Position numbers and translations under genes: made by a program. The notes under the pieces are model-generated. The model did no database searches and was not told the DNA's origin. It was given only the letters and a program-made list of their open reading frames with translations. A stretch of 63,896 nucleotides of DNA, the filler included, from Octopus bimaculoides (lineage: Eukaryota): assembly GCF_001194135.2 (NCBI RefSeq). It is 6 parts of 5 records of this genome, joined end to end, with 100 filler letters (N's around TTAATTAATTAA, not from the genome) between each part and the next. Parts side by side here need not be neighbours in the genome. Positions count along the whole stretch, not along the records: positions 18,944 to 34,545 come from NC_069005.1; 5 more parts are not named here. One strand, 5' to 3'. Below are positions 1-63,896 of this stretch, one piece after another; position 1 is the stretch's first letter, and each line of letters begins with the position of its first letter.

Positions 1-352
1 GTTTCCCTAAAAGAAATGGAGAAACTTTCAAAAGACAAAGACCTGGAAATAGAGGTAACTCGAATGTGGAATCTAAAAACAGAAACAATTCCTATCATAG
101 TAGGTGCCTTAGGTATAATAAAAAAATATTCAGACAAATACATAACAAAAACACCAGGACTTACAAATATATATTACATACAGAAAATTGCACTACTGGG
201 CACTGCACACATCCTACGCAAAACACTTTCAATACAGTAACCATAAGAGCATCACAGCAAACCACAGCACATACCCAAGGCACACAGAGCTGCGCTCGGT
301 AGTGAAGTGAAAGCACGTTACAAAAATAAAACTACTGAATAATAATAATAAT
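1..352 (+). mobile_element. 3' end of a restriction-like-endonuclease non-LTR retrotransposon (R4/Dong-like)
   Basis: ORF 16-240 (EKLSKDKDLEIEVTRMWNLK...PIIVGALG...LLGTAHILRKTL) resembles the RLE C-terminus of R4/Dong-type LINEs. A short 3' UTR and an (AAT)n tail follow. Confidence 0.75.
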
Positions 353-1406
353 CATAATACGAATGATCATATACACATACACATGAAAGGATATGGCTAG
401 CCTTAAACTACTACAAAATGACAAATGTAATTCTTTAGGAAGAAAGAAAAGCCTATAGCAACAGACAAGAACGGTCAGAATAGCTGAAAACAAGAATATT
501 TTCAGGAAAATCATTACAAGAAAGTTGAAATATGTTGATTTTTGCCTCTAACAGGTGAAGTATGCCACTGCAAACCGATTTCCGCCAGACGACCTATTTA
601 AATAGTTTTCAAAAGTTTTCTAGAACGATAAATCAAGATTTGAGTCTTGTGTGCTTTGGCATATCAGAAGAATAGTTTCTCCTTTCGGTGGAATACCTGT
701 ATACTTAGCAGGAGACTTGTGCCAGACACTTCCTGACATTTGAAAGGGTATAAAGTCTGATAAAATCAAAAGCTGTTTTAAAGCCTCAAATTGAAGGACA
801 CGTTTTAAAAAACTTAAACTAGAAACAGACGTGAAAATCTACCTTAACACAGAACCATATTTAATAGATTTTACTAAAAGACCTTTAGAATTTTGGATCT
901 TTCAAGTACTACAGTACTTGAATAGAAATTAGTTAAAAAAGTTGAGAATGAAATATTATTTTACGTTATATACTTGTGTGTTTTGCTATTTGTACTTTTG
1001 TAGGAAACGCAGCTTGATTCGTCTTTTGATTTGCTANNNNNNNNNNNNNNNNNNNNNNNNNNNNNNNNNNNNNNNNNNNNNNNNNNNNNNNNNNNNNNNN
1101 NNNNNNNNNNNNNNNNNNNNNNNNNNNNNNNNNNNNNNNNNNNNNNNNNNNNNNNNNNNNNNNNNNNNNNNNNNNNNNNNNNNNNNNNNNNNNNNNNNNN
1201 TATATATATATATATAAACATATAGATTTTGCAAAGGCATGTATGTATTTATGTATCTATAGCCCACGATGTGAGCCACCGTTTTGCACTTAGATATTTG
1301 AAATTTTGCATAACGGCAGATCTCCAAGGATACGATCACAAACAATGTGATATATTCTGATTCGTTATACAAAACTGGGCAACGCCAGGTACTGTTACTA
1401 GTATTT

Positions 1407-1456
<50 letters not shown>

Positions 1457-2464
1457 CGCATATAATCACACATACATGCATATTCTTGTATGATGCATGT
1501 GTACAGTGTCTTTACATAGAGCATTCAGAAGTAACACACACACATGCACACGCATATACACACACACACACACACGCACGCATACACGCACGCACGCACG
1601 CACGCACGCACACAATTCAAATTCATACAGATATATGTACATTATGCAGTCATGCACACGTCTGCACGCACACAATGGGTTTAGACACTCAATGCTTAAT
1701 TATTAATTGAATGCTAATTAAATTTTCACCATTAGCTTTGACGGTTGATTTCCTTGGTATTATGGTCTTGTAATCTAATCCTCGTCCCCAAACGGAAAAC
1801 AAAGCAAAACAGTCATATCCTTTTGATCATCATCATCATAATTTTGATCATCATCATCATAATTTTGATCATCATCATCAACAACAAAAACAACAACAAC
1901 AACAACAATAACAAAGATAACAGGAGCACTCTCTCCCCCTCCCCCCTCTATCTCTCTTACACACACATTTCTCTGAATTTTTGTTTTTTACTTGTTTCAG
2001 TCATTGGACCGTTTTAAAGCACCGTTTTAAAGGATTTAGTCGAGCAGAACCGATTCCAGTACTTATTTACAGTAAATATGGTACTGAACCTTATTTGCCG
2101 AACTGCTAAGTTACGGGGACGTAAACAAACCAACACCGGCTGTCAAGCCGTGGGTGTGTGTGTAGAAACACAAACGCAAAGGTACATACACATACACGCA
2201 TAAAGAACAGGTTTCTACAGTTTCCGCCTACCAAGTTCACTCACAAGGCATTGGTCAGCCCGAGGCTGTAGTGGTTGACATTTGCTCAAGGTGCCGTACA
2301 GTGAGACCGCACCACGTGTTTGCAAAGCGACCCTCTTTACCACACAGTCACCGAGTCTTTTTCGCCACTTTTAAATTGGAGACTCTTGTTTTACTGGTTC
2401 CAGTCATTGGACTGTGACACTTCCCCTGCCAATCGGTTTTATCGAGCCACTACTTCGTCTAGTG

Positions 2465-2797
2465 CAAGGGTCCTCAATCATTTTTTTTTATCTGTGGACC
2501 CCTTTGATTACTATGTTATTCTGGTGGACCCCCATAGTTTTTCTATGTTTAGAAGCTAGTTTTATAGAAACTTTTTTCAAAATTCTTATTTTGCTTTTCC
2601 ACACATTAACTTGTGTGGGTTTAACTATGTAAAATATTTGAGAAAGAAACCTAGCTGTTTCTTGTAATACATACCAATACATATAGGGGCCCTTGAAATA
2701 TAATTGTGAATCCCCAATTTACTATTTTGTTGCACGGATCCACCAAAATCTTATATGGATCCTCAGAAGCCATATGGACCCCAGCTAAGAACTACTG
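2465..2797. mobile_element. degenerate hAT-type non-autonomous element
   Basis: Flanked by a near-identical 8-bp duplication (GTCTAGTG 2457-2464, GTTTAGTG 2798-2805). Ends are degenerate hAT-like (CAAGGGTCCTC ... AAGAACTACTG). Confidence 0.55.
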
Positions 2798-3391
2798 GTT
2801 TAGTGCAAATTAGCGCACGAGGGTTTGTCGTATTCTCCATGTGTCAACCACTAGGTTAGCTCTGAATCAAAGGTCGTAAAAGAACAGCAACGAAACAGCT
2901 GAGAAGAGCTCAATGTGGCTATAGGCAAAGAGAAACGATAGCTGGAGCTGAAATAGAAAATTGCCAGGCGATAAACGGAGAACAGGAGGAGGAAAACTCA
3001 GATTTAAATAAATCCACAGTGTAAGTTCTTTCGGTGGTTTTCATGATCGGGTGGTAAACACCAGAGTACAGGGAAATAAGATCACCCGAATGCCCCAGAT
3101 CCAATCTAAACTAAAGGCAGCATTTCAGAAATAACAGGACACCTAGTAGTCATGACCTATGTAGACCCGGCTCCCTTAAAGTGTCAGGAACTAACGGGTC
3201 GAAACACTTGCTTGACTGGAGTTCTCTGACAGTTTCTCCCCTGCTGTTTGTTCGCTCTGTAGCGAGTTTCCACTTCCTAGAGTATTATTTTGCCGTTCTT
3301 GTAAGATACGAAATGCATTGGCGTAAGGAGATGCAAACAGAAGTTACAGTAACACGGTTGTTGGTGCTTATTAAAAAAAAAAAATACTTAC

Positions 3392-3433
3392 CTCGCCATT
3401 GAAAAAGCAGAAAATTAGAGCTACAAATGCTCC
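3392..3433 (-). CDS. class B (secretin-family) GPCR, TM7 exon
   Basis: 42-bp exon, tttcag|GGA...GAG|gtaagt, encoding GAFVALIFCFFNGE. This is the canonical class B TM7 micro-exon. Confidence 0.9.
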
Positions 3434-4065
3434 CTGAAAAATAGAAAATTAATGGATTAATAAATACACAAATAGAAAATACACATATCTAAAATACAGT
3501 TACATTACCAGTTGAGATGATATACTTAAAGACACTATGTTCTTTCTCTCTCTCTCTCTTTATAGTTCAGATTTATTGTTTGTTAAACTTTCACTAATAC
3601 ACCACAACCACACTCCGTTTCATCTTTATGTTTTGTAATGATTTCAGTCTCACTAAACTTAACCCTTTACCAGCTCAAAGTATTTTCATAAGTGTCCTAA
3701 GCGTCCATGCTTATCTTATGACGCTTAGCTTTTGTTTCATACGTTCTGGGTAATATAAAGTTTTCCTTTCATGAGTCCTAAGTTACTCTGCTGGTTGCAA
3801 AAATTTGGGCATGTGTATCATATGCGATGCACGGACGCCAAGAAAATATCACATGTAATACACGGGACAAGCAAAGAATTAAAAAATGCATACTACTAAC
3901 TACAAAAACCCCGGGTTATTATTTGTTCCGCTGCCATGTGGTGGGACTGAACCTGAAACCATGTGGTTGAGAAGCAAACTTCTTACCACACAGCCACGCC
4001 TGCGCCTATGTACATATATAAAATAGAAAAGTATCATGATCTTAATAGTGGTTTCATGCACTTAC

Positions 4066-4201
4066 CTGTGATTTAATGATAATCTCTGATATATTCTCGT
4101 ATGTATAGACGTATGAGGAAGAACTATCAGGTCTGTTGATGATAAATACAAGCTGGAGACCAAACAGAGGAATCAACACAAAAGTGGCTTTCAAAGCTCG
4201 C
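4066..4201 (-). CDS. class B GPCR, calcitonin/CGRP-receptor-like, TM6-ECL3 exon
   Basis: 136-bp exon, ttccag|G...CAG|gtaagt, encoding RALKATFVLIPLFGLQLVFIINRPDSSSSYVYTYENISEIIIKSQ. It splices in frame to the TM7 exon. KAT-x-VLIPLFGLQ is typical of calcitonin/DH31-type receptors. Confidence 0.88.
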
Positions 4202-4211
4202 CTGGAATATA

Positions 4212-4311
4212 NNNNNNNNNNNNNNNNNNNNNNNNNNNNNNNNNNNNNNNNNNNNTTAATTAATTAANNNNNNNNNNNNNNNNNNNNNNNNNNNNNNNNN
4301 NNNNNNNNNNN
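4212..4311. other. artificial scaffold join (N44-TTAATTAATTAA-N44)
   Basis: 12-mer at 4256-4267 centred in exactly 100 bp. The same structure recurs five times in the window. Confidence 0.9.
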
Positions 4312-4545
4312 ACAAAGAAAACTTGTTTTCGCGCCTGTTGATTGTGGTGGTTTGGACGACCGAGAATTCTTAGATTCGGTTTCGAATCTTGGCTTGGAGA
4401 AGGGAGTGTTAATTTTTACAGATATTTGTTCTCATCTTGTTTGTTGTTAACACAACGTTTCGGCTGATATACCCTCCAGCCTTCATCAGGTGTCTTGGGG
4501 GAAATTTCGAACCTGGGTTCTCATTCCTAAGGTATTTTTAATGTT
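4312..4545. mobile_element. Penelope-like element terminal fragment
   Basis: ACAACGTTTCGGCTGATATACCCTCCAGCCTTCATCAGG resembles the ends of Penelope-like elements. Confidence 0.5.
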
Positions 4546-4823
4546 AATATATATGTGTGTTCTTGAGCAAGACACTTCATTTCACGTTGTTCCAGTCCAC
4601 TCAGCTGGCAAAAATGAGTAACCCTGTGATGGACCGATGTCTCAGTAAGGGGGGACTATATACGCCACGAAACTGGGAAACTGGCCCCTTGTGAGTCAGT
4701 AGGACCCAAGAAGGTAACTTTACCAACTTTTTTTAGACTAAGATGGATCACCTCTTCCCAGAGAATTGGGTCTGTGAGGGCCAACACCCTTACCTGTAAC
4801 GTTATATGAACAGTACTACTCAC

Positions 4824-4907
4824 CTCCACCAACTGATAGAATATCACATGACTCTCACTGTTGGTGACAATTTGGTTGTAATCTTCTGGGTTGAAATAGA
4901 TGTAGTT
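4824..4907 (-). CDS. CFAP251: CFAP251/WDR66 exon 6 (last exon visible before the join)
   Basis: 84 bp, tag|AAC...GAG|gtgagt, encoding NYIYFNPEDYNQIVTNSESHVIFYQLVE. Matches the recalled WDR66 F-N-P...SNS segment. Confidence 0.82.
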
Positions 4908-4954
4908 CTACATGAGAGAAAGAGGGACAAAAAAAAAAAGGGGGATAAGGTAAT

Positions 4955-5135
4955 ACATGTAGATGATAATCATATGTAGGTGATAACTACGTGTAAATGA
5001 TAATTATTTATAAGACAATAATGATAATTATATGTAGATGACAATAACATGTAGATAATAATTACATGTAGATGCTAATTACATGTTGATGATAATACAT
5101 GTAGATGATAACTACGTGTAAATGATAATTATTCA
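4955..5135. repeat. imperfect ~17-21 bp minisatellite (ACATGTAGATGATAAT...)
   Basis: About 8 visibly repeated units. Confidence 0.65.
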
Positions 5136-5549
5136 TAAAACATTTATAAGGCATGTGGCCTAGTGGTTAGGGCATTCGGTTCATGATCATAAGGTCACGA
5201 GTTCAATTCCCAGTGACATGTGTCCTTGAGCAAGACACTTTATTTCATGGTTCTCCAGTCCACTCAGCTGCCAAAAATGAGTTGTACCTGTATTTCTCTT
5301 TTATGATATAAGATTTATGGCTAAAATGAATTTCTTTTTCATAATAAGCATCAGGCATACAAAACTAAATCGGTAGAACCAAATTTGGAAAGAACTGGGG
5401 GCAAACTGAAAACAATACGAAGTCTGTGACAGCAGCTGAAAAGATCCAAACTAATTAATTCACCAACCCCAAACAATATCAAGGAATTATGTAAAATGTG
5501 TTGGTCGTAAAAAGAGCTCTAAGCAAGGGAATGTAGAATGGTAATTTAC

Positions 5550-5630
5550 CTGTAGTCCATAGAGTGGTGTCAGATTTACTGAGATTAAGGGCTTCTCTCC
5601 ATTTACAGTCCAGTCCCAAAGGGAAAATTC
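5550..5630 (-). CDS. CFAP251: CFAP251/WDR66 exon 5
   Basis: 81 bp, tag|GAA...CAG|gtaaat, encoding EFSLWDWTVNGEKPLISVNLTPLYGLQ. Phase 0-0. Confidence 0.85.
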
Positions 5631-5699
5631 CTAAATCAGGAAACAAAAAAAAATTTAATTTTTGTTTCACTCAAACAGCCTATGTCACCCTTTTCTGTT

Positions 5700-6145
5700 C
5701 ATTAATCAATTTAATCAATCATCCATTGTCATCTTTCTTATTTTTCACCAATCAGCAACTTGTATTCATTTTGCTCTTAATCATCAATTACCCAGCTTTC
5801 CTTTTCTCATTTTTTTATCAATCAACTATATCTGTCACCACCTTTCTTGTTTTTATCACTCATCAATCAATCAGCGCCTTTCTCATTTTCATCAATCAGC
5901 AACATATTGCCTTTCTCATTTTCATCAATCAACGACATATCATCGCCTTTCTTGTTTTTGTTAATCCACCACTCATCATCTTTCTTATTTTCCTCAATCA
6001 GCAACATATTGTCGTCTTTCTCATTTTCATCAATCAACGACATATCATCGCCTTTCTTGTTTTTGTCAATCCACCACTCATCATCTTTCTTATTTTCATC
6101 AATCAGCCATTCATCATCGTCTTTCTCTTCACCAATCAACTGCAT
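5700..6145. repeat. 30-bp minisatellite with 90-bp higher-order unit, in CFAP251 intron 4
   Basis: Units such as ATCAATCAGCAACATATTGCCTTTCTCATTTTC. Two near-identical 90-bp blocks lie at about 5900-6080. Confidence 0.8.
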
Positions 6146-6453
6146 CCAGTACACTCTGGAAAATGGTTGGCATCAGGAAAGGCATCCAACCATAGAAGCC
6201 AAACCAAAACAGACTAAGGAACCTGGTATCACCCTTGGCCTTACCAGTTCCTGTCAAGCCATCTCCAACCCATGCCAGCATGGAAAACAGACATTAAATA
6301 CGATGATGATGATAATGATCTCATTTTTATCAATTTTTTTTTTCAACAAATACCCATCGTCACCTTTCTTATTTTCATGAAGAAAGAAATGGCAGATATG
6401 ACAGCCTGGTGGAGCAAAAATCAAAGAAAAAACGAAAAAACAATTTCACTTAC

Positions 6454-6559
6454 TTGATATTCACTTGCTGAGAGCGTGGCGAGGTATTTTGAGTCGGGTG
6501 TGAGGGCTATAGCTGTCATGCCATCAGCACTGGCACCAAACAGTGTTTGAATAGGAATA
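6454..6559 (-). CDS. CFAP251: CFAP251/WDR66 exon 4
   Basis: 106 bp, tttcag|T...CAA|gtaagt, encoding (Y)IPIQTLFGASADGMTAIALTPDSKYLATLSASEYQ, a WD40 repeat. Confidence 0.9.
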
Positions 6560-6728
6560 CTGAAAGAGAATAACCAAGGGTTGAAGACTTCTTCCAGTAA
6601 TGACAAGATACTGAGAGGGATTTAGTAATGGTTACTGGCTCAGGCACAACAGCAGTAATTTTTGGAGGGAGGGAGGGAGGGGAAGTTAATTAATACCATC
6701 AACCAAAGTACTTGGCTGGTACTTTCCT

Positions 6729-6796
<68 letters not shown>

Positions 6797-6828
6797 AAGA
6801 AGAAAGAAAGAAAGAACATGGTACTTAC

Positions 6829-6932
6829 TAGGTATACGTGTCCCATATGATGACAGCACTATCCTTGCCTTTGTCAGCAGTTACCAGCCACTTCTTGTTC
6901 TGACTTACGTAGATACAGGTGATAGAATTTGC
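6829..6932 (-). CDS. CFAP251: CFAP251/WDR66 exon 3
   Basis: 104 bp, cag|GCA...TA|gtaagt, encoding ANSITCIYVSQNKKWLVTADKGKDSAVIIWDTYT. Phase 2 matches exon 4. Confidence 0.9.
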
Positions 6933-7004
6933 CTGGAAAAACACCATCACAACCCAAGTGTGAAAATAAAAAGAAAAAGAAAGAAAAGTAATTAATATAT
7001 GCAC

Positions 7005-7390
7005 AGGTGTGGTTTTGTGGTAAGAAGCTTGCTTGTCAACTACATGGGTGAGGGTTCAGTCCCACTGCATGGCACCTTGGGCAAGTGTCTCCTGCAATAG
7101 CCTTAGGCCAACCAAACATGTCTGAGTGGATTTGGGAGATGGAAACTAGAAGAAGCCATCGTGTATGTGTGGATGCTGTGTCTTTGTGTGTGTTTGTCCA
7201 CCACCACTTGACAACTGGTGTTGGTTTATTTACGTCCTTGTAACTTAGTAGTTCAGTAAAAGAGACCAATGGAATAAGTACCAAGCTTTGAAAAAATTCC
7301 TGGGGTCAATTCATCTGACTATAAACTCCTTGAGGTGGTACCCCATCATGGCTACACTCTCATGACTAACACAAGTAAGAGATAAAAGAT
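7005..7390 (+). mobile_element. tRNA-derived SINE, family B (GTGGCTGTGTGGTAAG head)
   Basis: Recurs across the window at about 1980-2320, 3920-4010, 8750-9050, 16050-16225, 16380-16590, 20955-21245, 32155-32310, 50890-51075 and 54925-55085. Confidence 0.8.
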
Positions 7391-7408
7391 ACATACATAC
7401 ATACATAC

Positions 7409-7662
7409 ATATTACATACAAAAATAAGAGGAATGACCAGCAAAAGTGGACTCCTATATGCTAGAAATAGATGCCGAATCATCTAACCACAAAAAATATG
7501 TTCTCTTTAGTATCTTTTCATTTGTCTTGCCCTTTTACAGTCTGTTGTGTCGCAAAATTTTTACTGAGAACATATTTTTCGTGGTTAGATGATTCGGCAT
7601 CTATTTCTAGCATATAGGAGTCCACTTTTGCTGGTCATTCCTCTTATTTTTGTATGTAATAT
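7409..7662. repeat. near-perfect inverted repeat (97-bp arms, 60-bp spacer)
   Basis: 7409-7505 is the reverse complement of 7566-7662 with one mismatch. Confidence 0.95.
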
Positions 7663-7961
7663 AATTTTAATCTTCAGATTTTTTTTAATATATTAGACCA
7701 CTGGTTTTAATTGATTAATATCAATTNNNNNNNNNNNNNNNNNNNNNNNNNNNNNNNNNNNNNNNNNNNNNNNNNNNNNNNNNNNNNNNNNNNNNNNNNN
7801 NNNNTATATATATATATATATATGTATGCATACATACATACATACAAATATACATACATAATAACATACATACACACATGTGCATGCACACGCACACACA
7901 CACACACACATACATACATACATATATATATATACAATGAAACCAATGACATCCAACTTAC

Positions 7962-8108
7962 GTGACCCTGTAAGATCCACTGTTTGTTGCTCACGTAGTC
8001 ATACATCACTGAAATGTGAGAACTGGCATAGACCACCATGGAACGATTGTCATCTGTGAGATTCTGGACAGGAATGTTTTTGTTGTAACCAAACGACCAA
8101 CTAATGTT
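7962..8108 (-). CDS. CFAP251: CFAP251/WDR66 exon 2
   Basis: 147 bp, tttcag|AAC...CAC|gtaagt, encoding NISWSFGYNKNIPVQNLTDDNRSMVVYASSHISVMYDYVSNKQWILQGH. The WSFG...Q..LQGH pattern is characteristic of WDR66. Confidence 0.92.
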
Positions 8109-9093
8109 CTGAAAGTAACAAACAAGAAATATGCTTACAATGATTCTTTTCAACTGTCAACAAACACAGCCAAGCTGAAATAATTCATTCCAGGAGTGAA
8201 TAAAAAATTCTCAAACTCGAAGGGATGAGCCCCTTTAGATACTAACATGGCCCCCCCCCCCNNNNNNNNNNNNNNNNNNNNNNNNNNNNNNNNNNNNNNN
8301 NNNNNNNNNNNNNNNNNNNNNNNNNNNNNNNNNNNNNNNNNNNNNNNNNNNNNNNNNNNNNNNNNNNNNNNNNNNNNNNNNNNNNNNNNNNNNNNNNNNN
8401 NNNNNNNNNNNNNNNNNNNNNNNNNNNNNNNNNNNNNNNNNNNNNNNNNNNNNNNNNNNNNNNNNNNNNNNNNNNNNNNNNNNNNNNNNNNNNNNNNNNN
8501 NNNNNNNNNNNNNNNNNNNNNNNNNNNNNNNNNNNNNNNNNNNNNNNNNNNNNNNNNNNNNNNNNNNNNNNNNNNNNNNNNNNNNNNNNNNNNNNNNNNN
8601 NNNNNNNNNNNNNNNNNNNNNNNNNNNNNNNNNNNNNNNNNNNNNNNNNNNNNNNNNNNNNNNNNNNNNNNNNNNNNNNNNNNNNNNNNNNNNNNNNNNN
8701 NNNNNNNNNNNNNNNNNNNNNNNNNNNNNNNNNNNNNNNNNNNNNNNNNGACCAAAGCCTTGTGAGTGGATTTGGTAGACGGAAACTGAAAGAAGCCTGT
8801 TGTATATATGCATATATATATATATATATGTGTGTGTGTGTATGTTTGTGTGTCTGTGATTGTCCCCCCCAGCATCGCTTGACAACCGATGCTGGTGTGT
8901 CTATGTTCCCGTAACTTAGCGGTTCGGCAAAAGAGACCAATAGAATAAGTACTAGGCTTACAAATAATAAGTCCTGGGGTCGATTAGCTCGACTAAAGGT
9001 GGTGCTCCAGCATGGCCGCAGTCAAATGACTGAAACAAGTAAAAGAGTAAAAATAGAAAGTGAAAGGGGAGAAGAATTAAACCTATACCTTAC

Positions 9094-9978
9094 CAATGCT
9101 AAATTAGGAAAAGTCTTTTTCTGGTGATCGTATTCATCCAAATATTCTGGCTTATCCCCTGGATCGTCACCTCCATTCCTTGGCATTTCTGGAGGCACTG
9201 GTTTTGATCCAGGTTCCTGGCTATCTTCATCAACTGCTATTTTCGAGTCGCTATATTCTCCCCATTCCACCGCGTGTTCGTCTTCAATACTTGCTTCTCC
9301 CGCTACATATCCCTGCATTTTTTTTGCTACCCTTACATTTGCTGTCAGTTCTCCTGTCCCTACAGCTCCCTTTCGTTTTCCTTCTGTTCCTACAGCTCCC
9401 TCCAGTTTTTCTTCTATCCCTACATCTTCCATCAATTTTTCTTCCGCTTCTACATCCCTCCCTAGTTTTTCTTCTTCTTCTACCCCTGCCCCTAGTTTTT
9501 CTTCTTCCGCTTCTACATCCCTCCCTAGTTTTTCTTCTCCTTCTACCTCTCCCCCTACTTTTTCTTCTTCTTCCTCTACATCCCTCCCTAGTTTTACTTC
9601 TTCTTCCTCTACCTCTCCCCCTAGTTTTTCTTCTTCCTCTACATCTCTCCCCAATGTTTCTTCTTCCCCTATATCGCTACCCAATATTTCTTCTGTTGTC
9701 ACATCTACCGCTTCTTGCTCTGGCATTTCCACGCCTCCTCCATATTCTTCCACGTCTGCTTCTACGTTTCCGCCGCCTTCTCCTTCGTCTAATACATGCA
9801 AATCCTTTCCCCCTGTACTTAATATGTTTTCAACTTCCTCGCTTTTATCCATTCTCTCTTCATCTATGTTCACTCGGCCGTCTCCAGCAACATTTTCGTC
9901 GGTATTTATTTCTTCCGTTTCTGATTTCTCTTCCGCGGTACCTTCGTCGATCTTGTTATTGTCCGCCATTGCTGACAT
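9094..9978 (-). CDS. CFAP251: CFAP251/WDR66 exon 1 (long Glu-rich N-terminus)
   Basis: Open frame ending ...FPNLAL|gtaagg, phase 0 into exon 2. The start is uncertain among in-frame ATGs at 10011, 9978 and 9969. Vertebrate WDR66 also has an acidic N-terminus. Confidence 0.85.
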
Positions 9979-10003
9979 GTGAAACAACAAAATAAACAAG
10001 GTG

Positions 10004-10017
10004 GTTGCCATATCAAC
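10004..10017. promoter_or_regulatory. RFX X-box
   Basis: GTTGCCATATCAAC is near-consensus (GTTGCCATGGCAAC) and lies 26 bp upstream of the ATG at 9978 of a ciliary gene. Confidence 0.7.
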
Positions 10018-10105
10018 GTTTTAAATCTAACTCTACAAACAAAAGAGGTTGTTTGAACGGCCGACTAATTTTATTATTCGATATTGATTTCTTTTACATT
10101 GTATA

Positions 10106-10455
10106 GTTGTTGTTGTTGGCACTCCGTCGGTTACGACATCGAGGGTTCCAGTTGATCCGATCAACGGAACAGCCTGCTCGTAAAATTAACGTGCAAGTGG
10201 TTGAGCACTCCACAGACACGTGTGCCCTTGACGTAGTTCTCGGGGGATATTTAGCGTGACACAGTGTGACAAGGCTGACCCTTTGAATCACAGGTACAAC
10301 AGAAACAGGAAGAAAGAGTGAGAGAAATTTGTAGTGGAAGAGTACAACAGGGTTCGCCACCATCCCCTGCCGGAGCCTCGTGGCACTTTAAGTGTTTTCG
10401 CTCAATAAACACTCACAACGACCGGTCTGGGAATCGAAACCGCGATCCTATGACC
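10106..10455 (-). mobile_element. tRNA-derived SINE, family A (5'-truncated)
   Basis: Reverse complement matches the copies at 12883 and 52267 and carries a (CAA)n tail. Confidence 0.85.
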
Positions 10456-10559
10456 CATCGTCGTTGTCGTAACCGACGGAGTGTCAAGATATATATTATA
10501 CTGGATCGGTCTAAGGGAGGTAACTAAAGGTACTCAACAATACAAATAGCTTCTCATTC

Positions 10560-11120
10560 ACGAATACAGTATGACGTTGACAACGGTTGTGTAAAAGAGC
10601 AATTATGACACCAAAGCACATTGCTGTGAGTAATTTCAATGGAAGACTCGTCGAAAATTGTCAGTTACCCGGTTGAGTTCTTAAACTCATTGGAGTCACA
10701 AGGAGCTCCTCTTCATTGCCTTCGATTGAAAATAGGCTCTCCAATCATGCCTCTGTAGAATTTTTCTTAATCAAAGCTGTGCCATAGCACAAGACTTGTG
10801 AAGAAATTAACGAGAAATGTCACAGAGGCCACAATAATTTTTGTCTGTGGAAAAGGCAAAGAAGTTTTTATTCCTCGCTTAACTTTAATACCTTCCAATA
10901 TGCCCTTCCAATTCAAATGACTTCAATTTCCAATACATCTGTCTTTTGCGATGTCCATTAATAAGTCCCAAGATCAGACTTTGAAATTTACTGCTTTGCA
11001 ATTAGAGGAGGACTGATTTTAACTCAGCCAGTCATATGTTGGGGTTCCAGAGTGGGGAGCAAGGACAATCTTTTCATTTTCGCTCTTACTGGTAAAACCC
11101 GAAACTTTATCATCAGGAAG
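10560..11120 (+). mobile_element. degraded Helitron PIF1-helicase C-terminal fragment
   Basis: Translates with stops and frameshifts to YPVEFLNSL...[10 protein letters not shown]...VFIPRLTLIP...LQFPI..SFAMSINKSQ.QTL. Confidence 0.85.
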
Positions 11121-11329
11121 TTTTTAGCATGGGATCAACAAACTAAAATTTGCAGAACGAATAATAACTTTTAATTGATATTGTCAATGTCACATTATAT
11201 TCCTCTAAGAAAAGCTACTTGTATTTTTTGTTTGTCGTAATACTTCAGTTCAATAAAGTTCCCCGAACTTATATTTAGTTATCTTGTACTAGACGTAAGC
11301 CAAAGACTGTGTGATATTTGCTTCCTTTA

Positions 11330-12217
11330 TAGACTGAAATACCAGAGATCATACACCAGATGTTTATATACACAAACCTGTAGAATTATTTACTACTACA
11401 GAAGCTGAACGGGAAGCAGTAAGAATTGATTACATCAACATTGAAGAAAAGGATTTAATTCTAGCAATAGATGACAAACACGCAAACTGCTGGCCCTGAT
11501 GGATTCCCAGCAATCCTCCTCAAGCCATGCAAAACCATTGCAGCTATTTTCTCAGAGTTTCTTCGCAAATGTTAAGCTTCCGGACAAAATAAAGGAGGGA
11601 ATAATATGCTCTATCTATAAAGGAGGAAGCAGAGCAGATGCTAAAAACTATAGACTGCTCTGACCTCACACATCAGCAAAGTCATGGAACGAATAGTCCA
11701 AAGGAAATTAATTGCTTTCTTTGAAGAGAATGACTTGCTGACTGACACCCAGCATGGTTTTCGACCAGGTAGAAGCTGCCTGATATACCTCTTGCAGCAT
11801 TACGACCGGGTGCTAAAACCCTGCGCTACCAACACAGGAAGCTCAATGAAAAGCAGATAAGATATACTGACCCTGAATCAAAATCACTGCGTGACCTGGC
11901 TATCGACATGAGTAATGATGCATCTTTGTAGGTGCACATTACTAAGCTGTTAATAAAATGCAGACATCTGGACGGGTGGATCCTTTCAACTTTCGAAACA
12001 AGACAAAGGATGCTCCTCTGGAGGACTTTCGTTCTCAGCCGTCTGGATTACTGCTTCCACCTGTGGTCACCAAACAGTCTAACGACGGAACTAGAGGTGA
12101 TCCAGTGAACTTACATAAGGAAGATCGATACAATGCGACATATCAGCTACTGCGAGACACTGAAAGAGTTAAGACTCTACTCCCTGGAGCGAAAGCGGGA
12201 AAGATATGCAATAATAT
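11330..12217 (+). mobile_element. CR1/L2-type LINE reverse transcriptase fragment (5' piece)
   Basis: Degenerate IYKGGSRADAKNYR...QHGFRPGRSCL...LYSLERKRERYAII. Confidence 0.85.
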
Positions 12218-12870
12218 AGGGCTTTCCTATAAGTAGGTTATCTCCCTTGGCTAGGCGGCGGTCCATGTAGATAATTAAACTTCCGGAGGCTACCCACGCC
12301 ATTGTTATACATCTTATTGTGGATATAAAGCAGCTTGATGATTCAGCTATCGTAGTACTCACTGTGCCTGAGTTAAAGAAATATTTAAGATTATATGGAC
12401 AGTATGTTACTGGAAGAAAGGCGGACTTGATTGAAAGGTTGAAAGGTATAAAAATTCTGTCGATATGTCAACAAAGTAAATTCATCGGACGATAAGTCTG
12501 AAGTATCGGACGATACTTCAGACAGGAATAAGCAGAAGCTTATATCTCCTCTCGGTGAAGCATTGCCTGATCTAAAGATCTTTGTAAGTTGCCGAATTTC
12601 ACAGATAATGACATAATTACCTCGTGCTACGGATGAAAGCAAAGCAACAGTTAAGGAATGGCATATTTTACCACGACAGACACGTACACAGCATCGAATA
12701 CCACGATGTGAGTGAAAGCTGCTCTCACTGTATTGTCCGGTGTCTGGTAATCCCTTCGATACCGACATCAAACCAAAAAATGAATCCTGACCACAGAGTG
12801 NNNNNNNNNNNNNNNNNNNNNNNNNNNNNNNNNNNNNNNNNNNNNNNNNNNNNNNNNNNNNGAAAGCCCT
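12218..12870 (+). mobile_element. DNA transposon remnant with SAP domain and the start of a SWIM-type module (ISL2EU-like ORF2)
   Basis: TIR AGGGCTTTC/GAAAGCCCT with an AT (or TA) duplication. SAP motif LTVPELKKYLRLYGQYVTGRKADLIERL at 12358-12441, then YLVLRMKAKQQLRNG...CIVRCLVIPS...DHRV, cut by an N gap. Confidence 0.65.
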
Positions 12871-12882
12871 ATACCTCGGATT

Positions 12883-13259
12883 GTGGAGGCGCAATGGCCC
12901 AGTGGTTAGAGCAGCGGACTCGCGGTTTCGATTCCTAGACCAGGCGTTGTGAGTGTTTATTGAGCGAAAACACCTAAAGTTCCACATGGCTCCGGCAGGG
13001 GATGGTGGCGAACCCTGCTATACTCTTTCACCCCAACTTTCTCTCGCTTTTTCATCCTGTTTCTGTTGTACCTGTATTTGAAAGGGCCAGTCTTGTCACT
13101 CTGTGTCACACTGAATCTCCCCGAGAACTATGTTAAGGGTACACGTGTCTGTGGAGTGCTCAGCCACTTGCACGTTAATTTCACGAGCAGGCTGTTCCGT
13201 TGATCGGATCAACTGGGACCCTCGACGTCGTAACCGACTGAGTGCCAACCAACCAACCG
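12883..13259 (+). mobile_element. tRNA-derived SINE, family A
   Basis: GTGGAGGCGCAATGGCCCAGTGGTTAGAGC head with A/B boxes. TSD ATATAC. Confidence 0.88.
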
Positions 13260-13600
13260 ATATACATCTGGAAAATCCTAGAAAAACTTTTTCCAAACTT
13301 TGTCATTGACACCTACACAAACGGTAAGACAGGATGCTGCAACATTGCCATCAGGATGTAGGACGAGATACTGTTTAGCTTCGCCTTCGAAGGTCTACAA
13401 CTCTTCAATATCCTTCCACAAAGCCCGACAGACTTGCATGGTGTGAATGTAGGATTTTTTCAAAACAAAACTCTATTTCCTTCTGTCAAGAGTTAGGGAT
13501 GAACCTACCTCTACTCAAGAGACACAGATGAGGGCAGCAAAATCAAATTCCCTCATCCACTAAATGTAACATATCAGCGGACCTTTAGTGAAAGTGTAGC
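13260..13600 (+). mobile_element. CR1/L2-type LINE (3' continuation)
   Basis: Resumes ATATACATCTGGAAAATCCTAGAA (IYIWKILE), rejoining the 5' piece in frame. Confidence 0.8.
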
Positions 13601-16600
13601 AAAGTAAACGGTGGTGCCCAGCATGGCACCACCGTTTACATATAATCACACCCATTTTTTTTTTCTATTAAGGGTAACTAACGGAATACATACATACATG
13701 ACAATTATAAAGCCCGCCAATTACATCAATCATTAATGAATTTATCAGAAACGATCGTACGCACTCCTGGTATGTTTCATGTTCAGAACATCGTTGTAAA
13801 TATATCACTCATCACTCCTTGTACAATATTCATCGCGCAAACCATCATCAATATAATAATTAATCAACAAAGAACTTTGCACATTTTATACGAGACCAAA
13901 GCTACGAATCAGCAACTAAAAAAGAAACAGTTACAAGATCCTCATTCATGGTGAGCTTTTTCCTGATCTTTGTTAAGTGAATGAATGAGACTCTACCGGT
14001 ATAGACGTTGCATTTTATGTTTTGGGAGTCGATTAAATATAGTTAGAAGAATCGAACATGTACGTAAATAAGGCAGAAGGAACCAGACAGGAGCGACAAG
14101 TTACGTTTACCCAATTTGCAAATAAATCATTTTGCCGAAGTGACTGCTAAGCTTAATTAAACTGAGTTAATTACCGTCTTATGGTATATTTTATGGACAT
14201 AGAACAGCCTACCTTAGTGTTTTTGTAAACATTCAGTGATTTCAAGCGTATAGTGTAAATAATATTTTATGAACCAATTAGGGAACCTGTGATTACGAAG
14301 ACTAATTACCGTTTTATAGTATATCTTATAAACATTAAAACAAAGGTTTAGAAGTTTTGCCGACGTTAGGGAATTCCAGCACGTAGTTTCAATGTCGTCC
14401 CGTTTTGTAAAGAAGATCGTTGTTTATGAACATATTCGACAATTTTATATCATTTGGGTAAATATGTACCGGTTAAATTCTAAATCTAATCTGATCGTAT
14501 TGCTTGTCCTAAAATTTGTAGAAATCGAGATTTATATCGCGCTAAAACCTTTAAATATCAAGACAGATACAGAAATACCTGTCGGTAATTAATGCTTTGA
14601 ATAGGTAAATGAGTTAAGTGTGTTTCTAAGAATAGGACAAAAGTGATTTGAATTTCGAAATCATTGAACAGTATTATAGCAAAAAAAAAAAAAATTGTTT
14701 TCTATCTTTAATTCAAATCAGTCGATCCATGATGATGCTGATTTGATATTATTTCCCATCTTCGTCACAAATCAATCACATAGGGTGATGTCGAACAATA
14801 ATCTTTTATGACAAGAATATGGAAGTTCCAGGTGATCTTTGATTATAGCGTACCACCTTCCTTGTCACACGAGTTTGTTGGTATCAGGTTATTGGTGACC
14901 GTGAAAAAAAATTTTCAACGTAGATGTCGTGCTGAAGGTGTGTTTACGTCCCCGTAACGTTCGCTGTTCGGTAAAAGAGGCTGATAGAATGAATACTAGA
15001 TTTAAGAAATAAGTCCTTAAGGCGGTGCTCGAGCATGGCCCCCAACCAAATGACTGAAACAGGTAAAAGAATAAAAGACTATCTTGCCGTTGAGAAATAT
15101 TACCTTGCATGGAAATAGGTGAGGGTTAGAACAGGAAAGACGTCCAGTCATAGAAAATTTACCTCAACAAATTTTACCTATGCTNNNNNNNNNNNNNNNN
15201 NNNNNNNNNNNNNNNNNNNNNNNNNNNNNNNNNNNNNNNNNNNNNNNNNNNNNNNNNNNNNNNNNNNNNNNNNNNNNNNNNNNNNNNNNNNNNNNNNNNN
15301 NNNNNNNNNNNNNNNNNNNNNNNNNNNNNNNNNNNNNNNNNNNNNNNNNNNNNNNNNNNNNNNNNNNNNNNNNNNNNNNNNNNNNNNNNNNNNNNNNNNN
15401 NNNNNNNNNNNNNNNNNNNNNNNNNNNNNNNNNNNNNNNNNNNNNNNNNNNNNNNNNNNNNNNNNNNNNNNNNNNNNNNNNNNNNNNNNNNNNNNNNNNN
15501 NNNNNNNNNNNNNNNNNNNNNNNNNNNNNNNNNNNNNNNNNNNNNNNNNNNNNNNNNNNNNNNNNNNNNNNNNNNNNNNNNNNNNNNNNNNNNNNNNNNN
15601 NNNNNNNNNNNNNNNNNNNNNNNNNNNNNNNNNNNNNNNNNNNNNNNNNNNNNNNNNNNNNNNNNNNNNNNNNNNNNNNNNNNNNNNNNNNNNNNNNNNN
15701 NNNNNNNNNNNNNNNNNNNNNNNNNNNNNNNNNNNNNNNNNNNNNNNNNNNNNNNNNNNNNNNNNNNNNNNNNNNNNNNNNNNNNNNNNNNNNNNNNNNN
15801 NNNNNNNNNNNNNNNNNNNNNNNNNNNNNNNNNNNNNNNNNNNNNNNNNNNNNNNNNNNNNNNNNNNNNGCACCAGAAGAGAAAAGAAAAATTAAAAATG
15901 AAATTAAAAAATAAAAATGAAGTATTCTATACAAATATTCTTCCTTTTAACTTTTACATTTTCTGTGTTTTTTTCAGTTGCTTTTACACTTATTTTGGCA
16001 GTATTTATTGGCTTGTGACATTTCTTGTAGTTCTTCATATTTCCTGGGTTCAAATCCGACCAAGGCTTCTTTCTGTTTCAGTCTACCAAATCCACTCACA
16101 AGGCTTTGATCGGCCCGAGGCTATAGTAGAAGACACTTGTCCCAGGTGCCATGCAGTGGGACTGAATCCTTAACCATGTGGTTGGGAAGCAATCTTCTTA
16201 CCACACAGCCACACCTGTGCCTAGAGTAATATATAAAAACTTGTTCATTTCTAATAAGAGGGATTTTTTCAACATTTCCAATTTCCTTGAATTTTGATGT
16301 ACAGCTCTAAACTTTTATCTTCTCCACCATATCAAGGAACACAAATTTCTTCTGGAAATTGATATTTTAACCACAATCGATGCCAGGACTGGTTGTCAAA
16401 TGATGTTGATGGGAGACAAACACAGACACATACATATATATATATATACGACGGGCTTCTTTCAGTTTCCATCTACCAAATCCACTCAAGGCTTTGGTCA
16501 GCCCAAGGATATAGTAGAAAACACTTGTCCAAGGTGCCATGCAGTGAGACTGAACCCAGAACCATGTGGTTGGTAAGCAAGCTACTTATATATATATATA

Positions 16601-18079
16601 TATCACACATGATTACATGACTAACCAGTCTATCAGATGTTGTTACACATCGCTGGTTACAATGCACTTTTGCATTGTTTTAGCCTTCAAATGACACCAC
16701 CCTGCTGGCTTGGTGAGCAGGCCAACATTCCCCTATGATTGAAGGGGGGTACTGGAGCAATGTGAAATGAAGTGTTTTGCTCAAGAACACAACACACCAC
16801 CTAGTCAGAGAACTGAACCCATGTTCTGCCGATCATGAGTGCAACAGCCTAACCATTAGGCCATACACCTTCGTGTGTGTGTGTGTGTGTGTATGTATAT
16901 ATATATATACATATATACACACAAACTGCATCCTGTCTAAACTCTCTCCTTAATTAGTTGGGCTATGACCCTCTCTGTGACTTTCATCACCTGATCCAAC
17001 AATTTACATGTGTGTGTGTTTACATACATATATATATATTTCATTATATGTATTTATTTTCTCTAAGTTAATAATTAACTTGGACAAAATAAATTGGTTA
17101 ATAGATACCAGGGTAGCAAAGATCACAAAATGACTGTGGTGTAACTCCTGTTTATGAATTCTTTTATTTCCAACATATGTTTCGAAGATTACAAATTATA
17201 CCTTCCATAGGAACANNNNNNNNNNNNNNNNNNNNNNNNNNNNNNNNNNNNNNNNNNNNNNCATTATATGTATTTATTTTCTCTAAGTTAATAATTAACT
17301 TGGACAAAATAAATTGGTTAATAGATACCAGGGTAGCAAAGATCACAAAATGACTGTGGTGTAACTCCTGTTTATGAATTCTTTTATTTCCAACATATGT
17401 TTCGAAGATTACAAATTATACCTTCCATAGGAACAGGTGATGTTGATAATGATGTAATCTTCTCTTCAGGGAAATACATAGGAACCAGCTTAACCGTAAG
17501 ACATTTTAACCGAATATATTCGATTAAAATGTCCAGCTATTTCGGAGAAGTGCATTAGTCGATTACACTGGTACTTATTTTATCGACCTCGAAAGGGTGA
17601 AAGGCGAAGTCGACCTCAGTGGGATTTGAACATAGAACATAAAAACGGACGAAATGCCTCTAAGCATTTTTTTCCCGGCGCGGTAACGACTCCGCCAACT
17701 CACCGCCTTAATTCTGCAGATAAATACTGATTTCAAATTTTGGCCCAAGGCCAGCAATTTCGAAGGAATAGGTAAGTCGATTACATCGACCCCGAAATGG
17801 CGAAAGCCCGGCCTTGGCGAAATTTGAACTCAGAACGTTAAGATGGACGAAATGAGGCTAAGTAGTTTGTCCGGTGCGGTAACGATTTTGCAAGCTAGCA
17901 GGCTTTATTATGCAGATGAATATCAAAATTGTTTAACTGCAGAATTGTTTGTGGGGGTTTATAAGGGTCTTTGAGTGGAGAAATAAAGAGAGGAAAATAA
18001 AAGAAAGACATAGGTAAGAATAGATAAAAAAAAAAAGGAAGACGAAGTAAAATGTGAAAGACAAAAGAGCGTATTGAGT

Positions 18080-18330
18080 GTAACTCTCCGGGAATTGGCG
18101 AAAGGAAACAAGAACGGCGGCGCTACCGCACAGTGACGTCACAGATTTGTGTATGACGTGAAACACAACGGACATCTGAAACGAAAACAACGAAAAGCTA
18201 AACTCTCTCATTTGACCTAAACAAACACACTAACCACTTCGATGTATGCCGCCCAGACCAAACTTCCAAGCACATAAAATGAATGCCTTTGTGGTGAGTT
18301 GCCCTAGACGACCTTAAAGGGTTTCGCTTT
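18080..18330. promoter_or_regulatory. candidate promoter (CpG-enriched, CRE and X-box-like motifs)
   Basis: TGACGTCA at 18134-18141, TGACGTG at 18154-18160 and X-box-like GTTGCCCTAGACGAC at 18298-18312, in non-repetitive CpG-rich sequence. Confidence 0.4.
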
Positions 18331-18843
18331 CCAAGCCCGGTTAAATGTCCTGTGATATATATCTGCTTTTTCTTCTCAACTCTTCTTGTACGGTGCAGTC
18401 GGTTGACGAATGTGACAAATTCTTTGGTACGTTTTGAAAAAAAAAAATCCGTGACATTTATTTAGTCAACATGTGAAAGACTAACAGATATAATCAATCT
18501 ATTTGATGATCTGTAGAACTATTTTTTTTTTTTTTTTTTTTTAATCGTTGATCTGTCTTTCTCTGAAATAACAGAGAACATCGTGAACAAATTTTTATAA
18601 AAGTTAAAACAATTATAGTGAAATAGATAAAACTGAAAGACGAGTCAAGACAAGAATGCAGTGATATTTCGTTGTTTCGACGGTATCTAGACAATAATAG
18701 CCGTAAATATTTCTCTGCTTAAAAATATTCCCCTCATCAAATAAATGGTTTGAGGTCTTAAAAATTGTATCTTTTCTTTCCCCAGTTTTATCAACGTGAT
18801 GATATATATATATATAGGCCTGTATATATAATATATGTATATA

Positions 18844-18943
18844 NNNNNNNNNNNNNNNNNNNNNNNNNNNNNNNNNNNNNNNNNNNNTTAATTAATTAAN
18901 NNNNNNNNNNNNNNNNNNNNNNNNNNNNNNNNNNNNNNNNNNN
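18844..18943. other. artificial scaffold join
   Basis: N44-TTAATTAATTAA-N44. Confidence 0.9.
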
Positions 18944-19310
18944 CTTGGCAGAATTTGAATGCAGAATGTAAACACACATGAAATTCCACAATGCATTTTG
19001 TCTGGTGTGCTAACATTCCTGCCAGCTTGCTATGTTAAGTACAATGAAAATAAGATTTTAGTCTTAAAAAATTATAGTAATCATCTACAAAAAAAAAAAG
19101 AAAAAACTAAATAAATAAAGGATATGAGTACAAACAGTATAGTAAGCAAACCCATACACACACACACACACAGTTGCAAATGCACATGTGGATAAGGATA
19201 CATGCCATAGAATGAGAGAATGGATGAAACAGAACAGGAGGAGTCGCATGGGACGGAGAGTTGCTGAAGAGGTTATAGGATGTTTAATAAAAGATTTCAG
19301 ATGAAGAACA

Positions 19311-19336
19311 CTAAAATTCGAATAATAATAATAATG
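19311..19336 (-). CDS. candidate terminal coding exon of the multi-EGF gene
   Basis: tttgttctttacttcag|CA TTA TTA TTA TTA TTC GAA TTT TAG gives (A)LLLLFEF* after a 97-bp intron. An alternative acceptor at 19311-19313 gives (V)FFI*. Confidence 0.35.
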
Positions 19337-19433
19337 CTGAAGTAAAGAACAAATGTATGGTGTATGTGTTTGACAAAAAAGAATAAAATGACCATCCTAA
19401 AATATAATTATAATCACTTATTGTTATGCCTAC

Positions 19434-19571
19434 CTGTTTGACAGTTTTTACCATCATAACCAGGGGAACATCCGCCACTTGAGCACACACCTGTCTGATG
19501 GTTACATAAGCTGTTATTTGCACAGTGGCAGAGGTTTTGACAGTTTGGGCCAAATTTAGATCCGGTACAAA
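19434..19571 (-). CDS. multi-EGF gene, EGF exon 13
   Basis: 138 bp, cag|..|gtaggc; VCTGSKFGPNCQNLCHCANNSLCNHQTGVCSSGGCSPGYDGKNCQT. Confidence 0.92.
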
Positions 19572-21693
19572 CTGTAAAAAAAACAAAAAACAAAAAAAAA
19601 ACACGTAAGACAATGATTTGAGAATTTATTTATTTTTTTTATTTTTATTTTTTTGCTTTTATCTAAAAATATAATTTCAGAACTAAAGATGTAAAACAGG
19701 AAATATACAGCTAACGTTAAAACATCTGATTGGTAAATACAAAATAATAAATGAGTAAACAATCCAAAGTCTTGGGACAATAAAAACAAAAATGAATAAT
19801 TAATCAGAACATACCGGACATCCTGACAAAACAGAAAATAACTAATTGGAATGAAAAGATATTAAGAAAACGTCCAACCCATGCTAGCATGGAAAGCGGA
19901 CGTTAAACGATGATGATGATGATGATATGACACTTTAATGGGTGGTTTGTCTTTTTAGTCGCAGTTTATAAGGAATAAATAATGGTTTTGGAAAAAAAAA
20001 AAAAAAAAAATTCAGTCACTGATTCACATCAGTTCTTTTCTCAGGCCGCGTGTCANNNNNNNNNNNNNNNNNNNNNNNNNNNNNNNNNNNNNNNNNNNNN
20101 NNNNNNNNNNNNNNNNNNNNNNNNNNNNNNNNNNNNNNNNNNNNNNNNNNNNNNNNNNNNNNNNNNNNNNNNNNNNNNNNNNNNNNNNNNNNNNNNNNNN
20201 NNNNNNNNNNNNNNNNNNNNNNNNNNNNNNNNNNNNNNNNNNNNNNNNNNNNNNNNNNNNNNNNNNNNNNNNNNNNNNNNNNNNNNNNNNNNNNNNNNNN
20301 NNNNNNNNNNNNNNNNNNNNNNNNNNNNNNNNNNNNNNNNNNNNNNNNNNNNNNNNNNNNNNNNNNNNNNNNNNCAGTAAACACACACACACACACATAA
20401 ATATCTGTAAAAGTCTAAATTTACACATACGTTTATATGTGTAAATTCACTAAATATGTGTGGTGTGTGTATATATCTATATATATATATATATATAATA
20501 ATAATAATATAAATAATAAATAGATATATGCATATATCCATACATATATGTACAAACCTAAATCTATATGTATACATACATGCATATATGGGTACAGGAC
20601 ATAAAAAAAAAAAAACGTTAAACACAATGAGAAATGAAAACATAAAAATGCAAACAGAAAACGAACTTTTTCCGAATAACGAAAAATAACAGAGAAACGA
20701 GACATTCAACATAAAGAGTATATCCCTTCGTCAGTTGTTCCTGTTCCATCTACCCTTCATTGGCCTGAAGAGTAGCTTGCACTCTATCCCTTGTTTGGAT
20801 GATTACTACTTCCGAGGTTTCATTAGGTACTTAAGTTGAAGCACCAAGTCAGTCCGGTATTATCTGCACAGCTTGAAGTAAGGTGAATTAAATCAAAATG
20901 CAGCTTATTTTGATTGTATATATATCTCTATATATATATACATATATATATATATACTCTTACTCTTTACTTGTTTCAGTCATTTGACTGCAGCCATGCT
21001 TGAGCATCAGCTTTTAGTTGAGCAAATTGACCCCCGGGACTTATTCTTTGTAAGCCTAGTACTTATTCTATTGGTCTCTTTTTGGCGAACTGCTAAGTTA
21101 CGAGGATGTAAACACACCAGCATAGGTTGTCAAGCGATGTCGGGGGGGGGGGGACAAACACAGACACACACATATATATATATACATATATGACGGGCTT
21201 CTTTCAGTTTCCGTCTCCCAAATCCACTCACAAGGCTTTGGTCAGGTATTAATGCAATATGGCTGTTTGATTATTTGATTAAATGGAACCACCTGAAATG
21301 GCTGTATTGCATTAATATGAATGTTTAATAATTGAATGCTGGGAGTTAAAATCACCATTTTTTTCCCAACATTTGTCTATTTATTAGTTAAGTCTCATAT
21401 AAAATAATCTTTTGTTTTAATCTTGGAATTAGATGGTTTTGATTTACTATCAGGTCACTTTAGTCAACTGTTTATATTTATATACTTCCACCAAATTCAC
21501 TCACAAGCTCATGCCTTGTGAATGAAGTGCCTACGGGAGAAGCTACTCACCCAAAATACACCGGCACCATAATTAAACCTATGGTCTTGAATGATAATCC
21601 ATCATCTTAGTGTGAGTTTTTATGCGGTTAGCTAATCAAACATCCATCAGTGAGGTAATTAATACAACATGAAAGATATACAGTGTCACCGAC

Positions 21694-21831
21694 CTGTTTG
21701 ACAGTTGTTGCCTTCATATCCAGCGGCACATCCTCCACTGGAGCAAACACCAGTCTCACGGCTACATCTGCTGTTGTTTGCACAATGACATGTGCTGTGG
21801 CAGTTTGGTCCGAATTTACCAGTTACACATG
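21694..21831 (-). CDS. multi-EGF gene, EGF exon 12
   Basis: 138 bp, cag|..|gtcggt; ACVTGKFGPNCHSTCHCANNSRCSRETGVCSSGGCAAGYEGNNCQT. Confidence 0.92.
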
Positions 21832-22164
21832 CTGTAGAGTAGAACATGAGCCAGTGATAATTACAATGAAATCGTAAACTACAGATGATATATTGTATGT
21901 ATTCACACACACACACACACAAACGCATACATACACACACATATATGTATGTATGTATCTAGAAAAGCATACGCAGTCAGATGGAATCTGTGCTGGCCGT
22001 TATTCATCAACTTAGCAGTAAACTCGATCGTCAGGTGTTTGGCTGATGTCATCACAGTTTTGGCCCTTAAACACAACCGTTCTGTTTGCTGGGCCCAACC
22101 TGACTGGGGTTTGGCGCCTTCCCAGTCAGACTGTCTTGTTGACTGCTAATGCATATATTATATG

Positions 22165-22410
22165 TGTTGATGATGATGATGATGATGTGTGTTGCTAGTA
22201 CCTCCTGACTGGCCTTCGTGCCGGTGGCACGTAAAAGTACCCACTACACTCTTGGAGTGGTTGGCATTAGGAAGGGCATCCAGCTGTAGAAACTCTGCCA
22301 AATCAGATTGGAGCCTGGTGTAGCCATCTGGTCCACCAGTCCTCAGTCAAATCGTCCAACCCATGCTAGCATGGAAAGCAGACGTTAAACGATGATGATG
22401 ATGATTCATA
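22165..22410 (+). mobile_element. repeat with an RTE-like 3' tail (...GGAAAGCGGACGTTAAACGATGATGAT)
   Basis: The same family occurs at about 6150-6320, 19870-19925, 24540-24810, 25915-26030, 28050-28205 and 31295-31432. Confidence 0.7.
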
Positions 22411-22688
22411 TTACAACAATCTTAGTAATGGTCTAAAATTTTGACATGGGGTGGGGGGAACAGCATTTCTTCAGGGAAGTTGGAAGCTGGTTACATCAAC
22501 CCCAGTGTATGACCAGTACTTATTTTATCAATCCAGAAAGAATGAAAGGCAAAGTAGACCATTATACAATTTGAATTCAGAACTTAATGATGGATGAAAT
22601 GCCACTAAGCAATTCTGCCAGCTTGCTACCTTCAACAATATCTCAATATACTATGTTAGCAAAACAGTAAATATGCTCAAACACTCAC

Positions 22689-22826
22689 CATTTTGACAGT
22701 TGCTGCCTTTGTAACCTGGAGCGCATCCTCCACTGGAACATGCTCCAGTCTGACGGTTACACTTGCTGCTGTCTGCGCAGTGGCATGTATTTTGACAGTT
22801 TGGTCCAAACGTATTTGTTGTGCACA
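22689..22826 (-). CDS. multi-EGF gene, EGF exon 11
   Basis: 138 bp, cag|..|gtgagt; VCTTNTFGPNCQNTCHCADSSKCNRQTGACSSGGCAPGYKGSNCQN. Confidence 0.92.
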
Positions 22827-23256
22827 CTGAAAGAGAGAAACAAAGTACGGCTTGGGATGATGCTGATGGAGAGAATCATGGGTAATGGTAGAAGTGGTCA
22901 CAAGGTGATCATAATGGTTGGTGGTGATGGTAGTTGTGGTGGCTGAGATGGTGAGGATGGTATGGATTAATAATCCCATTATACATATGTTTTTCTCCTT
23001 GTTTTCTCCGTATTCTTTCTGTTGAAGAGCGTAGCTCGAAACGTTAAAGACTTTCCGTATTCCCGAGCGTCATACTAATACATCCTTTTGTTGTTTACAC
23101 CACCTGTCCTCGTCTGTTGTTTTTTCGTACATTCTCCCTCCTATATATATATACACATACATATATATATATATATCTATATACATACATTTACATATAC
23201 ACATACGTATATATACATATATACATACATACACATATATACATGCATATATATGC

Positions 23257-23311
<55 letters not shown>

Positions 23312-23495
23312 GACATATATACATATACAAACATACATACATGCTGTACTCTTCCACCACAACTTTCTCTCACTCTTTCTTCCTGTTTCTGTTGTACCTG
23401 TAATTCAAAGGACCAGCCTTGTTACACTGTGTCACGTTGAATATCCCCTTGTGAAGCTCAATGAATATTTACAAAGTCCTGTTGTTTTCACTAAC

Positions 23496-23633
23496 CTTTT
23501 CGACAGTCATTGCCTTCATAACCTGGGGCACATCCTCCACTAGTGCATGCACCTGTCTGTGTGTGACACTTGCTGTTATCTTTACAGTGACATGTACTTT
23601 GACAGTTTGGTCCAAATTTACCTTTCACACATG
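23496..23633 (-). CDS. multi-EGF gene, EGF exon 10
   Basis: 138 bp, cag|..|gttagt; ACVKGKFGPNCQSTCHCKDNSKCHTQTGACTSGGCAPGYEGNDCRK. Confidence 0.92.
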
Positions 23634-23871
23634 CTGAAAGAGAATCACAAGACAATGGCAATTGCTTATGACAGAGTGATAGGCATTACTTATTCTCCAA
23701 ACTCAGCAAGTAAAGGAAAAAACAATAAATCAATGCTCTCCTTAAAAAGCTACCACCATGACATATTAAAATGATATCTACTTTGTTATAAAGAAACATT
23801 GCCAAAACAGTCCTAACCTTACCATATTGCCTCATACTGTATACATAATACAATAATGTCATAAAATTGTT

Positions 23872-24260
23872 AAGGCAGGGAGTTAGTGGAATTGTTAGCA
23901 CATTGAGCAAAATGCTTAGCGACCTTTCACCCATCTTTACATTCTGAGTTCAAATTCCACAAAGGTTAACTTTACCTTAAGGCAGCGAGCTGGCAGAGCT
24001 GTTAGCATCCTGGGAAAAATGCTTAGTAGCATTTTGTCTGTCTTTATGTTCCGAGTTCAAATTGTGTTGAAGTTGACTTTACCTTAAGGTACCAAGCTGA
24101 CAGAATCATTAGCATGCTGGGCAAAATACTTAGTGGCATTTTGTCTGTATAAGTTATGAGTTCAAATTCCACCAAGGTCAACTTTGCCTTTCATCTTTTT
24201 GAGGTCAATAAAATAAGCAGCAGTTGGACATGGATCAATGTGATGGACTTAGGCCTTCCC
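23872..24260 (+). mobile_element. three tandem ~107-bp SINE heads (family C, OK-SINE-like)
   Basis: Units start at 23872, 23979 and 24086 (AAGGC...CTGAGTTCAAATTCC...ACTTTACCTT). Only the last continues into the SINE body. Confidence 0.7.
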
Positions 24261-24320
24261 CAGAAATTACTGGCCTTGTGCTGAAATTTGAAACCGATAC
24301 CATAAAGTGGTTACATTTAC

Positions 24321-24458
24321 CTGTTTGACAGTTGCTACCCTTATAACCTGCAGCACATCCTCCACTTGAACACACACCTGTCTGACGGTTGCACTTCTTG
24401 TTGTCAGCACAATGACATGTATTTTGACAGTTCGGTCCAAATTCATTTCCACTACAAA
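24321..24458 (-). CDS. multi-EGF gene, EGF exon 9
   Basis: 138 bp, cag|..|gtaaat; VCSGNEFGPNCQNTCHCADNKKCNRQTGVCSSGGCAAGYKGSNCQT. Confidence 0.92.
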
Positions 24459-25368
24459 CTGTAGAAAAGAAAGAAAAAGAATTAATTTGAATACTTTGTT
24501 AAAAATAATTCTAAACATGGACAAAAAATATGAATTAAAGTACCATTTAAATGTGGTCGATGCCAGTGCCCCCCCAACTGGCTCCTGTGCTGGTGGTACA
24601 TAAAAAGCACCATCCAAACATGATCGATGCCAATGCCACCGACTGGCTCTTGTGCTAGTGGCATGTAAAAAGCATCCATTACACTCGGAGTAGTTGGTGT
24701 TAGGAAGGGCATCCAACTGTAGAAACATTGCCAGATCAGATTTGAGCCTGGTGCAGCCTACTAGCTTGCCAGTCCTCAGTCAAACTGTCCGACCCATGCC
24801 AGCATGGAAAAAGCCTGAAACTATCTGGAGAGGGCGGTAATCAGTTACATCGACCCCTGTGCTTGAAAGAGAAAGGCAGCATTGGAAAGATTATAACTCA
24901 GAACATTAAAGACCAGCTTCCAAGAATTTGTTTAATATGTAAAACTTGATAAGCACTCAAGTTCATAATGATTACACAGTTAAACACTATGCCACTGATT
25001 GAAATACAACATATATATGTTACCATGAAAATTGCAATTTCTTCACAACCATTGGAGCATGAAGCACTCCTCATGAATGCATGTTTGTGAGATGGTTGTG
25101 ATCTGTAAACAGTTTTGATTATGAACTGGAAAGAGAAGTATGAACATGCAGTGTGCATGTGCACACTGAATTCGCAAAACAGAAAAGAATAAAAATGCAA
25201 TGTGCATGTCAAAATAAAATGGAAGAAAAGAATAAAACAAGTTATACAATGGTCTGCGTTCTACGTCTGACACCACTATCATGCAGCTTTGCTGCAATTT
25301 TCTCATTGTAACTAGCTGTCAATCTAAAGCTGTAGTAAATAATATGAGAAGCATATCACACCACCAAC

Positions 25369-25506
25369 CTATTTGACAGTTGCTACCGTCATAACCAGCA
25401 GCACATCCTCCAGTAGAACACACACCACTCTGATAGTTACACTTGCTCTGGTCAGCACAATGACATGTCTGCTGACAGTTTTTACCAAATTTACCATTTT
25501 TACAAG
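25369..25506 (-). CDS. multi-EGF gene, EGF exon 8
   Basis: 138 bp, cag|..|gttggt; ACKNGKFGKNCQQTCHCADQSKCNYQSGVCSTGGCAAGYDGSNCQI. Confidence 0.9.
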   Translation of the reverse strand, partial: LVKMVNLVKTVSRHVIVLTRASVTIRVVCVLLEDVLLVMTVATVK

Positions 25507-26894
25507 CTGCCAGAATAAAGGAAAAAAAGATTCCAAAATATTAGTCGACAAACAAATTCAGAGTAATCTGAGTACAAAAGGATTAAAGACATAAGAAGTT
25601 TTATATTATTTCTTTCCAGTTATTTTCTTTCAGATTAAAGAGATGAGCCGATGGAATTATTAGCATGTTGCGCAAAATGCTTGCAGCATTTCATTTGTCT
25701 ATATGTTCTGAATTAACCCTTTAGCATTCAAATTTCTTCGTTAAATGTATTGCCTGTTTATTCACATTGTTTTGAATTAACCCTGCATTATCTTGTAGCT
25801 TCAAGATTTCAATGGTGTGTTGGTATATTTTTCGAATGACCTTGTAGGGTAGGTGTGAGAGGTTGGATACAGTCAGTTTCAACATAAAACAGGTAGAATA
25901 TTTGGGCTGGATATCATCATCATCATCGTTTAACGTCCGCCTTCCATGCTAGCATGGGTTGGACGATTTGACTGAGGACTGGTGAAACCGGATGGAAACA
26001 CCAGGCTCCAATCTAATTTGGCAGTAAATGCTTAAGAGTTTAATATAAGTTGAAAAACAAATTCAGTACTAAAAGCAAACACCCTATGAATAATGATGAT
26101 ACAAGATATTATTATTAAAAAAAAAATAATCATAAAGTGGCCAGCAAGCTGAACCAATATAGATAAATATACATAAAAATTTAGGAAATAAAAAATATAT
26201 ACCAGCTATGCTAGAAAAAGAATCAACTCTCCAAAGCCTCATATTTCTCCCTATAAAAAAAACATGCATGGTTAATCTAGTGAATATAAGAAACAATACC
26301 CCTTGCCTTTTTTTTTCCTCAGTATTTTTTCTTATATTCGCTACATTAACCATTTGTGTCTTGTTTATAGTGAGAAATATGTGGTTTTGGAGAGTTGACT
26401 ATTCTTTCTAGCATAGCTGGTATATATTTTTTACATCCTAAATTTATATATATATATATATATATATACATATATATATGTATGTATGTATGTATGTATA
26501 TATGCACATATATATACATGTAAGTATACTTGCATATGTGTATGTACATGTGCATGTTACTGTCTCCTTGCCTTGATTTCATGTGATGGCTGTAAGTGAA
26601 CATCACCGTCACACAAATGAAGTCCTGCATTTTCAGTCTTTTCCAAGGACAACATGTCTGGTCTTGGTTGCTTGGACAAAGGTGAAAGTTGGTGACAGGA
26701 AGGGCATCCACACGCAGAAAGAAAATCCGCCTCAACAAAATCTATTCAACCCATGCAAACATAAAAATGCAGATGATGATCATCATCATCGACGATGATA
26801 AACCTTTTACTAGTTGACATTTGCCTCGGTCAAGTACAATTGTACACACAAACTAAGGATAGTATCAATGAAATATACCAAGTACAACACTTAC

Positions 26895-27032
26895 CTGTTT
26901 GGCAGTTGTTACCTTCATAACCAGCAGCACATCCACCACTGGAACAAACTCCAGTGTAACGATTACACTTGCTCTTGTCAGCACACTGACATGTACTTTT
27001 GCAGTTTGGTCCAAATTTACCAGGTATGCATG
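26895..27032 (-). CDS. multi-EGF gene, EGF exon 7
   Basis: 138 bp, tag|..|gtaagt; ACIPGKFGPNCKSTCQCADKSKCNRYTGVCSSGGCAAGYEGNNCQT. Confidence 0.92.
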
Positions 27033-27367
27033 CTATAAGTAGAGAACAACATTATTATTATTTCATATACGCACAACAGATTAGACTGCTGAAAAAAATC
27101 CCTAACATAAGGCTACAACAAGTAACCCTAGATACCAAGAACCACCCTAAGTACCTTAACTTATCATTATTATTATTATTATTATTAAGGTGAAAGTACA
27201 TGGCTCAGTGGTTAGAGCGTCGAGCTTACGATCATGAGGTTGCGAGTTCGAATCCCGGACCAGGCTGCGTGTTGTGCTCTTGAGCAAGACACTTTATTTC
27301 ATGTTGCTCCAGTTCACTCAGCTGTAGAAATGAGTTGTAATGTCACTGGTGCCAAGCTGTATCGGCC

Positions 27368-27399
<32 letters not shown>

Positions 27400-27430
27400 N
27401 NNNNNNNNNTGGTGCCAAGCTGTATCGGCC

Positions 27431-27498
<68 letters not shown>

Positions 27499-27714
27499 AA
27501 CTACTTAGAGCTATTAATTTTTGGTTGTATGTTTCTGTGTGTGTGTTTCTGTATGTCCTTCAACATATAGACAATGTGACACAGATTTTAAAAAAGGACT
27601 TAACTTTGAACAAATTATGAATCTAAGTGTCTATGATTAACAAATATTTTCATTGGCAGTATAGCAGTAGGTAACAACCTTGTATTTATATAAAAGACAT
27701 GCTATGATACTTAC

Positions 27715-27852
27715 CTGTTTGACATTTGCTGCCTTCATAACCAGCAGCACATCCACCACTGGAACAAACACCTGTCTGACGGTTACACTTGCTGTTGTCA
27801 GCACAGTGGCAGGTATTTTTACAGTTCGGTCCAAATTTAGAGCCACTGCAAA
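27715..27852 (-). CDS. multi-EGF gene, EGF exon 6
   Basis: 138 bp, tag|..|gtaagt; VCSGSKFGPNCKNTCHCADNSKCNRQTGVCSSGGCAAGYEGSKCQT. Confidence 0.92.
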
Positions 27853-29110
27853 CTACAAGAGATGAAAGGAAAAATTTGGGGTTGATAATTTGTGGAAAAT
27901 AGCTTTAACCCCTTAGCATTTAAACTGGATATACCCGGCCCAAATATTCAACATTTTATGTTTAAACTTGTCAAATCCAGCCTCTGACACGTACCATACA
28001 ATGTCATTCTAGAAATAATCAGATTATTGAAATCTTGAAGCTACGATACATCATCATCATCGTTTAACGTCCGCTTTCCATGCTAGCATGGGTTGGACGA
28101 TTTGATTGAGGACTGGTGAAACCGGATGGCAAAACCAGGCTCCAATCTAATTTGGCAGAGTTTCTACAGCTGGATGCCCTTCCTAATGCCAACCACTCAG
28201 AGATACAATACATGATTAATTTTAAATGATGTGCATAAATAAGCATTACATTTGACAGAATAATCAAAATGCTACAGCGTTAAAGGAAAAAAAAAATCAA
28301 CAAAATAATTTAATAGTATGATTGCAGTTCTTTATGTCCAATGATCATGAAGATAGATAACACCTACATGTATGAGAGGGTGGTGAAAAGTTCCTGGCTT
28401 CGGGTAGAAAAAAATACAGAAAGATCATTTAATTATGATTTTATTCAACATGTTTCCCTCTCAGATTCACACACTTATTGCAGTGGTCTTTCAGTTTTTC
28501 TAAGCCCTGTAAAAGAACTCAGAAGAAGTTTGGGCCTCCAAACAGGCCTTTCGTGATATCCTTAAAGCCAGGAACTTTTTAGCACTCCCATGTAGAGTTG
28601 ACACTCCGACTGCCAGTACATCAAGTACCTGTTGCGTTTATCTCTTCTCCATCACTGTAGGGCTTTGCTTCCTGCCAGCACTTAATATTTTTGAAGTGAG
28701 AATCAGTCTGTCAATCCAGTCTTACTCTTAAACTGTAGGTTTTACAATGGAGTGGCCTTCTCCTAGGCAAATTGCTTTACAGGGCTGGAGAGTTCCATTT
28801 AACCTGGAGTTGCTAGAAGGATGTTAAAGAGGATACCAGACCATCTGAGGGACTTCACTCCTTGATATGCTGTCAAGGTTGGCTCACCTTGACAGTAAGT
28901 CCTGGGGTTGATTTGATCAACTAAAACCCTTCAAAGTGGTGCCCCAGCATGGTCACAATTATATGACAGACAAGTAAAAGAAAAGAAAGATATTTTCAAA
29001 ATTAATTGAAACCAAAACAGTGTATTATAATTAAAATATAATGACAAGAGTGTTAATACATCCTCACTTGGTGTAAATACTGTGTGTGTAAGCCTTGCTA
29101 CATCACTTAC

Positions 29111-29248
29111 CTGTTTGACAGTTGCTACCTTCATAACCTGCAGCACATCCTCCACTGGAACACACACCTGTCTGGGTGTGGCACTTCTTGTTGTCAGCAC
29201 AGTGACACACACTTTGACAGTTTGGTCCAAATTTACCTTTAACACATG
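29111..29248 (-). CDS. multi-EGF gene, EGF exon 5
   Basis: 138 bp, cag|..|gtaagt; ACVKGKFGPNCQSVCHCADNKKCHTQTGVCSSGGCAAGYEGSNCQT. Confidence 0.92.
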
Positions 29249-29669
29249 CTGTAACGTAATTAGAAATTATATATTCTTAAAAATCACTGAAGTGGTATAG
29301 GTATCAATAAATAAATACACACATACATGCAAGACTTTTTTCAAGTTCCAAGTGTGAATCTGTCTGTGTTAACTACATCCCAAAGATGAAGCCTTGTGTC
29401 TTTATAGGAAACCGGCTACCTCCTCAGTGGAAGATTTATAACACTTACAAAAATAGAAGAGACACACATACCTACACACAAACGTGAGGGCCCTGGGATA
29501 TGTAACACACTGCCTAGATATACCGATTTTGAGAAATTAGGCTTCTCAAAACCAGAAAGGAGAAAGCTAATTTGAAGACTACAAATCCAATCCATCGCTG
29601 GAAGTGGAAAAATCTGTAAAATTTTCTAGAAGTTTATCATTTAAATATGTGCGAGCATGTCTAGATATG

Positions 29670-30017
29670 CAGGAGTCGGAGTCAGAGTCATGGAATCAGA
29701 AACAATTAAGAGGTAGCTGGAGTCAGAGTCAGTAAAACGAAACCGACTCCGACTCACAATATCTTTATACTTTAATATAAGCTAGTTATAAAATATAGGC
29801 CTATTCAAAGTACAAGCGCATGCATATGTTTTATGAGATATGCCGAGTACAATCACTAAATTACATAAAGAGGAGTCAGAGTCGGAAGTGCCAGTAGTAG
29901 AGGAGTCAGAGTCGGAAATGCCAGTAGTAGAGTAGTCGGAGTCAGAGTCGGAAATGCCAGTAGTAGAGGAGTCAGAGTCAGAGTCAAAGTTTTTTTGTTT
30001 CGACTCCCACAGCCCTG
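29670..30017. mobile_element. non-autonomous DNA element with GGAGTC/AGAGTC subterminal repeats
   Basis: Right end CGACTCCCACAGCCCTG, with internal 27-33 bp repeats. No clear TSD. Confidence 0.55.
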
Positions 30018-30927
30018 CTAAAAGCAAACAGCGGTATCTTTGAAGTCTCAAAACTTCCACAATAATGCATAATTTATGCAAAGCAGTATGAATAAATAAG
30101 CATTACATTTGACAGAATAATTTGAATGTTAAAAGGTTATGTGACCCTGGTTACTACAAAAACCTCTCCCACTTTGTTCATGCGTGGGGGGTTTTCTTTC
30201 TGTGCATATGAAGAGGGAATGTGTTCGTAGCAGTTGGATTCGTTTAATATTAACATATCTTAATGTTTCTATCGTTCTCTCTGTCTCTCTTTGCTTACGT
30301 GCAAGAATGTTTCTTTTTAAGTAGGTGAGGAAATGGAAAACGTTTATTTCAGTTGGGTAAAGTGTAATGGCTCTCGCTCTCTCTTTCACTGTCTGCCTGT
30401 ATCTGTTTGTCTCTGCTTCTCCATCTGTCTTTCTGCCTCTCTCACATTTTATCTCTCCCTCTCTCGTTCTATCTCTCCTTCTCATTCTATCTATCTCTCT
30501 CACTCTCTCCACACTCGTATTCTCTCTTCCCCTCTCCCTCTCTTATTCTCTTTCCCTCTCTCATTCTATATCTCCCTCCCCTTCTCTGCTTATATGTGTG
30601 AGTATATTGCTTTTTATGTGCTTAAGGAGAGAGAAAGTGTTTATTTCAATTGGGTACAATTGATAAATCGTAACCTCTCTCTCTTTCTCTCTCACTGTCT
30701 ACCAGTGTCTCTGCTTCTCTCTCTCTGTCTTTTTCCCTCTCTCTCTATCATTTTATCTTTCACTCTCTCCCTTTCTCTGTTTATGTAAGTAAATTTCCCT
30801 TTATGTATGTAAGGAGAAGAAAAATGCTTATTTGATTCAGTTAAGAATTTGTAATCTCTCTCTCTCTCTCTATCTAAAGCTTCCTGTGTGTGTATGCTTT
30901 CGCTGGTGAATGAACGAGTCCACTTAC

Positions 30928-31065
30928 CTGTTTGACAGTTGCTACCTTCATAACCTGCAGCACATCCACCAATGGTACATACACCACTTTGACGGTTACA
31001 TTTGCTCTTGTCAGCACAGTGACATGTATGTTGACAATTTGGTCCAAATTTATCATTTGTACATA
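30928..31065 (-). CDS. multi-EGF gene, EGF exon 4
   Basis: 138 bp, cag|..|gtaagt; VCTNDKFGPNCQHTCHCADKSKCNRQSGVCTIGGCAAGYEGSNCQT. Confidence 0.92.
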
Positions 31066-31260
31066 CTGTGAAACAAGACAAAAATATGTGTTTGAGAACA
31101 CAGAAAATTATATCAAATTCTAAAATTATACAAAATAACTATAAGACTGTATGGTAAGAAACTTCCATCTGAACCAAGTGGTCTTACATTCAGTCCCACT
31201 GCAAGACACCTTGTGAGTGGATTTGGTCAACAGAAACTGAATGAAGCTTGCCATTCACAT

Positions 31261-31294
<34 letters not shown>

Positions 31295-31562
31295 CATCAT
31301 CATCATTTAACGTCCGTTTTCCATGCTGGCATGGGTTGGACAGTTTGACTGGGGACTGGCAAGCCAGGAGGCTGCACCAGGCTCCAATCTGATCTGGCAG
31401 AGTTTCTACAGCTGGATGCCCTTCCTAATGCTCGTTCATATATGATATAATCCGCTACTGTAAGAATAATGTCTCACTTTGCTCACACTATATAGCAATG
31501 TTATGCCATCCATACTACTGTAATATTTCACAATGAAAGGTCCATAAAGAGGATACACTCAC

Positions 31563-31700
31563 CTGCTTGACAACTGTTACCGCCAAAACCTGCAGCACAT
31601 CCTCCACTGGAGCAAACACCTGTTTGACGGTTACACTTCTTATTGTCAACACAATGGCATGTACTTTGACAGTTTGGTCCAAATTTAGATACACTACAAA
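31563..31700 (-). CDS. multi-EGF gene, EGF exon 3
   Basis: 138 bp, tag|..|gtgagt; VCSVSKFGPNCQSTCHCVDNKKCNRQTGVCSSGGCAAGFGGNSCQA. Confidence 0.92.
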
Positions 31701-32357
31701 CTACAAGAAATTAAACGACAGTAGTTTTAGCATGCATTTTATAGAGATATGGCTTAAATAGCGGAAAATAAATGAAATATATATATGAACCCTTTATTAT
31801 TCAGATTATTCTATCAAATATAATGCTTAATTATTCACATCGTTTTGAATTAATCATACATTATCCTGTAGCTTTGAGATTTAAATGATACAATTGTTTA
31901 TTATTAGAATAACATTGTAGGGTAGGTATGAGAGGTCAGGTCTGGCTGGTTTTATCATAAAACAAGTAGGATATTTAGGCTGGCTATGGCTGGTTTAAAT
32001 TCTAAAGGGTTAAAGGTTAACAACAAGGGAGCAAGCAAACAACATACAAAAAATATTATTAAGATATGTGATAATAGTAATTTCAGTTTGGGAGTGAAAA
32101 TAGTTTAAGTAATAATATCAAGCCTGTATGATATTTGTTAGCTTCAGAGAGGTGGAAGCATGGCTGTATGGTGAGAAGTTTGTTTCCCCCACCACATGGT
32201 CATGGGTTCAGTCCCACTGAGTGGCACCTTGGACAAGTGTCAGCTACTATAGCCTTAGGCTGATCAAAGACATGTGAGTAGATTTGGCAGATTGGAATTA
32301 AAGAAAGACCATTCTCAATCACATGGTTCCATGCCAACCACTTTACAGAGTATAATG

Positions 32358-32703
32358 GGTGCTTTTACGTGGCACCAGCATGGGGGAGTCTTTTACATGG
32401 CACCAGCACGAGTGCTTTCACGTGGTGCTATTATGTGGCACTGGCATGGGGGAGTCTTTTACATGGCACCAGCACAGGTGCTTTCCNNNNNNNNNNCACA
32501 GGTGCTTTCACGTGGTGCTATTATGTGGCACTGGCATGGGGGAGTCTTTTACATGGCACCAGCACAGGTGCTTTCACGTGGTGCTATTATGTGGCACTGG
32601 CATGGGGGAGTCTTTTACATGGCACCAGCACAGGTGCTTTCCTGTGGTGCAATTATGTGGCACCAGCACGGCAAGCTTGTTGTGGTGCCAGCACAGGTGC
32701 TTG
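32358..32703. repeat. 66-bp minisatellite (VNTR) in the intron after EGF exon 2
   Basis: At least 3 essentially identical units (TTTCACGTGGTGCTATTATGTGGCACTGGCATGGGGGAGTCTTTTACATGGCACCAGCACAGGTGC) plus partials, with an N gap inside. Confidence 0.9.
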
Positions 32704-32743
32704 ATGTTACTAATAGATATGTAAAACATACTACATCACTTAC

Positions 32744-32881
32744 CTGTCTGACAGTTGTTACCTTCATAACCTGCAGCACATCCTCCACTTGAACACACAC
32801 CAGTCTGACGGTTACACTTGTTCTTGTCAGCACAATGACAGGTATTTTTACAGTTTGGCCCAAATTTACCAATTACGCATG
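32744..32881 (-). CDS. multi-EGF gene, EGF exon 2
   Basis: 138 bp, cag|..|gtaagt; ACVIGKFGPNCKNTCHCADKNKCNRQTGVCSSGGCAAGYEGNNCQT. Confidence 0.92.
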
Positions 32882-33070
32882 CTGTAAGAAAAATACATAT
32901 TAATCATTAAAATAAATAATGCTATCAATTTGAACTAAACATATAAGCCTATGTGGAGGTGCAATGGCCCAGTGGTTAGGGCAGCGAACTTGTGCCAAAA
33001 TTTAAATCATTATTATTATTATTTGCAAAATGTAACAGGTCTTAAAAGACACAACGATGTACTATAATAC

Positions 33071-33163
33071 CTGTCATAATTCAATTATCCATAATTTGAT
33101 ATAATAATATTTCAGAATATTAAAGGATATTATATCAGATTATGGATAATTAAATTATGACAG
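33071..33163. repeat. short hairpin (36-bp arms)
   Basis: CTGTCATAATTCAATTATCCATAATTTGATATAATA pairs with 33128-33163 (2 mismatches). Confidence 0.85.
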
Positions 33164-34015
33164 TTATATTTTACAAACAATACACAATGCTTCAAGCGAA
33201 CTACAATACTCTCCTATTATTATTATTGAAGGTGCATGGCTCAGTGGTTAGAGCGTCGAGCTTACGATTGTGAGATTCTGAGCTCGATTCCCAGACTGGA
33301 CTGTGTGTTGTGTTCTTGAGCAAGACACTTTATTTCACTTTGTTCCAGTTAACTCAGCTGTAGAAATCACTGGTGCCAAGCTGTATTGGCCCCTTTGCCT
33401 TTCCCTTGGAATACATCAGCGGTGTGGAGAGGGGAGGCTGGTATGCATGGGTGACTGCTGGCCTTCCATAAAACAACCTTGCCCGAACTTGTGCCTTGAA
33501 GGTTAACTTTGTAGGTGCAATCCCATGGTTATTCATGACCGAAGGCAGGGAGGTCTCCATTATTATTATTACGGCAGTGAGCTGGCAGAATTGTTAGCAT
33601 GACTGGCAAAATGCTTTGTGGCATCTCATCTGTCCTTACATTCTGAGTTCATATTCAGTTGAGGTTCACTTTGCCTTTCATCCTTTCGGGGTCGATTAAA
33701 TAAGTACCAGCTGAATACTGGCGTTGAAGTAATCAACATAAATGCTCCTTCAAACACCAGGCAAAATGCTTTGCAGCATTTTGTCTATCTTTATGTTTTG
33801 AGTTCAAATACCACTGAGGTTAACTTTGCCTTTCATTCTTTCGGGGTCGATAAAATAAGTACCAGTTGAGCACTGGGGTCAATGTAATTGACTTAACACT
33901 CCCCAAAACTGCTGATCTTGTGCCAAAATTCGAAACAAGTAAAATAGTAAAAGAGAAAGAGATGTAGAATTAACGAAATTAATTGTAAACACTCAATAAC
34001 GTATATTCCACTTAC

Positions 34016-34153
34016 CTGTTTGACAGTTGTTACCTCCATAACCTGCAGCACATCCTCCACTGGAACACACACCTGTCTGATGGTCACACTTGCTGTTGTC
34101 TGCACAGTGGCATGTACTTTTGCAGTTTGGCCCAAATTTATCTTTTATACATG
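34016..34153 (-). CDS. multi-EGF gene, EGF exon 1 (first visible)
   Basis: 138 bp, cag|..|gtaagt; ACIKDKFGPNCKSTCHCADNSKCDHQTGVCSSGGCAAGYGGNNCQT. Confidence 0.92.
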
Positions 34154-34545
34154 CTGTAACAAAAATACGAAATGAGCTATGAATTAATACAAAAATATGA
34201 AGCATACTAAGAATTAATGCAATAATATGAAATATATAAATCATTGTATTTAATTTATAGCATAACTCAAATAAAAATAATTATATGTATATAAATATAT
34301 ATATATATATATATGTGCTGTGCGTGAGAAGAACCGGCAAGCCAAGTAAGATCGTTGCCAGTGCCCCTGGACTGGTTCTTGTGCGGGTGGCACATGAGAT
34401 GCACCATTTTGAGCGTGGCCGTTGCCAGTACCGCCTGACTGGCTCCTGTAGGATTTTCGAGCGAGATCGTTGCCAGCGCCCCTGGACTGGCTTGTGCGGG
34501 TGGCACATAAGACACCATTTCGAGCGTGGCCGTTTTCGTGCGGGT

Positions 34546-34645
34546 NNNNNNNNNNNNNNNNNNNNNNNNNNNNNNNNNNNNNNNNNNNNTTAATTAATTA
34601 ANNNNNNNNNNNNNNNNNNNNNNNNNNNNNNNNNNNNNNNNNNNN
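34546..34645. other. artificial scaffold join
   Basis: N44-TTAATTAATTAA-N44. Confidence 0.9.
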
Positions 34646-34802
34646 ATATATATATACACATATATATATATATATGTATATGTATATATATCCCATATAT
34701 GATGTATAAACATATATGTATGTATATCTATATATGTAAATGTATATATATGTACATATATATGTATAAGCATACATATGTAGATATCTCTAAGCATGTG
34801 TA

Positions 34803-34872
<70 letters not shown>
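34803..34872. repeat. (GATA)n microsatellite
   Basis: Direct reading. Confidence 0.95.
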
Positions 34873-35554
34873 GTAGTAGGGTCAGTCGAGTGATCGGGAT
34901 AAAACGCTGTTGCTTAATCTCTAGCATAAACATGGCTTGTATGGAAAAAATACAGCTGACTCGGTAACTGATCAATAAAACTTATTAATCAATGCATCAA
35001 ATGAAGTTCGTCGCATATTGAGATTAGACAGAAAATTCCGATAAGATGACCGATGCTATGCAAACACTGCTTATAATGCTATAATCACATCTTAGAAATA
35101 AAAAGTATGGAAAAGGTATTTCAGTGCTACAGCTGTTTCAAAAGGATGTCGGGTATGAATACGTTGTAGCTGTTTGGTGTACTTTTTCAACAGGTACATG
35201 CGATTGTTTGGTTGAAAATAGTGCGCTGTAATGAAAAATGTAAACGAAAGCCAGTCTAGGAGAAAGAATGAAAAAAATGGGAATGAAGATTGGAATCAGT
35301 AAAGAACCAATGGCATGCCCTACACACCGACAACCTTTCCAAGATATATAGGGATGTGGTTTCATTTCGTTACCAGCATATTAAGATTATTGTAGTGGCT
35401 GCAGTAGATTATAATCTCATTGGTGTATTACATGTGGTCTCAATAATGGGAAACCGCTGCGCCGAAAGATGGAATGTTTGTCACCACTTCAACCTCATAC
35501 ATTACACCTTCAGAGTTGCGTCTCCTCTTCATCGCAGAATAACCAACTGTACAG

Positions 35555-35588
<34 letters not shown>

Positions 35589-35689
35589 TGTATGTATGTA
35601 TGTATGTATGTATGTATGTATGTATGTATGTATGTATACATTTATATATATACTTTATCTGTGAATTAAGGCTGCTATTGGTTTCATGA

Positions 35690-37450
35690 TAAGAAAAGTA
35701 GGAAAATACCCTAGTGTTTTAACAAATTTTCCAGCCGATCACATGGAGAAAGGTGTTCGCTTCTGTTTTGGAAAACATGGTCTCGGTTAGTTCGCGGAGA
35801 TTCTCGCGGGTGGATCTTCGCTATGTACAGCGGCATCAAGTCCACAGTCCAGATAAACGGTTACCTGACGGTGCCGTTTTCGATCAAGCGTTCAGTTCGT
35901 CAAGGGTGTTCCTTGTCTCCGCTTCTGCACGTGTTGGCTCTCGAGCCATTGCTGCGGAAGTTGGAGAAGTTTCATCCTAATGAAATCGGATGCGGTAGAA
36001 GATGCTCTCAGAGGATACGAAGCGGTGGCAGGGGCAAAAGTTAAAAGGGACAAGTCCGTCAGCTTGCACCTTGGCACCTGGAGGAGCAAGTCGATATCGT
36101 CCAGTGTCGTGGGTCACTGGACAGATGGTCCTGTTAAGTTGCTTGGAGTTTGGTTTGGGCCAGACTCTCAGACAGAGAAGAATTGGAGCGAGGTGGCAGA
36201 CAAGGTAGAGGCCGTAGTACGGAAGTGGTCCTGAAGGGCTCTGTCCTTGAAAGGAAGGGCGGAGGTGGCACAGGTGTTTATTGCATCTGTAATCACTTAC
36301 CGCCTGACCGTTGTCCCTTGCCCCGATTCGTGGCTAAACAAGTTGAAACGACTCCTTTTCCGCTTTTTTTGTGGAAGGGAGGAAAGCCACTTGTAAGGCG
36401 CTCCCTTTGTTGCCAGGAACCGTTAAAGGGTGGGCTGGGAATGTCTTGGTTAATGATGCGCAGACATGCGTTGAGGCTGAGACATCTCTGGCGCCACCTG
36501 GAAGATGATAAGGTGTGGAGTCCGCTGGAAGAGGAATTCTTTTCGCGACCGGCTCCTATGGAAAGATTTAAACCCGGTTTCATAAAAAGACGGAATCTGA
36601 CTTTATGGCAGAAGGAGTGCCGACAGGCACTCTCGCTGATCCACAAGACGGGTAAGGCCGGCAGCGGGAATACCCCTTCGGTGTTCTATAGAGGGCTGGT
36701 AGAGGCTAAAAATGATGACGTCCTAGGAGAGGCTCTGGGGTTCGACGAGAACCAGCTTGCCAACCTGTTTAAAAAGACTTTCAGGCCAAGGTACTTGGAC
36801 AATTACCAAAAATCGCTGACCTGGCAGTGCTACAGGAACGCTTTACCTGTTCGCTTTTGTACAATGTAGGGAGCTGTCAAGCTTGATAAGTTACGTAGAA
36901 CACGTGTTGTCACATCTGGGACGAGTACAGCTGTCAGCTGGATCTATAATAAAGATGGTACCGCCAACTGGACTCTCAAAGGAAGGTGGGGCTTGTTTTC
37001 ACTGTACAGTGGCAGTATTGAAAGAGTGTGTATGGAGAACTAGAATGAAAGGTTTCATGACAGGGTCCTACGTCTCTGGCCCGGGTTTGTTAACCTACTT
37101 CAGATACCATCTGAAGAGCAAGATGGAGTTGGAGAGGAAGACCCTGCCGCAGAGAGAGTATGAGAAACGTTGGAAGGATGTGATGAGAGAGGTGGGTGTC
37201 AGTAACCCAGCTTAATCATCAATGAAAGGAAAAAGATAGTTGCTGGGCCTTACAGGCTGCCGGGTATGAAGTTTGAACTTGTTTCTTTAACTTTATTTAT
37301 TTTTTTAAAGGATAACGGAAAGTCAAGTAAGCTATATAAATTATATCTAAATTTTTAATGTTCATTCGAACTCATCTTAACATTTTTGTAATCGTGTTGT
37401 CCTGTAATGTCCCGTCTGTATACTGATTCTATAATCATAATAAAGAATCC
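35690..37450 (+). mobile_element. 5'-truncated, decayed Tx1/L1-clade LINE (ORF2 RT and C-terminus)
   Basis: MYSGIKSTVQING...SVRQGCSLSPLL.VLALEPLL; YEAVAGAKV..DKS; LLGVWFG; LCCQEPLKGGLG; W..YRNALP. The YADD motif region is deleted and there are frameshifts. Confidence 0.88.
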
Positions 37451-37742
37451 ATCTCTAGAAGACGTGGTGTCCAGTACTGAAGGGAGGCAGAAATAGCCCG
37501 AAACCAGACTGGTATGCTGGTACCGTCGCTAGAAGGGGATAGGGGTTCGGTCCCTTGCTCGCAATATATCGGATGCAACTGTACATCGTTAACCAGCTAG
37601 AAGAGATGTCCTGTTGGGGGTTAAAATATCGCAGTAAAGTCCGTTTGAACGGAACAGCCACGTTAAAGTGGCCTCTAACATTACTTGTTAGTACTACTAC
37701 TGCATTCATCTCTTAGAGAGATTTTAGAACTAGCTTTTTAGC

Positions 37743-37812
<70 letters not shown>

Positions 37813-37816
37813 GCAC

Positions 37817-37852
<36 letters not shown>

Positions 37853-39796
37853 CCAAATATACTGATATATATCTATATACCCGGTACACACGTATATAAT
37901 AAAGAGAAAAAGAATAAACTATAGGTACAGATGTATACACACTTAGACGTGAATCTTTAGAAAGAATACCATCGTTCGAATATCAAGTATATATGTAAAC
38001 ACACGCCAACATGCATGTAGACGTACGCCGAAGTTTGTCAAAGATAATGACAGAAATAAGAATTCGTTTGACAAAAATGCTGAAATGAGACAGGTGAACA
38101 CATTTACATGTAGAGTTACACACGCATAAATTCAGAAGCACATCTTATTTCTAACATTAATATGTTCAAAATGTTAGACCAGCAAGTCGAGAAAGAGTGT
38201 AGTAGTAATAGAACGGTCCAATTATGATTTATTTATAACTAAAAACGAGAAAAAATTTGTAAGAGTTGGGGATAAATTTGAATGTATTGATTGTATTATT
38301 GTTGTTCATCATCGCTGGTTTTAATTTCAACGAAGTGTGAAATTAGATACTATAAGGCATTTCTAGGTCAGTTCTATTAATTTTAATAACCCCATTGAAT
38401 TAAGTAGTGACAACAGTATTAAGACTGAGTTTAGTGAGCGCCAAATAATAACAAATAGAAGTAAACTTGTAATAAAATTTATACTTTTAATGAAAGCTAA
38501 TATTTTCTAAATCTAAATATTTTTGAATTTTTATCCATAGCTTCAATATTTTAAATAAAAATTTACCAGATGTAATAACTTGTCCTGAACGTTTCCAAGT
38601 GTAAAAACTTGTCCTGTAATTTTCCAGGTTTATAATCTTACGAATATTATTTCTCTTGCTCGAATTTTTTCATGTAACAATATCTAGGGCAGTGGTGGAA
38701 CAGCATCTTCTAAACGAATGGAACTGGTTGCTTGGTTTCAATTTTCCTCTAAAATTTACTACTATATTTGTGACAATTTAACTTGCAGGTTGGGATGACA
38801 GAGTACTAGTGGCACGTCAGCAATACCGTGTTGTTGGTGTTGCTGTTGTTGTTGTTATTGATGATGGCGTTGGTGGTGTTGGTGGTGGTGGTGGTAGTGG
38901 CGAAGTTGTTTGACTCTGGTGAGCTCTAATAGGGCAGACCCGTGATTATCCCGTTTTTTTTTTTGCGCATTTATAACTCCATTGCTCAGTGTTTTCTTTT
39001 CTTTGAAATGATGAGCGTGTGAACTGTGGGGGATTTGACTGCTTATCCTAGCATGTTGATCGGTCATGTAAGTCTTCTATTGTTGGGTGGGGCTTCCTCA
39101 GTTAACAACACATTATTTCTATGGTGAGTACATTTAATTCTACTTTATTGGGTACTTCAACAACTATCACCTAAATTTACGTCAAATCACACCATACTGG
39201 TCTTAACTAAAGATATACTGTAGACAACGTATTCCTTGATATTTATGAAAACATGGTAGTTACGGCTGTAGCGCTTTTGATTATATGGCGCTTTAATAAA
39301 GCTAAACAACAACAGCAACTTACCTTGGGTCGGAAACCAGAAGTAGTCATATAAACTCTTATTGTTAACTATGCAGTATTGTTTCTCAAATATATCTGGA
39401 GAATATATTGTAGCGCTCAACCTCAGAGCAGATGTCCTACATATCGCGACTGCTTTGCCATTAGATTTGTAGTGTGAAGTGTTTTGCTCATCAAGAAAAG
39501 CTTTTTAGTAAATCCTAAGATTGGATGCAGATTTAATCCATTGTTCAGATTATTAAGCTACTTCACACTTAGGTTCCTTTCTGTTTCAAGTATTCGGATG
39601 AGGTCTGCTGACAATTGGATGAGGCAGTTTTTGAGAAATAGACGAAATGATCACGGTTGGCTTGCTTTTTAGAAATGGACGACATGATCGCCGTTGGCTC
39701 GATTGGAGTTAATCTGAAGCTAAGCAAAAACAAACAACTTCACTGTCAGTAATGAACTTCACTTACAAAGATGTAAAATAATATTTATATTCTAAA

Positions 39797-40010
39797 AAGG
39801 CGGTGAGCTGGCAGAAACGTTAGCACGCCGGGCGAAATACTTAGCGGCATTTCATCTGTCTTTACGTTCTGAGTTCAAATTCCGTCGAGGTCTACTTAGC
39901 CTTTCATCCTTTCGGGATTGATAAATTAAGTACCAGTTGCGTACTGGAGTCGATCTAATCGACTGACCCCTCTCCCAAAACTTCGGACTCTTGTGCCCAG
40001 AGTAGAAAAG
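39797..40010 (+). mobile_element. tRNA-derived SINE, family C (GGCGGTGAGCTGGCAGAA head)
   Basis: The same family occurs at about 14890-15000, 17555-17910, 22490-22640, 33570-33895 and 57330-57420. Confidence 0.8.
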
Positions 40011-40904
40011 AATATTTATATTCCAGTAAACATACGTCATATGTGAAATTCTCAACTGCATTTATCTTTTTTCTCTCATTTTTCATTACATATTTTTATT
40101 ACATATTATTTTTATTTTTATTACATATTATTACATATTTTTTTATTACATATTTTTTTATTACATATTTTTCTTTTTTTTTTGTCATGTATGTAATTAA
40201 CATGATAATACATCGTATATCTTAATGATGTAATTACCATACTACACAATGACATGTAGTAATGTAATTAAGAGAGAAATACATGCGATTTGATAAGCAA
40301 ATGTTTAATTCCAAATGCAGATATCATCGCCCATGTAATCAGCGTATAACGATGTATGCTATATGTGAACAAATACGCATTGATTAGGATATATGAAAAA
40401 GGCATTTGATAGTCACAACAGCAAAACATTGTGCTCAGAAAACTATTTTACAATATTCTGATAGAGAACAGTAAAAACTGATTCCTTACAAAATAGGTAT
40501 GCAATACGGCTGATCACAAGCTTATGGAAAGTTATCAAAATGCGAAGATCTAAACTTACCACACAGCCACTCCTGCGCCTATAAATTTGTAAGCTTTTCC
40601 CAGGGCTGTCATAAAGTATTGATACACTGGGCAATTGCTCAGGAATCCCACGAGTTTAGGGGCCCAATTCTGACCTATGTTTGTTGTGGCTTGCTGTCAG
40701 TAAATAAATACTATACGCCCTGTGCATTGATTTGCCCTGGGGTCTACAATGTTGCTAAAGTACCTTTGGCTTTTCCAACGTTCTCCGAATTAAATGATTG
40801 CAAAATAAACCGCGCTCGTTTAAAAACAACTTTTACCTTCTCTAGGTATGTTTCTGCCACCCTTTTTTCACATTTGTGTTTTCACCCTCTTTCTCTCCCT
40901 CCTG

Positions 40905-40937
<33 letters not shown>

Positions 40938-41655
40938 TTTCTCTCTCTCCCTCCCTCTTTCTCTGTATCTCTATCTTTCTTTCTCCTTCAGCCCATAATT
41001 GTTATTCAAAAAGCAGATGAAACAAGACATTTATAAAGCAAAGACCACTGTGGAATCTTTGACTATTTCATTTCCTCCACCTTTTTTCTTTCCTCCAAAC
41101 ATTTCTCTATGTTTTGTTGGCTTATGTATACGCATTTTATTCCACTTTTTTCTCTGATTTTCGCTTCCATGTATTTTCTTTCTTTCTCTCTTTCCTTCTT
41201 TTTTCTTTCAATATCTCCTCCACCTCCTCTCTCTCCCTCTTATTATTTTTCTCTTTTTTCTAAGGAGCGGAGAAACCAAGATGGTGAGACAAATCTAATC
41301 ATTAAATGAAACAGAATATTTCTTTATACATCAAATTAAATTTTAACATCTTTTGAGATGGTGAATAATAATAAAATTATTATTATGTGTTTTGAGAGAA
41401 ATTTAGTTGCTGTTTCTAGCATTTAGAGTTATAATGGAAATGGTTCCTAGCTGTTTGAGATATGAGGATTATGATTTTAAGGATAAATTAGATGCAAATT
41501 CAATCAGGTTTAGTTACAATGTAGATGTCCCTTTCGTACATACAGAAGCCATTAGGGTGTAATGAGAAGGAGATTTGAATATTATGTCTGTTAAACCGAA
41601 ATACTATGGAGAGGCGTCGTCTGGTTCATTATTACCAAATTTGCTTATATAGACA

Positions 41656-42345
41656 CAGTGGTGGTTTGTGTATAGGCACTGCGGAACTGCAACACCCCCT
41701 ATTTCCACTCGATATTATCGATAACATTCAATATAATGAGTCCTTTTTTCTTTAATTCTTTCTTTATACCTGTACATTATATAATCTTTAAGCTTAATGT
41801 TAGTAGCCATCGCCTAGTTTATGAAAAAATACAAAAATCCTTGTATAGGACTGTGCGCTTCACAGCTCCAGCGACGTGGTGTTTGGCTGCTGTGCGCATG
41901 CTCACATGTCCGAGATAGAAAGCTTCACGCTAGGGAGAGAGAGCACTATGGTTCACGCAGTGCTGGTGAAAGGTAGTGTTTCTTTTTCACTCCGAATGTG
42001 TTGTGCTTAAAAATGTGTTTATATTTTTGTTAGTGATAAAGTGAAGAATTAGATTATTATCCTGCTTCCAGCTAGTGTTGTTTCCAGGATTTCAAAAATA
42101 GGGCAGATTTCCTCCCCCCTTATTTTGTGAATTAGAGGGGATTTTTGAAAAACAAGGCGGAATTCGCGTCGGTGTTCAGTGAACAAATTAAACACACTAC
42201 CCAGCAGTGGCTAAAACGCGAACCGATCAAGATTACGTATAAATATTCTTTTTATATGTTTGTTTCCTTTTATACAATATTACAAAAACGGCTAAAAGTT
42301 TTATGAAGTCGTACACCCACTAATTTTATCTATGAGCCGCCACTG
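41656..42345. mobile_element. hAT non-autonomous element
   Basis: Perfect 8-bp TSD TATAGACA (41648-41655, 42346-42353) and ends CAGTGGTGG...CCGCCACTG. Confidence 0.88.
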
Positions 42346-44743
42346 TATAGACATCTATATTAATACAATGAGCAAATCTTGCTTTGTCTGCTTTACTGGT
42401 TGCATGAGCACAATAAGTGCATCCTAGAGCTTATTATTATAAGGATGTTTACAGTAATGTGACACCTTTTTCATAGCTCCAGCTGAACGTACACATCAGC
42501 TATTGTTGCAATTTTTATGTTGTGGTATTTAAGGGGTTCTATACTTGGAAACAGGTTTTCCAATTCAGATTGTTCGTTGATAATTCTATATCGATATTCT
42601 ATCAATTTTGTAATTATTTACTGGTTTCATTGTCGTTGTCGATTATATCGTTGTAGTTGTATATTTCCAAGTAAGTCCTACTGGGGCAAACTTGTGGTTA
42701 CAAAAATAGTTAACTTGAAGTAGTGGCAGTTTTATTGTTTCTTATACCAGGAACAACGTTTTGTTAATTAATATAACCGACATTTTTCAAGCTGTTTGAG
42801 TTTGATTTGAAGCTCTATTCAAAGGGAACAGTTCTGCTACCGACTGATTATGTGGATGATGCACGTCTAAAATCACCAGCACTTTCCCCATTTCTCTTCA
42901 GGTGTGTCTTTCATTTTCCATCTCCCAGAAAAAACATCGTCTGACGTCATTCAAACGTATTCTCAAGACATTTTGTCACTAACACCAGTATTGTAGCAAA
43001 TTCATTAGTTTCTACTTTTTGATAATACTGCTTCATATCAACTTTCTGTCTTACCTCATTCATTAACTTTCTTGACAGACAGCAAGGTATGGTTCGGGAG
43101 AGATTCGGCTGATATTTTGCAAGAGAAATGATACTGAAACTTCCCTCTGGGAAAGAGAAAACAACAAATAATTTCTAGCATTTAACGTTGGATATACAAA
43201 CAGACAATTCAGAGTCCGTGGTCGACACCACTTTTTTAAGTGTTGTGTACGCAATACTATATTATCCAATGTGACATTTTAGAGATGGCCGGTCGCAATT
43301 TAAGTTTGTTTGGTTGCTATATCTATCATATCGAGCAACCACGTTGCGGCTAACTTAGCTGGCTCATCAGTTATATTTTTAATGTGATGAAAACAGAAAA
43401 TTTCATAATATTTTCTCAGAAATAGAATTGTGAGATAGATATGTTTACCTGTAATCTTTCATGTCGAAATATAGACTACATGTCCTGATATAGTATTTTT
43501 TTATTATCATATATTAGAGCGAAGACTCGCATTTGCAGAACAGGTGTTGAAGTTGATTGATTAGAACTCAGTAAATGAATGATATTTATATTTTTAATCC
43601 AGGATAAATGAAAGGTAAGTTCGTCACAAGCAGAATTTAAACTCTGACCTTAGAAAAGCGTAGTCTACTATTCTAATATCCCCGATTAGTTTGATTATTG
43701 GCTTCGAATTTTTTAAGGATTATTGTATAAATTTTCTTCGATAGAATTTATAAAGTAAAATTTACTTTTTTTTTTATATAGGATACTTAGTAAAAACAAT
43801 ATATATATATATATATATACTTTCATGCAGATAATGAAATTGTATAAAATCATTTTCTAGAATCAACAGTGAGGTTTTGGAAAATTACAATACACTATAG
43901 AGCTGGTAACAGCAAGTGAATGCGTTATCCACTTCTAATGCCTTTCTGGATATTAACAAACAGGAAGTGAGTGAAAGGAGATGGAAAGAAAGAGAACTAG
44001 AGAGAGAGAGAGGCGGGAGAAATAGAGTTGGAAGAGGGAGAACAACCGAAGAGTTTATATTAAGTGTGATGTTAGAGAAATGCATTAACAGCTTTATGGT
44101 GGAATCTAAAAAGATATTATCCAATCGGTATTAACGTCGAGTGCAGTGCAAACAGTTGAAAGTAACAGTCAATTAACTGACAACACACAGATGTCAGTTG
44201 GTATCAAATGCAGCGTAATAAGATGCCTTAGTTAACTTTTGCATTTTGACCATTTGACAAATTGAAAGGCATAGCTTGCATTTAGTGAAAATAAAATAAA
44301 ATATATTAAATACAAACAATTACAAGTGTTTTCTCTGTCAGAGACGACTTTGCAATGAAATGTTGTACAATGGAATAAGTTAGTCGTAACTGAAACTACT
44401 TATTAGTGAAAGCAAGGATAATGTCTGCAGTCACCTAAACAGACATAGCAACATAGAGTTATCGACGTACAAAGTGGTACAGTTGGGTACAGAAGCTTAT
44501 ATAAATAGCTTTTGTTTAAACTTTTTAAATTTCCAAAATACTTTACTCGGATTTACGAAATCTCGAATAAATTAGTAACATCAGAAAATGAATTTTCAAA
44601 CTTTCTTAAAAAACATACACGGAGTATTCTTTTGGACATAGTATATTAACATATGTCCGACGACTCACTTTCAAAATATGCACAAAACTTTCATTAAAGG
44701 AATTTAATTAAATGCTAGATTTTAGTTCAGCTAGCTATATATA

Positions 44744-44779
<36 letters not shown>

Positions 44780-45541
44780 GGTAGGAGGGGGTTTCCTTGA
44801 GTGAGTTAACTTACTATTCCCAAATGAAAGTATAGGTCATTATTGTTGCAGTTTTGCCCTAGGTCAACCCTTATCAAACAAAAATATAATTAAAGTTATT
44901 CGAGTCAGGACGATGCTATCTTTTACATTAACTGTAAGGTATGATCTGAGCGAGAATTGATTTCTATTTGCAGCAGTTTGACCACAAGGAAGCTTCATTA
45001 TTCTTGTTGTTTAGCTCTCTGATCGAGCAGTTAGAATGCCCTTGATCATAGATCAAAGGCACTCTAACTGCTTTTTCTCCATGTACAACAAGCACACTCG
45101 AACATATTATACATTGTGTCCATTTCTGTGACGGTAAGGTTGGGATTTGAGTGATATTTGGCTACTATTTGTAGCTGGTCGAACAACAGCATAATGGTCT
45201 CCTCATTGTAAAATATTAAAACTGTAACTCCGAAGCTGATACTGCATTGTAGTTTCAATCTTCGGTTAAATTACATCATTTCTCTTATACTCCTTAAATC
45301 TTCGGAAAATGTATATCACAAAATGCTATTTAAAGAAGGTTACAGAAAAGATAATCTCCAAGGCATTGTGTTGCGCTTTTCTACTAGTCAAATTTTAAAG
45401 TCAAGTTTACCTTTTATTTTGCTGAGGTCAATCAGTTGAATACTAGCAATATATTGGGTTATATCAGATGTACTCAATCTTTACAAAAAAGTAAATGTTT
45501 TCCTAAGAAAGACGTATGGCTCATGAAATTCAACATTTATA

Positions 45542-46429
45542 CAGGCTGTTCGGTGTTTTATGTCTCCTTTTTTTCGGGAACAGCTTGTTGTATCGGTGAA
45601 CTGTCAACGGCGTTGGGAAGCATAAAGATTAAAGTTGTAATTGAGAAAATGTTATTTGATTTGGAGTACTGAAAGTCATCTGAATATTAGAAAAGAGTTA
45701 CCAGTATCTTGATGATTCGCGCCGAGTGTCAAAATGCCAGCATCGTTACTACTACTCAATGCTTTCTGAACATTGCAAAATCTGTAAGACGTGACATGGA
45801 TAACTGCAACGGAGACTACGAAGCCGTGGCCAGTGCGAAGGGACACAACAAGCATTCTTATTGCGTTCGTCGGAATTCATCTCTCAACTGATGAACAGGG
45901 CCTTAGGCTCAATTCAGACGGTTATTCGAAACTGCTGGAGATCGTGGTCAATCCCTGCCGGAGAGGATTACTGCTGGAAGGCCATACGTGTGGCAGCAGG
46001 ATTCGGCTCCTTGCCATACCTCCGAAAAAGTCAGAAGTAGTTGTCGGAGAATTTCTATGACTTCACCAAACCCGATTTCTGGTCACTTATTTCTTCCGAT
46101 GGTAATCCTATGGATTATTGTGTGTAGGGCACGGCTGAGAAAGACACCAACCGCTCTGCTTTCAACATCAAGACCGAGCTGGTGGTTAGATCAAGGAGGT
46201 GTTCGAAGATTTTCCTAGAGACATAGAGAGAAACACATGCCGCCAGGTTCCGGAGCCGTCCTGAGGCATGGTAGAGCAGAGGGCGGCTACTTTGAATAAA
46301 CTATTATCTTCCGGCCATAATCTAGCTGATATTTTTTTTGATTTTTTTAAAATACGTTTAGTTTTAGTTGGGATATTGTGTTTTATTTTCTTTTTACGCA
46401 AACTGTCCAAATGTAGCCCGAACACCTTG
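45542..46429 (+). mobile_element. internally deleted Tc1/mariner element
   Basis: TIR CAGGCTGTTCGG/CCGAACACCTTG with TA flanks. Transposase remnants include WQQDSAPCHT and a degenerate WP.NS.D.NP.DY segment. Confidence 0.85.
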
Positions 46430-47436
46430 TATGGACTATATTTTGTTATTTCTGTTATGATGCATGAATCTATAGGATAGATCTTAGTAGCATTTGTATA
46501 TTGTGTTAACGGTTTCGATTCTAATGTGGAGATAATTTTATAGTTAAGGTCACTTTATGAGTATCACTGAAAGTTCTTTCATTCTTTTAAAGATTTTGAT
46601 CAAATCTTCAATTATGTTCCATAGTCAAGGCTTTTCGAAACGTAACGTTCGAACGCATATCATGACAAGCAAAATAATATTATAGATAATCTCGTCATAT
46701 TTAAAATTAAGAACCACTTATTCTTTATCTGAGAGCTGGCCACACTCACGCAAGATATACTTTAGACAAACGATTAGCAATCTCATACTTGTAATCTTAG
46801 GATTGTTGTAATTTTCCACTTTGCTTCCTAAGAAAATGATATTTAGAATTAGTTTTCATTTAGAAATGTTTCATTATTCACAACAATGACGTTATGGTAG
46901 AATATGAAAAAAAAAATGTGACGTTTTATATTTCTGTTTTTGTCTTTTATATATTACTTTTAACACGACTGCAGCAAACTATATAAAAATATCATTGATA
47001 TCAGGGCGTGATCGACTTAACTGAATTGGATTTACTGTGTCGACTGAAGAGAGCTTCAGCGCTCTAGGGAGTAAATACTTGATTGGTTGAAGAGAGAAAA
47101 CCCGTAGTTCCACTGATAACATACAGATAAAGAAAATATTCCTGCATAGTTTTATCAGCTTCCCACTAAAGAAAAAAAAAGAGAAAGATATAATCAGCCA
47201 CATTTAAACAGCCGTTCGAAGAAGACAAGTTAAGAGTAATATCAACAACACTACAGCACGCAAGGCATTGCAGATAAAACACCTGTTCTTTAACTATATC
47301 ACAATGTTTTAGTTCTGATTTTGTACGACGAAATAATAGTATTTTTTAGTATTATCAAAATATGTGCTTCCCACTCGTTTCTAGCTTCCGTATGATCAAT
47401 CTGTAAATACTACCTCCCTACCTTCATTACACAATT

Positions 47437-47455
47437 TATATTATCATCATCATCA

Positions 47456-47492
<37 letters not shown>

Positions 47493-47500
47493 CATTATTA

Positions 47501-47561
<61 letters not shown>

Positions 47562-47579
47562 CATTATTATCATCATCAG

Positions 47580-47621
<42 letters not shown>

Positions 47622-47625
47622 TATC
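47437..47625. repeat. compound (ATT)n/(ATC)n microsatellite
   Basis: Direct reading. Confidence 0.95.
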
Positions 47626-48124
47626 TTCACTCATTGATCGATTATTTTTATCTCTGATTACTTGTTCGTTCTCCTTTCAAACTAATTCAAATGTAAATAT
47701 AAGAAATTTATTGGTATTTCCTCTTTTGGAGTTGACATATCTTTGAAAACAAATGGTCTGTTCTCAGTGTTTCGACGTAAAATGATTTGAAATATTTTTT
47801 TTTAACACAATAATTCGTTTACATAAACAGCAAGCTTCTGATGAGACTTGAAAAAAAGAATAAAATAAACCATTCATGTTTATCCCTGAAATATTAATAG
47901 TATAAGAGAATTATCCTAAACTAAAAATAGCAACTGACTGGAAGATTTCATTTTGTTAGAGCTAACCACTACAATACTATGCACTCTAATACAAAATGGT
48001 TCTTTGGGGAATTGCACTGACAACCCGGTTCTAAAACCTTTCTTCTGCAACACGTTTTCTGAAAGACTAGTTCCAAGATACGGTTGCTTCAAAGATTTCA
48101 ACTACAATATAAGTTAGCTATTGT

Positions 48125-48480
48125 AAAATCAGTTCTCCGAAAAATGACCATTGTTACATGGTTTTCTCAGACACTCTTACTAAAACACAATTACCTAGGA
48201 GATTGCCATTGAAACACAGTTCTCCTGGAGGTTATCATTACAAGATAATGGTTCTCTGGGAGATTATTATCGTAACACAGTTTTCTCAGAAATTACCATT
48301 ATAAGAGTATTCTCTTGAAGATTACCATTACAAGATAATTATTTAAGAGATAATCGTTACGATATCGTTCTTTCAGAGATTACTATTACAACACAGTTCT
48401 TTCAGATATGCTTCTTTGAAAGAATACTGTCGTAACAATGTTCCTTAGGAGAATACACAAACTACACAGTTCCCTGAGAA
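48125..48480. repeat. old degenerate ~30-bp minisatellite (ACACAGTTCTCTCAGAGATTACCATTAC-like)
   Basis: About 11 divergent units visible. Confidence 0.6.
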
Positions 48481-48528
48481 TAATTTACTCAATTACATTA
48501 GTCAGCAAAACATGTGTATCCTTCTACA

Positions 48529-48565
<37 letters not shown>

Positions 48566-48567
48566 CA

Positions 48568-48692
48568 CAGGATGAATCAAAAGTCGCCATACATAAGAAC
48601 AATTTATTTTTATGAGAAACAGTTTTTTTTATTTAACTGCTTCATATAAAAAATAGTGTTTTCCTATGTATGGTGATTTTTGAATCACCCTG
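48568..48692. mobile_element. mariner-type MITE
   Basis: TIRs CAGGATGAATCAAAAGTCGCCATACATA / TATGTATGGTGATTTTTGAATCACCCTG. Confidence 0.75.
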
Positions 48693-48729
48693 TATATAGT
48701 GAGAATTTACAAAAAAGAAAAAAAAAAGA

Positions 48730-49790
48730 CAAAAGACAAAGACGGGTGTGTAAACAAACAGATGTGTTAGTTTAATGCTCGGGGAGTGAGAAAGTCTTTT
48801 ACGTTTNNNNNNNNNNNNNNNNNNNNNNNNNNNNNNNNNNNNNNNNNNNNNNNNNNNNNNNNNNNNNNNNNNNNNNNNNNNNNNNNNNNNNNNNNNNNNN
48901 NNNNNNNNNNNNNNNNNNNNNNNNNNNNNNNNNNNNNNNNNNNNNNNNNNNNNNNNNNNNNNNNNNNNNNNNNNNNNNNNNNNNNNNNNNNNNNNNNNNN
49001 NNNNNNNNNNNNNNNNNNNNNNNNNNNNNNNNNNNNNNNNNNNNNNNNNNNNNNNNNNNNNNNNNNNNNNNNNNNNNNNNNNNNNNNNNNNNNNNNNNNN
49101 NNNNNNNNNNNNNNNNNNNNNNNNNNNNNNNNNNNNNNNNNNNNNNNNNNNNNNNNNNNNNNNNNNNNNNNNNNNNNNNNNNNNNNNNNNNNNNNNNNNN
49201 NNNNNNNNNNNNNNNNNNNNNNNNNNNNNNNNNNNNNNNNNNNNNNNNNNNNNNNNNNNNNNNNNNNNNNNNNNNNNNNNNNNNNNNNNNNNNNNNNNNN
49301 NNNNGATGATGAAGGGAGAGGATGGAAGGGAGAAGATGGGTTGGAGTTAAGAGAGGAAGTAGGTGTGAGAGGATGAGAGGAGGGTTAGAGGAAGAGGGAA
49401 GGAGAGTTGAGTGCCTGTGGCGCAAAAGAGCGAAGAGAGAAGATTAATTCCTGCTCACGGCGAAGACGGGAGTCCGGATGGCCCCTGTGTAAGGACAATC
49501 CGAACACAGACAGGTGTTGTAAAGAGTGACCGGTAGAGTGGAAATTGCGCGAGACCGGGGTGTCGTTACCGAGTCTGATGTCTCGGAGTTGTTCCGCGAA
49601 CCGGTCACCCAAGCGGCGTCCCGTTTGACCGATGTAAAGGGAAGAACAGAGAGAGCAGGAGATGCAGTAGATGACGTTGCTAGAAGTGCAGGTGAAGGAG
49701 TCAGTGATATAATAGGGTCAATGATGGGTGCCTGTAAGGAGGGTGATGTTGGAGAGGTAAGGGCAACTGCGGCAGCGTGGGCAGATGTAT
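48730..49790 (-). mobile_element. Penelope-like retroelement 3' part (GIY-YIG endonuclease)
   Basis: ORF 49385-49612 (DRFAEQLRDIRLGNDTPVSRNF...RLRREQELIFSLRSFAPQALN) is a typical PLE GIY-YIG C-half. The terminus at 48730-48806 is shared with fragments near 23010-23130 and 56000-56130. Confidence 0.82.
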
Positions 49791-51819
49791 GTATGTATGC
49801 ATGTATGTATGTATGTAAAATTTCTTTCTTATAATAAGGGCAGTAAATGGAAGAATTAATAGAGCACTTAACAAAATATTCGCTTTGCATTCTCAGTTTA
49901 AATTCTACGGATGACGATTTCACTTTTCATCCTTCCAGAGAGATCAAGCAAAACCTTTACGAGTACTGGGGGCAATTTACTTGACTGCATCTTCCCTCAA
50001 ATTACAAGGTCTGTGCCTAAGATAGAAATCATGATTATTATAATGGTGGACGATTACAGAATCACTGATTATCGCCCTTTAAGTCAGCGAGATAACGTGT
50101 TCGCTTTTGAAGGAAGGACTTTGAACAAGATCTGCGTACCACCAAACAAGCAAGAATAATAAACACACAAAATATTTGTTAAAAATTTTGAAACTGAATT
50201 CAAATATTAAGTGCGGTATCGTTTACGTCTCATACGAGAAACTTAGGAAATATTAATTAGATTGGGGTTCATACGTCTGATATTCATATATTTCTGTGAT
50301 AAAGAAAACTGTACCAATCAATACTAAACAAACAACCGTTTATTTAGTAAAAATATGACATTTATTATAAAAGGATGGAATGAAGTTTAGTGAGAAAATA
50401 AATGATATACGAAGAGAATTATTCTCACCTTAAAAATGACAAACAATTGTAAAGAAAATATTGATATAAAATAAAACTTATATGTCTTTTGAATGTATTC
50501 TGACTACGTAAGTTAATCGACCTGGAATTTCACCAGCGTTAGACACTTAACGTTATCATGTGGAGCAGAAAGATTTATGGGTTTGTAACTTATCCGTTGT
50601 TTACATTTGGATATTCATGTTAGTTTTTATCGTTCGCTGATAAGTGATTATCGCCCTTTTAGTAGAGAAATACTCACAGCAATCTGCAGGGATTTACTAA
50701 TACATACACATACATACACTCACAATTACTTACATATAGGCTTGACAATGTAGACACACGTACATATTATACGTGCGTGTGTGTATGTGTGTGCACGAGT
50801 TGATGCGTGCGTGAGTGTGCTCTTCAATTCCTACATTCGCACGCGCGCAAACACACACACATATATTTATAAACATATATGAATATGTATCATCTACTTG
50901 TTTCAGTCATCAGACGGCAGCCATACTGGGGCACCAACCTGACGAACCTTTCGTCGAGCGGAGCGACGCCAGTACTTCACTTTTCCAAGCCTCGCACTTA
51001 TTTTATCTGTCCCATTTGCTATTTTACGGGGATGTAAACACACCAGGGTGACGGATAAACACAAACACAAAGCACACGCATATATNNNNNNNNNNNNNNN
51101 NNNNNNNNNNNNNNNNNNNNNNNNNNNNNNNNNNNNNNNNNNNNNNNNNNNNNNNNNNNNNNNNNNNNNNNNNNNNNNNNNNNNNNNNNNNNNNNNNNNN
51201 NNNNNNNNNNNNNNNNNNNNNNNNNNNNNNNNNNNNNNNNNNNNNNNNNNNNNNNNNNNNNNNNNNNNNNNNNNNNNNNNNNNNNNNNNNNNNNNNNNNN
51301 NNNNNNNNNNNNNNNNNNNNNNNNNNNNNNNNNNNNNNNNNNNNNNNNNNNNNNNNNNNNNNNNNNNNNNNNNNNNNNNNNNNNNNNNNNNNNNNNNNNN
51401 NNNNNNNNNNNNNNNNNNNNNNNNNNNNNNNNNNNNNNNNNNNNNNNNNNNNNNNNNNNNNNNNNNNNNNNNNNNNNNNNNNNNNNNNNNNNNNNNNNNN
51501 NNNNNNNNNNNNNNNNNNNNNNNNNNNNNNNNNNNNNNNNNNNNNNNNNNNNNNNNNNNNNNNNNNNNNNNNNNNNNNNNNNNNNNNNNNNNNNNNNNNN
51601 NNNNNNNNNNNNNNNNNNNNNNNNNNNNNNNNNNNNNNNNNNNNNNNNNNNNNNNNNNNNNNNNNNNNNNNNNNNNNNNNNNNNNNNNNNNNNNNNNNNN
51701 NNNNNNNNNNNNNNNNNNNNNNNNNNNNNNNNNNNNNNNNNNNNNNNNNNNNNNNNNNNNNNNNNNNNNNNNNNNNNNNNNNNNNNNNNNNNNNNNNNNN
51801 NNNNNNNNNNNNNNNNNNN

Positions 51820-51854
<35 letters not shown>

Positions 51855-52266
51855 TTGTGCGTGCGTGTGTATTTGTGCGTGCGTGTGTGTGTGTGTATAT
51901 GTGTGTGTTTGTGACAGTTATCATACACAACCAATTTCGTCTACGATGTGTTACCCGTTCACATCCATATACGTATACTCACAACTCTAAATATAAACCA
52001 TTGGTTGGGGGAAGATAACTGAATGAGTGTTCTATTAACAATTGCATATCAGATATCTCGGCTATTACTTCAAGCAACACTATATCACACGATTGTGCTG
52101 ATAGGAATTCAGCTGACTGATTGATTTCCAAAGATTTCTCTTAGAAACTGAATTGGCTTGAAATATAAATTAATCTTCACATAGATATGTGGAAAGCCAA
52201 TCTATCTCCAAGAACTAAACACATAAACTAACAGAATGGTTGTTTATCATGCAGTACTTCCGCTAC

Positions 52267-52652
52267 GTGGAGGTGCAATGGCCCAGTGGTTAGGGCAGCG
52301 GACTCGAGGTCGTACGATCGCGGTTTCGATTCCCAGACCGGGCGTTGTGAGTGTTTATTGAGCGAAAACACCTAAAGCTCCACGTGACTCCGGCAGGGGT
52401 GGGGGTGATCCCTGCTGTACTCTTTCACCACAACTTTCTCTCACTCTTTCTTCCTGTTTCTGTTGTGCCTGTAATTCAAAGGGCCAGCCTTGTCACACTC
52501 TGTGTCACGCTGAATCTCTCCCGAGAACTACGTTAAGGGTACACGTGTCTGTGGAGTGCTCAGCCACTTGCACGTTAATTTCACGAGCAGGCTGTTCCGT
52601 TGATCGGATCAACTGGAACCCTCGTCGTCGTAAGCGACGGAGTGCCAACACA
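52267..52652 (+). mobile_element. full-length tRNA-derived SINE, family A, with 11-bp TSD
   Basis: TSD ACTTCCGCTAC at 52256-52266 and 52653-52663. Confidence 0.92.
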
Positions 52653-53450
52653 ACTTCCGCTACATACAATAATGGACCTATCCTGTATAAGCTACTCTTT
52701 AGTAATTCCTTTGATTCTATGTAAGGCATCGGGCGCCAAAAAGTGATTTCCATCCGTTTCGATCTTTTGCAATGGATTTCAGTTGTCCCTAGGTGTGAAC
52801 TCTCCTCCATCTCCTATGGTAAACAACAGATGAGTGTTCTACAACTTCTCGCTGGGCAACTGTACAAATGAGTTTTTTTATAGTGATCTGTTTCTGCTCC
52901 ACATTAGCTCATTCTTTCCATCATATCAACATTGCATGTAGTGTCGTAGAACAACATGAAAGGACATGTTTTGCTCAAAAATACAAAATACTGTCTGATC
53001 CGGCAACGAGACCACGATGTTGCTACGCGCATGTTTACCCGCCAGTACATTGTTTCATACCGTTTCCGAGGATCCTCTCCCCTTACAAGGAACGGCTTCA
53101 TAAGTTCACTTCTTGGCGTTTCAGTTGCAACGTAGAATTTTCTGTCTCAACCAGGCTTGGGACCGGTGATGACAAGTAAAAGAGTAAAAGAGTATGGCAG
53201 TGACAATCTCAGCCATCTTAATAGATACCGATAAAAGAAAGCTTCATGTCTTTAAAAAGATATCCAATTATGTTTATCCTGGCACAAGCATCGTCATGTG
53301 GTTAAGAATTTTAATTCACGATCACATAGTTCAGGGTTTGAGCCCTCAGTGCGGTACGTTGAGTCGATGTCTTGAACTGTAGCTTCTGTTTTGGATGATG
53401 ATTTAGTAGTGAAAAGAATTTTAGACAGAAATTGTGCAGATGTTCCTCGC

Positions 53451-53508
<58 letters not shown>

Positions 53509-53862
53509 NNNNNNNNNNNNNNNNNNNNNNNNNNNNNNNNNNNNNNNNNNNNNNNNNNNNNNNNNNNNNNNNNNNNNNNNNNNNNNNNNNNNNNNNNNNN
53601 NNNNNNNNNNNNNNNNNNNNNNNNNNNNNNNNNNNNNNNNNNNNNNNNNNNNNNNNNNNNNNNNNNNNNNNNNNNNNNNNNNNNNNNNNNNNNNNNNNNN
53701 NNNNNNNNNNNNNNNNNNNNNNNNNNNNNNNNNNNNNNNNNNNNNNNNNNNNNNNNNNNNNNNNNNNNNNNNNNNNNNNNNNNNNNNNNNNNNNNNNNNN
53801 NNNNNNNNNNNNNNNNNNNNNNNNNNNNNNNNNNNNNNNNNNNNNNNNNNNNNNNNNNNNNA

Positions 53863-53951
53863 CGAAGAAGAAGAAGAAAAAGAAGAAGAAGAAGAAGAAG
53901 AAGAAGAAGAAGAAGAAGAAGAAGAAGAAGAAGAAGAAGAAGAAGAAGAAA

Positions 53952-54001
<50 letters not shown>

Positions 54002-54012
54002 GGAGGAGGAGG
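53863..54012. repeat. compound (GAA)n/(GAT)n microsatellite
   Basis: Direct reading. Confidence 0.95.
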
Positions 54013-54107
54013 AGTAAAAATTTTATTTAATTTATCAGAAAAATCATTATTATTCGTTTATTCAAATACACACTACTATACCAACGATTTTCTATTTCAG
54101 TTTCTAT

Positions 54108-54160
<53 letters not shown>

Positions 54161-55079
54161 ATGCGCTCAAGAGTAAATCAAAATTTCAGTGCAATATATT
54201 GAGACACTAAAAGTTCCAACTGAGATATATACAAAAACAGAATGCAAATACATAGCTGGTGGTTGGTAACAAACCCGTTCTTCAAGTATACGTGGTGTGT
54301 GTATATATTTGTATGTATATGTATGTGTGTATGTATGTATGCATGTATGTATTCATGCATATCTGTGTGTGCATGTGTCTGTGTGTGCGTGCGCGCGTGT
54401 GTGTGCGTGCGTGTGCGTATGTTTGTGTGTGAGTGTGTGTGTGTGTGTTTGTGTGTGTGTTTGTGTGTGTGTGCATATATGCAAACGAGGTGAGCAAAGC
54501 CTAATCCTGCATTGCTGCAACGTTAAATTTTAAGCAAATATAAATAAAGATAACACATATAGATAAGTTTCTGTGTGCGTGCGTGAGTGTGTGGAGAGGG
54601 TTAAGAGAGATTAAGTCCAGCTGAGATTAATATCCGACAGCAAGAAAGAACGAAGTCGAACAGAAATAGGATACATGGCCAGATGTCCCGACTTCCATCT
54701 CCTCAGAGAAGGCGACCAAATGCGTGTGTCTAAGCAATATATGTTGTGCTGGAAATAGGTTGATGAAGTAACAGTGCAATACATGCATTGATAATAATAA
54801 ATCTACTGTCATATGAGAGTAACAAATGTACAATAGAAATTAAAATACAAGTAGAAATATGTAAGGAAGTTAAAAAAGAAATGAAAAATAAGATAGTGTA
54901 AAAATAAAACATAAAACATAAATCAGTGGCTGTGTGGTAAGTAGCTTGCTTACCAATCACATCGTTCCGGGTTCAGTCCCACTGCGTGGCACCATGGACA
55001 AGTGTCTTCTACTATAGCCTCGGGCCGACCAAAACCTTGTGAGTGGATTTAGTAGACGGAAATTGAAAGAAGCCCGTCG

Positions 55080-55114
<35 letters not shown>

Positions 55115-56339
55115 NNNNNNNNNNNNNNNNNNNNNNNNNNNNNNNNNNNNNNNNNNNNNNNNNNNNNNNNNNNNNNNNNNNNNNNNNNNNNNNNNNNNNN
55201 NNNNNNNNNNNNNNNNNNNNNNNNNNNNNNNNNNNNNNNNNNNNNNNNNNNNNNNNNNNNNNNNNNNNNNNNNNNNNNNNNNNNNNNNNNNNNNNNNNNN
55301 NNNNNNNNNNNNNNNNNNNNNNNNNNNNNNNNNNNNNNNNNNNNNNNNNNNNNNNNNNNNNNNNNNNNNNNNNNNNNNNNNNNNNNNNNNNNNNNNNNNN
55401 NNNNNNNNNNNNNNNNNNNNNNNNNNNNNNNNNNNNNNNNNNNNNNNNNNNNNNNNNNNNNNNNNNNNNNNNNNNNNNNNNNNNNNNNNNNNNNNNNNNN
55501 NNNNNNNNNNNNNNNNNNNNNNNNNNNNNNNNNNNNNNNNNNNNNNNNNNNNNNNNNNNNNNNNNNNNNNNNNNNNNNNNNNNNNNNNNNNNNNNNNNNN
55601 NNNNNNNNNNNNNNNNNNNNNNNNNNNNNNNNNNNNNNNNNNNNNNNNNNNNNNNNNNNNNNNNNNNNNNNNNNNNNNNNNNNNNNNNNNNNNNNNNNNN
55701 NNNNNNNNNNNNNNNNNNNNNNNNNNNNNNNNNNNNNNNNNNNNNNNNNNNNNNNNNNNNNNNNNNNNNNNNNNNNNNNNNNNNNNNNNNNNNNNNNNNN
55801 NNNNNNNNNNNNNNNNNNNNNNNNNNNNNNNNNNNNNNNNNNNNNNNNNNNNNNNNNNNNNNNNNNNNNNNNNNNNNNNNNNNNNNNNNNNNNNNNNNNN
55901 NNNNNNNNNNNNNNNNNNNNNNNNNNNNNNNNNNNNNNNNNNNNNNNNNNNNATATATATATATATATATATATAAATAGGGAGACTTCACAAAAAAACA
56001 AAAGACTAAGACAGGTGGTGTAGACAACAAACAGATGTGTTAGTATAGCACTCGGGAAATGAAAAAGTCTTTAACGTTTCGAGCCTACGCTCTTCCACAG
56101 AAAGGAACACAGAAAGAAACAAGGTGAGAGAAAAAGGAAATAAAAAAGGAGAGAAAAAGAGAGAAAAAATGAATGTATTTGCGTGTGTATAAGTATAGGT
56201 TAGTTAAAACATGTTTGCAATAATAAGTGTTGCGCAATAACAAGTGGAAATAAACGCAATTACCAAACTTTCATTCATAAATCCATTTATTATTTCGTTC
56301 TTTTGCATTTCAATTTGTACATTTGTACCCAGACATTTT

Positions 56340-56680
56340 CAACAACTGCACGCCAGAAGAAATGAAAAAAAAAAAATTCCCAGAATTAAACTTAGCCCAA
56401 GTGATGCAAATATTTCATTTACACTAAATAGACTTCAGCTTCCACTTCGACTTGCATATTCATTGACAATTAATAAAGCTGAAGGGCGAACATTTGAAAA
56501 GGTTTGAATACATTTGCCTCAACCGGTATTTTTTCATGGCCAATTATATGTCGCATTTTCAAGAGCACGAGCTACGAACAATATCAAAGTAAGAATTATG
56601 GCACTCAATTGAGGTAACAGACAAGGGCAAAAACGTGGTCGACATACGCACAAAATATTGTCTACCATGAAGTACTATGA
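56340..56680 (+). mobile_element. Helitron helicase C-terminal fragment
   Basis: IPRIKLSPSD..ISFTLNRLQLPLRLAYSLTINKAEGRTFEKV*IHLPQPVFFHGQLYVAFSRA. Confidence 0.88.
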
Positions 56681-57420
56681 AGAAGACCACCGCACCAGAT
56701 AGCATCACCAGCACACCAGCCGCTCCATCATTCACATTACACCTTTAAGATCGAGGAACCAGTTAGGGGCCCGCTAGATCTCTCTCGGCATACCAGCAAC
56801 TCACAAAATCGCATCAGCCAGATTCGAGTGAAACAAAGGAACTGCTTTGGCGAGATATCCCTGTTTCGGGATGTCTGGGACATGGCATTTCCTTTTAGCA
56901 TCCCGATTGAGTTTCCCCTTTAATTCATTCTAATTCATAATCATACTCCGCCTTTCATCTGTTCACCACGATAGCAAGTGCTTGCTTTTCTTCTATAGAA
57001 TAATTTCCACACGTCGCACTACGAAATACTCTTTTCTTTGTCATGATGTTATGAAAATAAGTTCAAAGAGAAATTACTTGAGTTATGTTGATGTTATTAA
57101 ATCTTTATTCCGTAAAAAGCTTGTCTGTAAGGATAAACGGTTCGTCATTGAAGTTCTTAGTTTGCGTGGAATTTGTGTTGGTGATTGGTAGAGTAATCGT
57201 AGACAAACTGAAAATGAAGATTTGTTGACTACAGTTTGGAGTAGCAGTAAACTAACGCGTATGTCACAGACTGGGGCAGTTGCCCAGCCTCTAGTTTTTA
57301 TAAACTCTGGCTGGTTGTTAACCCCGGCAGCATTTGAGCTCAGAGCGTAAGGACGGACAAAATGCTTAACAACATTTCGTCCGGTGTGTTGACGATACTG
57401 CCAACTCACAGCCTTCAATG

Positions 57421-57474
<54 letters not shown>

Positions 57475-60395
57475 GTAATAATAATAATAAGTACCAGGCA
57501 GTGGCTCTCATGGCTTTTGATCTTAACTGATTGGAAGTGTTATCGTGTACATTACTTTGTCTTGGTATAAAAGATGGGCTACAGCAAATATTCTGCTCAA
57601 TTTGCTTGTCAGTTGAGATTGTCCCTTACTGACTGACGATATGTGCATCTCTGATCATGGACAGAAGTAGTGGGAGAGCATCATAGCCGTGCGTTGAGAG
57701 GAATTTGGGGGGGTTTAAATAATTCACCTCTGGAAACATGGGTGTTTGTGCATCATCCTTAAAACAAACCTTATTCAGAGACCTTTTGAGTAGGATGGGC
57801 TACTCGACCTGAAGAAAATTGTAAGTGGGCCCCACCTGCAAGGTCATCCGCTGTTTATTTTGATATGAGATCACTTATCAGACGGGTAGTGATGATGAGC
57901 ATATTGTTCCCCAGTGTCATTTTGGTGGCACGCACTGTTCTTTCACCCAGTAATAATAATAATAATGATGATAAGGTGGAAGTAATAATAATTCTTACTA
58001 CTAAACAATAAAAACAATTACAAATAATCTAGGCCGAAAGTCCTCCGATACAGACCAGCCAATTAATTCTCGTCATCACCCGGAGTTTTCTCGGGGTCGC
58101 CACACTCTTGCCAGCACTAATCCCCTAAGAATACAATTGCGGAGCACTGCCGAGTGGTAGTGGCCTGTGGACACCTGACGACACTCAAGGTGTCAGACGC
58201 GCTGCCTCGGTCTACGCTTGATCTGGAACTGCAGCTCTGTCAAAAGGATGATCTGTGTAAAAGTAAGTTTGACAAACGAGGACCACACCTGCTCACCGCC
58301 AAGGAGGCACTTATCGCATGTTTGTACATCATTAGCCACAGCATGCCTAGTCGAGTGACAAAACGACAGAAAATTCTGCGTGTCATTATAGAGTGTAAAC
58401 TCGAAGGTGCAACACCACCAAAATGTGGATGACTATCACAATGTCTTGTAAAAAAAATTCAGTCTATGGAAAGAAACTACTCTAATATTAATAGACAATG
58501 ATTTTATATTTTCGGTAGTATTGTTGGTTTTGAGGAAAGCAAGACTTGATTCTAAGAGTTAGCTACTTCTCAGTCAAATTTATCAAAATAATGAAAAGAA
58601 AATATACAACATGAATCTGAAAAATAAACGAAAAGACCTGTTTTACTTGGAGAAGAGGAAAATGTCTAATATGATATGGAAAAAAAATATAAAATACAGA
58701 AATGTATAACAAATGCATTGAGAAAAAAAGCACTTCGAAAAACTTGGGTCTTCTTCCAAAAAAAGTAAATTACTTGAACTTGAATTTACTTGAATTACAA
58801 GACACTTGTTGAAACATTTTCACGCCAGTCACCCCTTAAACGTGAGCAGCACGCGACTGGAGTCTTCATGATCTTCCCAAATGTTAGACCTTACCTCTAT
58901 CAAGAATCTCATGATGAAAGCAGTTCCCCAACATTGTTAGCACCGGATTTGAAAGACTGAAATTTCTCTTCATGGCCAGAAAATAATTCAGCCACGAGAA
59001 AGTAGAGATGAATCTCAGATCGGAGGATTGCTTACATATTGTGCTGCTGCGCATCTGCACCGCACAGAAATTCTATAGCGTGTACAAAGGTCGATCGACT
59101 GATTGAAAGAAAGTCGTTCACAAACGCTGCAACCTCTGACCGATAGGCACGCTCTGTCATCTTTCTCTCCTTGTTTTTTTTCTGCTGAAATTATCTCTCC
59201 TGGCTCCTGTATATTCGGAATTGGCTAATCTCATGTCACTACCCCTCAGGAACTCTCAACTCACTCGGCTCGCCTCCTCCCACGTGTAAAGAAGACATGA
59301 ATAGGCGTGAAAAATAAGCTTCCTAAACACCTATTGCACAAGGCACCCATCTTTACCACATCTGCGCAAAAGAGTGTAGGTCCATAGTAGGACTGAAAAG
59401 CAATATCTATGCTGCTCATGTTTAAAGGAACAGGCAAGGGATAACATTCCTCGAAATAGAGCTGCAGCCTGTATGTATGAGTGTGTGTGTGTATGTATGT
59501 ATGTATGTATGTATGTATGTTATCAATCAGTTTCATTTCTGTATTTCTTGTCCATAGAGAAAGAGCCGGACTCTAACATAGATTCAAGGCTCCTTCATTG
59601 GAACTTTTATCAACATCATCTAGGTATTTGTGCATATGTGTGTGTGTGTGCAGTATATGGTGTTAGTGTATGCGCAGATTTGTATGTTTGTTTTATGGAT
59701 GCGTTTTTATGTCTAGATGCATGCATATGTATTTATGTGCTAAATTTTTGGAAAGTTTTACATATCTTTACAGTTCCATTGATGGCTTGAATCTGTAGTC
59801 TTCTAATCAGCCTTTTTCTTTCAGGTTTTGAGAACCCTAATTTTTCCAGGTTTTTGTTGAGGCATGTATGTATGTATGTAAGAGTGTATGTGCTTATCAA
59901 ACATTATGGAACTTATCTGTCCGTTTCATAGACCTGAATAAGGAATATAACCAACTTAAATGTGAAGCAATTAAAGAAAACATTATGTTCTTCCCTCCTG
60001 TGTTACTGAAAATACATACTTACTCCCCGAAAAGAACTGCATTGTACAAGAGAGAATAGGAAAGTCTGTTACTCGATTATGATTATCTGTCTTCTATCAA
60101 CTCGTATTTCTTAGGTTACTGGCTGTTCTGTGGATTGCTCAGCCACTTGCACATTAATTTCACGAGAATGCTGTTCCATTGATCGGATCAACTGGAACCC
60201 TCGTCGTCGTAAGCGATGGTGTGTCACGACGACGACTCCCTGTTCCACGTCAGGGGTTACCACGGACCCGGAATTTTTTCCTTGATATATATATATATAT
60301 ATATCATTTCGAGACAATTCTAGTCTTGTGTGCAAATTTCGGAAAAACCTTCTTTCAGAAAGTGAACCTTGATTCAAGACAAACAAGCAAAAAAA

Positions 60396-60495
60396 NNNNN
60401 NNNNNNNNNNNNNNNNNNNNNNNNNNNNNNNNNNNNNNNTTAATTAATTAANNNNNNNNNNNNNNNNNNNNNNNNNNNNNNNNNNNNNNNNNNNN
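60396..60495. other. artificial scaffold join
   Basis: N44-TTAATTAATTAA-N44. Confidence 0.9.
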
Positions 60496-61771
60496 GATAT
60501 ATTTTCTTTCCTCGATGAAAACCTAATCCTTCTCCAGCCACTCAACGTTTTCAAAGCTATTTATACTTCCATCAATTTTATTAATATTTGAGGTGGTTTA
60601 AATGACGTTTTATATAACATTATTTCATTGCTTGAACTGAAACAGCGATTACTTGATTAATTCATACATGATTAATTTTAACCACATTTTCATATCATTT
60701 TCTCTTGTAAACATCATCTGACAGAGAATCCGACAACAGTCAACCGTTATAGACGCATTTCTAAAACCCTGGTGACTCGATCCCTTATATGAATATTCTG
60801 ATACGATCATTCTCCTTGTCTGTCACCGTACCAAAATTTTCTACAAAGACAATCTGTTTCTTTATAGGCGTTAAGGAATTACTAGACGTAGGCCAAGTAT
60901 TCCACCTACAACCCATTACAAATTTTTTCTTTAACGATTTAAAGGCCTGTCAAAGTTTTAATTCCAGTGGTGGCCCAAATTGAAATAATCTTTTAAAATC
61001 TCTCCTTTAACTACGTAGCACTCACATTTTAGAAATTTCCTTTTTAGAAAAGTGATGAAGGCTCCTCGAGTTCACTTTATTCATTGTTTGAAGAAATGTT
61101 TTAGTAGACCTAATTCAATACAGGGATGTGATAGGAATGTTTTACCGAGATCAAATGACGAGGCAGCAGATGGTACATTGCTCTTTCCTGGGGCGTTTAT
61201 TGATTTTAATGGCAAGTCACGCTTGATAGAGTGATTCATGATAACACGACTGCTCCACAAACATAAAAAAAAAAAATACCACAGCAGTTTACTTGCAGGT
61301 CCCTTGATGAACGTGGTATTGAATGGCAGCCACGTTAATCTCTGAAACTCTATGAGAGAGAGAATAACCAAGGAGGACGTATGTCTTTACATTCACGTTA
61401 TGCAGTAGAACTCTTTCTAAGAGTCTAATGAATGGATGGAGAGGCGCCAGTCAAGGGTAACACGAGCCTGAAACAAATGTCTATGACCACGGATGATGAT
61501 CATATTATTATAATCCGTGAAAATGGTCGCTTAGCTGTCTGAAGATGAAATAAACCACTTTGTACCGCTTCATTTTTAAAGAGCAATCGGAAGTGCATTG
61601 CGCTGGCACAAAATTTGTGTCGCGTCAAATGTCAAATAAACAAAACAGAGGTGAGTCAGAAAATAATTTAGGAAGTATTTGGTAGCAAAAACACTCTCAA
61701 AAAAATCTGGATGCACGATAGCGATGTCGGAGTGAAAGTACAGAAGCCATAGTAAAAAAGTAGGTCAAAGT

Positions 61772-61808
<37 letters not shown>

Positions 61809-61854
61809 NNNNNNNNNNNNNNNNNNNNNNNNNNNNNNNNNNNNNNNNNNNNNN

Positions 61855-62039
61855 GAAAATAATGTTCTCTAGAAAAAAATTCAGCAAACACCAGAACATA
61901 AGCGAACAAGACAAATGGAAATATACAAAATAAAGAATTAAATTAAATAATTAATTCTTTATTTTGTATATTTCCATTTGTCTTGTTCGCTTATGTTCTA
62001 GTGTTTGCTGATTTTTTTTTTCCAGAGAACATTATTTTC
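61855..62039. repeat. long near-perfect palindrome (~87-bp arms, 9-nt loop)
   Basis: 61855-61941 pairs with 61951-62039 with a few mismatches and indels. Confidence 0.9.
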
Positions 62040-62073
62040 TTTGTGGTTGGGTCGTTGATGACCTCTTCCTAGC

Positions 62074-62173
62074 NNNNNNNNNNNNNNNNNNNNNNNNNNN
62101 NNNNNNNNNNNNNNNNNTTAATTAATTAANNNNNNNNNNNNNNNNNNNNNNNNNNNNNNNNNNNNNNNNNNNN
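62074..62173. other. artificial scaffold join
   Basis: N44-TTAATTAATTAA-N44. Confidence 0.9.
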
Positions 62174-62920
62174 GAAGGTTAGGGAACACACTTTCATCTC
62201 CATATTGGACGATAAATTGGAGAAGCTCCTCGGGATTTGATATTTGGAGGTGTTCGCGACCTGCAAGTAGCATTCTGCAATCGAGGATTTCTTTGAAAAG
62301 TACGGTTGCGTGAAAAATTTTAAAGGCACTATTCTTACTTATTACAACTGGGTGAGCATAATGTATGAGCGATCTTCGTCAAAGTCAGTAAAATATATGA
62401 AGATTAAAGAATATTATCCCGGATAACTTCGGTCTACGCAGATCTACGCACTTCAGTTCTTTTGCATCAGATAGGGCAAGTAATGCTGCATACTACTGTG
62501 GCAAAATAAAAATCCCATTTCATCCCGTGGAGTAAATATTGAGTTTTACAATATTGAATATACTACTTATTTACTTCTTTCAATATTCAGTCACACGTGA
62601 GGTAAATGTCGACAATTTTTTCTGTATGCGATACAATTTTGACAGTTTCTCAATATTTTCAGTAAAAAGCCGATTATTTCGAGCCCGTACCATTGCAGTG
62701 TTGGAAAAATTATATGCATCAAGATTAAAGATTTTTGATTGGATGGCTTTTGAGTGGATCCGGTTAGAAAACGTGTAAACAAATTTGGCTCATGTTTACG
62801 TTTTAACATTGAAAAATTACTCTGCTTGCATATGCAAGTGAAAAAAATCATATCAGAAATAATCTTTCAGACCCTTTTTGAAACTAAATCTATCACTGTG
62901 CATAGGCATAAGAATATCGG

Positions 62921-63678
62921 GGATCTTTTTTAAAACGGGGGCCACATTTTTCATTAACNNNNNNNNNNNNNNNNNNNNNNNNNNNNNNNNNNNNNNNNNN
63001 NNNNNNNNNNNNNNNNNNNNNNNNNNNNNNNNNNNNNNNNNNNNNNNNNNNNNNNNNNNNNNNNNNNNNNNNNNNNNNNNNNNNNNNNNNNNNNNNNNNN
63101 NNNNNNNNNNNNNNNNNNNNNNNNNNNNNNNNNNNNNNNNNNNNNNNNNNNNNNNNNNNNNNNNNNNNNNNNNNNNNNNNNNNNNNNNNNNNNNNNNNNN
63201 NNNNNNNNNNNNNNNNNNNNNNNNNNNNNNNNNNNNNNNNNNNNNNNNNNNNNNNNNNNNNNNNNNNNNNNNNNNNNNNNNNNNNNNNNNNNNNNNNNNN
63301 NNNNNNNNNNNNNNNNNNNNNNNACATAAACAAACGATTCTGAAACAATTAACCCTAACCCTAGGGTTAGGGTTAGGGTTAGGGTTAAAGCAAATTTAAA
63401 ATGAAAAAAGCAAATAAAACGAAGGTATGGAGATTAAATACGCTTTACATCGCTTAATCAGCCAAAGGAGTAAATATAAACAACTGAATACTTGTCAGTG
63501 ATTGGTTGAAATTATCGAAATAAGACAATTTTTTACATAAAATAAATTCGAATACAAAAATATTTTTCTGTTCTATAACACAAAATAGATAAGTATACGA
63601 AGTTTGAAAGTCTTTCCGTACCAAAAACACTACGTAAAACATTAATGAAAACTGTGGCCCCCGTTTTAAAATAGATCC
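62921..63678. mobile_element. probable non-autonomous DNA element with ~37-bp inverted repeats and an internal telomere-like palindrome
   Basis: GGATCTTTTTTAAAACGGGGGCCACATTTTTCATTAA (62921-62957) versus its inverse at 63642-63678. (CCCTAA)2/(TTAGGG)4 at 63350-63386. Confidence 0.6.
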
Positions 63679-63896
63679 AATATCGGAAATATTTACTCAC
63701 GCAAGTATGATCAACTTTGAGCAAGGAAGAATCGTAACGATTAATTCTCAAGATAAAAGCGCCAAGAAGATCGTCAGTGTAAAGATTAATGATCTGAAAT
63801 TGCCGGAACAACCAATTGTTTGCGGAGAACGTTGACAGCTGTTAGCCAAATAGCTATACGTATAGAGCTTTAAACGTTAAGGGGAAGTAGCTACTT

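What the first reader, a model, noticed from the sequence alone, without database searches (positions are those of the whole stretch)
19434..34153. Gene built from 13 consecutive identical-length (138 bp) symmetric EGF exons
Seen: 13 minus-strand exons, each exactly 138 bp, all phase 1-1, all with AG/GT boundaries and no stops. Each encodes C-x4-FG(P)NC-x3-C-x-C-x5-C-x6-C-x4-C-x2-G(Y/F)-x-G-x2-C, for 598 aa and 104 Cys in total. Introns are 0.5-2.1 kb and full of TEs. Known: this is the 8-Cys laminin-type EGF repeat of MEGF10/Draper/SCARF receptors, a family expanded in molluscs. Inference: this is a young, lineage-specific exon-amplified member, far more homogeneous than MEGF10 repeats (shared SSGGCAAG core). 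It could be a rod-like extracellular recognition, adhesion or matrix protein. The ORF track hides it because each unit appears only as a short ORF. A 319-N gap at 20056-20374 could conceal a 14th unit.
Basis: partly seen in the sequence, partly recalled or inferred. Interest (0 to 1): 0.8.

Follow-up and report, generated by a model that had tools for sequence, protein, structure and literature searches.

The report
Octopus gene's 13-exon EGF repeat array
This is a real stretch of an octopus-type gene in which 13 successive 138-bp exons each encode one small 8-cysteine EGF-like module. The same exon design occurs in chiton and amphioxus receptor genes, so it is an ordinary, apparently unannotated, member of a known family.

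Summary
On the minus strand there are exactly 13 exons of 138 bp. All have AG/GT boundaries and polypyrimidine tracts, all are phase 1-1, and none has a stop. Spliced, they give 598 codons and 104 Cys. No further or decayed unit lies in the readable DNA. All three N gaps are intronic.

- **Domain type.** Pfam calls the unit EGF_STAB1-2 (PF24887), not Laminin_EGF. The best solved relative is the Tie2 EGF region. The unit has a 4-residue C6-C7 loop where canonical EGF has C-x-C.
- **Age.** The array is not young. Units are 69-86% identical in DNA, with dS about 0.85 and dN/dS about 0.2. Similarity falls to background within 20-30 nt of the exon edges. Introns share only transposon fragments.
- **Uniqueness.** A chiton receptor tyrosine phosphatase gene has 15 consecutive 138-bp phase 1-1 exons with identical Cys spacing. 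Amphioxus genes use 141-bp exons with the intron at the same position, and octopus paralogues use 129/135-bp exons.

Intron repeats match Octopus loci. No close orthologue was found in an exhaustive protein search.

It is most likely the extracellular EGF stalk of a larger type-I receptor whose ends lie outside the piece. It is a new member of a known kind, of low interest.

The parts
34016..34153 (-). EGF exon 1 (138 bp, phase 1-1): CIKDKFGPNCKSTCHCADNSKCDHQTGVCSSGGCAAGYGGNNCQT
   Evidence: It has an acceptor, so at least one coding exon lies upstream, beyond the piece.
32744..32881 (-). EGF exon 2 (138 bp, phase 1-1)
31563..31700 (-). EGF exon 3 (138 bp, phase 1-1)
30928..31065 (-). EGF exon 4 (138 bp, phase 1-1)
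29111..29248 (-). EGF exon 5 (138 bp, phase 1-1)
27715..27852 (-). EGF exon 6 (138 bp, phase 1-1)
26895..27032 (-). EGF exon 7 (138 bp, phase 1-1)
25369..25506 (-). EGF exon 8 (138 bp, phase 1-1; FGKNC variant, donor GTTGGT)
24321..24458 (-). EGF exon 9 (138 bp, phase 1-1)
23496..23633 (-). EGF exon 10 (138 bp, phase 1-1; one of the more divergent units)
22689..22826 (-). EGF exon 11 (138 bp, phase 1-1; one of the more divergent units)
21694..21831 (-). EGF exon 12 (138 bp, phase 1-1)
19434..19571 (-). EGF exon 13 (138 bp, phase 1-1; the most divergent unit). Its GT donor shows that the gene continues downstream of the piece.
20056..20374 (.). 319-N assembly gap inside intron 12 (19572-21693). 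A hidden 14th unit can be neither shown nor excluded.
27400..27409 (.). 10-N gap inside intron 6. The 53 nt on its left are repeated directly after it, which indicates an unmerged overlap in a (TA)n(TG)n microsatellite.
32487..32496 (.). 10-N gap inside intron 2, within a 66-bp tandem repeat (32355-32663)
34154..34545 (-). 3' part of the intron upstream of exon 1. No coding similarity; contains AT-rich and microsatellite sequence.
18944..19433 (-). 5' part of the intron downstream of exon 13. No coding similarity.

Best explanation
The region is the middle of a larger protein-coding gene in an octopod-type genome. It encodes a rod of at least 13 tandem 46-residue, 8-cysteine EGF-like modules, one module per exon.

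Each exon begins two bases before the first Cys codon and ends one base into the next codon. Every exon is therefore a self-contained phase 1-1 cassette. By analogy with Tie2, each cassette holds all four of its disulfides: c1-c2, c3-c5, c4-c6 and c7-c8. Cassettes can be duplicated, lost or skipped without breaking the reading frame.

The array arose by exon duplication long ago and has been kept under purifying selection. Only residues 2-4 of the first small loop vary freely.

The most likely function is the stiff extracellular stalk, and possibly a ligand-binding surface, of a type-I membrane receptor of the mollusc EGF-array family. Annotated members of that family carry an F5/8-type-C (discoidin/fucolectin-like) head and often cytoplasmic tyrosine-phosphatase domains.

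**Shown here:** exon anatomy, intactness, selection, domain type, family-wide conservation of the exon design, and octopod origin.

**Inferred:** membrane-receptor architecture, phosphatase tail, stalk function, and expression.
For: - **Anatomy and intactness.** 13 exons of 138 bp with AG/GT, phase 1-1, 104 Cys and no stop. No decayed copies.
- **Selection.** Mean dN is 0.18, mean dS 0.85, ratio about 0.21. Differences per site are 0.14, 0.17 and 0.35 at codon positions 1, 2 and 3. All 8 Cys and 8 other residues are invariant, yet 15 of these 16 use two or more synonymous codons. pN is 0.6-0.7 at residues 2-4, against 0.03 for residues 6-10.
- **Old duplication.** Identity falls to background within 20-30 nt of the exon edges. 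Introns share only dispersed repeats, in varying positions and orientations.
- **Domain type.** PF24887 EGF_STAB1-2 scores 149 bits against a cut-off of 27, in 13 stretches. Tie2 EGF1-3 (2gy5) matches at E 4e-9.
- **Family and design.**
  - The chiton Liolophura XP_064596704.1 has 19 units followed by 2 PTP domains. It includes 15 consecutive 138-bp phase 1-1 exons of identical Cys spacing.
  - Octopus vulgaris RPTP-T-like (P0012: F5/8-C + EGF x6 + PTP) and O. sinensis 'draper' (P0085) are the closest cephalopod proteins, at 49-50% per unit. Their units are single phase-1 exons.
  - Amphioxus units (55-60% identical, same C-SSGG-C loop) are 141-bp exons with the intron at the same position.
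- **Origin.** There are 43 repeat matches (70-93% identity) to 137 kb of O. sinensis and O. bimaculoides loci. There are none to the amphioxus locus (19.5 kb) or the chiton locus (72 kb).
Against: - Nothing outside the EGF array is in the piece. tblastn with 8 full-length relatives hits only the 13 exons. Signal peptide, lectin head, transmembrane segment and phosphatase domain are therefore all unobserved.
- The same module occurs in other architectures: adhesion GPCR, Tie-like kinase and fibrinogen-domain proteins in amphioxus.
- No transcript or protein matching this gene was found in 1.84 billion representatives or in the word-indexed search. Expression is therefore unproven.
- The single-unit AlphaFold model was of low confidence (pLDDT 60.6) and gave no Foldseek match. 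The fold assignment rests on sequence only.
Confidence: 0.6

Rival explanations
1. The array belongs to a secreted structural or matrix protein: a disulfide-stiffened EGF rod with other terminal domains and no membrane anchor. This would be comparable in principle to octovafibrin, the octopus egg-tether protein.
For: - A long homogeneous EGF array with no other domain in 15.6 kb.
- An octopus precedent exists for a load-bearing tandem-EGF protein: octovafibrin, with 29 EGF repeats between C-type lectin domains (PMC10336842).
- The absence of an annotated orthologue would fit a tissue-restricted secreted product.
Against: - Octovafibrin repeats are canonical 6-Cys EGF, with Cys at positions 5, 10, 16, 25, 27 and 36. 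They are not this 8-Cys 46-residue unit.
- All the closest relatives with this unit for which ends are known are membrane proteins: RPTP, RTK, aGPCR, or discoidin-EGF-TM.
Confidence: 0.2
2. It is the octopus orthologue of the MEGF10/Draper/CED-1 engulfment receptor.
For: - NCBI names many mollusc hits MEGF10/MEGF11/draper-like.
- Vertebrate MEGF10/MEGF11/PEAR1 proteins appear among the hits.
- The unit has 8 Cys.
Against: - There is no Pfam hit to Laminin_EGF, EGF_PEAR1L or EMI; only EGF_STAB1-2 is found.
- The C6-x4-C7 loop replaces the C-x-C of MEGF10-type repeats (alignment).
- Vertebrate MEGF10/PEAR1 proteins are only 29-36% identical, against 48-60% for RPTP and amphioxus units.
- The octopus proteins named 'draper' carry discoidin heads rather than EMI domains.
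Confidence: 0.05
3. It is a non-functional remnant (pseudogene array) or an assembly artefact of a shorter repeat.
For: - No matching protein or transcript-derived sequence was found in the databases.
- The assembly is gappy, with unmerged overlaps.
Against: - All 13 units are open with all 104 Cys and intact splice sites. dN/dS is about 0.2 despite dS of about 0.85.
- Units differ by 14-31% in DNA and sit in unique, non-collinear introns. They are therefore not collapsed or duplicated assembly copies.
- The gaps are intronic.
Confidence: 0.08

Closest known systems
Chiton (Liolophura sinensis) receptor-type tyrosine phosphatase XP_064596704.1, named 'MEGF6' by NCBI (P0132, locus L004)
   Same: - The 46-residue unit has the same Cys spacing, including the 4-residue C6-C7 loop and the GCAAGY core.
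- It has one unit per exon, each exactly 138 bp, AG/GT, phase 1-1, with an Ala/Val junction codon.
- It has 15 such exons in a row, with introns of about 1.0-2.0 kb.
- Unit homogeneity is 77%, against 73% here.
   Different: - Only 48% (maximum 58%) identity to the window's units, so it is not a demonstrable orthologue.
- Its array shows a young two-unit periodicity (1295/1829-bp spacing).
- It has known TM and 2 PTP domains, which cannot be seen in the window.
Octopus discoidin-EGF receptors: O. vulgaris RPTP-T-like (P0012/P0027), O. sinensis 'protein draper' (P0085), O. bimaculoides MEGF10-like (P0087/P0088)
   Same: - They come from the same kind of genome.
- The unit is the same type of 8-Cys module, encoded by single phase-1 exons.
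- These are the closest cephalopod proteins found.
   Different: - They have only 5-8 units.
- Their exons are 129 or 135 bp and the C6-C7 loop is 3 residues.
- Identity to the window is 41-50%, and their arrays are less homogeneous (42-52%).
Amphioxus EGF arrays (for example B. belcheri KAI8487025.1 adhesion-GPCR-like with 22 units; P0004 fibrinogen-domain protein; P0003 Tie-like kinase)
   Same: - These units have the highest identity to the window (55-60%, up to 73%).
- They share the C-SSGG-C loop.
- They have one unit per exon, with the phase-1 intron at the same position.
   Different: - The units are 47 residues (141 bp) and carry GW instead of GY.
- Introns are about 100-130 bp and still alike between copies, which indicates truly young duplications.
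- The host architectures differ, and the phylum is different.
Tie2/TEK EGF repeats (PDB 2gy5, 4k0v)
   Same: This is the best solved-structure match (E 4e-9), over three consecutive units with the same 8-Cys register.
   Different: - Tie2 has C-x-C where this unit has C-x4-C.
- Tie2 has only three repeats, embedded between Ig domains.
- The structure-based check failed here because the model was of low confidence.
MEGF10 / Draper / CED-1 / PEAR1 and SCARF1
   Same: - They are multi-EGF type-I receptors with 8-Cys repeats.
- Pipelines give mollusc relatives these names.
- There are weak sequence hits.
   Different: - Identity is 29-36%.
- There are no Laminin_EGF, EGF_PEAR1L or EMI hits.
- SCARF1 matches only at E 2e-3 to 6e-3.
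Octovafibrin (O. bimaculoides XP_014771937.1; PMC10336842)
   Same: It is an octopus protein made of a long tandem EGF array that acts as a disulfide-stiffened rod.
   Different: - It has canonical 6-Cys EGF domains flanked by C-type lectin domains.
- It is a different unit and a different gene.

Membership tests
EGF_STAB1-2-type EGF repeat (Pfam PF24887) | Match to the Pfam profile above its gathering score | tested here: met
   149 bits against a cut-off of 27, E 4.5e-44, in 13 stretches
Laminin-type EGF (Pfam PF00053) | Match to the Laminin_EGF profile | tested here: not met
   No hit at E<=1
Laminin-type EGF (Pfam PF00053) | Eight cysteines per repeat | tested here: met
   8 invariant Cys in each of the 13 units
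Laminin-type EGF (Pfam PF00053) | Canonical C-x-C in the EGF core | tested here: not met
   C29-x4-C34 (SSGG loop) in all 13 units. It aligns to a 3-4-residue gap in Tie2.
MEGF10 / Draper / CED-1 | N-terminal EMI domain | not testable with these tools
   The 5' end of the gene lies outside the piece. No non-EGF exon is present in the piece.
MEGF10 / Draper / CED-1 | Transmembrane segment and tail with NPxY/YxxL motifs | not testable with these tools
   The 3' end of the gene lies outside the piece.
MEGF10 / Draper / CED-1 | Repeats of the MEGF10/PEAR1 type (Pfam EGF_PEAR1L / Laminin_EGF) and closest similarity to MEGF10 proteins | tested here: not met
   No such Pfam hit. Vertebrate MEGF10/MEGF11/PEAR1 are 29-36% identical, below RPTP and amphioxus units.
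Mollusc EGF-array receptor tyrosine phosphatases (chiton XP_064596704.1; octopus RPTP-T-like) | Tandem 8-Cys units, one per phase 1-1 exon (138 bp in the chiton) | tested here: met
   13 x 138 bp here. 15+3 x 138 bp in chiton L004, and 129/135 bp in O. sinensis L003.
Mollusc EGF-array receptor tyrosine phosphatases (chiton XP_064596704.1; octopus RPTP-T-like) | Cytoplasmic Y_phosphatase domain(s) after a TM segment | not testable with these tools
   These would lie outside the piece. tblastn with P0012, P0132, P0014 and P0087 finds no PTP exon in the piece.
Mollusc EGF-array receptor tyrosine phosphatases (chiton XP_064596704.1; octopus RPTP-T-like) | F5/8 type C (discoidin/fucolectin-like) head, present in the octopus members | not testable with these tools
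   It would lie outside the piece. No hit in the piece.
Tie-receptor EGF region | Sequence similarity to the solved Tie2 EGF1-3 | tested here: met
   2gy5_A at E 3.9e-9 over 135 residues
Tie-receptor EGF region | Fold match of a predicted model to Tie2 or laminin EGF structures | tested here: inconclusive
   The single-unit AF2 model had pLDDT 60.6. Foldseek against the PDB gave no match.
Octovafibrin | Canonical 6-Cys EGF repeats (Cys at 5, 10, 16, 25, 27, 36) flanked by C-type lectin domains | tested here: not met
   The units here have 8 Cys with different spacing (compared with PMC10336842).

The most novel reading that the evidence does not exclude
The gene is an unannotated, octopod-restricted receptor (or secreted protein) whose 13 or more frame-neutral cassette exons are alternatively included. 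This would give a repertoire of stalk lengths and combinations. The hypervariable residues 2-4 of each module would form a diversified recognition surface, making a small Dscam-like or immune-type diversity system.

**Not excluded by:** the symmetric phase 1-1 exons; pN/pS of about 1.3 at residues 2-5; differing EGF-cassette content between gene models of the O. vulgaris paralogue (P0012 and P0027); and the absence of any orthologue in the databases.

**Against it:** there is no conserved intronic selector or docking sequence, since identity is at background beyond about 30 nt from the exons. There are also no expression data.
Probability: 0.08. Interest if true: 0.55.

Novelty: new member of a known kind. 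Interest (0 to 1): 0.2.

Why it matters
If the gene is expressed, octopus annotations are missing a long-stalk member of the EGF-array receptor family. That would be a modest correction to gene catalogues.

The more general point is already textbook: a self-contained, disulfide-closed EGF module on a phase 1-1 exon can be duplicated and shuffled freely. What this case adds is how far that design is conserved. The module is 138 bp with identical Cys spacing in a chiton and an octopod, and 141 bp with the same intron position in amphioxus. There it serves phosphatase, kinase, GPCR and lectin-type receptors. This does not open a long-standing question.

Tried and rejected
1. **Spliced protein as input.** I used the alignment of the 13 single-exon translations instead.
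2. **Exact look-up of window ORFs.** Ten window ORFs spanning exons and introns were looked up to identify the source assembly. None is in the collection.
3. **Loci not on record.** Genomic loci for P0012, P0027 and P0014 are not on record. P0087, P0085, P0004 and P0132 worked.
4. **Structure.** The AlphaFold2 model of one unit had pLDDT 60.6, and Foldseek against the PDB returned nothing. This was uninformative.
5. **Non-coding RNA.** Rfam and tRNA scans of the piece gave only sub-threshold miRNA-like hits on microsatellites and no tRNA. The bacterial promoter/terminator scan is irrelevant for this eukaryotic locus.
6. **Higher-order repeat.** A period of 2 or 3 units is not significant: flat lag profile, lag-3 permutation p = 0.07.
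7. **Octovafibrin.** Considered because of the octopus tandem-EGF precedent. Rejected on Cys number and spacing.
8. **Amphioxus origin.** Considered because its units are the most similar. Rejected because the intron repeats match Octopus loci and not the amphioxus locus.
9. **Literature.** Searches for a described cephalopod expansion of this family found nothing specific.

Full report
**1. The observation**

The usable piece is 18944-34545 (15,602 nt, 37.6% G+C). It has N runs at 20056-20374, 27400-27409 and 32487-32496. A motif scan of the reverse strand finds 13 copies of F-G-x-N-C-x3-C-x-C. Reading outwards from each copy gives 13 exons of exactly 138 bp. Each is preceded by a pyrimidine tract and AG and followed by GT.

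Every exon starts with the last two bases of a codon and ends with the first base of the next, so all are phase 1-1. Joined, they give 1794 nt with no stop and 104 Cys. Introns are 497-2122 bp.

An nhmmer profile of the exons recovers the 13 exons at E 1e-38 to 1e-44 and nothing else. A permissive tblastn gives the same picture. There are no extra or decayed units in the readable DNA.

**2. The gaps**

All three gaps are intronic, so no reading frame depends on them.
- The 53 nt before the 27400 gap recur directly after it. This is an unmerged overlap in a microsatellite.
- The 32487 gap lies inside a 66-bp tandem repeat.
- The 319-N gap lies in the longest intron (intron 12). A complete 138-bp exon could fit there and would leave flanking introns of normal size. 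This cannot be settled here.

**3. Age and selection**

Units are 69-86% identical in DNA (mean 78%) and 60-87% in protein (mean 73%). Differences per site are 0.14, 0.17 and 0.35 at codon positions 1, 2 and 3. Nei-Gojobori estimates give mean dN 0.18, mean dS 0.85 and a ratio of about 0.21. The lowest pairwise dS is 0.26.

Column identity across the 13 copies is 0.7-0.9 inside the exon. It falls to the 0.26-0.30 background within 20-30 nt on either side. The introns share only dispersed repeat fragments, in different positions and orientations, plus microsatellites.

Sixteen residues are invariant, and 15 of them use two or more synonymous codons among the units. Residues 2-4 are nearly free to vary (pN 0.6-0.7), while the rest is constrained.

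The array is therefore old and maintained by purifying selection, not young. There is no significant higher-order period. Units 10-13 are the most divergent and units 1-2 the most alike, which hints that the array continues upstream of the piece.

**4. What the unit is**

Pfam assigns only EGF_STAB1-2 (PF24887, 149 bits, 13 stretches). It gives no Laminin_EGF, EGF_PEAR1L or EMI hit. Among solved structures the best match is the EGF region of Tie2 (2gy5, E 4e-9). SCARF1 is marginal.

In that alignment the SSGG loop between the sixth and seventh Cys faces a gap, because canonical repeats have C-x-C there. From my own knowledge of the Tie2 disulfide map, the pairs would be c1-c2, c3-c5, c4-c6 and c7-c8. 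All four would then close within one exon. This is an inference, not something tested here. A single-unit AlphaFold model was too uncertain to test the fold (pLDDT 60.6; no Foldseek match).

**5. Relatives**

*Word-indexed search.* It found no protein above 61% identity. The best scorers were bivalve 'MEGF10/draper-like' proteins with F5/8-type-C domains, several amphioxus proteins (57-61%), and an Octopus vulgaris receptor-type tyrosine phosphatase (49%; F5/8-C + EGF x6 + TM + PTP).

*Coverage of octopus proteomes.* A second search showed that O. vulgaris, O. sinensis and O. bimaculoides proteomes are in the database and contain discoidin-EGF paralogues.

*Exhaustive search.* An HMMER search with the 13-unit profile against 1.84 billion representatives found 1424 proteins.
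- The top hit was an amphioxus adhesion-GPCR-like protein with 22 units.
- The second was a chiton protein with 19 units followed by two PTP domains.
- Cephalopods appear only with 6-8-unit paralogues.

No annotated orthologue of this gene was found.

*Per-unit identity to the window.*

| Compared units | Identity to window units |
|---|---|
| Amphioxus | 55-60% |
| Chiton | 48% |
| Octopus and cuttlefish paralogues | 41-50% |
| Bivalves | 41-43% |

**6. The exon design is not special to this gene**

| Gene and locus | Exons per unit | Exon length | Notes |
|---|---|---|---|
| Chiton RPTP (L004) | one | 138 bp | 15 consecutive, plus 3 later; AG/GT, phase 1-1; same Cys spacing; same Ala/Val junction codon; introns about 1.0-2.0 kb |
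| Amphioxus (L001) | one | 141 bp | intron at the same position and phase; intron flanks immediately upstream of the exons near-identical between copies, so truly young copies |
| O. sinensis paralogue (L003) | one | 129 or 135 bp | phase-1 exons |

This is the classic behaviour of a class 1-1 module under exon duplication and shuffling, which is established knowledge. It explains why the unit turns up in phosphatase, kinase, GPCR, fibrinogen-domain and discoidin-domain proteins.

**7. Source organism**

About 3.0 kb of the piece's non-coding DNA matches interspersed repeats in two unrelated Octopus loci: 43 matches at 70-93% identity over 137 kb searched. There are no matches in the amphioxus locus (19.5 kb) or the chiton locus (72 kb). 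The piece therefore comes from an octopod-type genome. The species was not determined.

**8. Function**

Nothing but EGF exons is present in the piece. tblastn with eight full-length relatives hits only the 13 exons. Exon 1 has an acceptor and exon 13 a donor, so the gene extends both ways.

Every relative whose ends are known is a membrane protein, and the closest mollusc relatives are receptor tyrosine phosphatases or discoidin-EGF-TM proteins. The best reading is therefore the extracellular stalk of a type-I receptor, possibly an RPTP.

My estimates are:
- about 0.9 that this is a real, selected coding array of this family;
- about 0.6 that it is a membrane receptor;
- about 0.35 that it carries a phosphatase tail.

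The main rival is a secreted EGF rod. Octovafibrin shows that octopuses build such materials (PMC10336842), but it uses a different, 6-Cys unit. A true MEGF10/Draper orthologue, a pseudogene and an assembly artefact are all unlikely for the reasons given under the rival explanations.

**9. Verdict**

This is a new, apparently unannotated, member of a known kind, and interest is low.

Noticed in passing
window 32355-32663 (intron 2): A 66-bp tandem repeat of about 5 copies (90-100% identical) that spans the 10-N gap at 32487-32496. It creates long spurious plus-strand ORFs.
   Followed up: partly
window 33605-33888, 23934-24190, 22491-22628: A SINE-like element of about 155 nt, present twice in tandem in intron 1. 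Further copies lie in introns 9 and 11. It matches repeats in O. sinensis and O. bimaculoides loci (L003 around 60224-60397; L002 around 13572-13737).
   Followed up: partly
window 22186-22405, 24578-24810, 28049-28198, 31293-31431, 25913-26025, 19867-19926; also 20966-21243 and 32156-32305: At least two further interspersed repeat families are shared between introns, in both orientations, and with the Octopus loci (70-93% identity). None was classified.
   Followed up: partly
window 29869-29985 and 30430-30580 (intron 4): A 30/36-bp minisatellite and a CT-rich low-complexity stretch. They produce long Ser/Leu-rich pseudo-ORFs on both strands.
   Followed up: no
window 20520-20590, 23203-23284, 26456-26557, 27365-27467: Sub-threshold Rfam matches to mir-297, mir-466, mir-3149 and mir-1277 fall on (TA)n/(CA)n microsatellites. 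They score far below the gathering scores and are artefacts of simple sequence.
   Followed up: yes
window 27347-27462: The 53 nt before the 10-N gap are repeated directly after it, so the assembly carries an unmerged overlap. Intron 6 is really about 60 nt shorter than it reads.
   Followed up: yes
exon junctions, all 13 exons; L004 and L001: The split junction codon is always Ala (G|CA, G|CT) or Val (G|TT, G|TA, G|TG). The same Ala/Val junction is seen in the chiton and amphioxus arrays.
   Followed up: partly
L004 965-22931 (chiton Liolophura sinensis RPTP gene): The 15 consecutive 138-bp EGF exons show alternating spacing of about 1295 and about 1829 bp. This indicates recent duplication in two-unit blocks. 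The pipeline name for this protein ('MEGF6') hides two tyrosine-phosphatase domains.
   Followed up: partly
P0012 versus P0027 (O. vulgaris, same chromosome): Two gene models of the octopus RPTP paralogue contain different sets of EGF cassettes, and P0012 is 'isoform X8'. This is an annotation-level hint that symmetric EGF exons are alternatively included.
   Followed up: no
P0002 (Branchiostoma hybrid) and P0051 (Plakobranchus): Some database proteins fuse this EGF array to reverse-transcriptase or integrase domains. These are probably gene-model chimaeras with neighbouring retroelements.
   Followed up: no
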